NCBI GenBank assembly: GCA_041660185.1
Contig: JBAZWU010000001.1
Coordinates: forward strand, 338,313-402,312
Direction: 5' to 3'
Length of the DNA: 64,000 bases
DNA from: Elusimicrobiota bacterium
GTDB taxonomy: Bacteria; Elusimicrobiota; Elusimicrobia; 2-01-FULL-59-12
Of the stretch, positions 1 through 64,000 are shown one piece after another. The notes beneath the pieces were generated by a model, which was not told the DNA's origin, made no database searches, and saw nothing but the letters and a program-made list of their open reading frames with translations. Within the stretch, counting starts at the first letter, position 1, and each line of letters opens with the position of its first letter. A program made the position numbers and the translations under genes.

Positions 1-295
1 TCTGCTTTTTGGGAACGAGCCGACCGGAGCTCGTTTTTGCTGGGTCCATGCGTGATTCGCCGTTTTCGATAATTGGGAAAGGCCAAGGGGAACTATTTCG
101 GGATGGACATCGGAGGCCTTTTCTTTGGCCTGGTGGTCGGAAGACAGACGCAGCCGGTGAAGCCGCATCCCATGCAACAGTAAACCTTATCTCCGATCCG
201 GAATCCTTTGGACGAGGACCAACGACTTTTTTTTAAACGGCAGTTTGGGCAGTTACTCATGACTCATTCTAGCATTTCCCTCGGTGTTTTGAGGG

Positions 296-1294
296 TTAAA
301 GATTTATTTTATGGAGTTTAATGCCGGCTTCGCGCAGGAGAGCTTTGGCCTGAGTGGCGAGCGGGTAATCCTGATTGTAGATGACTTCCACAATCCCGCC
401 GTTAATGATCATCTTGGTGCACTGCAGGCAGGGTGAGAACGTCGTGTAGAGGCTCGATCCTTTGATTGCGATGCCGTGATAGGCGGCCTGGACGATGGCG
501 TTTTCTTCGCCGTGGGAGCAGACGCACTCGCTTAAGCTCTGTCCGGAAGGCCCGATGGTGTTACAGCGCGGACAGCCCCCCTCAAAGCAGTTCTTCGTGT
601 TACGAGGCGTCCCATTATATCCCGTCGATATAATACGGCCGTCTTTTACGATGACCGCGGCCACTTTACGCTTTAGGCAGTTGGAGCGGGTGGCCACGTT
701 CTGGGCGATGTTCATGAAATAAGAATCCCAGCCTGGACGTTTCATCTGTTTCAAAGCAACGCGAAGGAGCGTTGTGGTACGCTCGTGGAGTTGGTCCAGA
801 GTTCCATTGTTGGGAAGGGTGGCATCCGCCAGTTTTGCGCAGGCCTCCAGTGATTGTTTGTTCGGATCGGTGTTATGGGCCTCGCGCCTTTCGACGATCT
901 TAAACGCCGCCAACGTTTGAGGATCGTTCTCCCGGGCGCGCGCTTTGATGCGTTCGAAACGCGCTTCAGGAGAGGCGGTAATGGCCCATAGCCTGAAGTC
1001 CGGACGCCGGCGGAAGGCTTCCACTTCCCCTGGGTTGCGGAAAGAATCGATCACATAGTTTTGATTTTCGCCGAGGGTTTTCAGGATCCGTTCCGCGAGG
1101 ATGGAAGGCCCGTATTTCAGGCGCAGCTCGTTGCCCACCCGCGTGAGGTGATCCCGGGTCGGCGTCATCTTGCGGCGCTGGAGTTCTTTTCGGAGAATGT
1201 CCGACAGCGAGGCGAACTGGAACCCGCGCTCCTGCAGGAACTTCGCGACTTCCCCTTTACCCGATGCGTTTTTCCCTGTCAGACCTATGATCAT
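296..1294 (-). CDS. P-loop nucleotide kinase fused to dCMP/dCTP-type zinc cytidine deaminase (332 aa)
   Basis: N-terminal Walker A GLTGKNASGKG in a CoaE/CMP-kinase-like fold. C-terminal ComEB-type deaminase with WDSYFM, CFEGGCPRC, HGEENAI and SPCLQC zinc motifs. Its start overlaps the pheT stop by 4 nt (ATGA). Confidence 0.8.
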   Translation of the reverse strand: MIIGLTGKNASGKGEVAKFLQERGFQFASLSDILRKELQRRKMTPTRDHLTRVGNELRLKYGPSILAERILKTLGENQNYVIDSFRNPGEVEAFRRRPDFRLWAITASPEARFERIKARARENDPQTLAAFKIVERREAHNTDPNKQSLEACAKLADATLPNNGTLDQLHERTTTLLRVALKQMKRPGWDSYFMNIAQNVATRSNCLKRKVAAVIVKDGRIISTGYNGTPRNTKNCFEGGCPRCNTIGPSGQSLSECVCSHGEENAIVQAAYHGIAIKGSSLYTTFSPCLQCTKMIINGGIVEVIYNQDYPLATQAKALLREAGIKLHKINL

Positions 1295-3681
1295 TTTCTT
1301 AATACCGCCTCACATTTTTTCTCGAGGTCTGTGATGATCTTCTGCATGACTTTCTCCACGTCCGCGTCGTCCAGAGTCCGGTCGCGGTGCCGGAAGAGAA
1401 GCGAAACCGTCAGGGACCGGCGGTCTTTTCCGATTTTTTCTCCCTGGAAGAGATCGATCAGCGAGACGGATTCCAGAAGGACGCCGCCGGAGGTGCGCAG
1501 CGTCTGGGCGATTTTTTCGTAGGGGACGGAAAGCGGGGAGGTGACCGAGAGATCGCGATACACCGCCGGGAACGGGTTCAGCGGTTTGTAGGTGACGGTG
1601 GCTGGAAGGATCTGTCGGAGCGCGGCCAGGTCCAGCTCCGCGGCCACGAGCGTGTTTTCCGTATCCAACTCCTGCACAAGTTCCGGATGCAGCTCACCGA
1701 ACCAGCCGATGACGGTGCTGCCGGAGACGATCATGGAAGAACGCCGGGGATGAAATGACGCGATTCGGCAGGGGGTGATCTGAATCGGCGGCAGGTGCAG
1801 CGCGTTCTGCAGGGACGTGAGGAACCCGGTGAGATCAAAATAATCCGCGGACCGCTTTTTCCCGCGCCAATGGTGGCTCACGATTTCCCCGCCCAGGACG
1901 ATGCCGAGCCGGCGCTGTTCATGGAGACCGTCATGGTCCTTGTAAAAAATGCGTCCAATCTCAAAAAGCGAAACGCCGGGCATCTGATGGTGAAAATTGA
2001 GAACCGCATTCTGCAGAATGGCTGGCAGAAGGCAGGTTCGCAGCACCGCCTGCTCCTGAGAGAGCGGATTGGCCAGCCCTACCGGTTGAGCGTCCGGGGA
2101 TTGTCCAAGCCCGGGGATAAAGGGGAACGCCTGTTTCTGGCTCAAAAACGTATAGTTGACCACTTCGTTCAGCCCGAAGCCGGACAGAAGCTTGGAGATC
2201 CGCTGTTCAAAAGACCACCACGGATCTTCGGGAACGCCGGTGATGCGAATAGCCGGCGCGCGCGCCGGAATATTGTCGTAGCCATGCAGCCGGGTCAATT
2301 CTTCCATGAGATCGGCTTCCGTGGTGATGTCCAGCCGCCAGGATGGAGCATTCACATGGAGTTGACCGGTGCCCATGTTGATCTCGCAGCCGAGGCGCCG
2401 CAGAAGCGCGGCCGCCGTCGCTTCTTTGAATTCGATTCCGAGAAATTGACGGATGCGCTCGATGCGAAGCTTGATGGTTGGCTGAATCGGCGGTTGTGCC
2501 GAGATTTCCAGAGGCTTAAACCCAAGACCCCCGGCCAGTTCCTGAATCAGCTGGGCGGCACGCCGTGAGGCAAAAGCCACCATGTTCCAGTCGGTTCCCC
2601 GTTCGAAACGGTAAGAGCTTTCGGAGCTGACCCCCAGGGTTTTGCTGGCCTGCCGGACCGCCGGCGCATAAAAAGCGGCGCTCTCCAGAATCACTTCTCG
2701 CGTTCCCGCGTCGATGGCAGAAGCTTCCCCGCCCATTACCCCGGCCAGAGCCGCCGGAGAGGACTCATCCGCGATCACCAACAAGCCTTCCTGCAGTTCA
2801 ACGGTCTGGCCGTCCAGGAGCAGCATTTTTTCCCCGGCTTTAGCGCGGCGGATCTGGATGTGACGGCCTTTCAGTTTTGCGGCGTCGAACGCATGAAGCG
2901 GTTGTCCCAGTTCGAGCATGACGTAATTCGTGGTATCGACGATATTGTTGATGGACCGGAACCCGCAGCGCGTGAGGCGCTGAATCATCCATTCGGGAGA
3001 GGCCCCGACCTGGATGTCCCGGATGGCGCGGGCGATATACCTTGGGCATAAATCCCGGGCGTCGTTGGACAGCGTAACCGAGTTGGCGATATCCAGCTCT
3101 CGCACCCGGGGTTCCGGCATTTTGAGTGGGAGGGAGAAAGCGGCCGCCAGTTCGCGGGCAACGCCGAGAATACTGAGCGCATCGCGCCGGTTTGGGGTCA
3201 CCTCAATTTCAATCAGAGTGTCGTCCAGCCCCAGAATCGGGCGGATGTCCGCTCCTAAAGGGAGGACCGGATCCAGTTCCAGAATTCCCTCAGATTTTTC
3301 TTCAAGACCCAGCTCTGCGCGTGAACAGATCATTCCCTGGGATTCCACGCCACGGAGCTTGGCGGCTTTGATCTGAAGTCCATTGGGCAGCACCGCGCCG
3401 ATGCGCGCTAGCGGAACGCGTTGACCCTCTTTCACATTGGGGGCGCCGCAGACCACCGAAAACTCATGTTGGCCGTCAAAGACCTTGCACAGCGACAAAC
3501 GATCCGCGTTGGGATGTTTCCCCACCTCGCGGACTTCCGCTGTGACGACGCCTTCCAGCGGGCCTCCAAAGGTTTGGACCGAAGCGACTTCAAACCCAAG
3601 ACGGGCCAGCGTATCCGCTGTTTCCTGAGGAGAAATCTCCAGCGGGACAAATTCTTTAAGCCAGTTGTAGAGCAGTTTCAT
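1291..3681 (-). CDS. pheT: phenylalanine--tRNA ligase beta subunit
   Basis: 796 aa. N-terminus MKLLYNWLKEF, tRNA-binding, B3/B4 and B5 regions typical of PheT. Lies immediately downstream of pheS. Confidence 0.95.
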   Translation of the reverse strand: MKLLYNWLKEFVPLEISPQETADTLARLGFEVASVQTFGGPLEGVVTAEVREVGKHPNADRLSLCKVFDGQHEFSVVCGAPNVKEGQRVPLARIGAVLPNGLQIKAAKLRGVESQGMICSRAELGLEEKSEGILELDPVLPLGADIRPILGLDDTLIEIEVTPNRRDALSILGVARELAAAFSLPLKMPEPRVRELDIANSVTLSNDARDLCPRYIARAIRDIQVGASPEWMIQRLTRCGFRSINNIVDTTNYVMLELGQPLHAFDAAKLKGRHIQIRRAKAGEKMLLLDGQTVELQEGLLVIADESSPAALAGVMGGEASAIDAGTREVILESAAFYAPAVRQASKTLGVSSESSYRFERGTDWNMVAFASRRAAQLIQELAGGLGFKPLEISAQPPIQPTIKLRIERIRQFLGIEFKEATAAALLRRLGCEINMGTGQLHVNAPSWRLDITTEADLMEELTRLHGYDNIPARAPAIRITGVPEDPWWSFEQRISKLLSGFGLNEVVNYTFLSQKQAFPFIPGLGQSPDAQPVGLANPLSQEQAVLRTCLLPAILQNAVLNFHHQMPGVSLFEIGRIFYKDHDGLHEQRRLGIVLGGEIVSHHWRGKKRSADYFDLTGFLTSLQNALHLPPIQITPCRIASFHPRRSSMIVSGSTVIGWFGELHPELVQELDTENTLVAAELDLAALRQILPATVTYKPLNPFPAVYRDLSVTSPLSVPYEKIAQTLRTSGGVLLESVSLIDLFQGEKIGKDRRSLTVSLLFRHRDRTLDDADVEKVMQKIITDLEKKCEAVLRK

Positions 3682-3684
3682 CGT

Positions 3685-4761
3685 TTAAAATTGCCGCAGG
3701 AATCGCAGGTCATTTTCATAAAAAAGCCGCATGTCATCAACGCTGTATTTCAGCATGGCCAGGCGTTCGACGCCCATCCCGAAGGCGAATCCGGAGTATT
3801 TCTCCGGATCAATTTTAACGCCATGCAGCACATAGGGATTCACCATGCCGGAGCCCAGCAGTTCCAGCCACCCGGTATTTTTGCAGACCCGGCAACCGGT
3901 TCCCCCGCAGAAACACGAGACATCCATTTGTGCTGAAGGTTCTGTGAACGGGAAAAAGGTGGGCAAAAAACGAGTTTTCGTGCTCGGTCCGAAGAAAGCC
4001 TGTGCAAAATGCGAAAGGGTTCCCTTTAAATCAGCGAATGAAATCCCTTCATCCACCAGAAGCCCTTCGATCTGGTGAAAAACCGCCGAATGCGACGCAT
4101 CCACCGCTTCGTGGCGGTAGACGCGGCCTGGGGCGATGATCGCGATGGGCGGCGGATATTTCTCCATGACGCGGACCTGTACGGGAGAGGTGTGGGTCCG
4201 GAGTAAAACCGGTTCGTGACGGGCCTGTCCGTCCTGTAAATCTGGCAGCGGCAGCTGCCGGCGGCTCATCTGCAGATAAAACGTGTCTTGCATGTCGCGT
4301 GCGGGATGGTTGTCGGGAATGTTCAGGGCCTCGAAATTGTAGTATTCACTTTCGATCTCCGGCCCGTCGGTGGTGACAAACCCCAGCGAACGGAAAATGC
4401 CGACGAGTTCGCCCATGACCTGGTCGAGCGGATGCAGATGCCCGAGCGGGTAAGGCGTTCCCGGCAGCGTGGTATCCAGAAGGTCCTGTTCGAGAGTCCG
4501 GGAGCGTTCGGATTTTTTTAGTGCTCGTTCAGCGTCGGTTAGAGAGGTTTCAAAGGCCGCTTTCAGGCTGTTATAAAGGGGTCCATAGTTCTTCCGTTCT
4601 TCCAGGGTCATTCCCGGAAGCTGCTTCAGGAGGGTTGTCAGGTGTCCTTTCCGGCCCAGCCAGGCTACCTTAACAGCTTCCAGTGCCTCCAGAGTTTTTG
4701 TTTTCTCCAGTTGGGATTGGAATTCAGAACGCAGTGTTTCGAGATCGGGAAGAGAGCTCAT
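3685..4761 (-). CDS. pheS: phenylalanine--tRNA ligase alpha subunit
   Basis: 358 aa. Class II aaRS motifs (FRPSYFPFTEPSAQMDV, GMGVERLAMLKY). Confidence 0.95.
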   Translation of the reverse strand: MSSLPDLETLRSEFQSQLEKTKTLEALEAVKVAWLGRKGHLTTLLKQLPGMTLEERKNYGPLYNSLKAAFETSLTDAERALKKSERSRTLEQDLLDTTLPGTPYPLGHLHPLDQVMGELVGIFRSLGFVTTDGPEIESEYYNFEALNIPDNHPARDMQDTFYLQMSRRQLPLPDLQDGQARHEPVLLRTHTSPVQVRVMEKYPPPIAIIAPGRVYRHEAVDASHSAVFHQIEGLLVDEGISFADLKGTLSHFAQAFFGPSTKTRFLPTFFPFTEPSAQMDVSCFCGGTGCRVCKNTGWLELLGSGMVNPYVLHGVKIDPEKYSGFAFGMGVERLAMLKYSVDDMRLFYENDLRFLRQF

Positions 4762-4776
4762 GAGTGCGTATTTTAG

Positions 4777-4817
4777 AATAAAAAAGGCTCTGAGCCGAAG
4801 TCCGCCGAATCAGAGCC
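4777..4817 (-). terminator. intrinsic terminator/attenuator-like hairpin between rplT and pheS
   Basis: In minus sense: GGCTCTGA(16-nt loop)TCAGAGCC followed by a UUUUUUAUU tract, about 20 nt upstream of the pheS ATG. Confidence 0.6.
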
Positions 4818-4830
4818 TTTAAACATTTTC

Positions 4831-4912
4831 GTCATTCCCCGCGGTCGTAAGCGGGGAATCCAGTCATAAGCTTTGCCGCTTGGATCCCCCGCCAGAACCT
4901 GCGGGGGATGAC
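4831..4912. repeat. bipartite GC-rich palindromic intergenic repeat, copy 1
   Basis: GTCATTCCCCGCGG..CCGCGGGGAATC hairpin plus GGATCCCCCGC..GCGGGGGATGAC hairpin. Same family recurs at 26465, 30560 and 31967. Confidence 0.6.
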
Positions 4913-4932
4913 ATCTTTAAAAGAGTGCTGGC

Positions 4933-5292
4933 TTAAGTGCCGGCGGCCGCCTTCGCTGTTTCGGCCAGTTCCTTGAAAGCGCTCTGGTCCACAACCGCCA
5001 ACTCCGCCAACATCTTGCGGTCTAACACCACGCCAGCCTTCTTTAAGCCGTAAATCAGCTGGCTATAGGAGAGGTTGTGCATCCGGGCGGCGGCGTTAAT
5101 CCGCTGAATCCATAGGGCGCGGAACTCGCTTTTGCGGTCTTTCCGACCCACGTAGGAGTAGCGAAGAGAGCGCTCCACCTGCTGAATAACCTGCCGCCAC
5201 CGGCTGCGTTTCGAGGCGTACGAGCCTTTGGCGATTCGAAAGATCTTCTTTTTGCGCTGACGCGTCGTTTTTCCGCTTTTTACACGAGCCAT
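4933..5292 (-). CDS. rplT: 50S ribosomal protein L20
   Basis: 119 aa. MARVKSGKTTRQRKKKIF...VLDRKMLAELAV is a canonical L20 sequence. Confidence 0.95.
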   Translation of the reverse strand: MARVKSGKTTRQRKKKIFRIAKGSYASKRSRWRQVIQQVERSLRYSYVGRKDRKSEFRALWIQRINAAARMHNLSYSQLIYGLKKAGVVLDRKMLAELAVVDQSAFKELAETAKAAAGT

Positions 5293-5317
5293 GAATTAAT
5301 CCTGTTCTTAAGAAATA

Positions 5318-5515
5318 TCAATTATAAGGGAGGAGCGCCTTAATCGTTTTTCCATCGACCTTGTTGAGGTAGTGCGCCTTTCGCAGATGGCGTCCGCGAT
5401 TGGCGGACATGCCGATCAATAGGTGGCGCAGGCCTGGTTTTTTGTGCTTGACCTTGCCGTGCGCCGTGATGTGAAACCGTTTTCCTGCTCCGCGATGTGA
5501 TTTTATCTTTGGCAT
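5318..5515 (-). CDS. rpmI: 50S ribosomal protein L35
   Basis: MPKIKSHRGAGKRFHITAHGKVKHKK. The ORF was trimmed from the track's upstream-extended start to the internal Met. Confidence 0.9.
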   Translation of the reverse strand: MPKIKSHRGAGKRFHITAHGKVKHKKPGLRHLLIGMSANRGRHLRKAHYLNKVDGKTIKALLPYN

Positions 5516-5528
5516 ATGTTCTCTCTCG

Positions 5529-6077
5529 TCATTTTTTCGGGGCAAACAGAAGGCTTTTGCGGTTGCCATCCATTCGACCGTCCTGCTCTAAAACCGCGAC
5601 ATCCTGAATTCGTTCCTTCACGCGCTCGATCAGCGGGTTGGCTAGATCGGTATGCTCCATTTCGCGTCCGCGGAAGACAAAGGTCAAACGCACTTTGTCG
5701 TGTTCCTCCAGAAACTCACGCATATGATTGATCTTGATGTCCAGATCATGAAAACCAATCTTCGGCCGGATGCGGAGCTCTTTAACCTGTCCGCCTTTCT
5801 GCTTCTTGCGCGCTTCTTTCAATTTCTTTTCCCGCTCGTAGCGGAACTTGGAGAAATCAGTCAATTTGCAGACAGGAGGATTGTTCAGTGCCGCGATTTC
5901 GACGAGGTCCAGACCGCGATTCAGGGCGAGCTGCAACGCTTCTTCGAGAGATCGGATGCCTAACTGTGTGCCGTCAACATCAATAAGCCGTATGTCCCGT
6001 GCCCGTATCTGATGGTTGATGCGTGGTTCTTGCGTCTTATTTATAAGCTTGCGACCTCCTGTTTGAAATGACGGCAA
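5529..6077 (-). CDS. infC: translation initiation factor IF-3
   Basis: IRARDIRLIDVDGTQLGIRSLEEALQLA...ELRIRPKIGFHDLDIKI is a canonical IF3. The true start is uncertain (IF3 commonly uses a non-ATG start). Confidence 0.9.
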   Translation of the reverse strand: MPSFQTGGRKLINKTQEPRINHQIRARDIRLIDVDGTQLGIRSLEEALQLALNRGLDLVEIAALNNPPVCKLTDFSKFRYEREKKLKEARKKQKGGQVKELRIRPKIGFHDLDIKINHMREFLEEHDKVRLTFVFRGREMEHTDLANPLIERVKERIQDVAVLEQDGRMDGNRKSLLFAPKK

Positions 6078-6115
6078 AAACGAACCGAAATCTTAATAAA
6101 TCGACGGTCAGGGTG

Positions 6116-7855
6116 TCAAATAACGCGCTTTTTGATTTCCTGCTCCAGGCCTTCGATAAAGGTGGCCACAGGTTGAGCCCCGAGGTTCTCTCCGGTGCGT
6201 TTGCGGACGGCGACCGAGTTGTCCAGTTGTTCCTGGTCTCCCACCACCAGCAGATAAGGAATCTTGTCCAGAGTGGCCTCGCGAATTTTAGCCCCGATCT
6301 TGTCGCTGCGGCAGTCCATTCCCACACGATAACCGCGCTGGCGGAGTTCGGCCGCGATTTTGGCGGCATAGGTGTTTTGGCGATCGGTGATGGTCAGTAC
6401 TTTCGCCTGGACGGGCGCTAGCCAGGCCGGGAAGGCTCCGGCGTACTGCTCAATCAGAATACCGATAAACCGTTCCAGAGAGCCCAGAAGCGCCCGGTGG
6501 ACCATGATGGCGCGCTGGTCCTTGCCGGTGTCGTCCCGGTAGGTTACATCGAATTGTTCTGGAAGATTAAAGTCCACCTGAACGGTGGAGCATTGCCAGT
6601 AGCGGCCCAAACAGTCTTTGATCTTGAGATCGATCTTCGGCCCATAAAAAGCGCCTCCGCCAGCATCGACGTCGAATGTCAGGCCTTTTTTCGTAATCGC
6701 GTCCCGCAGGGCTTTTTCCGAGCGTTCCCAATTCTCCGGAGTTCCGACAAACTTCTCGGGGCGGGTGGACAACGAAACAGCATAGTCCTTGAATCCAAAC
6801 GTCTTGAGAATCTCCAGGGTCATGTCGATGATCGAGATGACTTCGCTTTCAATCAGGTCCGGGCGGCAGAAAATATGCGCGTCGTCCTGCGTAAAGCCGC
6901 GCACCCGCAGGAGCCCGTGCATGACGCCGCTGCGCTCGTAGCGGTAAACCGTGCCGAACTCCGTCAACCGGATGGGAAGCTCCCGATAGGAGTGGAGTGA
7001 ATTTTTGTAGATCTGGATGTGGCCGGGGCAGTTCATGGGTTTGAGCAGATATTCCTGGTTGTCAATCACCATGGGACTGAACATGTATTCGCGATAGAAG
7101 TTCCAGTGTCCGGACGTTTTCCAAAGTTCGAGGCGCGCCACGTGCGGGGTAATCACAAATTCGTAGGCGTTCTTTTCGAGCAACTCCCTCAGATACTCCT
7201 CAACCATCCGGCGCAGCACGGCTCCCTTCGGCAGCCAGAAGATCAGCCCCGGGCCGATCGTTTCGGGGAGGATGGAGAAAAGCCCCAGGCGGGGTCCCAG
7301 CTCGCGATGATCCCGTTTCTTGGATTCTTCCAGGCGGGTCAGGTAGCCGTCCAGTTCCGCCTGAGTCGTCCAGACCGTTCCATAAATACGCTGAAGCTGT
7401 TCGCGTTTTTCATCCCCCCGCCAGTAGGCACCGGCCACGCGGAGCAGTTTGAAATAACGGATCTCTTCAGTGGTTTCGATGTGACCACCCCGGCAGAGAT
7501 CCACAAAGGTGTCATGCAGACAATAGGTGACCGTTGGGGTGTTGAGGTCGTCGATCATCTCCACTTTAAACTTTTCCCCCCGGTGCCCCCAGAACTGGCG
7601 CGCCTCATCGCTCGAATGCGTGCTCATCGTGAAGCGGTGGTTCCCTTTCACGATTTCAGTCATCCGTTTTTCGATGGCAGGCAGATCCTCCGGGACAAAG
7701 CGGTGGTTGCTTTCAAAATCGTAGTAGAAGCCGTCCTCGATCGTCGGTCCGATGGTCAACAGGGTGTTCGGGAAAAGATCCTGCACCGCCTGCGCCATCA
7801 CATGCGCGGTCGAGTGCCGGAGATTGTTCAGGTATTCTTCGGAGGTTGTATTCAC
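6116..7855 (-). CDS. thrS: threonine--tRNA ligase
   Basis: 579 aa. HSTAHVMAQA editing-domain motif, class II core and a C-terminal anticodon-binding domain. Conserved thrS-infC-rpmI-rplT-pheST order. Confidence 0.95.
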   Translation of the reverse strand: MNTTSEEYLNNLRHSTAHVMAQAVQDLFPNTLLTIGPTIEDGFYYDFESNHRFVPEDLPAIEKRMTEIVKGNHRFTMSTHSSDEARQFWGHRGEKFKVEMIDDLNTPTVTYCLHDTFVDLCRGGHIETTEEIRYFKLLRVAGAYWRGDEKREQLQRIYGTVWTTQAELDGYLTRLEESKKRDHRELGPRLGLFSILPETIGPGLIFWLPKGAVLRRMVEEYLRELLEKNAYEFVITPHVARLELWKTSGHWNFYREYMFSPMVIDNQEYLLKPMNCPGHIQIYKNSLHSYRELPIRLTEFGTVYRYERSGVMHGLLRVRGFTQDDAHIFCRPDLIESEVISIIDMTLEILKTFGFKDYAVSLSTRPEKFVGTPENWERSEKALRDAITKKGLTFDVDAGGGAFYGPKIDLKIKDCLGRYWQCSTVQVDFNLPEQFDVTYRDDTGKDQRAIMVHRALLGSLERFIGILIEQYAGAFPAWLAPVQAKVLTITDRQNTYAAKIAAELRQRGYRVGMDCRSDKIGAKIREATLDKIPYLLVVGDQEQLDNSVAVRKRTGENLGAQPVATFIEGLEQEIKKRVI

Positions 7856-7875
7856 AATAGCCTATTAAAACAAAA

Positions 7876-7952
7876 TGGTGCCCGGTGAGGGACTCGAACC
7901 CACGACCCCCTCCATGTCAAGGAGGTACTCTAACCAACTGAGCTAACCGGGC
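7876..7952 (-). tRNA. tRNA-Val (anticodon GAC)
   Basis: Reverse complement GCCCGGTTAGCTCAGTTGGTTAGAGTACCTCCTTGACATGGAGG...GGTTCGAGTCCCTCACCGGGCACCA folds as a cloverleaf with CCA encoded. About 20 nt upstream of thrS. Confidence 0.85.
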
Positions 7953-8124
7953 AGAAATCCAGACGTATTCTAATGTTTTAGAAGGGTTATGACAAATTAG
8001 GCGGGTATAGAAATGAGAGCAGCGGCAAGCTCAGAAGCCTTTTGTTGTTCTTTTAAATTGGCCTGTGAGCACTCCAAGGACCATCATTGCAGAACCAACC
8101 GTCTGACATAAACTATGTCACTAA

Positions 8125-10809
8125 TCACTCCCGGGCTCGCCGCCAGGCTTTGATCCCCTCCATGACCACCAGAGGCATCAGGGACAGCCCCACGGCAAGC
8201 CCCAACTCGGACAGATTGGGAGCCATCGTCTTGAATACCTTTTGCGCGGGTAGCCAGACCATAATTCCGATTTGGAGAGCAAAGGAGATCACGGTGGCTC
8301 CCGCCAGCCAATGATTTGAAAAAGGACCGATTTGAAAGATGGAGAGGCGTTCGCTACGACTGTTGAAAGCATGCACCAGCTGCGCGATGGCCAGTACCAA
8401 GAAAGCCATCGAACGCGCCCGCTCCACCCCGGCTTGCTCCACCCAATAGACGTAACCGAAAGCCGCCAGCGAGCAGGCCGCAATCAAGGCACCCGCCCCC
8501 AGCATGTCCATGATGAACACCCGGTTGATGATCTCTTCGTTGCGGTTACGCACCGGGCGGCGCATGAGATCCTTGGGAGGAGGATCGACTCCAAGGGCCA
8601 AGGCCGGCAGTCCATCGGTGACCAGGTTCAGCCACAAAATCTGAACCGGCAGAAGAGGGAGCGGCCAGCCGATCAAAGAGGCCACGAACATCACCAGGAC
8701 TTCTCCCGTATTGCACGACAATAAGTAATACACGAACTTGCGGATGTTCTCGTAAATCCCCCGGCCTTCCTCAACGGCTGCCTCAATCGACGCAAAATTG
8801 TCGTCGAGCACCACCATGTCCGCGACTTCCTTCGTGACGTCGGTCCCCGTGATTCCCATGGCGACCCCGATATCGGCCTCTTTAAGCGCCGGCGCGTCGT
8901 TGACGCCGTCTCCGGTCATCGCCACCACCATCCCTCGGGAATGCCAGGCCCGGACGATACGCAGTTTGTGCTCGGCCGACACGCGCGCGTAAACGCCGAC
9001 CTGATCGACGCGATGGGCCAGGTTTTCTTCGGATAATTGGTCGAGTTCAATCCCGGTCAGCGACTCCTGGCCCGGCCCCATCAATCCTAACTCGGAGGCG
9101 ACCGCCTGAGCCGTTCCCGGGTGGTCTCCGGTGATCATGACGATGCGGATGCCAGCCTCCCGGCAGTGCCGTATGGATTCGGCCGCTTCCGGACGAGGAG
9201 GATCCTGCATCGCTGCCAGTCCCGTGAACACCAAATCCTGCTCCAAGGTTCCGTGGTCAGCCGTGGCGGGCTTTTGATCAAAATCCCGGTAGGCCATCGC
9301 CAACACCCGGAGCCCTTGTGTCGCCAGGGTCTCATTTATTTTTGCGACATCCTGGCGCTCCACATCGCCGAGAGCCTCCACCCGGCCACCCCGGTGCAAA
9401 TACCGGCAGTGGTTCAGGATGACGTCCGGTGCCCCTTTCATATAGGCTCTCCATCCGGAGCCTCTCCGGCAAAGCACCGTCATACGCTTGCGCTCGGAAT
9501 CAAAGGGAACCTCGGCTTCGCGAGGTTCTTCCTTGTCCAGTTGCTCTTGCAAAAGCCCGATCTTGGCCGCCGCCGTGAGGAGTGCCCCTTCGGTCGGGTC
9601 GCCCACCACCGTCCAACGGCCTTCTTTCTGGTGAAGCCCGGAACCGTTGCACAAGACTCCCCCGCGCAGAGTCAAGGTCAAATCCTCCGGTAAACCGGCC
9701 TGGGCGCCCGTCTGTCCTTTCGTCCGGATTTCTCCTTCCGGCGCATACCCGGCTCCCATCACTTCATAAAAGACCCCGCCGGCCCAGACCTGACGAACGG
9801 TCATTTCATTTTGCGTGAGGGTTCCGGTTTTATCCGAACAAATGACATTCGTGCAGCCCAACGTTTCCACGGCGGGCAGCTTCCGGATGAGGGCGTGTCG
9901 TTTGACCATGCGCTGCACACCCACGGCCAGCGCCATGGTCACGACCGCCGGCAAACCTTCCGGTATCGCGGCAACCGCCAGACTCACCGCGGTCAAGAAC
10001 ATTTCCACAATGGGGACACCACGGATCAGGCCAAGTCCGAAAACCACTCCTACAATCAAGAGGCATAGGTAGACCAGCCAACGGCCGAGGGCCTCGAGAC
10101 GTTTCTGAAGGGGGGTGGCCTCTTCGCCGCTGGAGGCGAGAAGCCCGGCAATCTTCCCCAGCTCGGTCGCCATCCCGGTTTCGGACACGACCATCCGTGC
10201 TTTCCCAGAGACGGCGGCTGTGCCGAGAAACACCATCGTGGCCCGGTCACCCAGCGGCGTGTCTTCCGGCAAAGGACGGTCTGTTTCCTTGGAAACGGGT
10301 GTCGATTCCCCGGTGAGCGAGGCTTCCTGCGTTCGAAAAGAGGTCGCCCAAACCACCCGCCCATCCGCCGGGATATGGTCGCCAGCCTCCAGTTCCACCA
10401 AATCCCCGGGAACTAGTTGCGAGGAAGGAATGGCTTGCTTCTGCCCGTCGCGGATGACTCGAGCCGTTGGGGTGGACAGCTTTTTTAATGCCGCCAGAGA
10501 CTTCTCCGCCCGGTATTCCTGGAAAAATCCCAATCCCGCATTCAGCAGGATGATCGCCAGAATCGCCGCCGTATCAACCCACTCCTGAAGCACTCCCGAA
10601 AGGACAGCCGCCCCGATGAGGACCCACACAATAAGACTCTTGAATTGATCAAAAAACAGGGTCAGCGCTGACACGCCCTTCGCTTCCGCCAAAACGTTCG
10701 GCCCGTGAGTCGCCAGTTGTTTATCCACCTGGACGCGAGACAACCCTTTTTCCAGATTCGTCCCGAAGACATCGACAATTTCTTCGATATTGAATGTCCA
10801 AACTTTCAT
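8125..10809 (-). CDS. cation-transporting P-type ATPase (PMCA/SERCA-like Ca2+/Mg2+ type)
   Basis: 894 aa. DKTGTLT phosphorylation site, [15 protein letters not shown] and MVTGD motifs, 10 TM helices. Confidence 0.9.
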
Positions 10810-11075
10810 GGTACGCCTCCCGGGGAGTGATAGGCAATGAAAAGACCGCTGCCGTAGAGAACTGCCAGAAAAATTGATGTCACTCCGAAACGCCAGAAGC
10901 GATGGACGCTTTGGCTGACGAGAGCCGCGAGAACAATGAACACATCGTTACCCATCGCGAGATCGAAATCCTTCTGGCGGGCGAAGAAAACTGCATTGGT
11001 GATTTAGGGGAGGCTCGTTACGATGCCCAGAAGCGTCGCCCCGGCGAAAGTGGCCCCCAGACGGTAGTGCAACAA
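10806..11075 (-). pseudogene. remnant of CaCA-family (Na+/Ca2+ or H+/Ca2+) exchanger C-terminus with in-frame TAA
   Basis: Minus-strand translation gives ..LHYRLGATFAGATLLGIVTSLP*ITNAVFFARQKDFDLAMGND... This matches the alpha-2 repeat G-x-T-x-LA-x-GTSLPE. The TAA at 11004-11006 replaces the conserved Glu (GAA). The frame ends in a TGA overlapping the ATPase ATG. The upstream part is overwritten by the aquaporin gene. Confidence 0.45.
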
Positions 11076-11079
11076 GTGG

Positions 11080-11754
11080 TTAGACCGTTTTAGAAAGAAA
11101 ACGGGTGTAGAGCCAGCCGGCGGCGGCGCCGCCGATCAGAGGACCGACCCAATAAAGCCAGTGGTATTCCCAGAAGCCGGCCGCCAAAGCTGGTCCAAAG
11201 ACGCGGGCTGGATTCATCGCAGCACCGGTGAGAGGACCTCCCACCAGAATATCCGCCGTCACCGTCAATCCAATGCCAAACCCGCCGATTTTGGGCGCCA
11301 TGGAATCGATGGCCGTACCGAAAACCGCCAGGACGAGGAAGAAGGTCAGAACCGCTTCCAGAACGACTCCCGTCCAGGGACTGACTCCGGCCGCCAGGGC
11401 CGGTGTTCCCAGATGGACCGGCATCCAGACGTCCGATGAGAAAACAGCTCGTAAGAGAAAACCGGCCAGTGATCCGCCGATCAACTGGGCAATAACATAG
11501 AGAACCAGGGTGCTGAGTTTGATCTTTTTCCCGACCCACGCGCCCAGACTGATGGCCGGGTTGAAGTGCCCGCCGGAGATCGGGCCAAAAGCCGAGACCA
11601 TGACGGACAAAATCAAACCGTGGGCCAGAGCGATTCCGATCAAACCCACGCCGCCGTGCGTGTAACTGTCGGTAATGATTGAACCGGCTCCAATAAAAAA
11701 GAAAGCAAATGTGCCGATCAGTTCAACAAGTGCTGGACGTAATTTCTCTGTCAT
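11080..11754 (-). CDS. MIP-family aquaporin/glycerol facilitator
   Basis: 224 aa with two NPA boxes (GGHFNPAISLG, GAAMNPARVFG) and 6 TM helices. Confidence 0.9.
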   Translation of the reverse strand: MTEKLRPALVELIGTFAFFFIGAGSIITDSYTHGGVGLIGIALAHGLILSVMVSAFGPISGGHFNPAISLGAWVGKKIKLSTLVLYVIAQLIGGSLAGFLLRAVFSSDVWMPVHLGTPALAAGVSPWTGVVLEAVLTFFLVLAVFGTAIDSMAPKIGGFGIGLTVTADILVGGPLTGAAMNPARVFGPALAAGFWEYHWLYWVGPLIGGAAAGWLYTRFLSKTV

Positions 11755-11756
11755 GG

Positions 11757-11945
11757 TTAGATCCCCCGTTTGTTCAAGTCATGTCGGGTGGAGGATGAGC
11801 CGGGGATCTGACGAAGATTTTGCTCCGGTCTCATCTCTACAGGGATGGAAGCCGCTGGTCCGGTCGTTGGTATCGGAGTAGATTCACAGCCGCTTAATAG
11901 AACAGCCGCCAAGATTAGAAAAGTAATACAGCTTAAAAATCGCAC
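11757..11945 (-). CDS. small putative lipoprotein (62 aa, GTG start)
   Basis: A TATAAT-like box sits just upstream of a GTG. The product is (M)RFLSCITFLILAAVLLSGCEST.. with a lipobox LSGC. Short and unsupported by homology. Confidence 0.3.
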   Translation of the reverse strand: MRFLSCITFLILAAVLLSGCESTPIPTTGPAASIPVEMRPEQNLRQIPGSSSTRHDLNKRGI

Positions 11946-11962
11946 GAAATTATTATAGCAGG

Positions 11963-14257
11963 TTAAGCGGCTTTTGATGGTTGGGCCGCGTCTGAAGCCG
12001 CAACAGGAAGGGTAAACGAGATCGCTGTGCCGAGTCCAAGGCCTGGCGATTGCGCCCATATTTTTCCGCGGTGAGACAGAACGATTTCTTTGCAGATGGC
12101 CAGACCCAGCCCCAACCCCTGGGCGCCTTTAGATCCGCCAGGGCTCACCTGGAAAAATTTGTCGAACACGACATCCTGCGTTTCATGGGACAAGCCGACG
12201 CCGGTATCCTCCACGTCAATGGTGACGGATTCAGGACCGCCCAGGGCTCGTACGACGACTCGGCCTTCCTCCGGAGTGAATTTGAGCGCATTGTGAATCA
12301 GGTTCCATATCACCTGCCGGATGCGATCACCGTCGACGGAAACGGCCAGCAGCGCTTCACGGCCTTGCACCACCAGGTTCAGTGCGATGCGCCGTTCGCG
12401 CGCTTCCGGCTGTGACTTTTCGACCTCCTCTTTCAGCAGCGTGGCCAGGTCTGTCGGAGCCGGGTGAATGGACAGTTGACCTTTTTCCATCCGGGCCAGA
12501 TCGAGGAGATCATCGACCATGCGTTCCTGCAGTTCCACCTGGCGTTCCATGTGTTCGATCAGTTCGATCTGTCGGGGTGTTAACGGTCCAGTGGTTTCGG
12601 CCCGCAACACTTCGCAAAAGCCCCGGACGCCTGTTAAAGGACCCCGGAGGTCATGGCTGACGAGTGAGAGAAACTGGGACTTCATCTGATTTAAGTCGCT
12701 GAGTTGATCGATATTGGCGCGGCTTTTGTGGTGGAGTTGGGCATTCTCAATCGCCAGCGCGGCCTGACGTCCGAAAGCGGTCAGAAAATTGATTTCCCGT
12801 TCAAGAAAAATACGCGGAGACTGAGTCGTGACCGCGTTGATCACACCGAGGGGCTGACCGTCGATCGTAAAAACAGGAACACACAGAAGCGAACAGATCG
12901 GCTGGGCGCTGGCCCGATAGTGCGGATCCCCCATGGCATACTCGGCCCAATAAGGCTGCCGGGTTTGGAGCGCCCACCCGGCCATGCCTTCCCCCATGTG
13001 CAGGCTGATCGGGCTTCGAACCTGAAAATCTCCCCCCCGGACCCATTGCGATTGCAGGGCTTTTTTATTCGGATCCCAGAGCATAAGCGTGGCTCGGTCC
13101 ACTTTTAAAATGGCGATCACGCCGTCTAAAATGCGGAGCGTTGTTTCGTCGATACTTTGAGTCGATCCCATAAAGGTGGCCAGGGAGGTGGTACCGACTT
13201 CGAAGGAGAAGTTCAGCTCCGCAATCTTTTCCTGGAGTTTCACAAAAAGAGCCCGGCGGTGAATGGTCAAAGCGATCGACTGCATCAGCATGTCGAACAG
13301 ATGCAAGTCTTCCGCGTTCCAGGGAGCCGTGTCGTAACTGCCTAAAAAGGCAACGCCGTAGCAATCGGGGTCGTTCAGTATCGGCAGGCACAAATGCTTG
13401 GCGTAGTTGAATTGTTCGCTGAACCAGGGGTTCCCCTCGGCCTGGCGGTACCGGAACGGCTGGCGCAGCGCAAAAACGGGGCACGCCAGAATCGGCAGGT
13501 GATGAAGCGATCCCGGACGCAGGGCCGGGTGTTCTCCAAATCCCTGCAACGTCTTCCAGGCTGGGTTCAGTATCCAAAGTCTGGGGTAAACGCGCAGCGG
13601 TCGCAAGACCTCGTTCAGCTGTTCGAGTATCCGTTGCTGTAAATCCTCCGAGGACAGACTGGGCGGCAGAGCGTTCAGAGCATCCAAAAAGACAACCGTG
13701 GTCCGCAGGGCGTTGACCCCCCGATGAATAGCGAGGTTCTTACGCTGAAATTGTCTGGCGGTCACGAAGGACGTGATGACAATCAGTCCGAGGAAAAACA
13801 ATTGCCAGATTCCCATCCACTCGAGATGAGCCGGTCCCTGCCAGGCGTATCGCCACAAAAGCCCGCCGTAACATCCGAGGCCGAGAATACCGTCAAAGAT
13901 GATCATCGCGGCATCAAAATGCAGTGCGTGAATGATAAACGGAATCGGATAGAGATAAAAAAACGGGCTCGTGGGCCCTCCGGTCAAATGGACGGCGATC
14001 GTAATCGCCGCAAAGTCCAACGCGCCCAGCGCGTAATAGGTCGGGCGAAGCATTGACGGCGGAGGCCGTCGGATCCAGAAGAGCAGATGCGGAAGGCTGT
14101 ACAGGAGGGTCAGCGTGAGGATGGCGGTAAACCCGGAGAGAAGATGGAGGGCTCTCAGGATCGCGGCAACAGCAAAAACGGCGCAGCAAAGGCAGAGGCG
14201 AAAACGGTTATCGACGAAGATGTGTTCAGTCAGGCCGGCGTCATCGGGAGCCGTCAT
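11963..14257 (-). CDS. membrane sensor histidine kinase (multi-TM + GAF + HisKA + HATPase)
   Basis: 764 aa. N-terminal hydrophobic helices, H-box SHDLRGPLTGVRGF and G-boxes DTGVGLS..GLGLGLAICK. Confidence 0.85.
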   Translation of the reverse strand: MTAPDDAGLTEHIFVDNRFRLCLCCAVFAVAAILRALHLLSGFTAILTLTLLYSLPHLLFWIRRPPPSMLRPTYYALGALDFAAITIAVHLTGGPTSPFFYLYPIPFIIHALHFDAAMIIFDGILGLGCYGGLLWRYAWQGPAHLEWMGIWQLFFLGLIVITSFVTARQFQRKNLAIHRGVNALRTTVVFLDALNALPPSLSSEDLQQRILEQLNEVLRPLRVYPRLWILNPAWKTLQGFGEHPALRPGSLHHLPILACPVFALRQPFRYRQAEGNPWFSEQFNYAKHLCLPILNDPDCYGVAFLGSYDTAPWNAEDLHLFDMLMQSIALTIHRRALFVKLQEKIAELNFSFEVGTTSLATFMGSTQSIDETTLRILDGVIAILKVDRATLMLWDPNKKALQSQWVRGGDFQVRSPISLHMGEGMAGWALQTRQPYWAEYAMGDPHYRASAQPICSLLCVPVFTIDGQPLGVINAVTTQSPRIFLEREINFLTAFGRQAALAIENAQLHHKSRANIDQLSDLNQMKSQFLSLVSHDLRGPLTGVRGFCEVLRAETTGPLTPRQIELIEHMERQVELQERMVDDLLDLARMEKGQLSIHPAPTDLATLLKEEVEKSQPEARERRIALNLVVQGREALLAVSVDGDRIRQVIWNLIHNALKFTPEEGRVVVRALGGPESVTIDVEDTGVGLSHETQDVVFDKFFQVSPGGSKGAQGLGLGLAICKEIVLSHRGKIWAQSPGLGLGTAISFTLPVAASDAAQPSKAA

Positions 14258-14715
14258 GCGGCTAGCAGGCGTTCCACTTCCCGGTAAAGATCACGTGCGT
14301 AGAAAGGTTTCGTCAGATAGCCCGAGGCTCCGACTTCCTTACCGGTCATCAGATCTTCTTTTTCTTTGCATCCCGTCAAGAAGAGGACGGGCAAGTTTTG
14401 TCCCTGGGTGTTTGTCTTAATGATGCGGCAGAGCTCAAATCCGTTGACCCATGGAAGCATGACGTCCAAAATCACCAGATTCGGCCGGTGTTTCTGCAGA
14501 AGGACGGGAAGCTGCACGCCGGTGGATGCGGAAATGACGGAGTAGCGGGTGTTCAAGAGTTCCAGAATAATCCGGCGAACCACCGGGTCATCATCCACCA
14601 CCAGGATGCGCAAGCGGTTCGCCTGGTCGGGCTGCGACTCTTTGAGATTGCTCACGACGGTTTGCTCGATGTGCGACGTTTCCGGAGCTTGCCCCATGGG
14701 TCCCCCTCTGGACAC
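14254..14715 (-). CDS. single-domain response regulator (CheY-like receiver)
   Basis: LRILVVDDDPVVRRII..LVILDVMLPWVNGFEL..TGCKEKED receiver motifs. Stop overlaps the kinase start (ATGA). Confidence 0.85.
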   Translation of the reverse strand: MSRGGPMGQAPETSHIEQTVVSNLKESQPDQANRLRILVVDDDPVVRRIILELLNTRYSVISASTGVQLPVLLQKHRPNLVILDVMLPWVNGFELCRIIKTNTQGQNLPVLFLTGCKEKEDLMTGKEVGASGYLTKPFYARDLYREVERLLAA

Positions 14716-14755
14716 GAAAAGCTGTACAACTGTGTACCCCCCTTTCAGAGGGTTG

Positions 14756-15988
14756 TCAATGCTTTTTTGGATGTTTTACCGTCGATGAGGCCGGCGAAGG
14801 AGCGGGTGCTTCCGAGGGTTCCCTGGAAGGGCTGACGGGGGTCCGGAAGGCGGAGGTGGTATAGACACAGCGGGCATTCCAGAGCGTCCAGTTGGAGACG
14901 CCCAGATCCGTTGTGGCTTGAATTTGCGCACGGACCTCCTTGGGGCCGTAATGGATGCCGCGCCCTTTCAGGGAGAAATCCTGCAGGTAGGGCCGGAGTT
15001 TGCGGGCATTCTCGGGTCCCAGCACACGAAGCGCGTCCCGCATGGCCAGGTGAATGACCCGGTAAGGCTGGTCATTCGGATTAGGGATGCCATATTCCCC
15101 CCGCGCGTAATGGGAGGGGTAGGTCATGGGGCAGACAAAGTCCACTTGCTCGGCCATCGGAGCCAGGCGTTGTCCGATCCCCATGCCCGTGTTGACGGAT
15201 GTGGTCAGGCCAAATACGTCTATGGAGATTTTAGTTCCCAGGGGGTGAAGCACCTGATGTGCCTGACGCAAAAAGTCGACCAGCGCCTGGGAGGCCGACT
15301 CCGCGTGATAGGGTTTGATAAATCGCATGGTCTTGAGGTTGCCGTCTGTCGGGAAACGGAGATAGTCGAATTGGATCTCATCAAATCCGAGTTTGGCGGC
15401 CTGGAGCGCGATGACCAGGTTGTATCGCCAGGCTTCCCTGTTATAGGGATCAAGCCAGGTGATGTGTTTTCGATCGCGCCAGATCTCTCCGTTCGGGTTG
15501 TGGACGCTGAGGGCCGGATATTTTCGCGGGGCCTTGTTGTCTTTGAAGACAACAATCCGTCCGACCGTATAGATATTCCGATTTTTAAGGTCCGCCAGCC
15601 ACGCCTGCAGATCAGGGATATCCGCTGAATAAGCCCCAACTTTTTCGACCAGTTTGATGCCAGGGACGTAAACAAAACCATCTTCTTCTTTTAAATCAAT
15701 GACCACCGCGTTAATCAGAGTATTGGCGAACATCGGTTCGAGATGATTCTTCCTGTACTTTTTAGAGCCGGCCGCGGAAGCTGTGAGGTGGATGCCCCGG
15801 ACAGGACGGGATTCGGTGAGCGTGGCCGAAGTGGTATTTACCGTTAGAGTTATCGAATCAGGGGTGACGTTCAGTTCCGGTTGGGTTGACGTTGTGGCGC
15901 GGTTTTCAATAGCTGTAAGACTTCCCGGGAAACAAAGAAAGGTGAAAAAAATGACGGAAAAGAAATAACGGTTTTTCACTAACGACAA
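14756..15988 (-). CDS. secreted putative glycoside hydrolase (GHL/DUF4015-like TIM barrel)
   Basis: 410 aa with a signal peptide. FDEIQFDYLRFP and VDFVCPMTYPSHY motifs resemble GH-like hypothetical hydrolase families. The family assignment is from memory. Confidence 0.55.
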   Translation of the reverse strand: MSLVKNRYFFSVIFFTFLCFPGSLTAIENRATTSTQPELNVTPDSITLTVNTTSATLTESRPVRGIHLTASAAGSKKYRKNHLEPMFANTLINAVVIDLKEEDGFVYVPGIKLVEKVGAYSADIPDLQAWLADLKNRNIYTVGRIVVFKDNKAPRKYPALSVHNPNGEIWRDRKHITWLDPYNREAWRYNLVIALQAAKLGFDEIQFDYLRFPTDGNLKTMRFIKPYHAESASQALVDFLRQAHQVLHPLGTKISIDVFGLTTSVNTGMGIGQRLAPMAEQVDFVCPMTYPSHYARGEYGIPNPNDQPYRVIHLAMRDALRVLGPENARKLRPYLQDFSLKGRGIHYGPKEVRAQIQATTDLGVSNWTLWNARCVYTTSAFRTPVSPSREPSEAPAPSPASSTVKHPKKH

Positions 15989-16010
15989 CCTACTCCATTT
16001 ATGAGCACAG

Positions 16011-16081
16011 AGCGGGTGAAGGGAATCGAACCCTCATCTCATCCTTGGCAAGGATGCATTCTACCACTGAACCACACCCGC
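16011..16081 (-). tRNA. tRNA-Gly (anticodon GCC)
   Basis: Reverse complement GCGGGTGTGGTTCAGTGGTAGAATGCATCCTTGCCAAGGATG..GAGGGTTCGATTCCCTTCACCCGCT forms a cloverleaf. CCA is not encoded. Confidence 0.85.
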
Positions 16082-16172
16082 TCTGTGCCCACCAGAATGA
16101 ATAGCGCATCAAAAGAACTGCTCGGGGCGCCCCACCTGCCCATGGTCCTTTCGGGACAGCCCCCCAAAAAAC

Positions 16173-16254
16173 TGCTCGGGGCGGGACTCGAACCCGCAAG
16201 CCTTGCGGCATACGCCCCTCAAACGTACGCGTCTGCCAGTTCCGCCACCCGAGC
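16173..16254 (-). tRNA. tRNA-Leu (anticodon GAG), type II with long variable arm
   Basis: Reverse complement GCTCGGGTGGCGGAACTGGCAGACGCGTACGTTTGAGGGGCGTATGCCGCAAGGCTTGCGGGTTCGAGTCCCGCCCCGAGCA. The D-arm is near-identical to E. coli tRNA-Leu. Confidence 0.85.
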
Positions 16255-16278
16255 GAAAATCACATGTCCCTCACGACA

Positions 16279-16427
16279 GACGCCCCTCAAACGTACGCGT
16301 CTGCACCGTCCCCTATATCGCGGTCCCTTCGGGACCGCTTAAATCGACGGTGCTGCCCCGTCGATTTAGCACGCGCTTGGCGCGTGCTTCTCAGAGGACG
16401 GGGCTGCCAGTTCCGCCACCCGAGCGA
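16279..16427 (-). pseudogene. truncated duplicate of tRNA-Leu 5' half carrying a ~100-nt hairpin-rich insertion
   Basis: GCTCGGGTGGCGGAACTGGCAG and CAGACGCGTACGTTTGAGGGGCGT match the intact tRNA-Leu. They are interrupted by a 99-nt insert (16305-16403) with three perfect GC hairpins. There is no T-arm or 3' acceptor. Confidence 0.6.
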
Positions 16428-16436
16428 AATTTAAAT

Positions 16437-16512
16437 TGGAGGTGCGGGCGGGAATTGAACCCGCACATAGCAGTTTTGCAGACTGCCGCCTTAGCCATTT
16501 GGCTACCGCACC
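16437..16512 (-). tRNA. tRNA-Cys (anticodon GCA)
   Basis: Reverse complement GGTGCGGTAGCCAAATGGCTAAGGCGGCAGTCTGCAAAACTGCTATGTGCGGGTTCAATTCCCGCCCGCACCTCCA. CCA is encoded. Confidence 0.85.
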
Positions 16513-16563
16513 AAAATCAGCTTGATTATAATAGCCTAATCGGTGTCCGCCCCGCAATCGGGA

Positions 16564-16866
16564 CTAAGGCCGTGCAGGGTTGCTCGGCGCTTCCGGTACG
16601 CTGGGAACCCTCTCCATCAAGGATCGTCGGGTGCTATGGGATGACATGATGGTGAGAAAAATAGACGTTAAAACAAAAATAATGGCGATGGTCGTTGTGG
16701 CTTTCCGTATAAAGGCTGAACCCGACGGTGCCGAAAACAACTGGTCTCCGCCGCCCCCCCCTCCAAAAAGATTGCCTAAGCCGGCACCCTTCCCAGCCTG
16801 GAAGAGCACAACCAGAATCAGTCCAATACACACAATCACGTGGATAAAGACGACGATGCCGTACAT
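16564..16866 (-). CDS. secG: preprotein translocase subunit SecG
   Basis: 100 aa, two TM helices and a glycine-rich LFQAGKGAGLGNLFGGGGGG loop typical of SecG. Conserved position after glycolytic genes and before tRNA-Leu. Confidence 0.8.
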   Translation of the reverse strand: MYGIVVFIHVIVCIGLILVVLFQAGKGAGLGNLFGGGGGGDQLFSAPSGSAFIRKATTTIAIIFVLTSIFLTIMSSHSTRRSLMERVPSVPEAPSNPARP

Positions 16867-16878
16867 GGTGTGCCTCCT

Positions 16879-17520
16879 TTACGCGAGCTGGTTCTTGCTG
16901 AGAATACGCCCGGTGTTGTCGATCTCGTAAATAATGGGGACGCCCGTCGGGATGTTCAGCTCTAAAACCTGTTCTTTGGTTAAGTGATCCAAGTCCATCA
17001 CGATCGAGCGCAAGGAGTTTCCGTGGGCGGCCACCAGGATAGCTTTGCCGGCCTTGACGAGCGGAAGGATCCTGGAGTTGAAATAGGGAAGGGTGCGTGC
17101 CGCGGTATCTTTTAAGCTCTCGCTGATACCGTCCGGATTGAGGGCTGTCCGGTCGGTGGGCGGCGGCACGTCGTAGCTTCGCCGCCAGATATGGACTTGT
17201 TGGTCACCGTACTTGTCGGCCGTTTCCTTCTTATTGAGTCCCTGCAAGGCGCCGTAATGGCGTTCATTGAGCGCCTTGTCTTTTGTGATCGGGGTCGTTT
17301 GTTGCCGGGTTTCTTCGAGGATAATTTTTAAGGTATTCTGGGCCCGCTGCAGATCGGAGGTGAACGCTTCGTCGAATCGAATGCCCTTGAGGGCTTGACC
17401 GGCGCGCTGAGCCTCCTGAATACCCAGTTCACTCAAAGGGACATCGACCCAGCCGGTGAACCGGTTTTCCAAATTCCATTGGGATTGCCCGTGGCGTACG
17501 AGAATAAGTTTTCCAGCCAT
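16879..17520 (-). CDS. gpmA: 2,3-bisphosphoglycerate-dependent phosphoglycerate mutase
   Basis: LILVRHGQSQWNLENRFTGWVDVPLSELG..HGNSLR motifs. Start trimmed to MAGKLILV. Confidence 0.9.
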   Translation of the reverse strand: MAGKLILVRHGQSQWNLENRFTGWVDVPLSELGIQEAQRAGQALKGIRFDEAFTSDLQRAQNTLKIILEETRQQTTPITKDKALNERHYGALQGLNKKETADKYGDQQVHIWRRSYDVPPPTDRTALNPDGISESLKDTAARTLPYFNSRILPLVKAGKAILVAAHGNSLRSIVMDLDHLTKEQVLELNIPTGVPIIYEIDNTGRILSKNQLA

Positions 17521-17524
17521 GGGT

Positions 17525-18742
17525 TTACGCGTTAGGAAGAGCGGCAATGCCGGGGAGGAGTTTGCCTTCCAGAAATTCCAGGGAGGCGCCGCCGCCTGTC
17601 GAGATGTGAGAAAGTTCGTTGGCAACACCGGCTTGTTTCACGGCGGCCACAGAGTCGCCGCCCCCCACAATGGTTGTGGCACCGTATTTGGTCGATTCCG
17701 CCAGGGCTTTCGCTACGGCGAGCGTCCCGGTCGCAAAAGGAGGCATTTCGAAGATGCCCATGGGGCCATTCCAGAGGACTGTTTTGGCCTTCTGAAGCAG
17801 CGGGAGTAAAGACTTAATCGTTTGCGGCCCGATATCCACGCCGATCCACCCCACCGGAATCGATCGATCCGTCGTAGTAGTGACCGGCGCTTTTGTATCC
17901 ACCTGTTCCACAATCAGATGGTCTTGAGGAAGGAAGACCTGAACGTGTTTTTCCTGGGCTTTTTTCAGCAGCGACTTCGCCACATCCACTTTGTCCGGTT
18001 CAACTTTGGAGTTACCGACTTCAATACCCTGCGCCTTCAGGAAGGTGTAAGCCATGGCTCCGCCGATCACCAGGCCGTTCACTTTGTCCAGGAGGCTTTC
18101 GATCACTTCGATTTTGTCCGAGACCTTGGAGCCTCCGAGGATGGCGATGAAAGGGCGTTCGGGATTTTCCAGGGTCTTGCTGAGGTAGAAGATTTCCTTG
18201 GCCAGCAAAAGACCCGCCGCGCTGGGCAACAGCTGAGCCACTCCGACGGTGGAAGCATGCGCCCGGTGAACGGCTCCAAAGGCATCCTGCACAAAAACAT
18301 CCGCCAGAGCGGCGAGCGCTTGCGCAAAAGCCGGGGCATTCCCCTCTTCCTCGGCATGAAAGCGGAGATTTTCCAGAAGCAGAATATCGCCTGCCTTCAA
18401 GCTCTGGGCCAGTGCCGTGACATCCGGACCGATGCAGTCTGGTGCGAACTGGACCGGACGTTTCAGCAGTTCTTCGAGGCGTTTGGCGACCGGTTTTAAG
18501 CTGTATTTCGGATCGGGTTTCCCTTTGGGCCGGCCCAGGTGAGCCGCCAGAATGAGCGCCGCCCCTTTTTGCAGCAGAAACTGCAAGGTGGGCAGCGTCT
18601 CCCGGATACGGGTATCATCCGTAATAACACCTTCATCATTCAGCGGGACGTTGTAATCCACTCGGACAAAAACACGTTTTCCCTGCACCGGAAGGGTATC
18701 AACCGTGCGCTGGGTGATGGGTGGAATCGTCGCCGTGCTCAT
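17525..18742 (-). CDS. pgk: phosphoglycerate kinase
   Basis: [20 protein letters not shown] and GGGASLE motifs. Start trimmed to MSTATIPP. Confidence 0.9.
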
Positions 18743-18755
18743 GGGAGTCCTTCCG

Positions 18756-19808
<1,053 letters not shown>

Positions 19809-19898
19809 TCAGAGCGGTGAGCGGAGTCGAACCGCTTAACCCGCCTTCGAATCGAGATTTTTTAGGACGGTTGTCTGATGTACAACGCGCGTATTTTA

Positions 19899-20648
19899 TT
19901 ACAAATCACGGGCCAAAACAAGCGCCTTGACCTCGGCGGCGCCGGTTCCGCGGAGCAGACGCGCGCATTCCGTCAGGGTCGTGCCGGTGGTGCAGATATC
20001 ATCGATCAGAAGCACCGTGCGCTTCCGGAGGGTCGAGGCGGCTTGAGCGTTCGGGTGAAGGCCGAAGGCTTCTTTCAAATTGCTGCGGCGGGAGGGCCGT
20101 CCCAATTTGAATTGCGGGCGCGTGCGGCGCAGCCGGATCAGAGTTTTTCCGTTGGATGGAATCCGGATGCGGCGGCTCAAGCATTGGGCCAGGAGCGCGG
20201 CCTGGTTGTAGCCTCGAACGTGTTCGTTTTTCGGATGAAGCGGTACCGGCAGAAGAAGATCCACCGGCTGCAGTTCCGGATAGCGTTCAAACGCGCTGGC
20301 CATTAATAAGGATAAGGAATCGGCCATCGATCGACGCCCGGCGTACTTAAAACGGTAAATGGCGTCGGGGATGATACCGGTATAGGTGACCGCCGCCCGG
20401 ATCAGGATCGATGAGGGATCGTTCCGGCATGAAAAACAAATTCTTCCGCCATCTTTCAGCGGAACACCGCAGAGCCGGCACACGAGTGTTTCCAGTCTGG
20501 GGATGGACAGCCAGCAGCGGCCGCAGAAGCCGACGTCCTCAAGTTCAGCGAGAGCTGTTCGACAGCCCGCACATGCCCACGGCATGAAGAAGCGAAGGAT
20601 ATACTGCCAAAGTCGTGACAGATAATGTGGCCGGATCGGAAAGTCCAT
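19899..20648 (-). CDS. ComF/GntX-family phosphoribosyltransferase-domain protein
   Basis: N-terminal Cys-rich zinc finger (CAGCRT..CGRC..CRLCG) and a C-terminal PRTase motif LLIDDICTTGTT. Confidence 0.75.
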   Translation of the reverse strand: MDFPIRPHYLSRLWQYILRFFMPWACAGCRTALAELEDVGFCGRCWLSIPRLETLVCRLCGVPLKDGGRICFSCRNDPSSILIRAAVTYTGIIPDAIYRFKYAGRRSMADSLSLLMASAFERYPELQPVDLLLPVPLHPKNEHVRGYNQAALLAQCLSRRIRIPSNGKTLIRLRRTRPQFKLGRPSRRSNLKEAFGLHPNAQAASTLRKRTVLLIDDICTTGTTLTECARLLRGTGAAEVKALVLARDL

Positions 20649-20693
20649 TTCGTTCTCTTAGATGTACGTGACGAATATTTATTCGTTTTTTAC

Positions 20694-20812
20694 CCTCACC
20701 CCAACCCTCCCCCTCCGCAGGGGGAGGGAGTGTCAGATTCGCAGGGAATACTTTCCCTCTCCCTGTTGAGGGAGAGGGCCTGCCTGCCGGTAGGCAGGCC
20801 GGGGTGAGGGTG
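20694..20812. repeat. nested GC-rich palindromic element abutting the stop of the giant OMP gene
   Basis: Outer stem CCCTCACCCC..GGGGTGAGGG encloses hairpins CCCTCCCCCTCCGCAGGGGGAGGG, CCCTCTCCCTGTTGAGGGAGAGGG and CCTGCCTGCCGGTAGGCAGGCCGG. The flanking T/A tract is on the wrong side for a canonical intrinsic terminator. Confidence 0.5.
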
Positions 20813-23800
20813 TTAGAACTGAATGGTGAGGAGGCTGTTGAATTCGTAGCTGTAGAAGTTGGCGTTGGAGCTGGCTTTGTTGGCGGTGTAGCCGTAGCTT
20901 CCGCCGACGGTGAGGCGCATGTTGGAGGTCATTTCGTAGTCTTCACTGGTGGTAAAGGCGTAGGTGTCCGTGTTGTTCTGGAGATCGTTCAGGCTGGATC
21001 GTTTTTGCGTGAGGGACATGGTGTTGGTCGTGCGGATGCGGTTTGAGAACACGATCAGATCGCCGAAAGGCAGTCTCAAACCCGCCGGGAGGAAGAGATC
21101 CGCGTACACTTGCAGTGCGGGGGTTCGCTGAGTCAAATCCGTCGTCAACCGGCCCGACGAATCGACGGCTTTTTGTTTGCTTTGATCATATTTTGGAGTA
21201 ATGCGCCACTTGCCCAGATTGAATCCGAGTTGGGCTCCTAGGGTTTCCCCTTTTGCGTCGTTGCTGGTCACGTTGTTGACCCGGTCAAACGTGTTGTCCG
21301 TGGTCTGCGTATACGAAAGAAAAATGTCGAGTTTCCGCCAGAACGTAAATCGCCAATCGCCGCCGTTGGTTGTTGTTTTCTGCAGGGAGGTGTCGACGGT
21401 GTCGACTTCTTTGATTTGAGTCTTCAAGTTCAACTGGCTGTTGGACATGAAGTCCTGCGCATGGAAGAAGTATTCCGTCTGGGTGAGGCTGAAAATCATG
21501 TCGGGGAAGATCCGGGTCAGGACCCTGGAAGGAGTCCCTGTGGTTTCCTGCCGCTGCTTCGTATTGGTGAAGGTCGATGTTAAAGACAGGGTCCGCAGCG
21601 GAGCGGCAGGGCCTGTCCAACGGGACGCCCATTCAAAAGGACTCCAGCGCTGGGTGGACCGGAACGTATCCCGCAGGGTCAGTTGTTGACGCGTGGCATG
21701 GTTCGGATCGTTCAGATCCAGATTGTCAGGGGAGAGCGCTTTGCGTACGGTGAAAATACTCAGACTGTTGTAACCTCCCGCGACTTTATTCCAGCTGTCG
21801 CCATCTTCAATCAAATAACTCGAAACGACATTCAACGATTGAAGGGGACGCACACGGGACGTGAAGTCCCGCCAGGCAAAATCCCAGGCCAGTTCTCCGG
21901 TCGCGGTCCGGTCGACGGATTTGAGGCGCGTCGCTTTGAGCGGATCGCCATTTTGAGTGTCGGTGAACAGAGGGATCCCGTAGGTTTCCCGGGACGTGAT
22001 GGTGTAGCGCGTTCGAGGGGCGAACCATCGTCTGAAAGTGAGAATCCCGTCAAATCCAGCGGTTTGTGCCCGCGTTTTGTCGTAGATCAGCGACTGGGTC
22101 GTTAACGTGCCCGTGTCAAGGATGGCATCCTTAAACTCCCGCGTGATCGAAAGGTTATAGTTGGGATTAAACGTAAATCCGGGCAAGGGTTGAAACGACA
22201 GTTTCGCACCGATGTCGTGCGTATCGTCCCGGGTGTTGGACACCGAAAAGGGATCCGAGGCTCCCGAAAGGGCTCCGGCGCCAAAATCCAAATTGAGCCG
22301 AGTCAGTTTGTAGCTCAGGGCAATGGTTTTGGGCAGATACGCGCGCTGGACCGGCACGGTATAGTCCAGGGTGGAGCCGTAACGGTTTGTTTTGTCCGTC
22401 CGGAAGAGCAGCTGGGTGTCAATTTTGTTGGTGTCATACGTGAGGCCGACTTTGGGCCAGGCCGGAACCTGCAGCGTGCCTTGCGAGGTGAAGCCGGTCT
22501 CTTCCACCCGGCCTTCCTGTAAAACGGACACGAGCGTCGTGTTGGAAATATTGCTGACCGTCGGAGTAGTCGTGCGGCGCTTGAGTCCGGTGAACTTCAT
22601 CGGGAAAAACGACAGCCGGCTGATCGTTAAATAACCGTTTTCTTCACGGCGATCCTGGTTGGTGATGGCGCTGGTGAAGGTTTCAAAATTCCGGTCCACA
22701 TTGCGTGTCGCCGCCCCGAAGGTTCCCCACCCGAAGATTTCAAAATCCGTGGCGATTTTTGTGGCATAGCCGACCCGCGTGAGCACATCGGCGGCATGAA
22801 ATTCGTCGAACCAGACTTCTCCTGAGTTGCCGGCGCTCGATGTATTCTGGATGCCGATGCGGATCTGCTGCACGTTTGTCAGAACAGGATTGCCGACCCG
22901 GGTGATGGTCCCCGGCGAGGGATTTCCATCACCATCCTGCCAGCTGTCCGCGCGCTGGTTTCCAGAGGTCGAGATTTGTTTGATCGTAATTTCCCGCCAG
23001 TTGGTCCACGTGACGGGGGCCCGGTATTCCAGATAGTCCGTATCGGTTCCGACACGGAAGAAGAACACTTCGTTGTTGGCCAGATTCCCATCTCCAAAGA
23101 GGAAGAATTTGAGACTGCCATAGGGGCTGAAATCCATCGCCGAGTTGGAACGGCTGACGGTTGTCACCGACGAGCCGGCCAATCCGGGATCAAACGCATA
23201 CGTCAAAGCCAGAGCCTGCTCCCGGCGTTTGGTCGGGGTCGGGCCGCTCAGGGCGGTGTTGATCTGGTTGAGGGCGTCAAAGTCGGGATTTCCGGCCGGC
23301 GAAACGTAGGGAAACCCGTTGGGACGGTTCGTGGTCGAATCATCCTCGTTGTTGACTGCGGCCACCGTGACCGTTGATCCTGCGATCGAGGCGTCGGGCA
23401 GCCAGCGGTTACCGACCACGGCGATCTTGGCGATCTGGATGGTTCCATTCCTGACGGAGCCGCTTCCCGGCAAGAGCGAAACCCTCATTTCTTTAATGGA
23501 ACTCCATTGCTGGGCGGCGGTTTGAGAGCTGATCGCCAGCGGGATCCGGACAAACTGCCATCCTGAAAAGTCGACGGTATTGGCGGGCGAGCCTCCCGGG
23601 AAGTCGATGGGTTTGGAGGTGTTGGCATAACCAAAATGGCTTCCGATCGTCGAGATCTCGGAATCTAAAATTCCGTTATGATCCAGATCTTCCGTGTCCA
23701 GATGGAGATTGCCGGCGCCGACCTGGACGGTCGAGCTGTCCGGGTCGACAAACGTCCATCCCACATCCTCCGCGACATCCAAGATCCCGTTTAAATTGAT

Positions 23801-24955
23801 GTCTTCCGTGCGCGGGGAGTTGTCGCCGGGAGGATGTCCATTGATCGCAACGGAATTCCCGCTCGAGTTGATGTAGCCACCGCCGTGTGTGCCGTCCGCG
23901 TCTTCATTGATCTGCCCGAGCGTCAGATTCAGCTGGGTGCCGCTGGGATTGCCGGACGTTCGCGTTCCGTCTCCGTGGATCCACATTTCCACATACAGTT
24001 TTCTGGAAAAGTCCACGCCGGTGGGGCTAAGGACGGTGGCGATGGACGCTTCCGCTGAACGGGAAAGATCATAATGAATGTCCAGGACCTGCATCTGGTC
24101 TCCGGCCAGGGCGGAGGCATTCGGATTGATGGCCAGGGTGCGAACCTGTTCATTCACCAGGTTATCGCAAGCCCCCCGCTGAAGCGAAAAAGGCGTTGTA
24201 CAGGCGGGCTGGGCCGGCGTGTGAACGCTCCCGATGGAATCGGCGTACGTGACATGGCCTCCCGTGTTCGTGGCATTGGAGGCGATTTGCCAGTTGACCG
24301 CACTTAAACTGACGGAGGTTTCGTCTTTGATGCCTTCCATATTGTCGATCAGCGCTTTGCCGAAGGTGTTGGGGTTCCGGGCGCTGCGTGCGACTTCCCC
24401 CGTCACAGTCGTTTTTAACAGAGGCAAGGGGTTGAAAATAAGATCCTTCAGATGGAGATCTCCCTCCGTGACCAGGAAGCTCCCGGAGGTTTGCCGGATG
24501 TCCGGGGCCGCGGTCTGTTTTGGAGCGAAATCATAAAGAACCGTGGAGCCGATCAAACTGCTGGCCAGAATCGGATGAACCGGCGACATGGACACTTCCA
24601 CGCGCTCCCCGACCAGGGTGTCCTGTTGCGCGCCGGCGATGCCGAACGGCGAAAAATCGTAGGTGGCTTGAATCCGGCTCTCTTCGGTAATCTGGTCTTC
24701 GTTATAGAACGTGATAAAGCCGGACTCGTAGTCGATGAAGTAATCGACGTCGCGCGCCAGCACGCGGCCATTCATCGAAATGCGTTCGCTGTTCAGAATA
24801 ATATTGGGCCGCAGGGTGTACGTTTTGACGCGCGAGCGGTATTCCACAAAAAAGCTGGATTGCGTCGTGGGGGTAGGGGCATAAACTGAAGCATACTGGG
24901 AGCGGCCATTATCCAGACGCTGCGTCAAAGCAAACGTCCCGGCTTCAAAGTCCAT
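20813..24955 (-). CDS. C-terminal ~1380-aa portion of a giant outer-membrane beta-barrel protein (SprA-like?); probably the same gene as 24925..26436
   Basis: Ser/Thr/Asn-rich amphipathic beta-strand composition. Ends ...SYEFNSLLTIQF (aromatic C-terminal OMP beta-signal). It has no signal peptide of its own, and the reading frame stays open upstream of its ATG. Confidence 0.6.
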   Translation of the reverse strand: MDFEAGTFALTQRLDNGRSQYASVYAPTPTTQSSFFVEYRSRVKTYTLRPNIILNSERISMNGRVLARDVDYFIDYESGFITFYNEDQITEESRIQATYDFSPFGIAGAQQDTLVGERVEVSMSPVHPILASSLIGSTVLYDFAPKQTAAPDIRQTSGSFLVTEGDLHLKDLIFNPLPLLKTTVTGEVARSARNPNTFGKALIDNMEGIKDETSVSLSAVNWQIASNATNTGGHVTYADSIGSVHTPAQPACTTPFSLQRGACDNLVNEQVRTLAINPNASALAGDQMQVLDIHYDLSRSAEASIATVLSPTGVDFSRKLYVEMWIHGDGTRTSGNPSGTQLNLTLGQINEDADGTHGGGYINSSGNSVAINGHPPGDNSPRTEDINLNGILDVAEDVGWTFVDPDSSTVQVGAGNLHLDTEDLDHNGILDSEISTIGSHFGYANTSKPIDFPGGSPANTVDFSGWQFVRIPLAISSQTAAQQWSSIKEMRVSLLPGSGSVRNGTIQIAKIAVVGNRWLPDASIAGSTVTVAAVNNEDDSTTNRPNGFPYVSPAGNPDFDALNQINTALSGPTPTKRREQALALTYAFDPGLAGSSVTTVSRSNSAMDFSPYGSLKFFLFGDGNLANNEVFFFRVGTDTDYLEYRAPVTWTNWREITIKQISTSGNQRADSWQDGDGNPSPGTITRVGNPVLTNVQQIRIGIQNTSSAGNSGEVWFDEFHAADVLTRVGYATKIATDFEIFGWGTFGAATRNVDRNFETFTSAITNQDRREENGYLTISRLSFFPMKFTGLKRRTTTPTVSNISNTTLVSVLQEGRVEETGFTSQGTLQVPAWPKVGLTYDTNKIDTQLLFRTDKTNRYGSTLDYTVPVQRAYLPKTIALSYKLTRLNLDFGAGALSGASDPFSVSNTRDDTHDIGAKLSFQPLPGFTFNPNYNLSITREFKDAILDTGTLTTQSLIYDKTRAQTAGFDGILTFRRWFAPRTRYTITSRETYGIPLFTDTQNGDPLKATRLKSVDRTATGELAWDFAWRDFTSRVRPLQSLNVVSSYLIEDGDSWNKVAGGYNSLSIFTVRKALSPDNLDLNDPNHATRQQLTLRDTFRSTQRWSPFEWASRWTGPAAPLRTLSLTSTFTNTKQRQETTGTPSRVLTRIFPDMIFSLTQTEYFFHAQDFMSNSQLNLKTQIKEVDTVDTSLQKTTTNGGDWRFTFWRKLDIFLSYTQTTDNTFDRVNNVTSNDAKGETLGAQLGFNLGKWRITPKYDQSKQKAVDSSGRLTTDLTQRTPALQVYADLFLPAGLRLPFGDLIVFSNRIRTTNTMSLTQKRSSLNDLQNNTDTYAFTTSEDYEMTSNMRLTVGGSYGYTANKASSNANFYSYEFNSLLTIQF

Positions 24956-26436
24956 AAGAATTTGCCCGCTGTTGTTCGCAGATATTGGATCCCGACACTT
25001 TGCCCGATCGGATTGTTGCCCAGATCGCGCAGCTGCAGAATAAAGTTCCCCTGGCCGTTATCTCTGACAATTTTCGTGGTGCCGATGTTGTAATGGGTCA
25101 GTTCTTCGGTTGCCGGGATCAGGGTGATCTGGGATTCATCCCATTTAATTGTTTTATACATGCCGGATTGTCCGCGGCTTTGACTGATGGGCGTCGCTGA
25201 ACCCGGAGGGTTGTAATCAACAGCCACGACGCTGGTATTGGACAGCGTGTTCCGGAACGTGATGACGCCCACGCTGGGGTCTACGGTGTAATCCGAGCCT
25301 TGAGCCAAAAGAGTAAAGCTCCCGATGTATACCGCGGAAGAGCTCCCGGGCAAGTTCGAAATCAGCGATTGATCAACGGTTAAAGGAATAAGGCTGGCCA
25401 GTGAACGGGTGTTATCGCGGGTATCGAGATAGATTTTCAATGAAGAAAGATTGATGGGTTTATCTCCACTGGCTCCGTTCAGATTCGTGTAGTTGTAATA
25501 TCGGTGTCTGATGTAGGCGGTGTCCGGGATCGTCAGACGCTGCAGAATAACATTTCCGATAAACTCCTTTGTTTCCGTCTGGCCCTTCGTCCGGCTGCCG
25601 ATGACGTAGCCGTGAAGCGCTTTGTATTTCAATTCGGCGGAGGCCCCGAAGACTTGTTTGCTGTAACCGGCGAACTCGGTCTGGGGGAGCGACAAATTGA
25701 TGTCTCCAAAAGCGGCCCGTTGGACAATTTCGTCAGGGTCGCCTTTGTACACAATTGAAATATCCTTTTTATCTTGTTTGGTGTCATCGAAGTCGACATT
25801 CACCGTGACTTTTCGTCCGATTTGACCGTTGATGCGGACCTGCAACTGCTGCTGGAGTTCAAAATTACTTTGGCCGCTGGGAACACCTTGTGTGGTGGCG
25901 TAAGCGCTGTTGGTGTAGTTGGTGCTGCGATACGTCATGCCGATGGTTTTGCGGCCGGATACGGTTAACCGGGATTCATAAGGCAGCTGGACGGTAAAGC
26001 CCGGAGGCGGTGGAACCGCCGGCGCCAGCCGACCCGCCGGGGAGGTCGAAAGGACCACTTCCGAAGGCAGCGGCTGGAAAAGAGGTTGTCCCGACTCAAT
26101 GAGCGAGCGCATTTCGTTCCACCGTTCGCGTCTGTTGCGCAACTCCTGGTAAGGTTCGAGATCCAAGGTCGCGAGTTGGATAGTATCGGTGGTGCTTGTG
26201 TCGTATTCCTGGAGATCCGGCAGAAGTTCTTCAACGGGTTTTTTGAGCAGGTGAACCGACTCCAGAATAATATCCGGAAGAGCGTTCGCCCCGTGCAGGG
26301 AATAAAACGCGATTGAAACGAGGCCTGCCAACAGACCCCAGCGGAGTAAAGCGTTTTTCACTTTTCGCACTTTAGACGCACTGATTATGTCCGTCTTTCT
26401 ATCAATCTGCAAGTCTTTTTCATAAAACCTCGCCAA
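24925..26436 (-). CDS. N-terminal ~500-aa portion (signal anchor plus beta-rich domain) of the same giant OMP, or a separate membrane-anchored partner
   Basis: N-terminal hydrophobic segment LLRWGLLAGLVSIAFYSL. Overlaps the downstream ORF by 31 nt in a different frame. Confidence 0.5.
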   Translation of the reverse strand: MARFYEKDLQIDRKTDIISASKVRKVKNALLRWGLLAGLVSIAFYSLHGANALPDIILESVHLLKKPVEELLPDLQEYDTSTTDTIQLATLDLEPYQELRNRRERWNEMRSLIESGQPLFQPLPSEVVLSTSPAGRLAPAVPPPPGFTVQLPYESRLTVSGRKTIGMTYRSTNYTNSAYATTQGVPSGQSNFELQQQLQVRINGQIGRKVTVNVDFDDTKQDKKDISIVYKGDPDEIVQRAAFGDINLSLPQTEFAGYSKQVFGASAELKYKALHGYVIGSRTKGQTETKEFIGNVILQRLTIPDTAYIRHRYYNYTNLNGASGDKPINLSSLKIYLDTRDNTRSLASLIPLTVDQSLISNLPGSSSAVYIGSFTLLAQGSDYTVDPSVGVITFRNTLSNTSVVAVDYNPPGSATPISQSRGQSGMYKTIKWDESQITLIPATEELTHYNIGTTKIVRDNGQGNFILQLRDLGNNPIGQSVGIQYLRTTAGKFLWTLKPGRLL

Positions 26437-26464
26437 AACTCGCTATAATCCTCGCATTAAAGTC

Positions 26465-26616
26465 GTCATTCTCGGCGGTCTCTGGCCGGGAATCTAACAT
26501 CAAACTGGATCTTAGATCCCCCGCACCGTCCACCTGTTGAATGAAACAGTCGGTGCGGCCCTGTCGATGAGAACATCGACGGGGAGTCGGGGCCGCCTGC
26601 GGCCGCGGGGGATGAC
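26465..26616. repeat. bipartite palindromic repeat, copy 2 (expanded loop), in lptF 5' leader
   Basis: GTCATTCTCGGC..GCCGGGAATC and GATCCCCCGC...GCGGGGGATGAC. The second hairpin has an about 80-nt loop containing further hairpins (CCGCACCG..CGGTGCGG, TCGATG..CATCGA). Confidence 0.55.
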
Positions 26617-26625
26617 GGAAGAATT

Positions 26626-27720
26626 ATGAAAATCCGGATCCTCTCTCGTTATATTCTCGAGGAATATCTCAGCAATCTGCTGCTGGGGCTGATTATTTTT
26701 ACGTTTGTCCTTTTACTGGACCGCCTCTTTGAACTGGTTGATCTGTTGTTGAATAAGGGCGTTGGCCTTTCGCTTTCCTTTCAGCTTCTGATGCTTTTGC
26801 TTCCTTCTTCCTTGACGATCACCTTGCCGACCTCCTGCCTTCTGGCGACGCTCCTGACGTTCGGGCGGTTATCCGAAAACAATGAGATCACCGCGGCGCG
26901 GGCCAGCGGCTTGGCGGCGTGGAGTTATGTGAGGATGCCCCTGGCCGCCGCGGTTCTGGCCAGCGCCTTCCTTTTTCCATTTAATTCCTATTGGGCGCCG
27001 CATGCGCACGCCCATTTCCGGCAGCTCTATGTGCGCGTTTTGCAAAAAAACCCGTTGGTTCGTATTGAAGAGAAAACATTTGTTGAGGTGGGTGATTATC
27101 ACCTCTACGTCGATAAAAAAGGCCGCCGAAGTCCAATCCTGAAAGGCGTGACCATCTATAAGACACCGGCGGAGGGAGCGCCGCTTCGCATCTTTGCCGA
27201 ACGTGGGCAGGCATCGGTGGACTCCGAACAAGGCGTGCGTTTTTTCCTGGAGGACGGGCGGATCGAAGAAATTGACCCGGCCCGCCCGGACCGATGGACG
27301 TACACGGGGTTTAAAACCTATCAGCTTTTAATCCCGTTCCGTAATTCAGTGCAAACCAGCGAACGCTCGATCGAAGAAATGGACAACCGCGAACTGCAAG
27401 CCCGGATCAACCAGCTCCACGCGCAGAGGTTACCGTCCCCCCTTTTTGCTTGCCAAATCCATCTGCGTTGGGCCATGGCGGTCACCCCGCTTCTGTTCGT
27501 GGGGTTGGGGATTCCGTTGGCCATCCGGGTCCACCGGGGCGGGCGCTCGATCGGTTTCGGGATCAGCCTGCTCGTTCTGGTCGGGTACTATGCGTTGCTC
27601 ATGGGTGGAACAGGGATGGGACAACGAGGAGTCTGGCCGGCCTGGCTGGCGGTTTGGATGGGTAATGGGATTGTGGCTGGCCTGGCTCTGGGGCTGGGGT
27701 GGCGTTTTGTGAGGCACTGA
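26626..27720 (+). CDS. lptF: LPS export ABC permease LptF (YjgP/YjgQ family)
   Basis: 364 aa. 6 TM helices with a central periplasmic domain and YjgP/YjgQ family features. Precedes the paralog lptG. Confidence 0.8.
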   Translation: MKIRILSRYILEEYLSNLLLGLIIFTFVLLLDRLFELVDLLLNKGVGLSLSFQLLMLLLPSSLTITLPTSCLLATLLTFGRLSENNEITAARASGLAAWSYVRMPLAAAVLASAFLFPFNSYWAPHAHAHFRQLYVRVLQKNPLVRIEEKTFVEVGDYHLYVDKKGRRSPILKGVTIYKTPAEGAPLRIFAERGQASVDSEQGVRFFLEDGRIEEIDPARPDRWTYTGFKTYQLLIPFRNSVQTSERSIEEMDNRELQARINQLHAQRLPSPLFACQIHLRWAMAVTPLLFVGLGIPLAIRVHRGGRSIGFGISLLVLVGYYALLMGGTGMGQRGVWPAWLAVWMGNGIVAGLALGLGWRFVRH

Positions 27721-28805
27721 TGCCAATAAAGATTATTGATCGCTATCAGGCCAAGGGATTTTTCGCACCCTTTGGAATCTGTACCGGAATTTTCTCGGTC
27801 ATGGTTATTTTTGGACGCTACTTTGAGAAGATGGACATTTTTAATAACTACCACGCCAAATTAAAGGACATCGTCGTCTACCTGCTCCTCGGATTGCCGT
27901 TTTGGCTGAACATGGTCCTGCCGGTGGCCACGATGCTGGCCCTCTTGTTTTCCCTCGGGCATTTGCAGCAGCGGGGTGAGCTGACCGCCATGCGCAGCGC
28001 CGGTATCGGTTCCCTCCGGCTTTACGCGCCTTATTTTATGATTGGGTTGGCGTTGTCTGTTGTTTCGTTGATTGGAGGCCTGAGTTTTCTGCCTAAATTA
28101 AATTTTGCGGCGCGGGCTATTTATCGAGTCCATATCAAACAGGGACAGGTCTTGAATTACCGGTTGGACCACGTGGTGGCCGCGGGTAGCGATAACCGGC
28201 GTTTTACCATTGGTTGGCTGGATGTCGAAAAGAACGAGATGCGTGAGATTGTGGTGGATCAGTTTACGGATCAGTTCGAATGGCTGGAAACGATCGCGGC
28301 CAAGCAGGCTGTTTACCGGAACAAGAAATGGGTGTTTTTGGATGGAACCTGGCGGCACCGGGATGCCACCCAACCCTATGGGTTGAAAGAGGAACCGTTC
28401 CAGGAGAGGATTGTTCCCATCCCGGAGGCTCCCGCAGATTTTCTTTTGGAAGATAAAATGCCGGATGACATGACCGGGCGCGAAATTCTCCGGCGCATTA
28501 AGCGGTTGCGGACGCTCGGCGCTTCGACGTACAAAGAGCGAGTGGCCCTGCATCTCCGACTGGCACTTCCCTTTGCCAATGTGGTGGTGATCGCTCTCGG
28601 GATTCCGTTTGCCATTCGCCAGGGACATAAAGGACGCACGCAGACGTTTAGTTACGCGCTGGGGCTGGCGTTTCTTTATTGGGGCATGACGTCGATTTGC
28701 CAGTCGTTCGGAGAGCAAGGAAGAATTCCCCCCTGGATTGCAGCTTGGGCGTCCAATATCAGTTTTTCAGCGTTGGCGTTGGGGTTGTTGCGGAAGACGT
28801 TGTAG
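27720..28805 (+). CDS. lptG: LPS export ABC permease LptG (YjgP/YjgQ family)
   Basis: Paralogous to the upstream gene. Start set at MPIKIIDRYQ, overlapping the lptF stop (TGATG). Confidence 0.8.
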   Translation: MPIKIIDRYQAKGFFAPFGICTGIFSVMVIFGRYFEKMDIFNNYHAKLKDIVVYLLLGLPFWLNMVLPVATMLALLFSLGHLQQRGELTAMRSAGIGSLRLYAPYFMIGLALSVVSLIGGLSFLPKLNFAARAIYRVHIKQGQVLNYRLDHVVAAGSDNRRFTIGWLDVEKNEMREIVVDQFTDQFEWLETIAAKQAVYRNKKWVFLDGTWRHRDATQPYGLKEEPFQERIVPIPEAPADFLLEDKMPDDMTGREILRRIKRLRTLGASTYKERVALHLRLALPFANVVVIALGIPFAIRQGHKGRTQTFSYALGLAFLYWGMTSICQSFGEQGRIPPWIAAWASNISFSALALGLLRKTL

Positions 28806-28812
28806 GTTCTGC

Positions 28813-30564
28813 TTAGCGGATGATCACTGCTTTGGCACCCTTGGATTTATTATCCGCACGCACGAGGTAGAGGTAAACTCCCGGGGCCACCAGAGCGCCG
28901 TCTCCATTTTTCAAATCCCAAACAAACTCATAAACCCACTTCAGGTTGTCTGAACGATCGATATTTAAAGCGATCTCCTCTTTGCTGATTTTGCGGACCA
29001 GATCTCCGCTGAGCGTGTAAATGTTGATCTGGTAATCATTCGCGGGGCGAGTCAGATGAAATTGAAGGGTGGCATGCCCTTCCCCGCTGGGGTGCGCGTA
29101 GCCTTTCCCGGCTGGATTCGGGTAACTGATGACCTTCGAGATGGATTGATCGGCGGTGACAGCGAGATTGGCTACATCAAAGCGCGTGGTATCCGTCCCG
29201 ACACCTGAGATGTTTACGACACTGATTCCGGAGGCATCCCCGTTGAAGTTGTTCGACTGAGGGCTGATGAAATTCCGGCGTTCCCCCCCGAACGTGTTCC
29301 CGGAACTGCCCTGGTTCGACCCCGAAATGGCGATGCCGTTTGCAGTTACGATCGACACCCCGTAATGAGGGCTGCCGGAGTTGACGGTATTAGCCACGCT
29401 CTGATCGGTCGCGGTGACCCCCCGGGACGCGGTGATAGCGTCGTCCACATGCCAGATGATCAGTCCATCTCCCGGGATACTCTGATCATAGGCCGCGCCG
29501 GACGTCCGGAGACGATACTCGATCAGGAAGTATTCCTGCGGCAAACCATTCTGGACCGGGAGTTTGATCACTCTGGAGTTGGTTTCAACTGGATTCAGCG
29601 TGTAGCTGTCCCGTGTGGTGACGGTCTGTACTGTGGCCCAGCCGAGAGCCAGTTTGTCCCAGGCGCCGGGATGAGCGGGATTGGCGCCGGACCCGTCAAA
29701 GGGTCCGGAATCCATCAAGTCCCAATCCCCCACCACCGACGTGCCTCCGGCTGAGCCGGTATTGTACAGGTCGGGAAGTCCCAGCGCATGACCGAACTCG
29801 TGACAAATGACTCCCATCGGAGAGGAAATCCCGCTCGCCTCGGTTTCGGGAACCACATCGCCTTCGTTAAAACCCGTTCCCGCGGATTGAATAATCGCAT
29901 CATCCGAATAATAAATAGACCAGATATCCCCGTCGGCCAGGGTTGTTTCATTGCCGTTGCCGGCATGCATGACGATGACCGCGGCAAAACTCGTGGAGTT
30001 GACCGCTCCCCCGGCCGCGTTAAGAGCGTCCCGGATAAGGTAGTTGCCATTAGCCCCGATCGCCGGAGACGTGGGAGTGGTGACTCCGGAACAACCGGTT
30101 CCCTCATCGCCGCAGCCGTAGTATTCCATCGAGTGGGCTAAGGTGTATGCTCCGGCATCCGATGCAACGTCCTGATTGGGTGCTGTCGCTCCAAAGAACT
30201 TAAAACTTAACGTTAAATTGTTGTAGGAAGCCTCTGAAAAATAAGCCGATATATTAGAGAAATACGAAGCGATATTGGCGTAACTCTGGATAGTTCTGCT
30301 GCCGGAAGTCCAGCTGCCGTCAGCGCTCGGGAATTGAACCAGGATTACGGCGATGGTCTTAGGGCCGGAGGCGCTGGAAATAATGGCGGCTCGCGCCGTA
30401 CCCGCGGCGTGAATTTGAGCTTTGGAAGGGCGATGCATTTGATCTTGAAACGCCTTGGGGTAAGCGTCCGGCTGGATATGGCGCATGGTCCATCCGGGTG
30501 AGGCGATCAGGAAGCTGCTGCAAACAACGGAAAGAAATTTCCGCATAAATTTCTTAAACGTCAT
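28813..30564 (-). CDS. secreted M6-family (immune inhibitor A-like) zinc metalloprotease with T9SS C-terminal sorting domain
   Basis: Signal peptide. HEFGHALGLPDLY (HEXXH+D/Y typical of M6/InhA). C-terminal ~80 aa ..GVYLYLVRADNKSKGAKAVIIR resemble the Por/T9SS CTD. Confidence 0.7.
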   Translation of the reverse strand: MTFKKFMRKFLSVVCSSFLIASPGWTMRHIQPDAYPKAFQDQMHRPSKAQIHAAGTARAAIISSASGPKTIAVILVQFPSADGSWTSGSRTIQSYANIASYFSNISAYFSEASYNNLTLSFKFFGATAPNQDVASDAGAYTLAHSMEYYGCGDEGTGCSGVTTPTSPAIGANGNYLIRDALNAAGGAVNSTSFAAVIVMHAGNGNETTLADGDIWSIYYSDDAIIQSAGTGFNEGDVVPETEASGISSPMGVICHEFGHALGLPDLYNTGSAGGTSVVGDWDLMDSGPFDGSGANPAHPGAWDKLALGWATVQTVTTRDSYTLNPVETNSRVIKLPVQNGLPQEYFLIEYRLRTSGAAYDQSIPGDGLIIWHVDDAITASRGVTATDQSVANTVNSGSPHYGVSIVTANGIAISGSNQGSSGNTFGGERRNFISPQSNNFNGDASGISVVNISGVGTDTTRFDVANLAVTADQSISKVISYPNPAGKGYAHPSGEGHATLQFHLTRPANDYQINIYTLSGDLVRKISKEEIALNIDRSDNLKWVYEFVWDLKNGDGALVAPGVYLYLVRADNKSKGAKAVIIR

Positions 30565-30640
30565 CCCCCGCGGCCATTGGCTGGGGATCTATACATCGCA
30601 AAACAGGATAGATTCCCGGCCAACGACCGCCGGGAATGAC
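30560..30640. repeat. bipartite palindromic repeat, copy 3 (inverted order)
   Basis: GTCATCCCCCGCGG..TGGGGAT plus ATTCCCGGCcaacgacGCCGGGAATGAC. Lies between the ahcY stop and the protease start. Confidence 0.55.
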
Positions 30641-30652
30641 GACAAAAAGTTG

Positions 30653-32065
<1,413 letters not shown>

Positions 32066-33289
32066 TTACCGGCAGCCCAGCGCGACCCGTTCGTCACTGC
32101 AGCCATTACCGCCGCAGGCGTAGGAGGCTCCAAGTTCTTTGCGCAGGCTGGCGACCTTATCGGTTTTCTCCCAGGTAAAGGTGCTTTCCGTACGGCCAAA
32201 GTGACCATACGCAGCGGTGGCCCGGTAGATGGGGCGGCGAAGCTTCAGATGGTCAATGATGCCTTGCGGCGTGAGCGCGAAGGTTTTGCGGACGGCTCGA
32301 ACCAGCGTTTCTTCATCCACATCGCTTGTCCCATGCGTGTCGATCATAATACTGACCGGCTCGGCGACTCCGATCGCGTAGGCGAGTTGGACGGTGCATT
32401 TATGCGCCACTCCCGCGGCCACGATGTTCTTGGCCACGTATCGCGCCATATAACAGGCGGACCGATCGACTTTGGTGGGATCTTTACCGGAGAAGGCTCC
32501 CCCCCCGTGCGCGGCCATGCCGCCGTAGGTGTCGACAATGATTTTGCGGCCGGTCACGCCGGTATCCGACTGCGGTCCCCCGATCACGAACTTGCCGGTC
32601 GGGTTGACGTAATACTTGGTGTTTTTGTCGAGCATTTTGGCTGGAAGGACCGGAAGCACGACTTTATCGATAATTTCATCGACCGCGGCTTTGGTGATTC
32701 GCTTGCCGGTCCGATCAAGAATCTCTTCGGTGTGCTGGGAGCTCACGACGACGGTGTCCACGCGAAAGGGTTTGCCGTCGCGGTACTCCACCGTCACCTG
32801 GGATTTTCCATCCGGGCCCAGGTATTTCAAAATTCCTTTTTTGCGAACCTCAGCCAAACGACGGCTGATGGCATGCGCTTGCATGATCGGCATCGGCATC
32901 AGTTCCGGTGTTTCCCGGCAGGCAAATCCGATCATGAGTCCCTGGTCACCTGCGCCGCCGACGTTCACGCCTTGCGCGATGTCCGGAGACTGGCGTCCGA
33001 TGGCGTTCAGGACCGCACAGCTCTCAAAATTGAATCCGTACTTGGCGTTCGTATAGCCGATGTCTTTCACGACTTTGCGCACCAAGTCGGCCACTTCGAC
33101 GTAGCCTTTGGTTGTGATTTCGCCGCCGACAATACACAGACCGACCGTGATAAACGTTTCGCAGGCCACGCGACCGGTGGGGTCTTGTCGCAAAACCTCA
33201 TCCAAAACGGCATCAGAAATCTGGTCACAAACTTTATCCGGATGACCTTCGGTTACGGATTCAGATGTAAAGACATAACGATTCGCCAT
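32066..33289 (-). CDS. metK: S-adenosylmethionine synthetase
   Basis: [24 protein letters not shown] and [16 protein letters not shown] motifs. Confidence 0.95.
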
Positions 33290-33353
33290 GGGAATTCCTT
33301 TCAAGAGGTTATGTAAGTCGTAAGATTATCATTTTACTGACGTCATAATCCAA

Positions 33354-34415
33354 TCACTTGGAGAGGTTAATGACCGAGCCTTCGTAGACGGAAATATTTT
33401 CAGTGACGCGCGCGTGATGGCCGATCACGCAGTTTTCCAGCCGGACGTGCCGCTCGACATGCACGTCATTCCAAAGGATGCAATTTTGAAGCACACACTT
33501 CCGGCTGATGCGCGCACGGTCGCCGATGACGGTGTAGGCGCCGATCACCGCATCACGGGCGATAGTGCAGTTTTTGCCGATCAGACACGGCGCTTCAAGC
33601 TTCGCTCCGGGTTCAATGACGGTCCCTTCACCGATCCAGACTCCCGGCTGGATCGGGCGGCCGGGCAGTTGAATGCCGGCTTTGCCTTCCAGTGCATCCC
33701 GCTGGGCGCGCCGATACTCGGCGAGATTGCCCACATCGCACCAATACTCTTTCAGAACATAACCGTATATAGGAAGATGCTGTTTCAGGAGTTCCGGCCA
33801 CACCTCATGCCCGAAATCATAGACACGTCTTTTGGGGATCCGGGAGAGAATCTGGGGTTCAAACACGTAAATGCCGGTATTGACCTGATTGGAAAAGACA
33901 TCGCTCCATTTCGGTTTTTCGATAAAGCGTGTGATGCGGTTTTTTGGATCGGTCATGGTAATACCGTATTCAAAGCGGGTGTCCAGGGGCTTCAATCCCA
34001 TCGTGCCAACCGAATGATGACTGCGGTGAAACTCCAGCAGATCCGTCAGGTTCACGTTCGTCAGGCCATCTCCGGACATGACCAGAAAGGTCCCCTTCCT
34101 CAAAATAGATTCCACTTTCTTAACGCCTCCGGCGGTCCCGAGCAGTTCGGGTTCCATGGAATAATGGATCTTTAATCCCCAGGCCGATCCATCCTTAAAG
34201 TAATCCTGAATCAGGTGGGGATGGTTATGAAGATTCAGGACGACTTCCTGAATGCCGTGACGTTTCAGATTTTCGAGGGTATATTCCAGGACCGGCCGGT
34301 TGGCGATCGGAACCATAGGTTTTGGGATGGCGTTAGTCAGAGGCCTGAGCCGCGTGCCGGCGCCGGCCGCCATGACCATGGCCCGTACCGGATGTTGTTT
34401 AGCGGGGGTTGTCAT
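33354..34415 (-). CDS. sugar-1-phosphate nucleotidylyltransferase with C-terminal left-handed beta-helix (GDP-mannose pyrophosphorylase-like)
   Basis: AAGAGTRLRPLT..KPMVPI NTP-transferase motif and C-terminal hexapeptide repeats. Adjacent to the phosphomannomutase gene. Confidence 0.7.
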   Translation of the reverse strand: MTTPAKQHPVRAMVMAAGAGTRLRPLTNAIPKPMVPIANRPVLEYTLENLKRHGIQEVVLNLHNHPHLIQDYFKDGSAWGLKIHYSMEPELLGTAGGVKKVESILRKGTFLVMSGDGLTNVNLTDLLEFHRSHHSVGTMGLKPLDTRFEYGITMTDPKNRITRFIEKPKWSDVFSNQVNTGIYVFEPQILSRIPKRRVYDFGHEVWPELLKQHLPIYGYVLKEYWCDVGNLAEYRRAQRDALEGKAGIQLPGRPIQPGVWIGEGTVIEPGAKLEAPCLIGKNCTIARDAVIGAYTVIGDRARISRKCVLQNCILWNDVHVERHVRLENCVIGHHARVTENISVYEGSVINLSK

Positions 34416-35898
34416 TGGACGTATTCTGCAACATTTTTTGAACGGATTTCCGGGCCCAGCCGAGCAGTTGGTCCGTTCGAGACCAGCTGTCTGATTCGGC
34501 ATACGTGGGCAACATTGGTTCTGTCCCCGAAGGGCGAAGAAGAACCCATTCGCCGCTCTGAAGAATAATTTTCACTCCGTCGGAAGGGCGCACCTCTTGG
34601 ATCGCCTGGCTCAGAAGCCGTGTCGGTAGGCCGTTGGTTACCTGGCGGGCAAAGGCCGTCTTGTCCGTGATCGGTTGTTTCAGGGAGAAGTCCACCCGTT
34701 TGAACCGGGCGCGCCCGAAACGCCGTTCCATGTCGGTCAACAGTTGTGACGGTGTTTCTCGCCGGACCGCAAGCATTTCCAGAAAAAGGAGCCCGGAGAG
34801 AATCCCGTCACGTTCGGGAATGCCCCCGCGGACCGCATAGCCCCCGGATTCTTCCCCTCCGGCCAAGACGTCTTCTTTCACCATGCGTTCCGCAATATGT
34901 TTGAACCCGACAGGGACTTCCTCAAACGGCAGGTTGTAAGCCTGTGCGATGCGTTCGCCCAGCGCACCCAGGGAAACCGACTGAACAATTTTCCCCTGCC
35001 ATTTCTTGTGTTCCACGCAGTGCAGCACGAGCAACGGGAAAACCTGATGCGGTGTCAGATAACGTCCTTTCTCGTCCACCATGCCCAGGCGATCGGCATC
35101 GCCGTCCAGCGCGACTCCGGCCACCGCGCGTCTGGAGCGAACTTCTTTTTTGAGATCGGATAGATAGGCCTCGATAGGTTCCGGGTGCAGGCCTCCGAAG
35201 AGGACGTCATGGTTCGCATGGAGCGAATGGATTTTCAGGGCCGAACCCCGAAGAAGCTGTTCCGGAATTCCCGCGCCAACGCCATACAAATAATCAAAAA
35301 CCACAGACGCTTTCCAGCGTTTTAGCAAAGACCAGTCCAGGCGGCTTTTCAGGAAGCGTTCGTAGGTAGGCCAGTAGTCGAACGTTTCAATCGGCGAGCG
35401 GCGAGCAGCGAGCGGTGAGCTAGGAACATCTGCTGGATGATCAGGTATTCCTTGCTTGCTGCTCGCTGCTTGCTGCTCGCTAAGATGTTTCTCGATTTCC
35501 GCCGTAATCTCCGGCGGAGCGGAACGGCCCAAAGCATCTTTAATTTTGAAGCCGTTGTAGAGAGCAGGATTATGGCTGGCGGTCATCACGATTCCCCAGG
35601 CCGCGTGCTGTTCTTTTACACAAACGGAAACGGCCGGGGTGGGCAACGGAGACGAAGCCAGGCGCACGTGAAAACCGTTGGAGTGTAGAATCCGGGCCAC
35701 GCAATCGGCAAAAGCGGGAGAAAGGAAACGTCGATCGTAGCCGACCAGAATCAGCGGCGAACGGCCGTGGCGGCGAAAAACAGGGATCGCCGCCTCGGTC
35801 ACCTGCCGCAGGTTGTCAAACGTGAAATCGTCGGCAATCACGCCGCGCCAACCGTCCGTTCCAAAACGGATATCAGCCAAAACGGCCACCAAAGCCAC
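34399..35898 (-). CDS. phosphomannomutase/phosphoglucomutase (alpha-D-phosphohexomutase)
   Basis: Active-site TASHNP and GDGDADR motifs. Confidence 0.85.
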   Translation of the reverse strand: MALVAVLADIRFGTDGWRGVIADDFTFDNLRQVTEAAIPVFRRHGRSPLILVGYDRRFLSPAFADCVARILHSNGFHVRLASSPLPTPAVSVCVKEQHAAWGIVMTASHNPALYNGFKIKDALGRSAPPEITAEIEKHLSEQQAASSKQGIPDHPADVPSSPLAARRSPIETFDYWPTYERFLKSRLDWSLLKRWKASVVFDYLYGVGAGIPEQLLRGSALKIHSLHANHDVLFGGLHPEPIEAYLSDLKKEVRSRRAVAGVALDGDADRLGMVDEKGRYLTPHQVFPLLVLHCVEHKKWQGKIVQSVSLGALGERIAQAYNLPFEEVPVGFKHIAERMVKEDVLAGGEESGGYAVRGGIPERDGILSGLLFLEMLAVRRETPSQLLTDMERRFGRARFKRVDFSLKQPITDKTAFARQVTNGLPTRLLSQAIQEVRPSDGVKIILQSGEWVLLRPSGTEPMLPTYAESDSWSRTDQLLGWARKSVQKMLQNTSNDNPR

Positions 35899-35927
35899 GA
35901 CAGCCGCGACAGTTAGGGACGAGCATG

Positions 35928-36287
35928 TTAGCGAGACCTCTTTACGCTAGCCAGCAGCGCCGCCAGCATTTTCTCTGTCTGGTTTATGCAATCCCGCGTT
36001 TCGGAATAGTGGGCATCGGATAGGAGTTTTCGCTCATAGGCGAATTGTAATAAGTAAGAAGTTTCGCCCAAGGAACGGAAAGCAATGTTCAAAAACTGGT
36101 GGAACTCACCATCATGAGAACTATATGACCCCTCGACAATATTAGTGGGGACGGATAGAGCGGCTCTCTGAAGTTGGCTGGTGAGGCCAAAACGATGCTC
36201 CTTTGGGAAAGACTCGCTGATTGTGTAGATCTGGTGGGCCAGTTCATTGGCTTTTTGCCATACAAGCAGTTTCTTGTACTCACGCAT
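35928..36287 (-). CDS. four-helix-bundle protein (23S rRNA intervening-sequence protein family)
   Basis: LLVWQKANELAHQIY..FGLTSQLQRAALSVPTNIVEG..FLNIAFRSLGETSYLL signature. Confidence 0.8.
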   Translation of the reverse strand: MREYKKLLVWQKANELAHQIYTISESFPKEHRFGLTSQLQRAALSVPTNIVEGSYSSHDGEFHQFLNIAFRSLGETSYLLQFAYERKLLSDAHYSETRDCINQTEKMLAALLASVKRSR

Positions 36288-36693
36288 GAACTGACCTTCT
36301 GGTTCTTTGCGCTCGCGAAACTGTCTTGGCTGTAGTGGCTGTCGTGCCTGTTTTGGCTTTCAATCGGCCGTAATCGTCTTCCAGACGGACGACATCATCA
36401 ACGTGGGGAGTGGAAACTTCGATGAGTCGAACATCCTCATAGGGGGCGGTAAAGCGATGAATGATTCTCGGGGAGATATCCGCAACGGAGCCGGACTTCA
36501 TCAGACGTTTACGGCCATTAATTTCAAGCACCCATTTTCCCTTATCGGCATACACCGTCTCCTGTTTCCGGCGATGGAATTGTTTGCTTAAGCGGTGGCC
36601 TTTTCGGATAAAGATGAGTTTGCCCACATACTTTCTTGTGTGAGCAAACCACATCTCCCAACCCCAGGGTTTATGGACCTTTTTTAGTTTCAT
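36280..36693 (-). CDS. cupin-domain protein
   Basis: KPWGWE cupin motif. Start set at MKLKK. The C-terminal tail is low-complexity, so the exact stop is uncertain. Confidence 0.55.
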   Translation of the reverse strand: MKLKKVHKPWGWEMWFAHTRKYVGKLIFIRKGHRLSKQFHRRKQETVYADKGKWVLEINGRKRLMKSGSVADISPRIIHRFTAPYEDVRLIEVSTPHVDDVVRLEDDYGRLKAKTGTTATTAKTVSRAQRTRRSVHA

Positions 36694-36698
36694 CGGAT

Positions 36699-37640
36699 TC
36701 AGGTGCGTTTGGACGGGGGTTTCTTTTGAGATTGAAAGTATCGATAGGTTTCGGTCAGCCCCTGCGCAAGCGTCCGGGCCGGTTTCCATCCTAAGCCCTT
36801 GGCGGCTTTCCCAATATCCAGAACGCTGCGTTCCAGCTCGCCGGGCCGTGCGGGCGCATAGTCGGGTTTTGACCCGCCCTGATGAATCGCACAGAGTTCC
36901 TGGTAAAGCCGGTTTACGGAAACAGGGACACCGGTGCCGATATTAAAGACGTCGTTTTCTCCCTTTAACAAAGCGGCGTTGTTGGCTTCAACAATATCCC
37001 CCACCTGGACGTAATCGCGTTCCTGTTCTCCTGTCCCGTAGATGGTCACCGGTTCACCCGCCAGCAGTTTCCCGATGAAGATGGAGACAACTCCGGCTTC
37101 TCCGTTGGGGTCCTGCCTCGGGCCGTAGACATTCCCGTAGCGCAGAATGGTGTACGGCAGATGGTAAAACTCTCCAAAAAACCGGATATAGGTTTCAGCG
37201 GTAGCCTTGCTGAATCCGTAGGGAGAAGAGGGTCTTGGCGCGTCGTCTTCCTTCCCGGGGCGGGTCTTGCATTCGCCATAAATCGTTCCGCCGGAAGACG
37301 AGAAGATGAATTTCCGAACCCCATAGGTCCGGCAGCAATCCAATAATCGTAACGTCCCGAGAATATTCACCGAGGCATCCAGGAATGGATCCTGAACGGA
37401 ACGCCGGACATCGATCTGGGCGGCCAGGTGATTCACAATGTCGAAACCGGATTTGGCGAAAAGGGTGCTGATATTCGGATCCCGGATGTCCATCGCGACA
37501 AAGGTGGCTTTGGGATTCACATTTTTCTTTTTGCCGGAGGAGAGATCGTCCACAATCGTCACGTCATGTCCAAGCGCCACGTAAGAATCGGCAATCTGGG
37601 ATGCGATAAATCCGGCGCCGCCGGTGACGAGAATTTTCAT
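36699..37640 (-). CDS. NAD-dependent nucleotide-sugar epimerase/dehydratase (extended SDR)
   Basis: MKILVTGGAGFIASQI Rossmann motif and YxxxK region. Confidence 0.85.
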   Translation of the reverse strand: MKILVTGGAGFIASQIADSYVALGHDVTIVDDLSSGKKKNVNPKATFVAMDIRDPNISTLFAKSGFDIVNHLAAQIDVRRSVQDPFLDASVNILGTLRLLDCCRTYGVRKFIFSSSGGTIYGECKTRPGKEDDAPRPSSPYGFSKATAETYIRFFGEFYHLPYTILRYGNVYGPRQDPNGEAGVVSIFIGKLLAGEPVTIYGTGEQERDYVQVGDIVEANNAALLKGENDVFNIGTGVPVSVNRLYQELCAIHQGGSKPDYAPARPGELERSVLDIGKAAKGLGWKPARTLAQGLTETYRYFQSQKKPPSKRT

Positions 37641-39028
37641 TAATAGGCTCCTTCGCGGGCGAAAATAGCGGGCAGTGTTCTAATCAAAATCTTGAGATCA
37701 AGGCCCAATGACCAGTTTTCCAGATAAAAAATATCAAGATTAATCATTTCCTCGTAGCTGAGGGACGCGCGGCCGCTGACCTGCCAGAGACCGGTGATGC
37801 CGGGGAGTACGCGGAGGCGTTTCTTGGCGTTCTCGTCGTAATGCGCGGCTTCCCATAGGACTTGCGGCCGGGGTCCGACCAGGCTCATGTCCCCTTTGAG
37901 AACATTGATAATTTGGGGGAGCTCATCTAGGCTGAGGGCTCTCAGCCAGGATCCCGCCCAGGTGATGCGAGGATCATTTTTCATTTTAAAAACCGGGCCC
38001 TCGCGATCGCTGAGGTGTTTCAGCTCTTCGATGTAATCGTCCGCATTGGCCACCATGGTGCGGAATTTGAAAAGCTTGAATTCGCGGCCTCTGAAACCGA
38101 CCCGTTTTTGTGAAAACAGAATCGGCCCCGGGGTGTCCAATCGAATGAGAGCGGCGATCAGGATGAGCGGGATCACGCAAACCGATAAAATCGCCAGGCT
38201 GACAACGATGTCGAAAATCCGTTTCATGTAAAAATTGGCCCCATGCAGCGAAAGGGGTTTAATCCGGAATGTCGGCAACCCGCAGAAGCGGTCGAAGATA
38301 ATCTCGCCGCGCCGCATTTCTAAAAGGTCGGGAACAATTTTGCATTCGAGATCCAGCGATTCGCAGGCGCGCGACGCCTCCAGAATGGCGGAGGAAGACA
38401 CCAAACCCTGGATGAGGAGGACTTCTGAAATATGATGGGACAATATTCGTTTCATGAGATCGGCCGCATCGGGCACGGTTTCCATAAAGGTTGCTTTGAC
38501 GAAGGGCTGGTGTCCGGCCATTTCGTGAATGATGTTCGCCGTTTTCCCTTTGCCCACCACCAGGACATGTCGGGGACCCACCACCCGCTCGGTCAACCAG
38601 CGGAAAAGCAGCTTATCGCATTCGCGAAGGATGTAGAGAAGGCTAACGCTGTAGACCGCCCAGAGCCCAAGCACCAATCGGGAGTATTCCACTCCCCGGT
38701 AGGCGAAGGTAACGGCGGTCGTTAACAACGAACATATCAGGATTCCGCGGCTGACCAGAATCAATTCGTCGTAGGCGCTTTGCAGGGTGTCCCGGTAGAA
38801 ACCCATATAGCCAAAGACCAGTAGACAAATGGGAAGCAGCGCCCAGAGGGCTTGCTGATAAAAGTGGATGTCGGGAATACCTTTCAAGGGCGGAAAGAGA
38901 GCCGTAAAGACGGGCCAGGAAAAGCGTGTCCAGTAAGCTCCCTGAAATGCGGCGATCAGACCGCTGATATCCAGAAGCAACAGGCTGGCGATGAAAAAAA
39001 TGCGTAAATAATGGCGGTGCATCGTCAT
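37640..39028 (-). CDS. undecaprenyl-phosphate sugar phosphotransferase (WbaP/CpsE-like initiating transferase)
   Basis: N-terminal TM helices and a C-terminal Bac_transf block KRIFDIVVS..GPILFSQKRVGFRGREFKLFKFRTM. Confidence 0.8.
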   Translation of the reverse strand: MTMHRHYLRIFFIASLLLLDISGLIAAFQGAYWTRFSWPVFTALFPPLKGIPDIHFYQQALWALLPICLLVFGYMGFYRDTLQSAYDELILVSRGILICSLLTTAVTFAYRGVEYSRLVLGLWAVYSVSLLYILRECDKLLFRWLTERVVGPRHVLVVGKGKTANIIHEMAGHQPFVKATFMETVPDAADLMKRILSHHISEVLLIQGLVSSSAILEASRACESLDLECKIVPDLLEMRRGEIIFDRFCGLPTFRIKPLSLHGANFYMKRIFDIVVSLAILSVCVIPLILIAALIRLDTPGPILFSQKRVGFRGREFKLFKFRTMVANADDYIEELKHLSDREGPVFKMKNDPRITWAGSWLRALSLDELPQIINVLKGDMSLVGPRPQVLWEAAHYDENAKKRLRVLPGITGLWQVSGRASLSYEEMINLDIFYLENWSLGLDLKILIRTLPAIFAREGAY

Positions 39029-39043
39029 GTTTGAGCCGTGATT

Positions 39044-40153
39044 TTATGACATTTCAGCACGGTATTCAATGAACAGCGACCGGAACGCCTGCTCGCAGCG
39101 GTCTCGGCTGAAACGTTCCGCATGAGAGCGGATCGCGTTGCGATCCAAAGACGTTTGCTCAAAGGACTCGATTGCGGTCATCAAATCGCGGGAGGTCTGG
39201 CGATCAAAGAATAAGCCGGTTTTCTTTTCCGCGACGGTTTCCAGCGCCCCGCCTTTTCGGAAAGCGATCACGGGGCATCCGGCGGACATCGCCTCCAATG
39301 GAACGATGCCAAAATCTTCTTCTCCCGGAAAAATCAGCGCGCGCGCCTGCTGATAATGGGAGCGCAAGGCGTCATTGGACATCCAGCCCAGGAATTGGAT
39401 ATTGGGGGTGGCCTGATTCTGCAGCGCGGCGCTTTCCTGTCCTTCCCCGATGATGACGAGTTTCTTTCCGGATTGTTTGAACGTTTCGATCGCCAGGTCA
39501 ATACGTTTGTAAGGTGCCAGGGCGCTGACGATGAGATAAAACGGTTCCACCGGTTTCGGCACGTTTTCTATCCCTTGAGAGAAAAAAGCATGATCAACAG
39601 GCGGGTAAATCACCTGGGAGTCGCGATGATAAATGCGTTGGATTCGTTCCCTGACGTTTTGTGAATTGGCGATGAACGTATGGACGCGCGGCACAGTACG
39701 CAGATCCCATTGCTGAAGCGGCTGTCGCAACAGGTGCATCAATCCGCGTGTCAGGATAGACGATCGACCGGGGCCGAAATACTCTTCAAATTGGTCCCAG
39801 ATATAACGCATCGGGGTGTGGCAGTAGCAGACGTGACGCGCTTTCCCGCGCGGGATCGCGCCTTTGGCGACACAGTGACTGGTGCTGATGATGACGTCAT
39901 ACCCTATGAAATCGAATTGCTGGATGGCCCAGGGCATCAAGGGCAACAAATGGCGGTAGTAGCGCCGCACCTGCGGCAGGCGTTGCAGCGGTGAGGTAAA
40001 AATACGATGGCGTTCGATCGTCGGGCTCACCTGGCCCGGCGCGTGAACAAGGGTAAAGAGATCGGCTTTTGGAAAGAGGTCGCACAAGACTTCGAGGACC
40101 TTTTCTCCCCCCCGCATACCGGTCAGCCAGTCATGAACCAGAGCGATTTTCAT
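39044..40153 (-). CDS. glycosyltransferase family 4
   Basis: GT-B with EGFGIVPLEAMSAGCPVIA motif. Start trimmed to MKIALVHDW. Confidence 0.8.
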   Translation of the reverse strand: MKIALVHDWLTGMRGGEKVLEVLCDLFPKADLFTLVHAPGQVSPTIERHRIFTSPLQRLPQVRRYYRHLLPLMPWAIQQFDFIGYDVIISTSHCVAKGAIPRGKARHVCYCHTPMRYIWDQFEEYFGPGRSSILTRGLMHLLRQPLQQWDLRTVPRVHTFIANSQNVRERIQRIYHRDSQVIYPPVDHAFFSQGIENVPKPVEPFYLIVSALAPYKRIDLAIETFKQSGKKLVIIGEGQESAALQNQATPNIQFLGWMSNDALRSHYQQARALIFPGEEDFGIVPLEAMSAGCPVIAFRKGGALETVAEKKTGLFFDRQTSRDLMTAIESFEQTSLDRNAIRSHAERFSRDRCEQAFRSLFIEYRAEMS

Positions 40154-41241
40154 GCGATGTTCTCCAGGCAGCGTCGGTAGACGTCTACGGTTTGGCCGGC
40201 CATGCGTGACCAACTGAAGCCGGCCGCCCGGCGTTGCCCGCGTTCCGTCAAATCCCGGCGGAACGCCGCGTCGTCCATCAAGCGTTCCAGCGCCGCCGTG
40301 ATGGCGTCATCGTCTTCCGGATCCACCAGGCAGGCCGCGTCGCCGACGACCTCCGGGAGCGAAGCCCGGTTGGAACTGATCACCGGAGTGCCGCAAGCCA
40401 TCGCCTCCAGCGGCGGCAGGCCGAAGCCTTCATAGAGCGACGGATAAACAAATCCGAGCGCGGCGCTGTAAATCGCAGGCAAGTCATCAAAGGCCGCCTC
40501 CGGCAACCATCGAACCGCCGGAACGCGGGCGAGCTCTTTCTCGAATCCATCGATAAAATTCCGTCCAACCAGGACCAGCCGGGGCACCGGACGACGCTGG
40601 GCTAACCGGCTGTACAGGCGGACGAGCCGCGGAACATTCTTAAAAGCTTTCAGGTTACCGACGTAGAGGAAATACTCCGGCGGCAGATCGTAGTGATTCC
40701 GTACCCGTTGTTTCTCGGCTTCGTCAGCGGGCCGGAAACGGGGAGAGGCCGCCTCCGGGGTGACGATGATCCGTTCCGGAGAAATATCGAGACGTTCCAG
40801 AAGATCACACCGGGTGTGTTGGGAAGGGACAAGAATGGCCCGGGCGCGCGGCACCAGGCACCGAAAAAAGAAGGAGGCATAAGCGGACGCGAAGCGTGAC
40901 GGCAAAAACTCAGGAAATTTCAGATGAATCAGATCATGCACGGTGAGGATCGATTGGTGTGACAGAGTCACGGGAGCGTTGTAGTGAGGGATGTGAATCA
41001 GACGGGCCTTCGATTCACGGAAAGCGGCCGGGACGGTCCACTGTTCGCTGACCGAGTACATCCCGCTGGCCACAGCCCGGGTCGGCCAGGGCCAGCGGTG
41101 CGGATGATGGGGGCTGACCAACAGGGACAAGGCCAACCCCGCCGGCGGATTTTCCGCCAGCGCCTGGAGCAGGCCTCGGATATAGGTCCCGATGCCGGAG
41201 GCCTCGGTAAAGCGGGCATCGATGCAGAGAGACAATGTCAT
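40150..41241 (-). CDS. glycosyltransferase family 4
   Basis: YEGFGLPPLEAMACGTPVISS motif. Confidence 0.8.
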   Translation of the reverse strand: MTLSLCIDARFTEASGIGTYIRGLLQALAENPPAGLALSLLVSPHHPHRWPWPTRAVASGMYSVSEQWTVPAAFRESKARLIHIPHYNAPVTLSHQSILTVHDLIHLKFPEFLPSRFASAYASFFFRCLVPRARAILVPSQHTRCDLLERLDISPERIIVTPEAASPRFRPADEAEKQRVRNHYDLPPEYFLYVGNLKAFKNVPRLVRLYSRLAQRRPVPRLVLVGRNFIDGFEKELARVPAVRWLPEAAFDDLPAIYSAALGFVYPSLYEGFGLPPLEAMACGTPVISSNRASLPEVVGDAACLVDPEDDDAITAALERLMDDAAFRRDLTERGQRRAAGFSWSRMAGQTVDVYRRCLENIA

Positions 41242-42281
41242 GTTTTGGGATCCGCGAGGCGGAATCGCTGTCGTTCAAAAATGGTTTTTCTAAACCTCGA
41301 AAGGTAGGCTCGTCCAGCCTCTTTATCTTGAACGATGAGGTGCACGCGCCACCAGAGTTTGAACCATTTCAAAAGCAAATACGATTTAAGAATCGGAACA
41401 GCGCCCGTGAAGGCGTGCTTGCGGTAGTAATAGATCTGGCTCTGGCGGTAGACCAGGGAGGTCAGGCTCCAGGGTTCCTTCGTGGATTGGCCTAAATGAT
41501 GAATGATTTGCGCGTGCGGGATATAGTCGATGGACCAGCCTTTCTGCCGGCAACGCAGGCACAGGTCGGAGTCCTCGAAATAGAGTTCAAATTCTTCATC
41601 AAACCCGGCAATTTCATCGAAGGCTCGGCGGCGGACCATGAAGCAAGCCCCGCAGATAATCGGGACGCTGCGGGCGCGCCGCTGCAGCCAGCGCACAATG
41701 GCCTGACGGAGTTGTGAATGCCGGACCAGGTAGGGGGCCAGCGGTCGCTGGATAAACTCCCCCAACAAAATGGGATTCCAGGCCCAGGACATCTGGATCA
41801 ATCCGTGCTGGGACGAAAGCAGTTCCGGTCCCACAATCGCGGTGTGGGGATGTGTATCCAGCCAGTCAATCAGAGGGTTGAATGTGTCGGGCAGCGATTC
41901 GGTATCACTGTTCAAGAAAAGCAAATAGCGGCCTTTGGCCAGACGCGACCCGATATTGCAGGCTTTTCCAAAACCGAGGTTCGAGGCATTGCATACGGCC
42001 TGCACCTCCGGGAATTCCCGCCGGACACGTGCGTAGGTCTCATCGTTTGAGTTGTTGTCGACGAGAATAATTTCATAGGGAGTTGCTGGAGGGTGTTTCT
42101 GGACCGATCGAAGACAGGAAAGCGTCAGCTCACAGGTGTTGAACGACGGAACGATGATCGAACACGTTACAGGAGCCATGAAATTTAAATTAGCGGCGGC
42201 GCCGCGAGTGTGCGAGAGCTGATTGATAGAACGATTCGATGAGCGGCGCGTTCCGTTCCGCACTAAAAAGCTGCTGGGCAC
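41238..42281 (-). CDS. glycosyltransferase family 2
   Basis: CSIIVPSFNT..ILVDNNSND DxD-type GT-A motif. Start uncertain. Confidence 0.75.
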   Translation of the reverse strand: MPSSFLVRNGTRRSSNRSINQLSHTRGAAANLNFMAPVTCSIIVPSFNTCELTLSCLRSVQKHPPATPYEIILVDNNSNDETYARVRREFPEVQAVCNASNLGFGKACNIGSRLAKGRYLLFLNSDTESLPDTFNPLIDWLDTHPHTAIVGPELLSSQHGLIQMSWAWNPILLGEFIQRPLAPYLVRHSQLRQAIVRWLQRRARSVPIICGACFMVRRRAFDEIAGFDEEFELYFEDSDLCLRCRQKGWSIDYIPHAQIIHHLGQSTKEPWSLTSLVYRQSQIYYYRKHAFTGAVPILKSYLLLKWFKLWWRVHLIVQDKEAGRAYLSRFRKTIFERQRFRLADPKT

Positions 42282-43368
42282 GCGCGAGCGCTTTATGGCT
42301 CAAAAACGACAGTTTTTCCTTCCCGTCGATCACCGCCGCCAGTCCCTCGCCCAGCGCTTTGGGTTGTCCGGGTTCGACGAGCAACGCCGCATCGCCCGCC
42401 ACATCCGGGATCGAACCGGTCCGCGTCGTCACGACCGGTTTCCCGGAGGCCATGCTTTCGATCAAAACATAGCCAAACTGTTCCTGCCATTTGGGCGTCG
42501 GGCGGCTGGGCAGAACAAACACATCCGCCAGGTTGTGAAGCGCCGAAATGTCTTCGTAAGGGACAAAAGGATGAACGCGAATCAGCTCTGGATAACGGTC
42601 CTGGGCCTGTTCCAGAACCGGTTGAAGAGGACCCGCTCCGACAAAAAGAAAACGCAGACGCATCGCTTCCCGCCCGCGATTCAGGGAAGGAATGCACTCG
42701 AGCAGGTCCAAAATCCCCTTTTCCGGGACAAATCGTCCGATGAAAAGCACAACGTAATCATCCGGAAGGATCCCCAGCTGGATCGCCAGTTTCGGGTCTT
42801 TGGGGGCTGGGACAAATCGTTGAAGATCCACGGACATCGGGATCACAGCGATGCGGTCGGGTGAGACACCTTCCTCCCGCAGCATTCGGGCGGAAGTTTC
42901 CGTTACGGCTAAAAAGCCGTCGGCCTCACGCATGACGGCTCGTTTCCGTAAATGGCGCAAGGGATGAAGCTCTCCCGTGTGAAGCAAGTTCTCCCAGACC
43001 GTCAGAACCAACGCCGTCCGCTGTTTGCGTTTCAATCGGAGGCACTGATAGGTCATCGTCGAGTGCAGTTCCGCCGCGTGCAGGATGTCTGCATCGCCCA
43101 CCGCTTTTTTCAGATTCAAAAGTCCGTAACTGCGGCCCAACGTCCAACTCAAGGCTCGGTTGTAAAAAATCGCTGCCGATGGATTCCGTTTTCCCAGTGT
43201 TTCCCCCCAGACTCCGGTTTTCTCGATTGAAATATTGGGGAGGGTGATAGGCTGGGTATAAAACTGCCAATGGGCGCCGATGGCTGAGAAAGGGTGTTTG
43301 GCCGCTACGGGAACATACGATTGAAGTTCCCAGGGATTCAAGAAGGGGCCTCGCACGAAGGCGACTTT
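42190..43368 (-). CDS. glycosyltransferase family 4
   Basis: FVPEKGI..GYVLIESMASGKPVV motif. Start set at MKVAFVRG. Confidence 0.8.
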   Translation of the reverse strand, partial: KVAFVRGPFLNPWELQSYVPVAAKHPFSAIGAHWQFYTQPITLPNISIEKTGVWGETLGKRNPSAAIFYNRALSWTLGRSYGLLNLKKAVGDADILHAAELHSTMTYQCLRLKRKQRTALVLTVWENLLHTGELHPLRHLRKRAVMREADGFLAVTETSARMLREEGVSPDRIAVIPMSVDLQRFVPAPKDPKLAIQLGILPDDYVVLFIGRFVPEKGILDLLECIPSLNRGREAMRLRFLFVGAGPLQPVLEQAQDRYPELIRVHPFVPYEDISALHNLADVFVLPSRPTPKWQEQFGYVLIESMASGKPVVTTRTGSIPDVAGDAALLVEPGQPKALGEGLAAVIDGKEKLSFLSHKALARAQQLFSAERNAPLIESFYQSALAHSRRRR

Positions 43369-44705
43369 CATGAGATCTCCGTCTTTGGTTTTGAGGAGGA
43401 TCGTCCGATGGCCAGGTAACAAGCCAATAGCAGATCGAGGCTGTTCACGAAGAGGACATCGACGCTGTTGTGCGCGAGGAATGCCATGACGCTGATCGCG
43501 GCCCCCCAGGCAAGGATGTCGCGGCTAGCCATGAGCGATCCGAGAGATGTCCCCGCCAACAAGGCCATCCCCAGCGCCCACAATAAAAAGCCGATCCCGC
43601 CGTATTCAATCAGGACCTGGAGGTAAATGGAATGAAGATGCTGCCAAAAATCGATCCGTTTCATAAACGTCAATTCGAATTTAAAGAATTGTCGAGAGTC
43701 TTCGTCAAGAAACTGGGGCAAACACGCCAGGTATTTCCCCGGGCCTAGACCCACCCAGGGATGCGCCCGAATGACCTGATAAGCGGCCCGCCAATAGATG
43801 GGCCGTTGCGCGGAGCTAAGCAACCGCTCCGTCTCAATAGACGCGGCCGGCGTGGACACGGGGACCTTATTCGACAACGAGCCCAATCCGGGAAAATGAT
43901 GAATCGCAAGGATCGGGAGCCCCGCCGAGCCAACGATCCAGAGGAGAACGAGGAGAACAGGTACTCTCTGCGTCATCTTTGGTGTGATCCATTGTGTTCC
44001 GGCCGCGAGAATCGCCACGCCCGCCAACAGACCCGCCCAAGCCCCCCGGGAGTATGCTGCCAGAAAGGCGATCATCATCAGGACAGCCCCTATCCATAAG
44101 ATTCTCCGGAGGTTCCCTCGCTCGAGATAAGCGGTCGCAAAACTCACCGGCATGACCAGGGATAGAAAAGCTCCTTGAATGTTGTGCTGCCGGAAAGGTC
44201 CAACGGCCGCCCGGTAATCGCCGCCCGAATGGGCGAATTGCCAAATTCCGAAGACGGATAGGAGGCTCCCCATCCACAGAAGAACGCGGCTATAGCGGAT
44301 CGTAAAGGAAGGGGATTCACGGGCCGCCAGGGAGGCGAGGAAAATAAAAAACAGGAATTCCATCCATCGCAACGGCCCCCGTACATTCCCGCCCAAATGG
44401 ATCGCCATCATCGCGGTGAAGAGAAAGAAACCCGACCATACGAGAATTTCCGGCAGGCTGAATATCTTCAAGACCGCCGGTACCGCGCGACTCGGTCCGA
44501 TGTGGGCCATCCAGGCGAGTGCCGCCAAGGCGCAAAAATAGTCGATCGGGGACAGACGCGGAAGCGGTCCCAGGGAAAAGCTGAAGTCCACAGGGACTGC
44601 CAACGCCATTAAGAGGATCCACAGGCCCGGCGAGAATTTCAGGAAGCGGGACAAGTTAGAAGCGAAAGGCTCGAAGACGAGAGAATTTATATCGAATGAT
44701 TTCAT
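43368..44705 (-). CDS. O-antigen ligase/polymerase family membrane protein (Wzy_C domain)
   Basis: About 11 TM helices and a YSRGAWAG motif in a periplasmic loop. Start uncertain. Confidence 0.65.
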   Translation of the reverse strand: MKSFDINSLVFEPFASNLSRFLKFSPGLWILLMALAVPVDFSFSLGPLPRLSPIDYFCALAALAWMAHIGPSRAVPAVLKIFSLPEILVWSGFFLFTAMMAIHLGGNVRGPLRWMEFLFFIFLASLAARESPSFTIRYSRVLLWMGSLLSVFGIWQFAHSGGDYRAAVGPFRQHNIQGAFLSLVMPVSFATAYLERGNLRRILWIGAVLMMIAFLAAYSRGAWAGLLAGVAILAAGTQWITPKMTQRVPVLLVLLWIVGSAGLPILAIHHFPGLGSLSNKVPVSTPAASIETERLLSSAQRPIYWRAAYQVIRAHPWVGLGPGKYLACLPQFLDEDSRQFFKFELTFMKRIDFWQHLHSIYLQVLIEYGGIGFLLWALGMALLAGTSLGSLMASRDILAWGAAISVMAFLAHNSVDVLFVNSLDLLLACYLAIGRSSSKPKTEIS

Positions 44706-45522
44706 TCAACAAAAGTGACAGAAAAACGATATTCCCCAGGATGTAACGCCGCCACAGACGGCGGGGTTCACAGGAAAGCCGGTAGAGCCACTCTAAGCCG
44801 ATCCTCTGGAGTCGTTCCGGTGCCCGGGGGATGCGCCCGGAAAGAAAGTCGAAAGCGGCGCCGACACCCATGCAAACCGGGGCATGGAGCCGATTCAAGT
44901 TTTGCGCGATCCATTTTTCCTGCTTCGGTGCGGACATTCCGACAAAGAGGATATCCGGGCGCGCCTGGCGGATCATTTCCAGGATTCGACGATTTTCGTC
45001 CTCGTCAAATTGGTCGCACATGGAGGGATTATACAGTCCGACAATCCGCAGCCGCGGCCAGCGCGACAGCAGAACCTTCTGGAGCATATCCAGATTTTCA
45101 CGGGAGCTTCCCATGAGAAAGATGCTGTAACCCTTCTGGCTGGCGTGTTTGCACAGTCCCGTCATCAAATCCGGTCCGGCGATGCGCTCGGGAAGACTCA
45201 GACCGATCCAGTGGGCCCCCCACACGATCGACATGCCGTCTGCCAGCACCAGATCAGACTGTTCCAGAAGATTGCGGAGCGCCTCATCCTTCCGGCACAG
45301 CGCGACCGTATACGCGTTCGCCAGACAAACCTGAGTCGGCCGGCGCCGCTGAACAAATTCATCCAGAATCAGCAGAGTTTCATCCATCGTGAGACTGTCG
45401 AAACGGACCCCGAATATGGAAACGGAGGGAAATGTCACCGGAGGTAAAACGGTCTCTGACTTGAGGCCGATGGGTGAAATATCAAGTGATGGAACGGTAT
45501 TGGGTGCAATGGGCATATCCAA
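44656..45522 (-). CDS. WecB/TagA/CpsF-family glycosyltransferase (GT26)
   Basis: IFGVRFDSLTMDETL and GVGAAFDFLSG..RAPERLQRIGLEWLYRL motifs. Confidence 0.8.
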   Translation of the reverse strand: MDMPIAPNTVPSLDISPIGLKSETVLPPVTFPSVSIFGVRFDSLTMDETLLILDEFVQRRRPTQVCLANAYTVALCRKDEALRNLLEQSDLVLADGMSIVWGAHWIGLSLPERIAGPDLMTGLCKHASQKGYSIFLMGSSRENLDMLQKVLLSRWPRLRIVGLYNPSMCDQFDEDENRRILEMIRQARPDILFVGMSAPKQEKWIAQNLNRLHAPVCMGVGAAFDFLSGRIPRAPERLQRIGLEWLYRLSCEPRRLWRRYILGNIVFLSLLLNEIIRYKFSRLRAFRF

Positions 45523-45547
45523 ATCCTATTGATAAATGTGAATGTAA

Positions 45548-46729
45548 TTATAGCGGTCTGCCTCCGGACGTGCAAGTTAACCGGTGGTAAAGGGCCATTC
45601 TCTGCTTCAGGAAAGCGGTGCTGGAAAAATGAGTTCGCGCATATTCCTGGGTCGTGCGGCGCAGACCTTCCATCCGTTCGGGCGACATCATCCGGTTGAG
45701 TTGCGCCCAGAAGTCAGCCGGGTCTCCCGGGGCATACCGTTCCCCGTTGATCCCGGGAACAACGATCTCCCGTAATCCCCCCGCGTCACTGACCAGAGCC
45801 GGGATCCCCCAGGCGTTTGCCTCCACCACGGCCAGCGGAAAGTTCTCGTAACACAGGGACGGCATGACAACCGCGGCGGCATCGCGAAGAACTCTTTCCT
45901 TCTCCAGGCTTTTGAGGAAACCCATATAGGAAATGTGCCCGCCGGAGGCGGCCTGGACCTGCGCCAACAGCGGTCCGGTCCCGGCGATCTTCAGACCCAG
46001 CCGCCGCTGGGGGTTCGTTCGAAAAAGATCCACAAGCCAATCGATGCCCTTTTCACGGGAAAGTCTCCCCAGGTAAAGAACATAGGGCTGCGGAGGCGAA
46101 GGAGGATCGACCGGCATCACGGGGATGAAATGGCCCTGGATTTCGATGCGATCGGCCGTCCAGCCGCGGGCAATATATTTGTTTTTGAGAAACTCGGCGG
46201 GTGCGATGAAGGCATCTACGTCGTCATACCAATGACGCCTGGCCGACAGCCACGCGTGGCATGCCAGAGCAGCAGACGCCAGGCGGCTGTCCCGGTAGCA
46301 GCCGCGAACAATTCCGGGCCAATAGTTTCCCCCCGCGCAGCGCTCGCAGATTTCCTGGCGCGGCGTCAGAAATAAACCGTTCAAGCAGAGCGGACGGTAG
46401 TTGTGCATCGTCAGGCATGTCCTGGCTCCCAGGGCTTTCGCTCTCGAAAAAAGGCGCGGAGATAGAAGCGGCCAAAGATTATGTGCGTGGACGATGTCCG
46501 GCCGGAAGCGCCGCAGCAGGTCTTCCAGGCGCCCCTCGAAGCCGCCGCCGGCGGCGGATAGGGCGGCCGCGATTTTGCCGGAAAAGCCGGGATCACTGCG
46601 GACTTGAAAAAGCTGCAGCTCAAGTTCCGTTCCTCGCAGAGCGTTGACTTCATTGGCCACACAGGCATCCTCGCCGCCGCTGACCGAATAGGCGTTATGG
46701 ACGATGAGGATCTTGAGGGGTTGTGTCAT
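45548..46729 (-). CDS. glycosyltransferase family 4
   Basis: GRLSREKGIDWL..ENFPLAVVEANAWGIPAL motif. Confidence 0.8.
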   Translation of the reverse strand: MTQPLKILIVHNAYSVSGGEDACVANEVNALRGTELELQLFQVRSDPGFSGKIAAALSAAGGGFEGRLEDLLRRFRPDIVHAHNLWPLLSPRLFSRAKALGARTCLTMHNYRPLCLNGLFLTPRQEICERCAGGNYWPGIVRGCYRDSRLASAALACHAWLSARRHWYDDVDAFIAPAEFLKNKYIARGWTADRIEIQGHFIPVMPVDPPSPPQPYVLYLGRLSREKGIDWLVDLFRTNPQRRLGLKIAGTGPLLAQVQAASGGHISYMGFLKSLEKERVLRDAAAVVMPSLCYENFPLAVVEANAWGIPALVSDAGGLREIVVPGINGERYAPGDPADFWAQLNRMMSPERMEGLRRTTQEYARTHFSSTAFLKQRMALYHRLTCTSGGRPL

Positions 46730-48414
46730 TTCGGATCGGTCTCCGGGGGTGTTTCTCGCAGCACGGGATTAAATGCCAATCCGATCAGTATCCACAGGAA
46801 TATCCCCTTAAAGGCATTTTCGAGCGTATTGTCCGTGATCATGTGTACCAAAACGTATACGATGCCTGCCCCAACCAGTAACAACCTTGAAAAGATCCAG
46901 GGGTCCTGCCGGCTGGAAAAAAGGCGTTGCGTAATGCCCCGAAGGACCCATCCCTGCAGAAGAATAAAGGCCAGCAGGCCGATGATTCCCAGACGGTAAA
47001 GGATGGCGATCCAGGAGTTGTGCGGATCGTATCGTCGGGGTGAATTAAGCCACCAAACAACCTGCGGAGGCAGGTACAGTTTTCCAAATGGGATCCCCAG
47101 GAGGATCCTGGCCGTGCGGTGAAGCTGATGCTTGAAAGAGACATCCGGTGTTTCGTTAGATGGAACCAGATGGAGTACGATTTTTTTGTCACTCAGGCCA
47201 TCGCCGGCTGGTTCGATCAACACCTCGGGCCCTTTAGAACGTTTGAGATGGGCTGGCAGCTTGTAATGGGTCAGGTCTTTCCGGTGGAGATGATTTGAAA
47301 AAAGGCCGATGGAGAATACCTCTTCGATGGCGTCTTGCCACATGAGAAACCGGGTGATGACGTTGGGCGAATTCCCGATGTCCGTGAAGGTGGATAGCTC
47401 ATCAAACACATCCACAACACGGTGCTCTGCCTTCTGGACGATGAGAACCTGTCTCGGAACAGTCGCCGGTGGAGTAAAGGCTGGTGGAACAGAGGCCGGG
47501 GGAGTAGAGGCTGGTGGAACAAAGGCTGGGGGAGTAGAGGCCGGGAGGGTGGATGCCGGTGGAGTAGAGGCCAGTGGGGTGGCAGCCGATGGGATCGAGG
47601 GCCTTTGACCGAGCTTTGGGAGGCTCCAGAGAAGAAGCATGGACCCGCCGGCGATGACGGTGATGGTCCGCAGGCTGTGCAGGGCAATAGGAGTAAATGA
47701 ATTGAGTCGCATGAGCATCAGCGCCAGGAAACAAAATCCACAGGCGAAGCCGGTCCAGGCCGAGCGAACCAACTCCGACAAAATGGCCGAGAAAATGATG
47801 ATGCTCCAGAGAGTGTCTTTTAAGTTAGTCACTGTCATCTGGCGGATGGCCAGCAGAGAAAGTAACGCCAGCGAAAGGCCCAGCGAACTGCCTGCTCCTT
47901 GCATGAGGCTTGAGGTCAGCTGAAGGTGCGGCACGGCCACCGGCAGGCAGATCCGGAGGGCGTTCAGGAGAGCGGCGATGGCTCCTATTTTCAATATCCC
48001 ATCGAGCCGGCGGCGAGTCAAGGGAGTTCGGCTGACCAAAAGGATAGCCACGCTGTAATAGACGAGGGCGGAATCACGCAGTACATTGAGGATTGGAAAA
48101 TGCAGGACGCCCCAATAGAAAGAGACACAGCCAACACCGAGAAAAAGCCCCCACGTCCAGCGCACCGGAGTCGGAAGCGCGGTGCGATAGCTTCCGGGAT
48201 TTGTGAGTTGCCGCCCAAAAATCCTGAGCGTCCACAGCAGTAAGGCAAATTCCGTGATATAAACGGGGACTGTCCCGATCGAAATGTGGAGGTAAGCGAA
48301 CTCCCGGTTGGCGAGCAGATACCCGATCAACAGGAAGAGAATCCCGTAAGCCTCCTCCCAGAGAAAGGCCGCTAGACAAACAGCAAACGCCGTTGCAGTG
48401 ACATATACCGGCAT
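46726..48414 (-). CDS. O-antigen ligase/polymerase-like membrane protein with internal Pro/Thr/Ala-rich linker and periplasmic domain
   Basis: Multi-TM N-terminal half with an RSAWTG motif, an (ASTPP)n linker, a soluble domain and a C-terminal TM pair. Confidence 0.55.
   Translation of the reverse strand: MPVYVTATAFAVCLAAFLWEEAYGILFLLIGYLLANREFAYLHISIGTVPVYITEFALLLWTLRIFGRQLTNPGSYRTALPTPVRWTWGLFLGVGCVSFYWGVLHFPILNVLRDSALVYYSVAILLVSRTPLTRRRLDGILKIGAIAALLNALRICLPVAVPHLQLTSSLMQGAGSSLGLSLALLSLLAIRQMTVTNLKDTLWSIIIFSAILSELVRSAWTGFACGFCFLALMLMRLNSFTPIALHSLRTITVIAGGSMLLLWSLPKLGQRPSIPSAATPLASTPPASTLPASTPPAFVPPASTPPASVPPAFTPPATVPRQVLIVQKAEHRVVDVFDELSTFTDIGNSPNVITRFLMWQDAIEEVFSIGLFSNHLHRKDLTHYKLPAHLKRSKGPEVLIEPAGDGLSDKKIVLHLVPSNETPDVSFKHQLHRTARILLGIPFGKLYLPPQVVWWLNSPRRYDPHNSWIAILYRLGIIGLLAFILLQGWVLRGITQRLFSSRQDPWIFSRLLLVGAGIVYVLVHMITDNTLENAFKGIFLWILIGLAFNPVLRETPPETDPK
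47467..47600. repeat. in-frame 15-bp tandem repeat (~9 units) encoding (A/P)STPP pentapeptides
   Basis: ggtggaacagaggcc / gggggagtagaggct units are visible in the sequence. It lies within the CDS 46726..48414. Confidence 0.65.
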
Positions 48415-48453
48415 CAGGCTATAACCGCTGGCAGGTTACGATTCCGCGTGGAA

Positions 48454-49257
48454 TCAATGACGGCGTCCTCCATAAGTGGCCAACAGCTTCAGATAGCAAA
48501 AGATCGTGCGGGTAACCCGGATTTTACTGTCTGCACCCCGGTTCTCGTAATGCAGAGTAAACGGGACCTCCGCCGTGCGCGCGCCTTCCCGCGACACCTT
48601 CAGCAAGAGTTCCGTTCCCCCCGGGAATCCCGTCTCATTAATCAGGGGATCGTGATAGCGGCTGTAGGTCCGCTGAAGAATACCCACCCGGTAGACACGG
48701 AAACCGTTTGTATACGAAAGGGTGCCCGGCACATGAAAACCCAATCGGAAAATGAGATTGGCGACTTTGCTGAAGAGACGCCGCTTGGGCGGAATGCCCG
48801 AAGCCTTGCCGCCCGGCATCGAATAGGAGCACGTGACCACATCATACCCTTCCATCAGTTTCTGAACCATGGACGGGAAATAAGCCGGCGAATGCGTGTT
48901 GTCCGCGTCAAGAGAAATGACCAGGTCCTGGGGTTGCGCATGGAGGACAATCCACGTGTAGCCGGTATTGAGAGCGGCGCCGTAGCCTTGGTTGGTCGCG
49001 TGGCGCAAATGGCGCAGCGGGACGCGCGGAGACAGTTCCTGGACCACGGCGGGTGTTCCATCCCTGGACCCGTCATCCACGAGCACCACTTCGTACGGCA
49101 TGCCCATCGACCGCGCGACCTCATCAATATCAGGGATGAGTCGCCGCAGGGCGGTCTCTTCATTGTAGGCGGGTAGTAAGATATAAAGCTTTGAATTCGG
49201 ACTATCGGGCGTTGTCATTTTTCCTCGCTTCGTAAATCTTCCAGTGCGGTAGCTCAA
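48454..49257 (-). CDS. GT2 polyprenyl-phosphate sugar synthase (Dpm1/ArnC-like)
   Basis: LYILLPAYNEE..VVLVDDGSRDGT and a C-terminal amphipathic anchor, typical of dolichyl/undecaprenyl-phosphate mannose or glucose synthases. Confidence 0.8.
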   Translation of the reverse strand: MSYRTGRFTKRGKMTTPDSPNSKLYILLPAYNEETALRRLIPDIDEVARSMGMPYEVVLVDDGSRDGTPAVVQELSPRVPLRHLRHATNQGYGAALNTGYTWIVLHAQPQDLVISLDADNTHSPAYFPSMVQKLMEGYDVVTCSYSMPGGKASGIPPKRRLFSKVANLIFRLGFHVPGTLSYTNGFRVYRVGILQRTYSRYHDPLINETGFPGGTELLLKVSREGARTAEVPFTLHYENRGADSKIRVTRTIFCYLKLLATYGGRRH

Positions 49258-50617
49258 AGACGATCTGGGTGAACTGGGCGGCGTGGGCGGTGTCGATCGG
49301 ACATTCGTCGCGGGTAATGAGCCAGCGTTTGGCGTGCGTAGAGGAAACGGGTTCCCCCTTGTTCAGGACCGTCACTTGTTGCGTGTTGCCCGTAAAAATC
49401 TCCAGGGCGGTCGCCGCTTCGGTACACGGTGACATGATATACGCGTCAATATCCTTGTCAGGCCATTGAGAAGAAAGCCAGCGGACGGTTGTCCCGATCT
49501 CGGCCTGTCGGGACAGGCGCGGGATAGCCACATGAAAGACAACGCCGGCGGCCATGAGGATCGACATCGGCAAAACGACGTTCCGAAAGAACGGGTCCAG
49601 ACGCGGCCATAGGCGGATCATGATCTCGGTATTGAGGACGATGCAGCCGCAGGCCATCACCATGGCTGGCGCCCATAAATAGGTGGCGATCCCCCAGGGA
49701 ATCAGGAGAGCCAGGTAACAGGCCAGTGAGCAGGGCCAGAGGAATCGGGCCAGCCGCGCGTTCAAATCCTTCTGTTTCGTCCAATCGAGAAATATCAAAA
49801 GGATGGTCACGAGAATCAAGCCTGCCATCAGATAGACCATGGTCGGCTGATGTCCGAGGCTTTGCACCAGTCCCCGGATATCAGTCGAATATCGAGAGGT
49901 ATAGGAATCGGAACGCTTCAGGAACACCAGCCCCATGACGGTCGACAACGTGGCCCAGGCGAGGATCCATACGGCGCGCTGTTTTTTCGGAGCGTTGGCA
50001 TCGGAAACCAGGGAAACAAAAGCCCAGGGCGCAACGGCCAGCGTGGTCGGCTTGGCCAATACGCCTAGAAGGAAACTCGTGAACCCGCTGCACTGCCATA
50101 ACCACCACCGGACCGAACGGCGATCCTCGTGTTGAGCCGATGTCAATGCGTAGAGCGCCCATCCGCCGAACCCGATAACGAATTTTTCCTGCAGAGAAAG
50201 GAACACGATCAAGTTGTACAGGGGCGTGCTAGCCAGAAGCAAGAAGCCGAAGAAATAGGATCCGATCGAGCGGGTTTGCGGCGGGAGTTGCCGGCGCAGG
50301 ATCAGCGTCCAGGGCCAAAGGAACAATCCCACCAGAATAAGGGTGAACAGGTAGAACAGTTTGGGCGAATTCGAAAAGGTCCCGTAGCAGAGGTAAAGAT
50401 AGGCGATGTAAACAGGACGAAAGATCACATTGACGGAATAACGGTGAAGAAGGCCGACGATCGAGATGTCTTTCCAGGAGGTCTTCAGCAGCTGCAGAGT
50501 CTGGGCGTCGTCCATCAGTCCCCAGGAAAGCGGGAGAAAGATCATCGCCGTCAGAAGGCTGCCGAGGAGAAGGAGAAAGGCCCAGGGAAAAAGTCTCGTG
50601 ATAAACGGTTTGATCAT
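49202..50617 (-). CDS. GT-C fold glycosyltransferase (ArnT/PMT-like, polyprenyl-P-sugar dependent)
   Basis: About 12 TM helices with a DD motif in the first loop (SWGLMDDAQT). Start set at MIKPF, directly abutting the upstream stop. Confidence 0.55.
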   Translation of the reverse strand: MIKPFITRLFPWAFLLLLGSLLTAMIFLPLSWGLMDDAQTLQLLKTSWKDISIVGLLHRYSVNVIFRPVYIAYLYLCYGTFSNSPKLFYLFTLILVGLFLWPWTLILRRQLPPQTRSIGSYFFGFLLLASTPLYNLIVFLSLQEKFVIGFGGWALYALTSAQHEDRRSVRWWLWQCSGFTSFLLGVLAKPTTLAVAPWAFVSLVSDANAPKKQRAVWILAWATLSTVMGLVFLKRSDSYTSRYSTDIRGLVQSLGHQPTMVYLMAGLILVTILLIFLDWTKQKDLNARLARFLWPCSLACYLALLIPWGIATYLWAPAMVMACGCIVLNTEIMIRLWPRLDPFFRNVVLPMSILMAAGVVFHVAIPRLSRQAEIGTTVRWLSSQWPDKDIDAYIMSPCTEAATALEIFTGNTQQVTVLNKGEPVSSTHAKRWLITRDECPIDTAHAAQFTQIVFELPHWKIYEARKNDNAR

Positions 50618-51888
50618 TTCATCCACGGATACGGCTGCAGACTGTCCCCCTGGCTGGTCGAGTCGAAAACGGGTTTGATGATCACGCGTCGAAGAATATT
50701 TCGTCCGGCGAGCAGCGCAACCAAAACGAGAAAAATAGCGGCGAACCGGGGAGTCCAGCGATGGGAGAGACGGATCTTCAGACCATAAATGGCCGCGGGA
50801 ATGATCAAAATATTGAACCACTCCATGGGCAGCGTGTTGTACCAGAAGGGGTAGCGCCAGAAGAAGAAATAGTTGATCCAATAGCCGATCCCGGCGACCG
50901 CGAGCATCGTCGCGGGAACCTGAAGAGGTCCGGAGGACGATTCCTTACGATTGAAAAATGACCGGGCCGCGTACACCACGCAGAAACCGATCGAAAGGGC
51001 GATCAGCAGCCAGGTCACAAACCCCCACCGGGCGTATTCGATCGCCCTTCCCTGCGCCGCAAATGGATCGGAAGCGGTTTTACGCATCAGCACAGGGATG
51101 ATGTAGGAAAATTCGCTGAAAAGGATGGAGGGAGCGCGAAAGGCATAGGCCAGAAGGTCCTCCCGGTTGTGGAACAGACCGAAGGCCCAACCGATGGCTG
51201 TCAGGAATACCGTCGCGGGTACGAAATAGAGAACGGCGCAAAGGACCAATTCTCTGATTTTAAGCGCGATGGAATCGCCGCGGTTTTCGAACAGGAGTTT
51301 ATAAAGGAAGAGGCCCGGAAGCATGGCCAGAAATTGCCCTTTGCATGAATAGGCGAAGCCAAAGGCGATCATGGCCCAGCGCGGGTGGTGTTTCTCCAAA
51401 AGGAGCCCGGCGATAAAACAGAGCAAACCAGGTGTCATGCCATTGACCTGAATGGGATAAATCAGGATGAGCGGGATCGTAATCCAGACCGAAAGGACCA
51501 GCAGGGCGATCACGGGAATCTCCCAGGGACGCATCCACGTTTCGTCAAATAGTTTGAAGAAGAACCAGAAAAACAGTCCCACAACGGCCAGCGAATAGAC
51601 GAAATTGTAATAACGCATGGGTTTGAGCGATCGGCCGTGGAAGGCGAACGCGGTGGTGGCCAGGATGACGTGGGGACCGTTTTCGACGAAAGGGTCGCCC
51701 TGGTAAATGTGAATGTCCCGGTCGGCGAACATCCGGTAAGGGACGCCGAGGTAGATGTGTTCCGAGACCCGGTCGACGCTCAGATGCGGAAGGGCATAGG
51801 CGAAGATCCCCAACATCGCCGCCAGCAGACCGGCCAAAGAAATCCATTTGAGACGTGTTTGAAGCGGAAGTGATTCAGATGAATTCAT
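50614..51888 (-). CDS. polytopic membrane protein (possible GT-C/DUF2029-like glycosyltransferase)
   Basis: About 11 TM helices. Sits between a Dpm1-like GT2 and the GT-C gene. No diagnostic motif recognised. Confidence 0.45.
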   Translation of the reverse strand: MNSSESLPLQTRLKWISLAGLLAAMLGIFAYALPHLSVDRVSEHIYLGVPYRMFADRDIHIYQGDPFVENGPHVILATTAFAFHGRSLKPMRYYNFVYSLAVVGLFFWFFFKLFDETWMRPWEIPVIALLVLSVWITIPLILIYPIQVNGMTPGLLCFIAGLLLEKHHPRWAMIAFGFAYSCKGQFLAMLPGLFLYKLLFENRGDSIALKIRELVLCAVLYFVPATVFLTAIGWAFGLFHNREDLLAYAFRAPSILFSEFSYIIPVLMRKTASDPFAAQGRAIEYARWGFVTWLLIALSIGFCVVYAARSFFNRKESSSGPLQVPATMLAVAGIGYWINYFFFWRYPFWYNTLPMEWFNILIIPAAIYGLKIRLSHRWTPRFAAIFLVLVALLAGRNILRRVIIKPVFDSTSQGDSLQPYPWMK

Positions 51889-52601
51889 ACAGGGACTCTC
51901 TTTCCATAGGTGCGCAGATCCCACCACAACGCCCAGAACTCTTTCATGGCCCGGAAAATAACGCTGAGATTGGCGCCGCTTTGGACGCCGGCGCGTCTCG
52001 GGCGATGAGAAACGCCAACGGTGGCGATCCGGTACCCCATCCGGCGGGCCTTGACCAGAATCTCGGCATCAATCAAAGCGCCTGTCGTAATCATCTGGAT
52101 CTCATTGAAGAGGGACCGGCGATAAAGTTTGAACGCGCAGTCGATGTCCGGAATATCCAATCCCATGAAGACCCGGAGGGCGGCCGCAAAGATCTGCGCG
52201 TTTAATTTCCGGTGCCAGGGATCCGCGCGCCGGACGCGGACGCCGGAGATGATATCCGCTTGCGAGGTCAGCTCAACCAGGGACGGCAGTTCATTCAAAT
52301 CGAATTGGCCATCCCCGTCCGAATAAAAGACCCACGGAAACCGGGCGGCTCGAAACCCGGATTTGAGTGCCTCTCCATACCCGCGATTCGTTGGATGGCG
52401 GACCAGCTTCAAAGCCGGTCTGGATTGGGCCATCGATTGAACAATCTCCGGCGTGCGATCGCAGCTGCCGTCGTCCACAATAATGACCTCGTACGATTCG
52501 GCGACCTGCGCGGCGACTTGGGACGCCTCGTCGATGACGCGTTCCACGTTCGTCTCTTCATTGTGACAAGGAAAAAACAGCGATAAGCCGTCGAGTTTCA
52601 T
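51885..52601 (-). CDS. GT2 polyprenyl-phosphate sugar synthase (Dpm1-like), second copy
   Basis: LSLFFPCHNEE..VIIVDDGSCDRT. Confidence 0.8.
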   Translation of the reverse strand: MKLDGLSLFFPCHNEETNVERVIDEASQVAAQVAESYEVIIVDDGSCDRTPEIVQSMAQSRPALKLVRHPTNRGYGEALKSGFRAARFPWVFYSDGDGQFDLNELPSLVELTSQADIISGVRVRRADPWHRKLNAQIFAAALRVFMGLDIPDIDCAFKLYRRSLFNEIQMITTGALIDAEILVKARRMGYRIATVGVSHRPRRAGVQSGANLSVIFRAMKEFWALWWDLRTYGKRVPV

Positions 52602-52690
52602 GCGTAAAAAAGCACACTTCCCCGTTCCTCTGTCGGTTGCCGCACCTCTTGCTGGAGCGAAGTTTCAATATATTACAATAAGAACCCTGA

Positions 52691-54235
52691 ATGCGTACCC
52701 TGATCCTGATTGCCTCCAGAGACCATAAGGACCGTCTCCTGGCTCAACTCACGCCGCTTCGTCAACTGTTTGTCGATCGCCCCGATGTTTCCTGCCTTAT
52801 CATGGATGACGCCAGCCAGGACGGAACCTTTGAGGCTGTTTCCCGCTTCTTGACCCAGTATCCTTGGCCGACCTGCCTGATTGTACGCCATCGTCATCCG
52901 TTGGGGCCCGGAGGCAACCAGAAAGTCGGGATTCGCCACGCCATGGAGCGGAAGGTCGATGTCGTGCTGACAATCCTTGGCGGCTCTCCCGCCACGCTGT
53001 CTGCCATCCCCGGGATGTTGGACCGGTTCCAGGCGGATGATCGAGCGGATTATTTATTGGCTACAGAACGGTTCGGATGGCGGTCTCCGCTGGCTTGGCC
53101 CCGGTGGTTGCGTCAACGAGGGCTCTCTCTGATTGAAAACCGGTTTTCGGGGGTGCGCATTCCGGATTGGCATGGACCCCTACGGATCTACCGCCTGAAC
53201 GCATTGCGTGAAATCGCCTTTGAGCTCAATACGCATGAGGCCCATTTTCATACGGAGATTCTTCTGCAGTTGATTTCCGCCGGCCGCCGCCGGTTGAGAA
53301 CCTTCGATGTGCCGCTCCATTCCGACCGTCTTCCTTCGATGGCGCGGGCGGGGTCGCTGCAGACGATCAAGGCCGCGCTGAAATTCCGACTGCAGCGCTA
53401 CAGCCTTTTCTATGATTTTCGCTACCATCCTGAGCTGATCATCCCCGGGCCGAAAGCGGCCGCTCCCTCAAGGCCGCACTACACCGACAAAGTGGGATTC
53501 GACAGTCCTCACGCGCTCGTCTGCAACAGCGATACGCTGGTACCCCCCAAAAGCCGTGTGCTGGATCTGGGTTGTTCCGTGGGGTATGTGGCCCGGCACT
53601 TGACGGAGAAGAAGGGGTGCTCAGTGGTCGGAGTCGACAGACTGGATCCCTCCCAGGTCCTCACGGGGTTTGAGTACCACCGTCTTGACCTCGAGCAGGA
53701 CCTCGAACGGTTATGCCAAATCATCGATCACGGGGAATTTGATGTGATCCTGATCCTTGATGTCCTGGAGCATCTCAGCACGCCGGAATTGTTTCTGTTG
53801 ATGCTGACCCGGCGCCGGTACCAGAAAATTCCTCGTATCATTGTGAGCACCGGGAATGTGGGTTTTCTGGTGGTCCGGTTGATGCTGCTTGCCGGTTTTT
53901 TCAATTACGGGAATAAGGGGATCCTCGACATCACCCACAAGCGGCTCTTTACCGTTCGAACCTTTAAGAATCTTCTGGACCAGACCGGTTTTGCCATTCT
54001 CAGGCGGTACGGATTTTCCCTCCCCTGGAAGGAATTGGGGCTGCCCCGGACACTTTGCCGGCCGCTGGAAAAAATCCATGGAGGGTTTGCCCGGTGGCGT
54101 CCCACTCTTTTTGCCTACCAGGTTCTCTACGTCACCATGCCGATCACGCTGCCGGCCAGGCTGATCGCAGGAGAAACAGCTATCACAGGAGACAATAATC
54201 CTTCCCGATTGACTGGTAGCGAAATGCGGCGTTAA
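52691..54235 (+). CDS. bidomain protein: N-terminal GT2-like glycosyltransferase fused to C-terminal class I SAM-dependent methyltransferase
   Basis: N-terminus ILIASRDHKD..IMDDASQDGT (GT-A DxD). C-terminus VLDLGCSVGY..VVGVD..ILILDVLEHL methyltransferase motifs I-III. It is the only + strand gene in the island. Confidence 0.65.
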   Translation: MRTLILIASRDHKDRLLAQLTPLRQLFVDRPDVSCLIMDDASQDGTFEAVSRFLTQYPWPTCLIVRHRHPLGPGGNQKVGIRHAMERKVDVVLTILGGSPATLSAIPGMLDRFQADDRADYLLATERFGWRSPLAWPRWLRQRGLSLIENRFSGVRIPDWHGPLRIYRLNALREIAFELNTHEAHFHTEILLQLISAGRRRLRTFDVPLHSDRLPSMARAGSLQTIKAALKFRLQRYSLFYDFRYHPELIIPGPKAAAPSRPHYTDKVGFDSPHALVCNSDTLVPPKSRVLDLGCSVGYVARHLTEKKGCSVVGVDRLDPSQVLTGFEYHRLDLEQDLERLCQIIDHGEFDVILILDVLEHLSTPELFLLMLTRRRYQKIPRIIVSTGNVGFLVVRLMLLAGFFNYGNKGILDITHKRLFTVRTFKNLLDQTGFAILRRYGFSLPWKELGLPRTLCRPLEKIHGGFARWRPTLFAYQVLYVTMPITLPARLIAGETAITGDNNPSRLTGSEMRR

Positions 54236-55425
54236 CGCGTCTTATCGTTGAGCGAGGGGTTGCTGGCAGGGTAGGAACTCTTCAGATAAAGGATCCAGAC
54301 CGCATACAGCGCCATCAACGGCAGGTAGGTATTGAACAGCTCGAAGATCTGGTTGACGGGTCGGGGAAAAGAGCTGGTTCCTTGAGGAAACATCGCCATC
54401 ACGCCCGCCAGCGGGATCAGGGCTTGCCATCGGTACTTCTGCAGTATCCATAGGGATGGAAGCAGAAAGATCGCATAGAGGTATGGCGGCACCCGTGGAT
54501 CCACCAATCCAAAAACGACGATGAAAAACAGAATCCGCCAACGGAGGTCCGGATCGGCGTTTCGTTTTCGTATGCGTTGGTACGCTCGCCAACTTAAACC
54601 GCTCACGCCAAGCACTAAGACCGCATAGAGGGCATCCCCGGCGCGTGCCGGAAGGCTCCAGGGGATCGGCCACGTACGCACGGCGTCCACCAGTTGGCCT
54701 GAAAAAGTCAGGGTGCTCGGATTGTTCACCCCGACGCTCCGCTTGCCCAGCGTGGCCAATAAGCGCATGTAATCGCGGAAAAGATCCGGATAAATCAAAT
54801 AATTTAACGAATACAGAATCACGAACGCTGCGGCGGAGAGAAACAGTTCCTTCCAGCGCGGCTTGTCGTCGATGAACAAGAGAAGTCCCAGAAGCAGGAT
54901 GAGATCCGACTTGATCTCCGCCATGAGGACCACCGCCGCGCAATACACCCATATCCGCTTGCGCAAGAGGGCCGCCAATCCCGCCCACAGGACCACTTGT
55001 TGGAATCCGGCGATATTCCCGGAAGCGACGTCGTAAAAAAGGGAGCCGTTAAAAGCCAACGCGATGAAGAGGACCTGGAAGGGGTCCCTGATGCTCAAAG
55101 GCAGAAAATGACGGTGCCAGATGCGAAAGATATAGAAGAATCCCCCCAGCTTCAAAACGGTCCACAGCCAATTGGCTACGTTTGCGGAGAGGTAGATCCA
55201 AGGACGGAACAAGTAGAGGACGAGGGGCGGATAGGACAAGGGCCATCCGTCACGAATGTAGGGATTGGCCCCGGTGGCAAAAAATTCCAGTGTGAATTGG
55301 CGATAGCAGCGGGAGTCCCAGCCGTAGCCGCCGTTGCGGAGAAGAAGGAACGCCAGAAGCAGCCCGACAAACGCCCAAGCGCCAAGCAGCCATCGTGTCT
55401 CTGAAGACATGTTCTTTATCGTCAT
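54232..55425 (-). CDS. polytopic membrane protein (possible GT-C/DUF2029-type glycosyltransferase or polymerase)
   Basis: About 11 TM helices. No signature motif recognised. Confidence 0.45.
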   Translation of the reverse strand: MTIKNMSSETRWLLGAWAFVGLLLAFLLLRNGGYGWDSRCYRQFTLEFFATGANPYIRDGWPLSYPPLVLYLFRPWIYLSANVANWLWTVLKLGGFFYIFRIWHRHFLPLSIRDPFQVLFIALAFNGSLFYDVASGNIAGFQQVVLWAGLAALLRKRIWVYCAAVVLMAEIKSDLILLLGLLLFIDDKPRWKELFLSAAAFVILYSLNYLIYPDLFRDYMRLLATLGKRSVGVNNPSTLTFSGQLVDAVRTWPIPWSLPARAGDALYAVLVLGVSGLSWRAYQRIRKRNADPDLRWRILFFIVVFGLVDPRVPPYLYAIFLLPSLWILQKYRWQALIPLAGVMAMFPQGTSSFPRPVNQIFELFNTYLPLMALYAVWILYLKSSYPASNPSLNDKTR

Positions 55426-56600
55426 ACTGCCGCGGATTTTAGAACATTTTCATACAACTGCGCTATCTCCGAGGCTTCTCGGCCTGCTTCAAAGCGCTCC
55501 CGGCAATCGACAAAACCCTCTTCGCCCAGCCGCCGGGCCGATCCCCACTCGCGCAGGCATTCTTCAACGGCGGCGGCCAGGGCGGCCGGATCCCCGGGCG
55601 GGATGAGCTTTCCGGTCCGGCCGCTGCGGACCACTTCCGGGAGGCCGCCCACATCCGAAGCGATCACCGCGCGCTTCTGGCTTAAGGCTTCGATGGCGAC
55701 GTAGGACAAGCCTTCTTCTAGGGAGGGGATCACGACGATGTCGAGTTCCTTGAGCGCGGGACGAAGGTCTTCTTCCCAGGGCCGGATGGCGACGGCGGTT
55801 TCAAGTCCCCGGCGGCGGATCTCCGTTTGCAGGCGCGGATCCGAGCGGGCCGCGCCCAGGATGAAAAGACGGATCGGCAGAAGACGGTGGGTCATGAACA
55901 CCGCGGCGTCCAGAAAGATCGAGCTGCCTTTTTCGGGACTCCAGCGGCCGACGAAGCCGACGCGGAACGTCTCCGGGTGTTCGCGCGGAGGAGGCGCGTC
56001 CTTAAACCAGGAAGCATCGATCCCGGGATAAATCACGCACGCGCGTTTCCCCGTCAACCCGTGCCGGGGTCCATAGGTCTTTAACAGGTACTGGGAAATA
56101 AAGACATTGCAATCAAACCCCTTCCGGATGAGACGGTTCAGGACGTTGAGCAGGCCGATCTTCCAGGGGGTGACCGATGTGATCAGGCGTCCCTCAAAGG
56201 TCGAAATCCTCGAACGGAAGAGACCGCCGGCCGCCAGCAAAGCGGCAATGACATCGCTTTGAATAAAAAAGGAATGGACGAGGTCAAAACGCTTTTGGCG
56301 GCACAAGGCGGCGAGTGAGCCGATGAACGGCAGATACCCGCACCGTTTATACCGTCCGTCGATGATGATCCGTGCCGGGGTGTCCCGGAAATACGTCTTT
56401 AAGACATCGGGAATTTTGGTGCCGATGACAAGCGTGGCTTCGATGCAGTCCGGGTCGATTTTTCCAAGAAGTGTCCTGAGGTGGTTGGCGGTTCCTCCCA
56501 GACCGTTGAGACCGACACAGAGGTAGAGGACCTTCAGCGGCGGATGCGGCGCCGGTAACGGCGTTTCATCCCGATGGATTTTACTTGAGGTCCAAGGCAT
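55422..56600 (-). CDS. glycosyltransferase family 4
   Basis: GRWSPEKG..EEGLSYVAIEALSQKRAVIASDVGG. Confidence 0.8.
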   Translation of the reverse strand: MPWTSSKIHRDETPLPAPHPPLKVLYLCVGLNGLGGTANHLRTLLGKIDPDCIEATLVIGTKIPDVLKTYFRDTPARIIIDGRYKRCGYLPFIGSLAALCRQKRFDLVHSFFIQSDVIAALLAAGGLFRSRISTFEGRLITSVTPWKIGLLNVLNRLIRKGFDCNVFISQYLLKTYGPRHGLTGKRACVIYPGIDASWFKDAPPPREHPETFRVGFVGRWSPEKGSSIFLDAAVFMTHRLLPIRLFILGAARSDPRLQTEIRRRGLETAVAIRPWEEDLRPALKELDIVVIPSLEEGLSYVAIEALSQKRAVIASDVGGLPEVVRSGRTGKLIPPGDPAALAAAVEECLREWGSARRLGEEGFVDCRERFEAGREASEIAQLYENVLKSAAV

Positions 56601-57513
56601 TGAAGTCCTCGGTCCGGTTCAGCAGGATCCGGCCAAAGCCCGCTACAATGCCGAATCCGATGGCGATCCGGTCGCGGTCAAGCCGAAGGACTCCGGAGAG
56701 CAGCGTGCCGATCAGTTGTCCGAGGCTGGCCCAGCAGAACGCTGGGACGGATAGCCGGTATTTCCGGACAAACCGGTAGCGGTTGATCACGTCCGAAATC
56801 CCGAAGGCCATGAATTTGCCTTTGCGGAAACCATGATGATGATGGATGACCCTGGCTTCGGAGAGCATCATGAAGCGGCAGTTCTTTCCCAGGGAGAGGC
56901 AAAAATCAAGGTCGTCGAAGTGACCGTGCCCGCGGTAACGCTCTTCGTAGCGGTGGTCGCGGAACACCTCGGCCCGCCAAACGGTCGCTCCGCCGCAGAG
57001 CCATTCCACCGGGGTATCCTGGACGACCGGAAACAAAATCGTGTTGAACCCGGAAGGCAGGATGCGTCCACCCCGGCCGCCAGCGAGTCCGAATACCCGG
57101 CGGAAAACAGTCGCCTCGGTGGGAACATTGTTGACGATATGGAACGAACAGCCGGCGATGGCCGGTTCCGCATGAGACCAGAAGCGGAGCATTTCCTCCG
57201 TCGTGTTGGGAGTGAGCTCCAGATCGTCGTCGAGAAATCCGACCAGGGTGGTTTCCTTGGGGACGTTGGCCAGGCCAGCGTTGCGCTGCCGGGTTAGTCC
57301 CGGCGGGTAGACCGGGAGATAGGACACCGGTAAATTGGGATAGGCTTGAATAAAGTCCTGCACATGATCTTCTCCGCCATCGATAATGATCACATGATCT
57401 GGTTTTCGCGTCTGGGCCGCGAGGCTCCGGAACAGTCGGTGAAGGTCCTCCCGGCGATTGCGCGTGGGAATCAGGAAAGTCAGATGGGGGGATGCGCTTG
57501 TCTCGGAACTCAT
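56581..57513 (-). CDS. glycosyltransferase family 2
   Basis: LTFLIPTRNRREDL..VIIIDGGED. Confidence 0.75.
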   Translation of the reverse strand: MSSETSASPHLTFLIPTRNRREDLHRLFRSLAAQTRKPDHVIIIDGGEDHVQDFIQAYPNLPVSYLPVYPPGLTRQRNAGLANVPKETTLVGFLDDDLELTPNTTEEMLRFWSHAEPAIAGCSFHIVNNVPTEATVFRRVFGLAGGRGGRILPSGFNTILFPVVQDTPVEWLCGGATVWRAEVFRDHRYEERYRGHGHFDDLDFCLSLGKNCRFMMLSEARVIHHHHGFRKGKFMAFGISDVINRYRFVRKYRLSVPAFCWASLGQLIGTLLSGVLRLDRDRIAIGFGIVAGFGRILLNRTEDFNALDLK

Positions 57514-58487
57514 GAGGATCGGCTCCCGGGTGATTTGAGATAGTCTTCGAGAAGTTGTGCCATGAAAATTTCAGTGTCTTCCATGGATTCCTGCGTCGCT
57601 CCGCCGATATGAGGCGTGATGAGAAGATTGGAATGGGATGCCGCGTATCGAACCAGAGCCTCTCGACGGGGATCAAACCCCGGGCGATGTTCGTTTGCGA
57701 GAACGTCGAGCGCGGCCCCCGCCAGGCGGCCGGATTGCAGGCTCCGGAGAAGCACGGACTCATTGATGAGGCTGCCCCGCGACGTGTTGATGAAATAGGC
57801 GCCTTTTTTCATCCGTCCCAGTTCCTTGGCTCCGAAGAGATCGTGTGTGGAGGGATTGGCGTCGACGTGAATCGAAACCACATCGGATTCCTTCAGGACT
57901 TTCTGAAAGGACACCCATTCCAGCCCCGGGATATTGAAACGAAGACGCGGATCGGTGCCCAACAGCCGGCCAAAGAGGGGCCTGCCGAGACGGGCCATCA
58001 TTTTCCCCAGCCTCCCGAGGCCGACAAGCCCGAGCGTTAAAGAGGATGTTTGCCGCCCGATGAATGGAGAACGCCTCCAGTGCCCGGCGCAAACATCCTC
58101 CATCGAGGCATGACTATGGCGCAGCAATGAAAGCGTCAATCCAATCGCGTGTTCGGCTGTCCCTGTGACGGTCCGCAGAAAGCCGCTCTGTCCCTTCAAA
58201 CTCAGGACAGGAATGCCCCGGCGGCGGCATTCGTTCTGATCGATGTGATCCAAGCCGGTTGTCGGAGACACGATACAGCGGAGCCTTGGGGCCGCCGCAA
58301 GGACGTCCCGGTCAATACGGTGTCCCAGCCGGACCCAGAGAATATCCGCGTTCCGGATTCTGGCCAGCAATTCCCGTCTCGTAAAAGGTCCCTGAATCAG
58401 CCGCCCGAGCTTGCCGATCCGGCGCGACGCTTCCTTGGAAAATGAAAGTGGCTCGGCCAACAGAATAACGCGTTTGTGTTTAGTCAT
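57510..58487 (-). CDS. D-isomer-specific 2-hydroxyacid dehydrogenase (phosphoglycerate-dehydrogenase-like)
   Basis: NAD-binding GLVGLGRLG and catalytic-domain blocks. Start trimmed to MTKHKRVIL (ATG at 58485-58487). Confidence 0.8.
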   Translation of the reverse strand: MTKHKRVILLAEPLSFSKEASRRIGKLGRLIQGPFTRRELLARIRNADILWVRLGHRIDRDVLAAAPRLRCIVSPTTGLDHIDQNECRRRGIPVLSLKGQSGFLRTVTGTAEHAIGLTLSLLRHSHASMEDVCAGHWRRSPFIGRQTSSLTLGLVGLGRLGKMMARLGRPLFGRLLGTDPRLRFNIPGLEWVSFQKVLKESDVVSIHVDANPSTHDLFGAKELGRMKKGAYFINTSRGSLINESVLLRSLQSGRLAGAALDVLANEHRPGFDPRREALVRYAASHSNLLITPHIGGATQESMEDTEIFMAQLLEDYLKSPGSRSS

Positions 58488-59205
58488 GGCGGGCACGCAA
58501 GAGAATCGCCGCGAGTTGGAAGTCGAAGGGATGATCAATATTGATCGAGCGTTCACGCGGCATGAGGTACGGAATGATCTTATTCCCCACGAGAGAAGAC
58601 GCCCCGAACAGGATATGCCGTCTGACCAGATAAATCGCTCCATTTCGAACCAGGACGGGTTTGAATTCCTGACGTCTCTGGAAAGGAGTGGCTTTCTTGC
58701 CCAGCAGCGGTTTTACATAGGGGCCGGTGGTGACATACATATAATTCGGATGGGCGTTGTCCGCGACGTAAAAGGAGACGACGGAATCCGCCCGGGGATA
58801 TTTCTGCAAAAGGCCGATGCATCGGTCAATGTCTTCCGGGGTCCTGAGAGGGGCCGTTGGCTGCAAAGACATCACGGCGTCGACTTTGAGGCCGGTCCGG
58901 CGCTCGAAAAAAAGAGCCGCGTGTTGAAGCACGGACAGCGTACTGGCGCGGTCCGTCGCCAATCGGTGCGGCCGGAGAAAAGGAGTCGGACAACGCAGTT
59001 TTAGGGCGATCGCCCGGATACTCCTGGAATCCGTTGAAACCATATAATCCGTCAGCCGCCGGCTTTTCCGTGCAGCTTCGATCGAGTACTGAAGAAGCGG
59101 TTTACCGATCAGGCGCTTGATATTCTTGTGGGGAATCCCTTTGGACCCGCCTCGCGCCGGAATAATCGCAAGAATGATCGGGGAACGGCGAGCCGATGTC
59201 ATCAT
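58480..59205 (-). CDS. CMP-nonulosonic acid synthetase (NeuA/PseF/LegF-type cytidylyltransferase)
   Basis: AIIPARGGSKGIPHKNI signature of acylneuraminate cytidylyltransferases. Confidence 0.8.
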   Translation of the reverse strand: MMTSARRSPIILAIIPARGGSKGIPHKNIKRLIGKPLLQYSIEAARKSRRLTDYMVSTDSRSIRAIALKLRCPTPFLRPHRLATDRASTLSVLQHAALFFERRTGLKVDAVMSLQPTAPLRTPEDIDRCIGLLQKYPRADSVVSFYVADNAHPNYMYVTTGPYVKPLLGKKATPFQRRQEFKPVLVRNGAIYLVRRHILFGASSLVGNKIIPYLMPRERSINIDHPFDFQLAAILLRARHD

Positions 59206-60050
59206 CTTTTTTTAGCCCATAGGAAAAATGTCTGCCCCCACGATTCGCTGCAGGCCCACGGGTGAGGATTCTGGCGGGCTCTTTCGCGAAGGAGCCCATC
59301 ATAGACTTCCGTCAATGCTTTTTCATAAGCGGGTGGTAAAAGTGTGAATGGAAACCGTGGAGAAGGCGATATGGCGGGAAACGGGTACACTCCGCAAGAC
59401 TGAATGTGGCGCACCGGGAGCTTCCGGAGGTGCCGTTTGTAAAACTCGGAGCCGTAGGTCGTGCGAAAGAGCGTGTGTTTCTTGGGAAGACCCGCGCCCT
59501 CGGACGGCAGCCAGGTTTTAAGCAGGTTGTTGATGGGCTGGAAAAACGTCTGAACGCTTTTCTTCTTCGGGACGACATAGGCGATGAAAACGCCGCCGGG
59601 TTTGAGCACGCGCACTTGTTCGGAAAGGAGTTGGTGCATCGATCGGAAGTGCTCCAGGAGCCCGATGCTGATGACCACGTCGAAGGTGTTGTCCTGAAAA
59701 GGCATCTTCAGAGCGTTCCCGGCAACGAATTCGGCCCGGTTCAGGTGGTTGTTCTTCGCGTAAATTTCCTTGGCCGTTTCCAGAACTTCCGAAGAAAGGT
59801 CGAAGAGTGTGACGCGGTATCCGGCCTCCGCAAAGAAAGACGAGATCGATCCCCGGCCGCAACCGACTTCTAAAGATTTTCCCTTTTTGGGGATCCCGAT
59901 GACCTCTCGAATGAAGGACCAATGCTGCTGGAAGGCCAGCTGGATCTGGGTCAGAGGTTTTCGTCTGGAAAAGTAATTGTTCTTGGTTTCGGCCCGGCCG
60001 ACCCAGTTCGCCTTGAAGGCTCGGATATCGCCGTTCTGTCTCAAATTCAT
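59202..60050 (-). CDS. class I SAM-dependent methyltransferase
   Basis: Motif I LEVGCGRGS and post-I/II acidic residues. Confidence 0.75.
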   Translation of the reverse strand: MNLRQNGDIRAFKANWVGRAETKNNYFSRRKPLTQIQLAFQQHWSFIREVIGIPKKGKSLEVGCGRGSISSFFAEAGYRVTLFDLSSEVLETAKEIYAKNNHLNRAEFVAGNALKMPFQDNTFDVVISIGLLEHFRSMHQLLSEQVRVLKPGGVFIAYVVPKKKSVQTFFQPINNLLKTWLPSEGAGLPKKHTLFRTTYGSEFYKRHLRKLPVRHIQSCGVYPFPAISPSPRFPFTLLPPAYEKALTEVYDGLLRERARQNPHPWACSESWGQTFFLWAKKR

Positions 60051-60062
60051 TCAACTCTCCTT

Positions 60063-61472
60063 CTACTTGGACTTGACGAAATGATTGTTGGCGCTGTTGA
60101 TATGGGTTGAAAATCCCAAGTTGCTGTAGTGCAACCCCTCATGTTGCAGTACCTTGTGCGGAGCAAAGAGATGCCACGGGTCAAAGAAAATACCGGGTCT
60201 TCTCATTTTCTCTGCAAATTTAAGCAGATCGGCGTTCCGGTAGCGAAGGTGGTTCGTCATGATCACGACGCCGTCGGTCCCATCGAAGGCGTCCGCCACG
60301 TTCTTGACCGGCCGCACCCCGTGGGCCCGGATAATGGAAGAGGCAACGATCGGGTCATGCCCGATGAGCTGAATGCGATGACGCCGGAGGAAATCCACGA
60401 CTTCCATCGTCGGCGAAAAGCGGATATCCGCTGTTTCCGGATGACCTTTGAAAGCAAACCCCAGTATCCCGATGCGCGCCTGCCGCGGCGGCCGGCCGAT
60501 GGCCGACAAAAAGTTCAGCAGCCGGTCCGCGACATGGCGGGTCATCTTTTCGTTCACTTTTCGCCCGTGAAAAACGATATCCGGGTGATGCGGATGATTC
60601 CGGGTGCTGTAGAGCAAAATGAAAGGGTCCTTGGTCAGACAATAGCCGCCCACGCCCGGGCTTGGCGATGGAATATGGCTGCGCAGGTAGTCTTCATTGG
60701 CGGCGCGCACGACCTCGGCGGGATCGATATTGAACCCGTCGCAGATCAACGCGAGTTCATTGGCAAATCCAAAAAGAACGTCACGGAAGGTGTTATTGAA
60801 TAATTTCACAAGCTCGGCGGACTCCAGCGTGCTGACGGGGATAATCTTGGAAACAACGGGTTTGAACAGTTCCGTGGTTTTGGTCAAGGAGGTCTGATCA
60901 AATCCGCCGATGATCTGGGGGATGAGCCGAAGTTCCTTGAGAGCGTTTCCCTCAACGACCCGTTCAGGCGTGAACGCGACATAAAAGTCCTCCCCGACCG
61001 TCAATCCGGAGGACTTCTCAATAATCGGAATCAGGAGGTTGCGGCTGGTCCCCACAGGCACGGTCGACCGGAGAATCACGAGGTCCCCCCGTTTGATGAT
61101 CTTTCCGATCGATTGGGCCACGGTTTTGACGAATCCCAGGTCCGGCGATTTGGTGTCATTGGAGACGGGTGTCCCGACCGCCACGACGTATACATCGGCG
61201 GAGACATGGTCCGGTTCTTTGTAAATCGTGAGCCGTTTGCCCAGATGTTTCTTCAGGAGTTCTTTCAAGCCCTTCTCATGAAAATACGGCTGTCCTTTCA
61301 GGAGTTGACCGATTCCTCTTTTTCGAGGTTCGACGCCGATGACGTGATAGCCGCTTTCAGCAAAAATAACACTCATCGTCAGGCCGACGTAGCCAAGCCC
61401 GAAGATGCAAATAACGGGTTTGTGAGGCTTTGCGGGGCGGCCGGTTTGAGACGTCGTGGCGACGGTGTTCAT
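60063..61472 (-). CDS. nucleotide-sugar 6-dehydrogenase (UDP-glucose/UDP-ManNAc/GDP-mannose dehydrogenase family)
   Basis: N-terminal ICIFGLGYVGLT Rossmann motif, central and C-terminal UDPG_MGDP_dh domains. Confidence 0.85.
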   Translation of the reverse strand: MNTVATTSQTGRPAKPHKPVICIFGLGYVGLTMSVIFAESGYHVIGVEPRKRGIGQLLKGQPYFHEKGLKELLKKHLGKRLTIYKEPDHVSADVYVVAVGTPVSNDTKSPDLGFVKTVAQSIGKIIKRGDLVILRSTVPVGTSRNLLIPIIEKSSGLTVGEDFYVAFTPERVVEGNALKELRLIPQIIGGFDQTSLTKTTELFKPVVSKIIPVSTLESAELVKLFNNTFRDVLFGFANELALICDGFNIDPAEVVRAANEDYLRSHIPSPSPGVGGYCLTKDPFILLYSTRNHPHHPDIVFHGRKVNEKMTRHVADRLLNFLSAIGRPPRQARIGILGFAFKGHPETADIRFSPTMEVVDFLRRHRIQLIGHDPIVASSIIRAHGVRPVKNVADAFDGTDGVVIMTNHLRYRNADLLKFAEKMRRPGIFFDPWHLFAPHKVLQHEGLHYSNLGFSTHINSANNHFVKSK

Positions 61473-62449
61473 GATTTCTCCTCAGGGATCCAATTATAGC
61501 GGGGGCGGCCTTCAATATGTGTGGCAAAACGTCCTCGGTAGTAGTCTCTGTTCAGGAGTTCCTCGTGCGTGAGCGCACGCGTTCTCTGCCCGATCAGGCG
61601 TGTGAATTCCGGAATGGAATCATGGGCTTCCCTGAGGCGATCGTCCGGTGAGAGCGCGGCAAATTCAGCCAATTTCTTCACGTGGGTGGGGCCGATCGAT
61701 ATCGGGCCATCCTTGGTTTGTTCGGCCGGGAGGATCGTAAAGTGGCGTTCAATATAATCCGCACCGAGTGCGAGCGCGGCTTTGGAGGCTTTGATCCCGT
61801 CGACGGAGACGCGGGTATGGTCGGACCACCCGACGGCCGCGCTGAACTGGCGCAAAAAATCGAGACGGGCCAGATGGCAGTTGTCGAAGGTATTGGGATA
61901 GCGGGTGACGCAATGAAAGAAAACAACGTGTTTCTCTTTCAGGAACTCGGCGGTTCGGGCAATTTCCTCATCGTGTGTGGCTCCCGTGGAAACAAAAAAC
62001 GTGTCGAAATGCCGTTTGAGATCGGACAGCAGCGCGTAGCTTGCGCAATCGTAACTCGCGATCTTGACGAGACGTTTCGGCCAGGGGAGCGCCGCCACGG
62101 CGTCCACGGTCCCCCGTGTGAAGAGGGTCGTGAACGGAATCAATCCGCGGCGTTGGCATTCCTCAATAAACCACTGGTGGTCCTCCAGGCTCAGTTCAAG
62201 CGGTTTCAAGCGCTCGTATTCAAGCTGGTAAGGTCTTTTGATGGTTTCAACCAAACCCTGCGGCGTGGTTTTCCCTTCTTCGAAGCGTTCTCGCCGCGTC
62301 AAATCATTCGCCCAAATGGACTGAATTTTGGCGTAGGTCGCCCCGTTCTCGGCGGCGGCGTGAATCATTTCCTGAAGGAGGCTCCGGCTCCCCTTATGAT
62401 TCTGGCAAAATTCGACGATGAGCTGACCCCTGTTCAGTTTTCTCTCCAA
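61469..62449 (-). CDS. nonulosonic acid synthase (NeuB/PseI/LegI family)
   Basis: IVEFCQNHKGSRSLLQEMIHAAAENGATYAKIQ matches the NeuB N-terminal TIM-barrel block. Confidence 0.8.
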   Translation of the reverse strand: MERKLNRGQLIVEFCQNHKGSRSLLQEMIHAAAENGATYAKIQSIWANDLTRRERFEEGKTTPQGLVETIKRPYQLEYERLKPLELSLEDHQWFIEECQRRGLIPFTTLFTRGTVDAVAALPWPKRLVKIASYDCASYALLSDLKRHFDTFFVSTGATHDEEIARTAEFLKEKHVVFFHCVTRYPNTFDNCHLARLDFLRQFSAAVGWSDHTRVSVDGIKASKAALALGADYIERHFTILPAEQTKDGPISIGPTHVKKLAEFAALSPDDRLREAHDSIPEFTRLIGQRTRALTHEELLNRDYYRGRFATHIEGRPRYNWIPEEKS

Positions 62450-63603
62450 TGACAGCGTACGATTTCCTGTGCAGCCAGGCGGCTGCCGTCCAGCGTTCCG
62501 AACCGTTTGGTGAGCTTGTCCGAAAGAGCCTGAATATTTTGCCTGAGACTCCCGAGGCCCTGCAACGTTTGTGCAAGGGAATCAGGCCGATACACCCGTC
62601 CGATGGCCAGTCGTTCAATGCAGCGGTTGTTGAAAAATATTTCCGGATCATCGTCCGCGTCGTAGGGCGGAACGATGAGAGGGACTCCGGCCAGAATGGA
62701 AGACCATAGAGCTCCCCACCCGGAGCGCGCGAGGTGGGCAACGATCTTCTTGTTGCGAAGGGCGGAAGGCGGCGCATACCGGGAGCCCGGGATGACGTCG
62801 GGGCGGTTTGAATAAATGGCCATTCCAAGTTGAGATAGCGACGGGTATAAACGGTCCAGCCTGTCAATTCCTGATGCGCTGACGTAGATTCCTTGCTGTT
62901 CGACGGGAAAGGGGTCCTCGGGAAGGAACGCGGTCAATGGAATGTCCACGTGATGGGAGGCGGTTGTCTTGGGCGCGTCGGAATCGTCCCAAAAGGGCCC
63001 GGGGTGCGTCATCAAGTGGAGGGCCGGCGCGTCCTCGACTCGGTCAAAAGCGCGTTGCGCTGAACGCAGCAGATCCGTCGGGATGTTGAACGTGCCGCTC
63101 GTTTCGATCGATGCCCGGCGCAAGATTTCAGAACGATGCGCAAATGTAACGCAGTAGCTGGGAGCCACATCAAACCGCACGAGCGGTGAGCGCTGAAGTT
63201 CCATGGTGATGGATGGCCCTTGAATGGCCGTTTTCTCTCCGTGCAGGTTTTCAAGAACGATGGGTCCGCCCAGATGCTTCCGGCACTGCGCTTCGACCGA
63301 CGCGGTTCGCTCGCTCCACCCGCTCAAAAAGTCTCGGAACGGACCGCCCTGAAACAGGAGGGTGTTCAGGAGACGGCCGAGATCGGCATCCAGAAAGATG
63401 AGGCGGCTGGTCTCTTGGTTCTCGGGAGTTGCGAAAGCCTGGCGCATAATCTCGCGCTGCTTTTCGCCATACAGCCAGGGGACGATGATTCCCAGGGCCG
63501 GGCGATTCCAGGTGGAAAGGGTGCGGTTGAGCGCGACCGCGATTTCCGTGAGCCTCAAAAAAGGGCCATAACCATAGGAAATGTTCTCAATAATGTAATT
63601 CAC
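62434..63603 (-). CDS. hypothetical protein, possible GT-B fold glycosyltransferase (MurG/PseG-like C-terminal half)
   Basis: C-terminal ARSGWGALWSSILAGVPLIVPPYDADD resembles GT-B nucleotide-sugar binding segments. Weak evidence. Confidence 0.4.
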   Translation of the reverse strand: MNYIIENISYGYGPFLRLTEIAVALNRTLSTWNRPALGIIVPWLYGEKQREIMRQAFATPENQETSRLIFLDADLGRLLNTLLFQGGPFRDFLSGWSERTASVEAQCRKHLGGPIVLENLHGEKTAIQGPSITMELQRSPLVRFDVAPSYCVTFAHRSEILRRASIETSGTFNIPTDLLRSAQRAFDRVEDAPALHLMTHPGPFWDDSDAPKTTASHHVDIPLTAFLPEDPFPVEQQGIYVSASGIDRLDRLYPSLSQLGMAIYSNRPDVIPGSRYAPPSALRNKKIVAHLARSGWGALWSSILAGVPLIVPPYDADDDPEIFFNNRCIERLAIGRVYRPDSLAQTLQGLGSLRQNIQALSDKLTKRFGTLDGSRLAAQEIVRCHWREN

Positions 63604-63615
63604 GGATAGTCCCTT

Positions 63616-64000
63616 TTAACCTCCGCGGTGAAGTTCCCAGTATTGGTCCTGGCGCGAGAGTAGATCGGCGTGCGAACCTTGCTCCAGGATTCGTCCATCC
63701 TGCAGGAGCAGGATATGGTCGGCGTGTTCGACGGCTGCCAGGCGGTGGGTCACAATCAGGGTCGTATGCCCCTGGGAGAGGGCTTGAATGGCCTGCTGTA
63801 CGGCCCGTTCCGAGATAGGGTCGAGGGAACTGGTCGCCTCATCAAAGATATAGATCTCAGGTTTTCGGATGACGGCGCGGGCAATCGCGATACGCTGCTG
63901 CTGGCCTCCCGACAGTTTCATGCCGCGTTCTCCCACAACGGTCCGGTACCCCTCAGGGAAGCTCGTGATGAATTCATGGGCGTTGGCGATCCGAGCGGCT
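63616..64000 (-). CDS. ABC transporter ATP-binding protein, C-terminal part (MsbA-like exporter); gene runs off window end
   Basis: ABC signature LSGGQQQRIAIARA, Walker B IYIFDEATSSLD and H-loop TLIVTHRL. The frame is open to position 64000. Confidence 0.8.
   Translation of the reverse strand, partial: AARIANAHEFITSFPEGYRTVVGERGMKLSGGQQQRIAIARAVIRKPEIYIFDEATSSLDPISERAVQQAIQALSQGHTTLIVTHRLAAVEHADHILLLQDGRILEQGSHADLLSRQDQYWELHRGG

Follow-up and report, generated by a model that had tools for sequence, protein, structure and literature searches.

In the anti-phage dCTP deaminases (AvcD/DcdV of V. cholerae and DCD of the Sorek laboratory), a P-loop kinase-like domain is followed by a zinc deaminase domain. 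Point mutations in the N-terminal domain of AvcD abolish its activity, and no kinase reaction has been shown (bioRxiv 10.1101/2021.04.26.441389; bioRxiv 10.1101/2021.03.31.437871). The distribution of these defensive enzymes is sparse and they are horizontally transferred (bioRxiv 10.1101/2021.04.26.441389). AvcD carries a 5' RNA antitoxin. Furthermore, it has a divergent GCND sequence and its activity is not inhibited by dTTP, G[Y/W]NG being the dCTP/dTTP allosteric motif of the regulated dCMP deaminases (bioRxiv 10.1101/2021.03.31.437871). Yeast Dcd1 is a housekeeping dCMP deaminase that supplies dUMP (PMC6063437). The literature search returned nothing specific on the compact kinase-deaminase fusion described below or on the structure of AvcD, and no biochemistry of any prokaryotic member of the compact family.

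The window analysed here, 64,000 nucleotides from an Elusimicrobiota bacterium, contains on its minus strand an ATG-initiated open reading frame of 332 codons (296..1294). A protein identical to its translation across all 332 residues is already present in public data (P0001, 'MAG: deaminase [Elusimicrobiota bacterium]'). Hence, the frame is a real, conserved gene and a chance open reading frame is ruled out. The G+C content of the gene (0.53-0.59) is similar to that of its neighbours. Open reading frames antisense to the gene, such as one of 153 aa at 1061..1522 on the plus strand, were treated as shadow frames of a G+C-rich coding region; comparable stop-free stretches are absent in the related locus L087. 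As we show below, the motifs and the context of the gene make it likely that it encodes a housekeeping, allosterically regulated, long dCMP deaminase of the two-domain type, the last gene of a thrS-to-pheT string and coupled to pheT (Table 1).

Table 1. Positions in the window of the kinase-deaminase gene, its domains and motifs, and the adjoining genes.
Feature	Positions	Strand	Basis
Complete CDS of the kinase-fused dCMP deaminase, 332 aa + stop	296..1294	-	ORF list, Pfam domains, identical public protein
N-terminal NMP-kinase-like P-loop domain, residues 1-182	749..1294	-	Pfam AAA_18 + AAA_17, AF2/Foldseek, motif conservation
Walker A / P-loop GLTGKNASGKG, residues 4-14, including Lys13	1253..1285	-	Read from sequence
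C-terminal zinc dCMP-deaminase domain, residues 183-332	299..748	-	Pfam, PDB sequence match, Foldseek
GYNG, a G[Y/W]NG dCTP/dTTP allosteric-site motif, residues 225-228	611..622	-	Reverse complement GGA TAT AAT GGG
Cysteine cluster C236, C241, C244, C257, C259 (NCxEGGCPRCN...C.C), putative structural zinc site	518..589	-	Columns invariant in alignment A1
Catalytic HGE, residues 261-263 (zinc-binding His, proton-shuttle Glu)	506..514	-	Reverse complement CAC GGC GAA
PCLQC, residues 288-292, two zinc-binding cysteines	419..433	-	Reverse complement CCC TGC CTG CAG TGC
ATGA, overlap of pheT stop and kinase-deaminase start (translational coupling)	1291..1294	-	Read from sequence
pheT, upstream in the same transcription unit	1291..3681	-	ORF list; Pfam on the same gene in L082
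Rest of the housekeeping string: tRNA-Val, thrS, infC, rpmI, rplT, pheS	3685..7952	-	ORFs, thrS Pfam domains, tRNA-Val

The first-pass annotation had described the product as a P-loop kinase fused to a zinc deaminase, and this architecture is correct. In a profile check of each domain, both halves of the protein scored above the Pfam cut-offs: AAA_18 over residues 3-123 with 43.8 bits (cut-off 29.4), AAA_17 with 40.3 bits (cut-off 27) and dCMP_cyt_deam_1 (PF00383) over residues 189-306 with 84.7 bits and an E-value of 4.6e-24 (cut-off 25). The AF2 model of the protein has a mean pLDDT of 87.

In a sequence search of the PDB, the C-terminal domain matched the S. mutans dCMP deaminase 2hvv (E 5e-22). 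Foldseek superimposed it onto the solved dCMP deaminases of S. mutans, cyanophage S-TIM5, T4, human and PBCV-1 with target-normalised TM-scores of 0.86-0.90 and E-values of about 1e-13 (1.7e-13 for both 2hvw and 4p9e). The single-domain dCMP deaminases (2hvv/2hvw, T4 cd 1vq2, S-TIM5 4p9c, human DCTD 2w4l and ComEB) thus share the fold of this domain, as well as its HxE, PCxxC and G[Y/W]NG motifs, but they lack the kinase domain. The identity of the deaminase domain is 64% to a stand-alone deaminase encoded on a 107-kb viral contig (L090), with which it shares GGCPRC, 35-37% to ComEB of B. subtilis and a Parabacteroides dCMP deaminase, and only 24-27% to the anti-phage proteins. Judged by these profile and fold matches, the protein belongs to the dCMP deaminase class. 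It is not a ComEB orthologue, as its score of 107 bits against the ComEB equivalog TIGR02571 is below the cut-off of 219.

The residues that would hold the catalytic zinc ion (H261, C289 and C292) and the predicted proton shuttle (E263) are invariant in alignment A1. The first-pass remark that HGE replaces the usual HAE carries no weight, and HGE should not be regarded as unusual: both versions occur within the family, and HGE is the commoner one (128 of 192 members, with HAE in 45). The G225-Y-N-G228 motif is likewise invariant in A1, and GYNG is found in all 120 of the closest homologues and in 190 of the 192 family members. Because this motif is retained, dCTP is predicted to activate the enzyme and dTTP to inhibit it, as in the T4, human and streptococcal dCMP deaminases. 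The GGCxRC cluster (residues 239-244) is present in 114 of 120 compact-family proteins and in 119 of 119 fungal proteins, but in none of the 120 anti-phage proteins. The cysteine cluster as a whole (C236 to C259) probably holds a structural zinc ion.

The N-terminal domain carries the Walker A motif (G7-K13), SLSDILR (residues 29-35), DSFRNP (83-88) and RFERIKARAR (112-121), each of which is kept in 118-120 of 120 prokaryotic members of the compact family. Alignment A1 shows no variation at K13, R35, D83, R86, R112, R115, R119 and R121. The Walker A lysine occurs in 186 of the 192 family members. We take SLSDxLR to correspond to the NMP motif of adenylate kinase-like enzymes and RxxRxxxRxR to be an arginine-rich LID. 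Since every one of these NMP-kinase sequence motifs is conserved, the domain is probably a working phosphotransferase.

Foldseek matched the model of this domain to SSO1041 (3lw7; AMP-bound, adenylate-kinase-related) with a target-normalised TM-score of 0.83, and to AK5 and dephospho-CoA kinases. The UPF0200/SSO1041-type adenylate-kinase-related proteins (3lw7, 3h0k; PRK08356) are its nearest relatives in both structure and sequence (target-normalised TM-scores of 0.83-0.85, phmmer E 4.6e-12). Unlike the fused domain, they stand alone, and PRK08356 matches residues 1-178 with 80 bits, short of its cut-off of 189 bits. We know of no established function for these proteins; 3lw7 is a structural-genomics entry with bound AMP. 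The kinase-family matches are generic (AAA_17, AAA_18 and UPF0200) and in NCBIfam no specific kinase equivalog was approached, the archaeal (d)CMP kinase model TIGR02173 giving a weak match (E 0.007). We found no characterised close homologue of the kinase domain. Two stand-alone proteins with the same motifs are 48% (P0381) and 33% (from Marinovum) identical to it. Genes for Amidohydro_3, S21 and SHMT proteins surround a stand-alone kinase homologue and do not clearly indicate a substrate.

The first-pass annotation had also noted an ATGA overlap with the pheT stop codon, and inspection of the sequence bears this out. The reverse complement of positions 1281-1310 reads ...GTA TTA AGA AAA TGA, the end of pheT (...VLRK and stop), in one frame and ATG ATC ATA GGT CTG (MIIGL), the start of the kinase-deaminase, in another, so that the start and stop codons share the same four nucleotides. 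The overlap recurs in L001 and in the P0048 contig, whereas L087 has a gap of 4 nt instead. The gene order thrS-infC-rpmI-rplT-pheS-pheT-gene is conserved in this Elusimicrobiota lineage (L085, L087 and the P0048 contig), and the synteny and coupling with pheT are kept in relatives at 70-82% identity. The pheT gene itself carries the tRNA_bind, B3_4, B5, tRNA_synthFbeta and FDX-ACB domains, as identified on the same gene in L082. The gene is therefore inherited together with pheST in the close Elusimicrobiota relatives that we examined. The initial lean towards a housekeeping role, drawn from the pheT overlap, is supported by this conserved pheST synteny and by the sequence tests described here. 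Scans for promoter-like and terminator-like sites, which found none on the strand of the gene, gave no more hits than shuffled sequence would and thus carry no information. Being the last gene of the string and translationally coupled to pheT, the kinase-deaminase probably shares the expression of these translation genes.

Outside the close clade, pheT adjoins the gene in only 1 of 80 loci, and we therefore rejected a functional link to Phe-tRNA synthetase. Across about 70 loci from many phyla, approximately 5 of 138 immediate neighbours matched any PADLOC model (PDC-S01, RtcR-like, PD-T4-6 and mad6). Among these neighbours the most frequent Pfam families belong to housekeeping functions, led by IspH/LytB (15), acyl-CoA dehydrogenase (6), CYTH (6) and NamZ (5).

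A comparison with the anti-phage enzymes was made using 120 of these proteins and the NCBIfam model NF041025 ("anti-phage dCTP deaminase", equivalog cut-off 400 bits). The two groups are homologous, including in the N-terminal domain, and have the same domain order: the PADLOC dCTPase profile matches our protein with 191 bits (E 1.1e-56), NF041025 matches it across both domains (E 2.3e-41), and our protein shares the IDSxRxP motif of the N-terminal domain with 107 of the 120 anti-phage proteins. Given this homology, activity on dCTP may be common to both families. However, the NF041025 score of 142.1 bits is well short of the cut-off and resembles those of three family members from other phyla (140-155 bits), whereas a genuine anti-phage protein encoded on a plasmid reaches 421 bits. 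BLASTP aligned our protein to the latter over residues 75-323 only, with 26% identity.

The anti-phage proteins are also built differently. They are 520-575 aa long (sampled median 542): the N-terminus is extended, the kinase domain contains an insert, and about 100 aa are added at the C-terminus. Our protein has no such C-terminal addition. The spacer between the G-x-N motif and HxE is 75-96 residues in the 120 anti-phage proteins and 30 residues in ours. Where our protein has GYNG, they have GTNE, GTND or GAND (GYNG in 0 of 120). The GGCPRC cluster and the Walker A lysine, both present here, are absent from them, GxxxxGK being found in 4 of the 120 as against all 120 compact-family members. 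Genes of the anti-phage type lie beside mobile or defence genes, the plasmid-borne example adjoining an IS630 transposase and ThiF/multiubiquitin genes, in contrast to the housekeeping neighbours of our gene. A search for a small RNA resembling AvcI at the 5' end had been suggested. Because of the ATGA overlap with pheT, there is no intergenic DNA to accommodate one, and an Rfam scan of the window found only tRNAs, with no match near the gene. Hence, the candidacy as an AvcD/DCD-type enzyme, which the first-pass annotation had raised, fails on the NF041025 cut-off, on size and inserts, on the Walker A lysine and GYNG, on room for a 5' RNA, and on neighbours and distribution.

The compact family, on the other hand, is uniform in length (about 330 aa) and was found in at least 578 species from many bacterial phyla and DPANN archaea. 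Pairs of sequences in A1 are on average 56% identical in the kinase domain and 74% identical in the deaminase domain, which points to strong purifying selection on both. Identity across phyla, archaea included, is 55-63%, which implies some horizontal spread. The family is common in the reduced-genome lineages Omnitrophota, Elusimicrobiota and Micrarchaeota. One divergent member, P0306, has all the kinase motifs and lacks the zinc ligands of the deaminase. Among viral contigs we found no full kinase-deaminase fusion; the relatives there are mostly deaminases alone, together with one form of 285 aa that has a decayed kinase domain without a P-loop (L089).

The fungal long-form deoxycytidylate deaminases (from Dothideomycetes and other fungi) are colinear with our protein over both domains. 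BLASTP aligned residues 1-331 to the Elasticomyces 'dCMP deaminase' P0322 with 34% identity (E 3e-56), and the family-to-family mean against 25 fungal proteins was 170 bits and 36% identity over 293 aa. The fungal enzymes share GYNG, HxE, PCxxC and GGCPRC with our protein, GYNG and GGCPRC being seen in 119 fungal proteins. In their N-terminal domain, however, the NMP-binding, DSxRNP and LID arginine motifs are gone (0 of 119 each), although all three are conserved here. The Walker A lysine, also conserved here, is kept in only 60 of the 119. S. cerevisiae Dcd1 (312 aa) is presumably of the same two-domain type, an assumption that we base on its length and on a remark by Hsueh et al. on Ascomycota homologues. 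To our knowledge, the role of the P-loop domain in the fungal enzymes has no accepted answer.

The housekeeping dCMP deaminase that we propose would convert a deoxycytidine nucleotide to the corresponding deoxyuridine nucleotide, most likely dCMP to dUMP, dCDP or dCTP being possible substrates as well. Its dUMP would feed thymidylate synthase and set the balance between dCTP and dTTP. As to the kinase domain, our best guess is an interconversion of dCMP and dCDP in which an adenine nucleotide takes part. Such a reaction would either deliver the dCDP made by ribonucleotide reductase to the deaminase or apportion dCMP to the two branches that lead to dCTP and dTTP. The dCMP kinase/deaminase channelling raised in the first-pass annotation is a possibility on the present evidence.

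This guess can be extended to a possible, though tentative, scheme in which both domains of the prokaryotic compact enzyme are catalytic. The kinase domain would carry out dCDP + ADP <-> dCMP + ATP or something equivalent, with dCMP passing to the dCTP/dTTP-regulated deaminase. The compact enzyme would then represent an ancestral-like form, with all functions intact, behind both the fungal enzymes, in which the kinase decayed, and the anti-phage enzymes, which lost the Walker A lysine and the allosteric site and gained inserts.

The decay of the kinase motifs in the fungal relatives raises the question of whether the N-terminal domain of our protein may be non-catalytic too, a nucleotide-binding module for regulation or oligomerisation within a housekeeping dCMP deaminase, as is probably the case in fungi. 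Decayed-kinase variants such as L089 exist, and AvcD loses activity upon mutation of its N-terminal domain, for which no kinase reaction is on record. The near-complete retention of all kinase motifs in the compact members and the eight residues invariant in A1 nevertheless fit catalysis and not binding alone, and stand-alone kinase homologues carry the same motifs. We thus regard a non-catalytic domain as unlikely.

It is very improbable that the enzyme serves mainly in salvage, with the kinase acting on imported deoxycytidine or (d)CMP as the principal (d)CMP or deoxynucleoside kinase of the cell and the deaminase forming a side branch. The frequent occurrence of the family in reduced genomes, the weak TIGR02173 match and the properties of P0306 would agree with such a role, but conservation is higher in the deaminase half than in the kinase half, and the kinase-family matches are generic. 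Least probable of all is that the protein, despite its architecture, profile matches and shared IDSxRxP, stays silent until infection and then deprives phage replication of precursors by breaking down dCTP, dCDP and dCMP, as constitutive co-translation with PheT would be hard to square with an antitoxin-dependent toxin and its conserved housekeeping synteny with a sparse, horizontally transferred pattern, while GYNG and the Walker A lysine are kept, the opposite of all or nearly all of the anti-phage proteins.

The gene that we favour as a housekeeping dCMP deaminase is in itself ordinary and joins thousands of proteins that databases already list as dCMP deaminases. Because the PADLOC dCTPase profile matches what appears to be a housekeeping family at an E-value of about 1e-56, anti-phage surveys may over-count 'dCTP deaminase' systems in Elusimicrobiota, Acidobacteriota, Omnitrophota and DPANN archaea. 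GYNG, the Walker A lysine, the length of the spacer and the length of the protein are clean discriminators between the housekeeping and the anti-phage enzymes. As it keeps every kinase motif, the compact family is the best place to learn the role of the P-loop domain in kinase-deaminase fusions. If the compact enzyme is indeed a bifunctional catalyst, a single protein would lead from the ribonucleotide reductase product to dUMP, a route not described before, in many phyla of uncultivated bacteria as well as in DPANN archaea.

The first-pass annotation had described a kinase-deaminase fusion whose start overlaps the stop codon of pheT, and the open reading frame, both domains, the motifs and the ATGA overlap were all found to be present upon reading the sequence and searching it against Pfam. 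In the reverse complement of 1281-1310 the pheT frame ends in ...GTA TTA AGA AAA TGA (VLRK and stop), and the other frame, ATG ATC ATA GGT CTG (MIIGL), starts the deaminase gene. Residues 3-123 of the window protein match AAA_18 (43.8 bits, cut-off 29.4), AAA_17 is also matched (40.3 bits, cut-off 27), and residues 189-306 match dCMP_cyt_deam_1 (84.7 bits, E = 4.6e-24). A public record, 'MAG: deaminase [Elusimicrobiota bacterium]', is identical to this protein. The G+C content of the gene is like that of its neighbours.

Positions of features in the window and of motifs in the window protein
Feature	Position	Strand	Remark
Kinase-fused deaminase ORF	296..1294	minus	332 aa, ATG start
ATGA common to pheT stop and deaminase gene start	1291..1294	minus	read from sequence
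Cysteine-rich ORF	93..260	minus	55 aa
rpmI, mechanical ORF	5318..5569	minus	83 aa
infC	5529..6077	minus	
tRNA-Val(GAC)	7876..7952	minus	directly upstream of thrS
tRNA-Gly(GCC), tRNA-Leu(GAG), tRNA-Cys(GCA) cluster	16010..16512	minus	
GLTGKNASGKG	residues 4-14		
HGE	residues 261-263		
PCLQC	residues 288-292		

The family to which the window gene belongs is large and already annotated, and the gene is typical of it. Of the candidates scored, more than 5,400 are homologues at E <= 1e-5, and the top 120 are nearly all 330-338 aa long, with 60-82% identity to the window protein. In a scan that took one genome per species, at least 578 species encode a relative. The 80 best loci (proteins of 325-336 aa, 53-77% identity) come from Elusimicrobiota, Acidobacteriota, Omnitrophota, Myxococcota, Planctomycetota, Nitrospinae and other bacteria, as well as from Micrarchaeota and other DPANN archaea. 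Of 1.84 billion cluster representatives searched, 579 match at E <= 1e-30, with full-length relatives of 320-370 aa reaching down to ~33% identity. The architecture has been mentioned in passing for archaea and fungi (bioRxiv 10.1101/2021.03.31.437871). In an alignment of the compact family, that is, of ~330-aa fusions close to the window protein, the mean pairwise identity is 56% over residues 1-182 and 74% over residues 183-332. The invariant residues include K13, R35, T46, R47, D83, S84, R86, R112, R115, R119 and R121 in the kinase half, and in the deaminase half G225-Y-N-G228, H261, E263, C289, C292 and the cysteine cluster C236, C241, C244, C257 and C259. Judged from this alignment, both halves are under strong constraint.

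The C-terminal domain carries the sequence of a zinc deaminase of the dCMP-deaminase class, complete with the allosteric motif. Its best sequence matches in the PDB are the dCMP deaminases of S. mutans, T4, cyanophage S-TIM5 and human, and the AlphaFold2 model of the window protein (mean pLDDT 87) superposes, at TM scores of 0.82-0.90 normalised to the target, on these four and on the bifunctional dCMP/dCTP deaminase of PBCV-1. No solved structure spanning both domains was among the structural matches to the model. In pairwise comparison the deaminase half shows 64% identity to a stand-alone deaminase encoded on a 107-kb viral contig; identity falls to 35-37% for B. subtilis ComEB and a Parabacteroides dCMP deaminase, and to 24-27% for anti-phage proteins. 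Orthology to ComEB was rejected, as the window protein scores 107 bits against a cut-off of 219 on the ComEB equivalog. The enzyme would supply thymidylate synthesis by deaminating dCMP to dUMP, with dCTP and dTTP in control, and the cysteine cluster would hold a putative structural zinc ion. The substrate may also be dCDP or dCTP, since the PBCV-1 and AvcD enzymes take both.

The N-terminal domain keeps every sequence motif of an NMP kinase, and its model superposes on SSO1041, an AMP-bound adenylate-kinase-related protein (TM 0.83), followed by AK5 and dephospho-CoA kinases. Its identity is 33% with a stand-alone Marinovum protein and 48% with P0381, a stand-alone protein of 188 aa. The P0381 gene (L103:5001-5567, plus strand) retains all kinase motifs and lies between an Amidohydro_3 gene and rpsU with glyA (SHMT); no deaminase was found near it. 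The kinase domain of the window protein is probably catalytically active. We take SLSDILR to correspond to STGDMLR, and IDSFRNP to LDGFPR, of adenylate kinase and UMP/CMP kinase, and the arginine-rich LID to match as well. Motifs of this kind point to a phosphate-bearing acceptor and so favour interconversion of dCMP and dCDP, a guess that we put forward as possible and quite tentative. Such a reaction would connect the product of ribonucleotide reductase to the deaminase, or divide dCMP between the two pyrimidine branches.

Alternatively, the N-terminal domain could be non-catalytic, as suggested by its decay in the fungal proteins and, among other variants, in L089. The latter (L089:456-1313, plus strand) is a 285-aa relative on an 11-kb contig classed as viral, with a deaminase domain 63% identical to the window protein and a decayed N-domain (MIVVLCGEALPLK) without the P-loop glycines or lysine. 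The opposite variant is P0306, a 323-aa protein encoded on a 910-kb metagenome contig: the kinase motifs are present (GITGFNGAGKT), but GYNG (here GYVD) and the cysteines of PCxxC are gone, so that it looks like a pseudo-deaminase. One of the matched cluster representatives, from the fungus Elasticomyces elasticus, has 699 aa and is named 'Deoxycytidine monophosphate (dCMP) deaminase'; it aligns with residues 1 to 331 of the window protein (34% identity, E 3e-56; MLIGICGGLCAGK with MIIGLTGKNASGKG, and STGYNGTPRNVKNCNDGGCPRCN with STGYNGTPRNTKNCFEGGCPRCN). Searching with its first 333 residues added 119 fungal proteins of about 335-410 aa; those that carry a name are mostly called 'Deoxycytidylate deaminase'. 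GYNG and GGCPRC are present in all 119, the NMP-binding motif, the DSxRNP motif and the LID arginine cluster each in none, and the Walker A lysine in only 60. The compact prokaryotic proteins match the fungal group with averages of 170 bits and 36% identity over 293 aa, and the anti-phage group with 71 bits and 26% identity. We presume that S. cerevisiae Dcd1 (312 aa) has the two-domain form, which is consistent with a remark of Hsueh et al. on Ascomycota homologues. Yeast Dcd1 is a housekeeping dCMP deaminase and a source of dUMP (PMC6063437). In the compact family, however, the catalytic residues of the kinase half are invariant, and a non-catalytic domain in the window protein is unlikely. 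We consider it very improbable that this fusion is a kinase-centred salvage enzyme.

The deaminase gene is the last in the order tRNA-Val, thrS, infC, rpmI, rplT, pheS, pheT. On three contigs (those of P0039, P0066 and P0048) homologues at 70-75% identity sit in the same gene order, with a SEC-C-motif protein next, and a 77% identical homologue on L001 has pheT directly upstream. The ATGA overlap recurs on L001 and the P0048 contig, with a 4-nt gap on the P0066 contig, which also shares with the window a GAF histidine kinase and a MIP channel upstream of thrS. Hence, the gene has been inherited with pheST within this Elusimicrobiota lineage, a pattern that the first-pass annotation had held to speak against defence. 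Closing an operon for translation factors and aminoacyl-tRNA synthetases, and translationally coupled within it, the gene may have its enzyme level tied to the translation machinery. Functional coupling to Phe-tRNA synthetase was rejected: pheT adjoins the gene in only one of 80 genome loci, so the link is gone outside the lineage and reflects local operon structure. Among 138 immediate neighbours at about 70 loci, surveyed with PADLOC and Pfam, about five proteins matched PADLOC (PDC-S01, RtcR-like, PD-T4-6, mad6), and the top Pfam families were LytB/IspH (15), acyl-CoA dehydrogenase (6), CYTH (6), NamZ (5) and P5C reductase (3).

The deaminase gene is followed, after 35 nt, by a cysteine-rich ORF (MSNCPNCRLKK...CCMGCGFTGCVC) that matched no Pfam family above cut-off and that the public annotation of this DNA does not call. 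In relatives its position is taken by the SEC-C-motif protein (108-114 aa), and a 93-aa SEC-C protein of the window organism lies further downstream, beyond the window. The mechanical rpmI ORF shares 41 nt with the 3' end of infC; because L35 of relatives has 65 aa, the true start is probably an internal ATG (MPKIKSH...). Rfam, at its gathering threshold, reported three of the four tRNAs, and tRNA-Leu was found by ARAGORN.

The window protein matches the PADLOC dCTPase model (PDLC02373) at 1.1e-56 with 191 bits. On the NCBIfam equivalog NF041025 ('anti-phage dCTP deaminase'), however, it reaches 142 bits against a cut-off of 400, and three compact members from other phyla reach 140-155 bits, whereas an annotated, plasmid-borne anti-phage dCTP deaminase (L081:3536-5236, 566 aa) scores 421 bits. 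The two proteins are 26% identical over residues 75-323 (BLASTP). The reference gene, on Pseudosulfitobacter plasmid NZ_CP054602.1, adjoins an IS630 transposase on one side and, on the other (L081:6114-8407), a 172-aa hypothetical protein and a gene pair for a ThiF-family adenylyltransferase and a multiubiquitin-domain protein; this looks like a small defence cluster. Its 120 sampled relatives (median 542 aa; named ones mostly from Proteobacteria and mostly 'anti-phage dCTP deaminase') differ from the compact family by an N-terminal extension, a kinase-domain insert, a long deaminase-domain insert and a ~100-residue C-terminal extension. GYNG is kept in 190 of 192 compact proteins (120/120 of the closest) and in no anti-phage protein (0/120; GTNE, GTND or GAND instead), the Walker A lysine in 186/192 (closest 120/120) versus 4/120, and the GGCPRC cluster in 114/120 versus 0/120, while the G-x-N motif and HxE are 30 versus 75-96 residues apart. 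As profile matches span both domains and the kinase-domain motif IDSxRxP is common to both families (107/120 anti-phage, 118/120 compact), the two are homologous.

In housekeeping dCMP deaminases G[Y/W]NG is the site of dCTP activation and dTTP inhibition; in AvcD the motif has diverged to GCND, and dTTP does not inhibit the enzyme. The Walker A mutant of AvcD being S52K, the wild type has serine at the lysine position; an RNA antitoxin is encoded immediately 5' of the AvcD gene (both sets of findings from Hsueh et al., bioRxiv 10.1101/2021.03.31.437871). The window gene, overlapping pheT, has no 5' intergenic DNA. The defensive enzyme of Tal et al. has 576 aa and a sparse distribution suggestive of horizontal transfer (bioRxiv 10.1101/2021.04.26.441389). 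For every feature tested against the anti-phage enzymes, the window gene is on the housekeeping side. With the NF041025 score, GYNG, the Walker A lysine, the spacer, the missing 5' DNA, inheritance with pheST and the neighbours all speaking against an anti-phage role, such a role is very improbable, the PADLOC match notwithstanding.

Two points of interest remain. One is the kinase half, uncharacterised with all its motifs conserved. The other is the strong match of a defence-system HMM to a housekeeping family: given its strength, defence annotation by HMM only may assign the compact family to 'dCTP deaminase' systems in Elusimicrobiota, Acidobacteriota, Omnitrophota and DPANN archaea.

Follow-up and report, generated by a model that had tools for sequence, protein, structure and literature searches.

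Four minus-strand genes in the window (the whole stretch of DNA analysed, 64 kb of a 475-kb contig in a MAG of an uncultured Elusimicrobiota) are likely to constitute a periplasmic glycosylation module of the type that combines a polyprenyl-phosphate-sugar synthase with a GT-C transferase, within an approximately 16-kb glycan operon. This role is deduced from sequences and predicted structures. Two of the genes, GT2-A and GT2-B, probably encode enzymes loading sugar onto a membrane lipid, as their sequence relatives suggest, and the other two, M1 and M2, probably encode rare, unclassified membrane enzymes that pass lipid-linked sugars to cell-surface molecules. A familiar kind of surface-decoration system would thereby be built from unfamiliar protein families.

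Arrangement of the four genes

The genes are transcribed in the order GT2-B (51885..52601, 238 aa), M2 (50614..51888, 424 aa), M1 (49202..50617, 471 aa), and GT2-A (48454..49218, 254 aa from the ATG at 49218; 267 aa if the TTG at 49257 is used). All four ORFs were found where an earlier, sequence-only reading had placed them, and in the same gene order. The M1 and M2 products are identical to the NCBI proteins WC859_01855 and WC859_01860, respectively, both from an Elusimicrobiota MAG. A longer ORF (49202-50881) was rejected as the form of M1, being a spurious upstream extension. The sequence-only reading had all junctions overlapping by 4 nt: such overlaps (ATGA) occur at two of the three junctions, GT2-B/M2 and M2/M1, whereas M1 and GT2-A overlap by 17 nt with the ATG start of the latter or by 56 nt with the TTG start. 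The ATG is preceded by AGGA and fits the length of the 258-aa orthologue at L001, the closest relative locus.

The GT2 proteins and the gene neighbourhoods

Both GT2s match PF00535 of Pfam (1e-23 for GT2-A and 4e-28 for GT2-B), and their top matches in NCBIfam and the PDB are exclusively polyprenyl-phosphate glycosyltransferases. The best PDB match of GT2-A is the Dol-P-Man synthase (DPMS) of P. furiosus (5mlz, 1.2e-21): the alignment (residues 9-245 against 23-242) spans the whole catalytic domain and ends at DPMS residue 242, short of its TM domain. The NCBIfam matches of GT2-A are ArnC, PgfS, PpgS, and Dol-P-hexose transferase. For GT2-B, the top matches are ArnC (2e-20) and the haloarchaeal Dol-P-hexose transferase (4e-20) in NCBIfam, and ArnC (9hwj, 4e-15), DPMS (5mlz, 2e-12), and GtrB (5ekp, 5e-12) in the PDB; it resembles ArnC and DPMS moderately, at 49-73 bits. 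The DxD-type motifs, DADNTH in GT2-A (48892-48909, minus strand) and DGDGQ in GT2-B (residues 95-99; 52305-52319, minus strand), both align with DADLQ of DPMS and ArnC. Two control GT2s of the same window (56581-57513 and 41238-42281) gave no matches to polyprenyl-phosphate synthase families. With DPMS, ArnC, GtrB/PgfS, PpgS, and the haloarchaeal enzyme as their best relatives, GT2-A and GT2-B are not ordinary O-antigen GT2s. Neither reaches an NCBIfam equivalog cut-off (best scores of 56-73 bits versus cut-offs of 370-529); they are thus not orthologues of any named synthase, their donor sugar is not assignable, and we infer both the donor and the lipid acceptor.

The Dpm1-like C-terminal anchor expected by the sequence-only reading is missing: neither sequence contains a hydrophobic segment or a C-terminal membrane anchor. 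Elsewhere, GtrB and ArnC are anchored by two TM helices, P. furiosus DPMS by a GtrA-like domain with 4 TM helices, and yeast Dpm1 by one TM helix, while human DPM1 likewise has no anchor. M. smegmatis Ppm1 and PpgS are known synthases without a membrane anchor (PMC3485146), so its absence from GT2-A and GT2-B does not refute their reading as synthases, and both are predicted to be anchor-less polyprenyl-phosphate sugar synthases.

A GT2 resembling GT2-A/GT2-B occurs within 2.5 kb of an M1 homologue at 11 of the 12 informative loci, which represent four phyla, and it is of the synthase type wherever it was scanned against NCBIfam or Pfam. Such a GT2 adjoins the M1 homologue or lies at most 2.5 kb away at L001/2, L003, L005, L006/7, L008, and L013-L017; at one distant M1 locus, L019, no synthase-like GT2 was found nearby. 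Distant M1 loci have synthase-GtrA fusions: the neighbouring GT2s of L013, L015, and L017 carry GtrA_DPMS_TM (PF04138, 7e-19). The GT2 of L016 is of the GtrB/ArnC type with two C-terminal TM helices. This arrangement exceeds chance, and M1 with a DPMS-type GT2 is an evolutionarily conserved core. M2 represents a second, independent GT-C family, which likewise recurs beside such synthases: the M2 homologue P0018 is directly followed by a full-length GtrB/PgfS-type GT2 (289 bits), and P0014 is directly preceded by a 259-aa GT2, each with a 4-nt overlap. The recurrent adjacency to DPMS/GtrB-type genes supports the putative use of a polyprenyl-phosphate-linked sugar by M1 and M2.

The closest relative locus, L001/L002, has the order methyltransferase-M2-M1-GT2 with a single synthase, which at L001 is a 77% identical GT2-A orthologue directly after M1; GT2-B is missing, and the nucleotide collinearity with the window ends at 51831. 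The M2/GT2-B pairing is therefore not fixed. At L003, M2-M1 is followed by one GT2 fragment. These loci, together with the moderate scores of GT2-B, would fit an explanation in which GT2-A is the sole lipid-sugar synthase and feeds both M1 and M2, just as a single Ppm1 feeds many mycobacterial GT-Cs, while GT2-B modifies an Und-PP-linked repeat unit as a conventional transferase in the cytoplasm. We regard this explanation as unlikely, because the best relatives of GT2-B are exclusively polyprenyl-phosphate glycosyltransferases, which the control GT2s do not match; the ATGA overlap couples GT2-B translationally to M2; other M2 homologues are directly coupled to GT2s of their own, one of them a full-length GtrB/PgfS type; and the GT2s near M1 at L003 (the fragment) and L005 are closer to GT2-B than to GT2-A. 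The two synthases would probably supply two different donors, and the proposal of the sequence-only reading, two pairs for two donors, is no more than plausible, as M2-M1 has a single GT2 at L001, the closest syntenic locus.

Fold and family of the membrane proteins

M1 and M2 are polytopic, as had been supposed, with 11 TM helices in M1 and about 11 in M2. The GT-C-A fold is defined by a 7-TM module and by two helices in the first luminal loop, the first of which bears the catalytic base (PMC13503287). Two corresponding features were found in the models of both proteins. One is a conserved 7-TM module at the N-terminus, after which comes a variable module. The other is a first extracytoplasmic loop with two helices and a conserved acid in the first helix. 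M1 and M2, two sequence-orphan putative glycosyltransferases, are shown at the level of the models to have the GT-C-A fold. The predicted structure of M1 closes with a periplasmic alpha/beta domain at the C-terminus (about 85 aa, residues ~385-471), while M2 has no large soluble domain. The best structural matches, PMT and ALG12 for M1 and ALG12, ALG3, and PIG-M for M2, are all catalytic GT-C-A enzymes using Dol-P or Und-P sugars, and the structural alignments show a sequence identity of only 7-15%.

The first-loop DD motif reported for M1 is real: it belongs to SWGLMDD (residues 31-37; 50507-50527, minus strand), of which WGLMDD is invariant in all 15 M1 homologues with an N-terminus, from four phyla. 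D36 and D37 fall near the beginning of model helix 32-48, which is the first to follow TM1, and are by position and conservation candidate catalytic acids; the M1 alignment is shallow (9 sequences). In M2, the motif VDRVSE (residues 38-43; 51760..51777, minus strand) ends with E43, which is conserved in at least 90% of the M2 alignment. It is placed in model helix 40-55, which directly follows TM1 and opens the first periplasmic loop, and by the same two properties is a candidate catalytic base. The same loop contains DPFVENGP (residues 65-72; 51673..51696, minus strand), whose D65 and P66 are also at least 90% conserved.

At the sequence level, the classification of M1 and M2 into GT39, GT83, GT87, or DUF2029 proposed by the sequence-only reading fails. 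Neither protein has a Pfam match at E ≤ 0.01 or an NCBIfam match, and no profile of GT39 (PMT), GT83 (PMT_2/ArnT), GT87 (DUF2029), GT22, GT58, or GT50 was matched, the comparison covering the CAZy families that have a Pfam model (GT136, for example, has none). When all 9 M1 and all 16 M2 family members were scanned at E ≤ 5, they did not agree on any family, one M2 family member matching PMT_4TMC at 6.5e-4, and profiles of M1 and M2 matched nothing among all PDB sequences. The third GT-C enzyme of the cluster, a GT87/DUF2029 protein (54232..55425, minus strand; PF09594, 1.7e-13), is unrelated to M1 and M2 in sequence, its hhalign comparison with their alignments being not significant. Membership of M1 and M2 in the Wzy/WaaL/SEDS group (GT-C-B, whose enzymes use Und-PP-sugars) was rejected: neither matches a Wzy_C or related profile, and neither has SEDS or WaaL as its closest fold. 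Since M1 and M2 are not classed as Wzy proteins or flippases, and since the GT2s, although anchor-less, are not ordinary O-antigen enzymes, the synthase plus GT-C interpretation is supported.

Instead of modifying a polysaccharide, M1 might be a protein O-glycosyltransferase comparable to PMT or the PgfS/GT-C system of streptococci; possible targets would be periplasmic linkers rich in Ser/Thr/Pro, of which the adjacent 562-aa protein has one. We consider this quite improbable. It is extremely improbable that M1 and/or M2 do something other than transfer lipid-monophosphate sugars, for instance as Wzy-like polymerases, as ligases or flippases, or as GT-C-fold scaffolds without catalysis such as PIG-U, because their best structural matches are all catalytic, FtsW and RodA (SEDS proteins) reach only ranks 22 and 50 in Foldseek (TM-scores of about 0.25), an invariant acidic motif occupies the canonical catalytic position, the genes recur beside DPMS/GtrB-type synthases, and two separate Wzy_C-type proteins are already present in the window.

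The surrounding cluster, a possible mechanism and known systems

The cluster contains an initiating phosphoglycosyltransferase, GT4s, GT2, WecG, and Wzy_C proteins, with LptF/G nearby. The initiating enzyme, a polyprenyl-phosphate hexose-1-phosphate transferase (37640..39028, minus strand; Bac_transf 1e-65; TIGR03025 370 bits, above the cut-off of 296), probably makes the lipid-linked acceptor. A sugar-1-phosphate nucleotidyltransferase and a phosphohexomutase (33354..35898, minus strand; Pfam NTP_transferase with hexapeptide, and PGM_PMM I-IV) are located at the opposite end of this co-directional cluster, 12.5 kb from GT2-A, and possibly supply the NDP-sugar. They had been taken for GDP-mannose pyrophosphorylase-like and phosphomannomutase genes; mannose is only a possible substrate, as the best NCBIfam scores (mannose-1-P guanylyltransferase, 239 bits; archaeal-type GlmM, 258 bits) are below the respective cut-offs of 440 and 439.

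A GT2-methyltransferase fusion gene (52691..54235, plus strand; PF00535 1e-6, Methyltransf_23 3e-12) is oriented away from GT2-B and towards the GT87 gene, and the PDB relatives of its product cover the methyltransferase part only. The 562-aa polytopic protein (46726..48414, minus strand) is weakly Wzy_C/O-antigen-ligase-like (Wzy_C E 0.005, in a C-terminal stretch only) and is a conserved neighbour of the M1-GT2 pair, with orthologues at L001 (35% identity) and L005 (39%). It has an (A/S)TPPA repeat linker, with a 15-nt tandem repeat of 7.5 copies at 47465-47577. No GtrA, SMR, MATE, or Wzx-type flippase and no small multi-TM ORF was found within the window; the other multi-TM proteins there are an aquaporin, a P-type ATPase, a histidine kinase, LptF/G, the PGT, and the Wzy_C-type proteins.

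Judging from family resemblance, GT2-A and GT2-B, as peripheral anchor-less GT-A enzymes, would use a nucleotide sugar to glycosylate undecaprenyl phosphate at the cytoplasmic face. The lipid-linked monosaccharide would reach the periplasmic leaflet via a flippase encoded outside the window. There, M1 and M2 would transfer the sugar to the acceptor, with D36/D37 and E43 as the putative bases, and the context suggests that the acceptor is most probably the Und-PP- or lipid A-core-linked polysaccharide of the surrounding cluster. A bolder version, to which we give very little credence, is that M1 and M2 are the founders of two new GT-C families working without a dedicated flippase: the synthases would be tethered directly to the translationally coupled GT-Cs, and this assembly, possibly with an M1-M2 heteromer resembling Pmt1-Pmt2, would itself pass the lipid-sugar through the membrane and attach two sugars in succession to the surface glycan or to a protein.

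Published three-component periplasmic glycosylation systems and new GT-C families provide a precedent (PMC11127046). In GtrA/GtrB/Gtr* of Shigella and Salmonella and in ORF12-15 of Citrobacter youngae with GT136 (PMC11127046), undecaprenyl phosphate receives a monosaccharide from a synthase, and in the periplasm an enzyme of the GT-C fold attaches this sugar to an O-polysaccharide. As here, the genes lie within an O-antigen-type cluster, and GT136, like M1 and M2, is a GT-C without sequence similarity to existing families. Unlike these systems, the window has no GtrA, SMR, or MATE gene, its synthase-like GT2s do without the pair of C-terminal TM helices found in GtrB, and two unrelated GT-Cs stand in tandem with the third (GT87) 2.3 kb away. 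The ArnC/ArnT pair (Und-P-L-Ara4FN synthase and GT83 lipid A transferase) differs as follows: ArnA, ArnB, ArnD, and ArnE/F genes are absent here, M1 and M2 match no PMT_2/GT83 profile, and the GT2s are 238 and 254 aa long versus about 320 aa for ArnC, have no TM helices, and stay at 56-73 bits where the cut-off is 529.

The mycobacterial systems, in which Ppm1/PpgS serve GT-Cs such as Pmt, PimE, and Rv3779 (PMC3485146), belong to another phylum than the diderm Elusimicrobiota (LptF/G in the window), and the likeness is at the family level only. No Ppm2/Rv3632-like membrane partner was identified next to the GT2s, whose neighbours are the GT-Cs themselves, but anchor-less synthases (Ms-Ppm1 and PpgS) and several GT-Cs using the donors are shared, and GT2-A and GT2-B align along nearly the full PpgS profile. 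Finally, the Dol-P-Man pathway (DPMS/DPM1 with ALG3, ALG9, ALG12, PIG-M, and PMT; PMC13503287) differs in that the setting here is a bacterial polysaccharide cluster and that no GT22, GT58, GT50, or GT39 profile is matched. Nevertheless, among solved structures GT2-A has its best relative in the P. furiosus DPMS, the Dol-P-Man GT-Cs resemble M1 and M2 in their 7 + 4 TM helices and in the position of the base (a candidate one in M1 and M2) on the first helix within luminal loop 1, and ALG9 and ALG12 share with M1 a C-terminal extracytoplasmic domain.

Gene arrangement and surrounding cluster

The sequence-only reading interpreted this region as two pairs of Dpm1-like GT2 and GT-C-like genes following the logic of ArnC/ArnT or Ppm1/Pmt, and the gene arrangement, the predicted fold of the membrane proteins, their acidic motifs and the recurrent synteny support this interpretation. 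The scheme in which a synthase works with a GT-C enzyme, which is known from three-component systems (PMC11127046), is the best-supported model for the module.

The underlying observation holds, apart from minor corrections. All four ORFs were found on the minus strand. Their order of transcription is GT2-B (52601 to 51885; 238 aa), M2 (51888 to 50614; 424 aa), M1 (50617 to 49202; 471 aa) and GT2-A (49218 or 49257 to 48454; 254 or 267 aa), where M1 and M2 are the polytopic membrane proteins. The 4-nt overlaps attributed to all of them exist between GT2-B and M2 and between M2 and M1 (ATGA), but not between M1 and GT2-A: the overlap there is 17 nt when GT2-A starts at the ATG at 49218, which is preceded by AGGA, and 56 nt if it starts at the TTG at 49257. 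A 559-aa ORF (49202–50881) was rejected as a spurious upstream extension. M1 and M2 are identical to the "hypothetical proteins" WC859_01855 and WC859_01860 at NCBI (Elusimicrobiota MAG, 475,699-bp contig).

The module belongs to a co-directional gene run that spans roughly 52.6 to 36.3 kb. This run also contains the genes for a conserved, weakly Wzy_C-like 562-aa protein, a GT4, a WecG/TagA-type GT26, a clear Wzy_C protein, further GT4 and GT2 enzymes, a WbaP/WcaJ-type initiating phosphoglycosyltransferase, an epimerase and a cupin. A promoter and terminator scan of 35.5–55 kb gave counts equal to the shuffled expectation. Upstream of the module are a divergent GT2-methyltransferase fusion, a GT87 (DUF2029) GT-C, a GT4, a GT2 and nonulosonic-acid genes. 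The fusion gene (52691–54235, plus strand; 514 aa) is convergent with the GT87 gene (54232–55425, minus strand; PF09594, 1.7e-13), their 3′ ends overlapping by 4 nt; the GT2 part of the fusion, when checked for synthase likeness, had no PDB relative. The GT87 protein is a third GT-C, located 1.6 kb upstream of GT2-B, so that 6.2 kb holds three mutually unrelated families of known or predicted GT-C type (M1, M2 and GT87). The nonulosonic-acid-type set (57510–62449, minus strand) encodes a NeuB/PseI-like synthase and a PseF-like cytidylyltransferase, a nucleotide-sugar dehydrogenase resembling UDP-ManNAc dehydrogenase, and two further enzymes, a SAM methyltransferase and a 2-hydroxyacid dehydrogenase. 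None of its matches to named equivalogs reached the cut-off, which was passed solely for a generic model, that of the nucleotide-sugar dehydrogenase subfamily. LptF and LptG, encoded at 26.6–28.8 kb, identify the host as an LPS-exporting diderm. These two genes are adjoined by a 1380-aa ORF (20813–24955, minus strand) with a partial SprA_N match (2.5e-10; type IX secretion translocon-like), followed by a 503-aa ORF (24925–26436, minus strand) that belongs to no Pfam family.

The proposed link to GDP-mannose proved weak. Mannose-1-P guanylyltransferase is the best match of the nucleotidyltransferase and archaeal GlmM that of the mutase, both below the cut-off. The two genes are 12.5 kb away from the module, and the sugar to which they point is ambiguous between mannose-1-P and a hexosamine type. 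The two listed ORFs (33354–34502 and 34399–35898, respectively, both on the minus strand) overlap by 104 nt. The nucleotidyltransferase probably starts downstream of the listed ATG, since the profile matches begin at residue 40.

Affinities of the GT2 enzymes and the membrane proteins

GT2-A and GT2-B both match PF00535. Their best NCBIfam models are ArnC, the streptococcal PgfS (GtrB-type), the mycobacterial PpgS, a haloarchaeal Dol-P-hexose transferase and AglJ, all of which are polyprenyl-phosphate glycosyltransferases, and the matches span nearly the full length of the PpgS and haloarchaeal models, which are both short and anchor-less. Among all PDB sequences, the closest to GT2-A is the Pyrococcus furiosus Dol-P-Man synthase (1.2e-21; residues 9–245 against 23–242, with DADNTH over DADLQH), and the closest to GT2-B is ArnC (4e-15), followed by DPMS and Synechocystis GtrB. 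This likeness is discriminating, because the other two stand-alone GT2s of the window (56581–57513 and 41238–42281), used as controls, gave no synthase-family match at 1e-6 and resemble EpsD and MftF. The scores of GT2-A and GT2-B are all far below the curated equivalog cut-offs, which leaves no ground for assigning a sugar or orthology to a named enzyme. No hydrophobic segment was found in either protein, and hence the C-terminal anchor of the Dpm1/GtrB type is absent. This does not disqualify them as synthases, since Ppm1 of M. smegmatis and PpgS of M. tuberculosis are also anchor-less and are encoded beside separate membrane partners (PMC3485146).

M1 and M2 matched no Pfam or NCBIfam model, and single scans of each member of the two families against Pfam (E ≤ 5) revealed no consistent family. 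Their family profiles found nothing among all PDB sequences, and the three hhalign comparisons among M1, M2 and the neighbouring GT87 protein were all non-significant. An assignment to GT39, GT83, GT87 or DUF2029 could therefore not be made: M1 and M2 fail every sequence-family test that could be run, including those for the ALG families and Wzy_C. Relatives are very scarce for both proteins: among 5.8 billion clustered proteins, even a profile search gave only 9 for M1, to which 185,579 GTDB species genomes add 7 more distant ones, and for M2, 23 representatives were found among 1.84 billion.

The predicted structures gave a clearer picture. The AlphaFold2 models are confident for both M1 (pLDDT 81.6, pTM 0.81) and M2 (pLDDT 89.8, pTM 0.90), and each has 11 TM helices in a 7+4 layout. 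The best structure matches of the M1 model are Pmt2 (17.0), Pmt4 (16.4), ALG12 (16.0), ALG3 (14.9), PIG-M (14.7), ALG9 (14.5), ArnT (13.9), AftB (13.1) and PglB (12.9), and those of the M2 model are ALG12 (18.4), ALG3 (17.8), PIG-M (16.6), Pmt4 (15.3), AglB (15.2) and AftB (14.9). In an independent comparison of M1 by Foldseek, ArnT and ALG12 rank first and SEDS proteins far lower. Arg and Lys are abundant in every predicted cytoplasmic loop of the M1 sequence, which places its N-terminus inside and its C-terminal alpha/beta domain (about 85 residues) on the periplasmic side.

The GT-C-A class has a conserved 7-TM module and two helices in the first luminal loop, the first of which carries the catalytic base, for example, E35 in ALG12 and D71 in ALG3 (PMC13503287). 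In the M1 model, D36 and D37 of the motif SWGLMDD begin a helix (32–48) directly after TM1. This motif is invariant in all 15 M1 homologues that have the N-terminus, which come from Elusimicrobiota, Omnitrophota, Planctomycetales and one "Clostridia" MAG. In M2, E43 of the motif VDRxQE, at least 90% conserved, lies within a helix (40–55), and a second conserved motif, DPFxENGP, follows in the same loop. D36/D37 and E43 would thus be the catalytic residues. M1 and M2 fit the GT-C-A definition by predicted fold only; the fold ranking, with SEDS proteins far behind, and the acidic motifs at the canonical position favour the earlier view of them as GT-C enzymes.

Neighbourhoods of M1 and M2 homologues in other genomes

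Partnership with a synthase is the conserved feature of the M1 loci. The order M2-M1-GT2 is found in L001 and L002, whose GT2 shares 77% identity with GT2-A, and in L003, where the GT2 is a fragment. In L005, a homologue of the 562-aa protein is followed by M1, a methyltransferase and a GT2. In L006, L007 and L008, two epimerase/dehydratase genes are followed by a GT2 of 231–237 aa and then M1. The short GT2s of L001, L006 and L008 resemble ArnC, PgfS, PpgS and AglJ. The likeness is weaker for the L005 GT2, for which PpgS, PgfS and the haloarchaeal transferase rank behind PgaC, and ArnC is not matched. Among the distant GTDB loci, the architecture of the GT2 beside the M1 homologue varies. In Omnitrophota MAGs (L013, 8123–9265; L015, 3015–4013; L017, 7539–8633), a DPMS-type GT2 fused to a four-helix GtrA_DPMS_TM domain (PF04138, down to 7e-19) is encoded 0.2–1 kb downstream; L016 has a GtrB/ArnC-type GT2 with two C-terminal TM helices, and L014 a short-form GT2. 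L018 ends at the contig edge, and L019 is the only distant M1 locus lacking a neighbouring synthase-like GT2.

Two observations concern related clusters. One is that in L006 and L008, the most distant metagenomic M1 loci, the two epimerase/dehydratase genes are NAD-dependent and directly precede the GT2-M1 pair (7388–9297 and 7387–9305, respectively), which hints at a modified sugar donor, e.g. deoxy or pentose, in an Arn-like arrangement. Another is that an acidic pair occurs soon after the first hydrophobic helix (PFDDW, WADEY, WTDEV) in unannotated multi-TM proteins of L006 (4888–7361), L008 (4866–7361) and L011 (9311–10657), which suggests additional unclassified GT-C-like enzymes; none of these proteins resembles M1 or M2 by HMM. 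L011_448, L011_557 and similar proteins beside M2 homologues were rejected as distant M1/M2 kin, as no significant HMM match was obtained.

The three closest loci are the only ones in which M2 accompanies M1; elsewhere, its relatives occur in glycan clusters beside GT2 genes, and several adjoin a methyltransferase. Directly after the M2 homologue P0018, and overlapping it by 4 nt, comes a full-length enzyme of the GtrB/PgfS type (289 bits); P0014 comes after a 259-aa GT2, again with an overlap of 4 nt. Conservation does not extend to GT2-B: collinearity of L001 with the window covers 48461 to 51831 only, and a methyltransferase takes the place of GT2-B there. This supports an alternative in which GT2-A alone supplies the donor for both GT-Cs, while GT2-B works as a conventional transferase. 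However, the affinities of GT2-B and the coupling of M2 relatives to synthases make this alternative rather improbable.

The proposed synthase and GT-C scheme

In the synthase and GT-C scheme, the anchor-less GT2 enzymes would load undecaprenyl phosphate at the cytoplasmic face, the lipid-linked sugar would be flipped, and M1 and M2 would act on the periplasmic side, passing the sugar most probably to the polysaccharide of the surrounding cluster. The analysis shows how the genes are arranged, which fold is predicted, where the conserved acidic residues lie and that the synteny recurs; the lipid donor, the acceptor, the catalytic residues and the use of two different donors are inferred. A flippase is its missing piece within the 64-kb window: none was found among small multi-TM ORFs sought there in all six frames at two thresholds, and an aquaporin is the sole such protein. 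A tblastn search of the window with the L001 and L005 Wzx proteins was also negative. In these loci (11496–17047 and 14964–21392, respectively), a Wzx-type flippase (Polysacc_synt) lies between a GT4 and a GT2; the window keeps the flanking genes (39044–44705), but without Wzx. The Omnitrophota relatives have the GtrA domain fused to the synthase, whereas the window synthases have no membrane domain.

That M1 may be a PMT-like protein O-glycosyltransferase is suggested by Pmt2 and Pmt4 as its best fold matches, although their margin over ALG12 is negligible, and by a repeat linker in the neighbouring 562-aa polytopic protein (46726–48414, minus strand). This protein has a weak, C-terminal-only Wzy_C match and a conserved RYDPHNS motif. 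Its gene contains a 15-nt tandem repeat (7.5 copies, 47465–47577) encoding a Ser/Thr/Pro linker of the (A/S)TPPA type. Orthologues of this protein adjoin the M1-GT2 pair in both L001 and L005, without conservation of the repeat linker; the linker was rejected as the mark of a conserved M1 substrate on account of L001, and protein O-glycosylation is therefore only a minor rival. A role of M1 and M2 as polymerases, flippases or non-catalytic scaffolds is unlikely, given how the folds rank, the invariance of the acidic motifs and the synteny.

Since all the sequence-family tests fail and the GT-C-A assignment comes from the predicted fold only, M1 and M2 are new sequence families of a known enzyme kind, with no new mechanism. 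If confirmed biochemically, each would found a new CAZy GT-C family, and the sequence space of enzymes decorating surface glycans outside the cytoplasm would extend to Elusimicrobiota, Omnitrophota and Planctomycetota, which are poorly studied, uncultured phyla. Genes now labelled "hypothetical protein" in databases can be annotated with the help of two markers, the invariant WGLMDD in M1 and the repeated linkage with DPMS-type synthases. The use is limited to annotation and glycoengineering; for specialists, the result is useful in annotation and unsurprising. The scheme is well known, and current understanding is unchallenged. The window system would share its working scheme with GtrB/Gtr*, ArnC/ArnT and Ppm1/GT-C, and M1 and M2 are comparable to the recent case of GT136, founded in 2024 by ORF12 of Citrobacter (PMC11127046).
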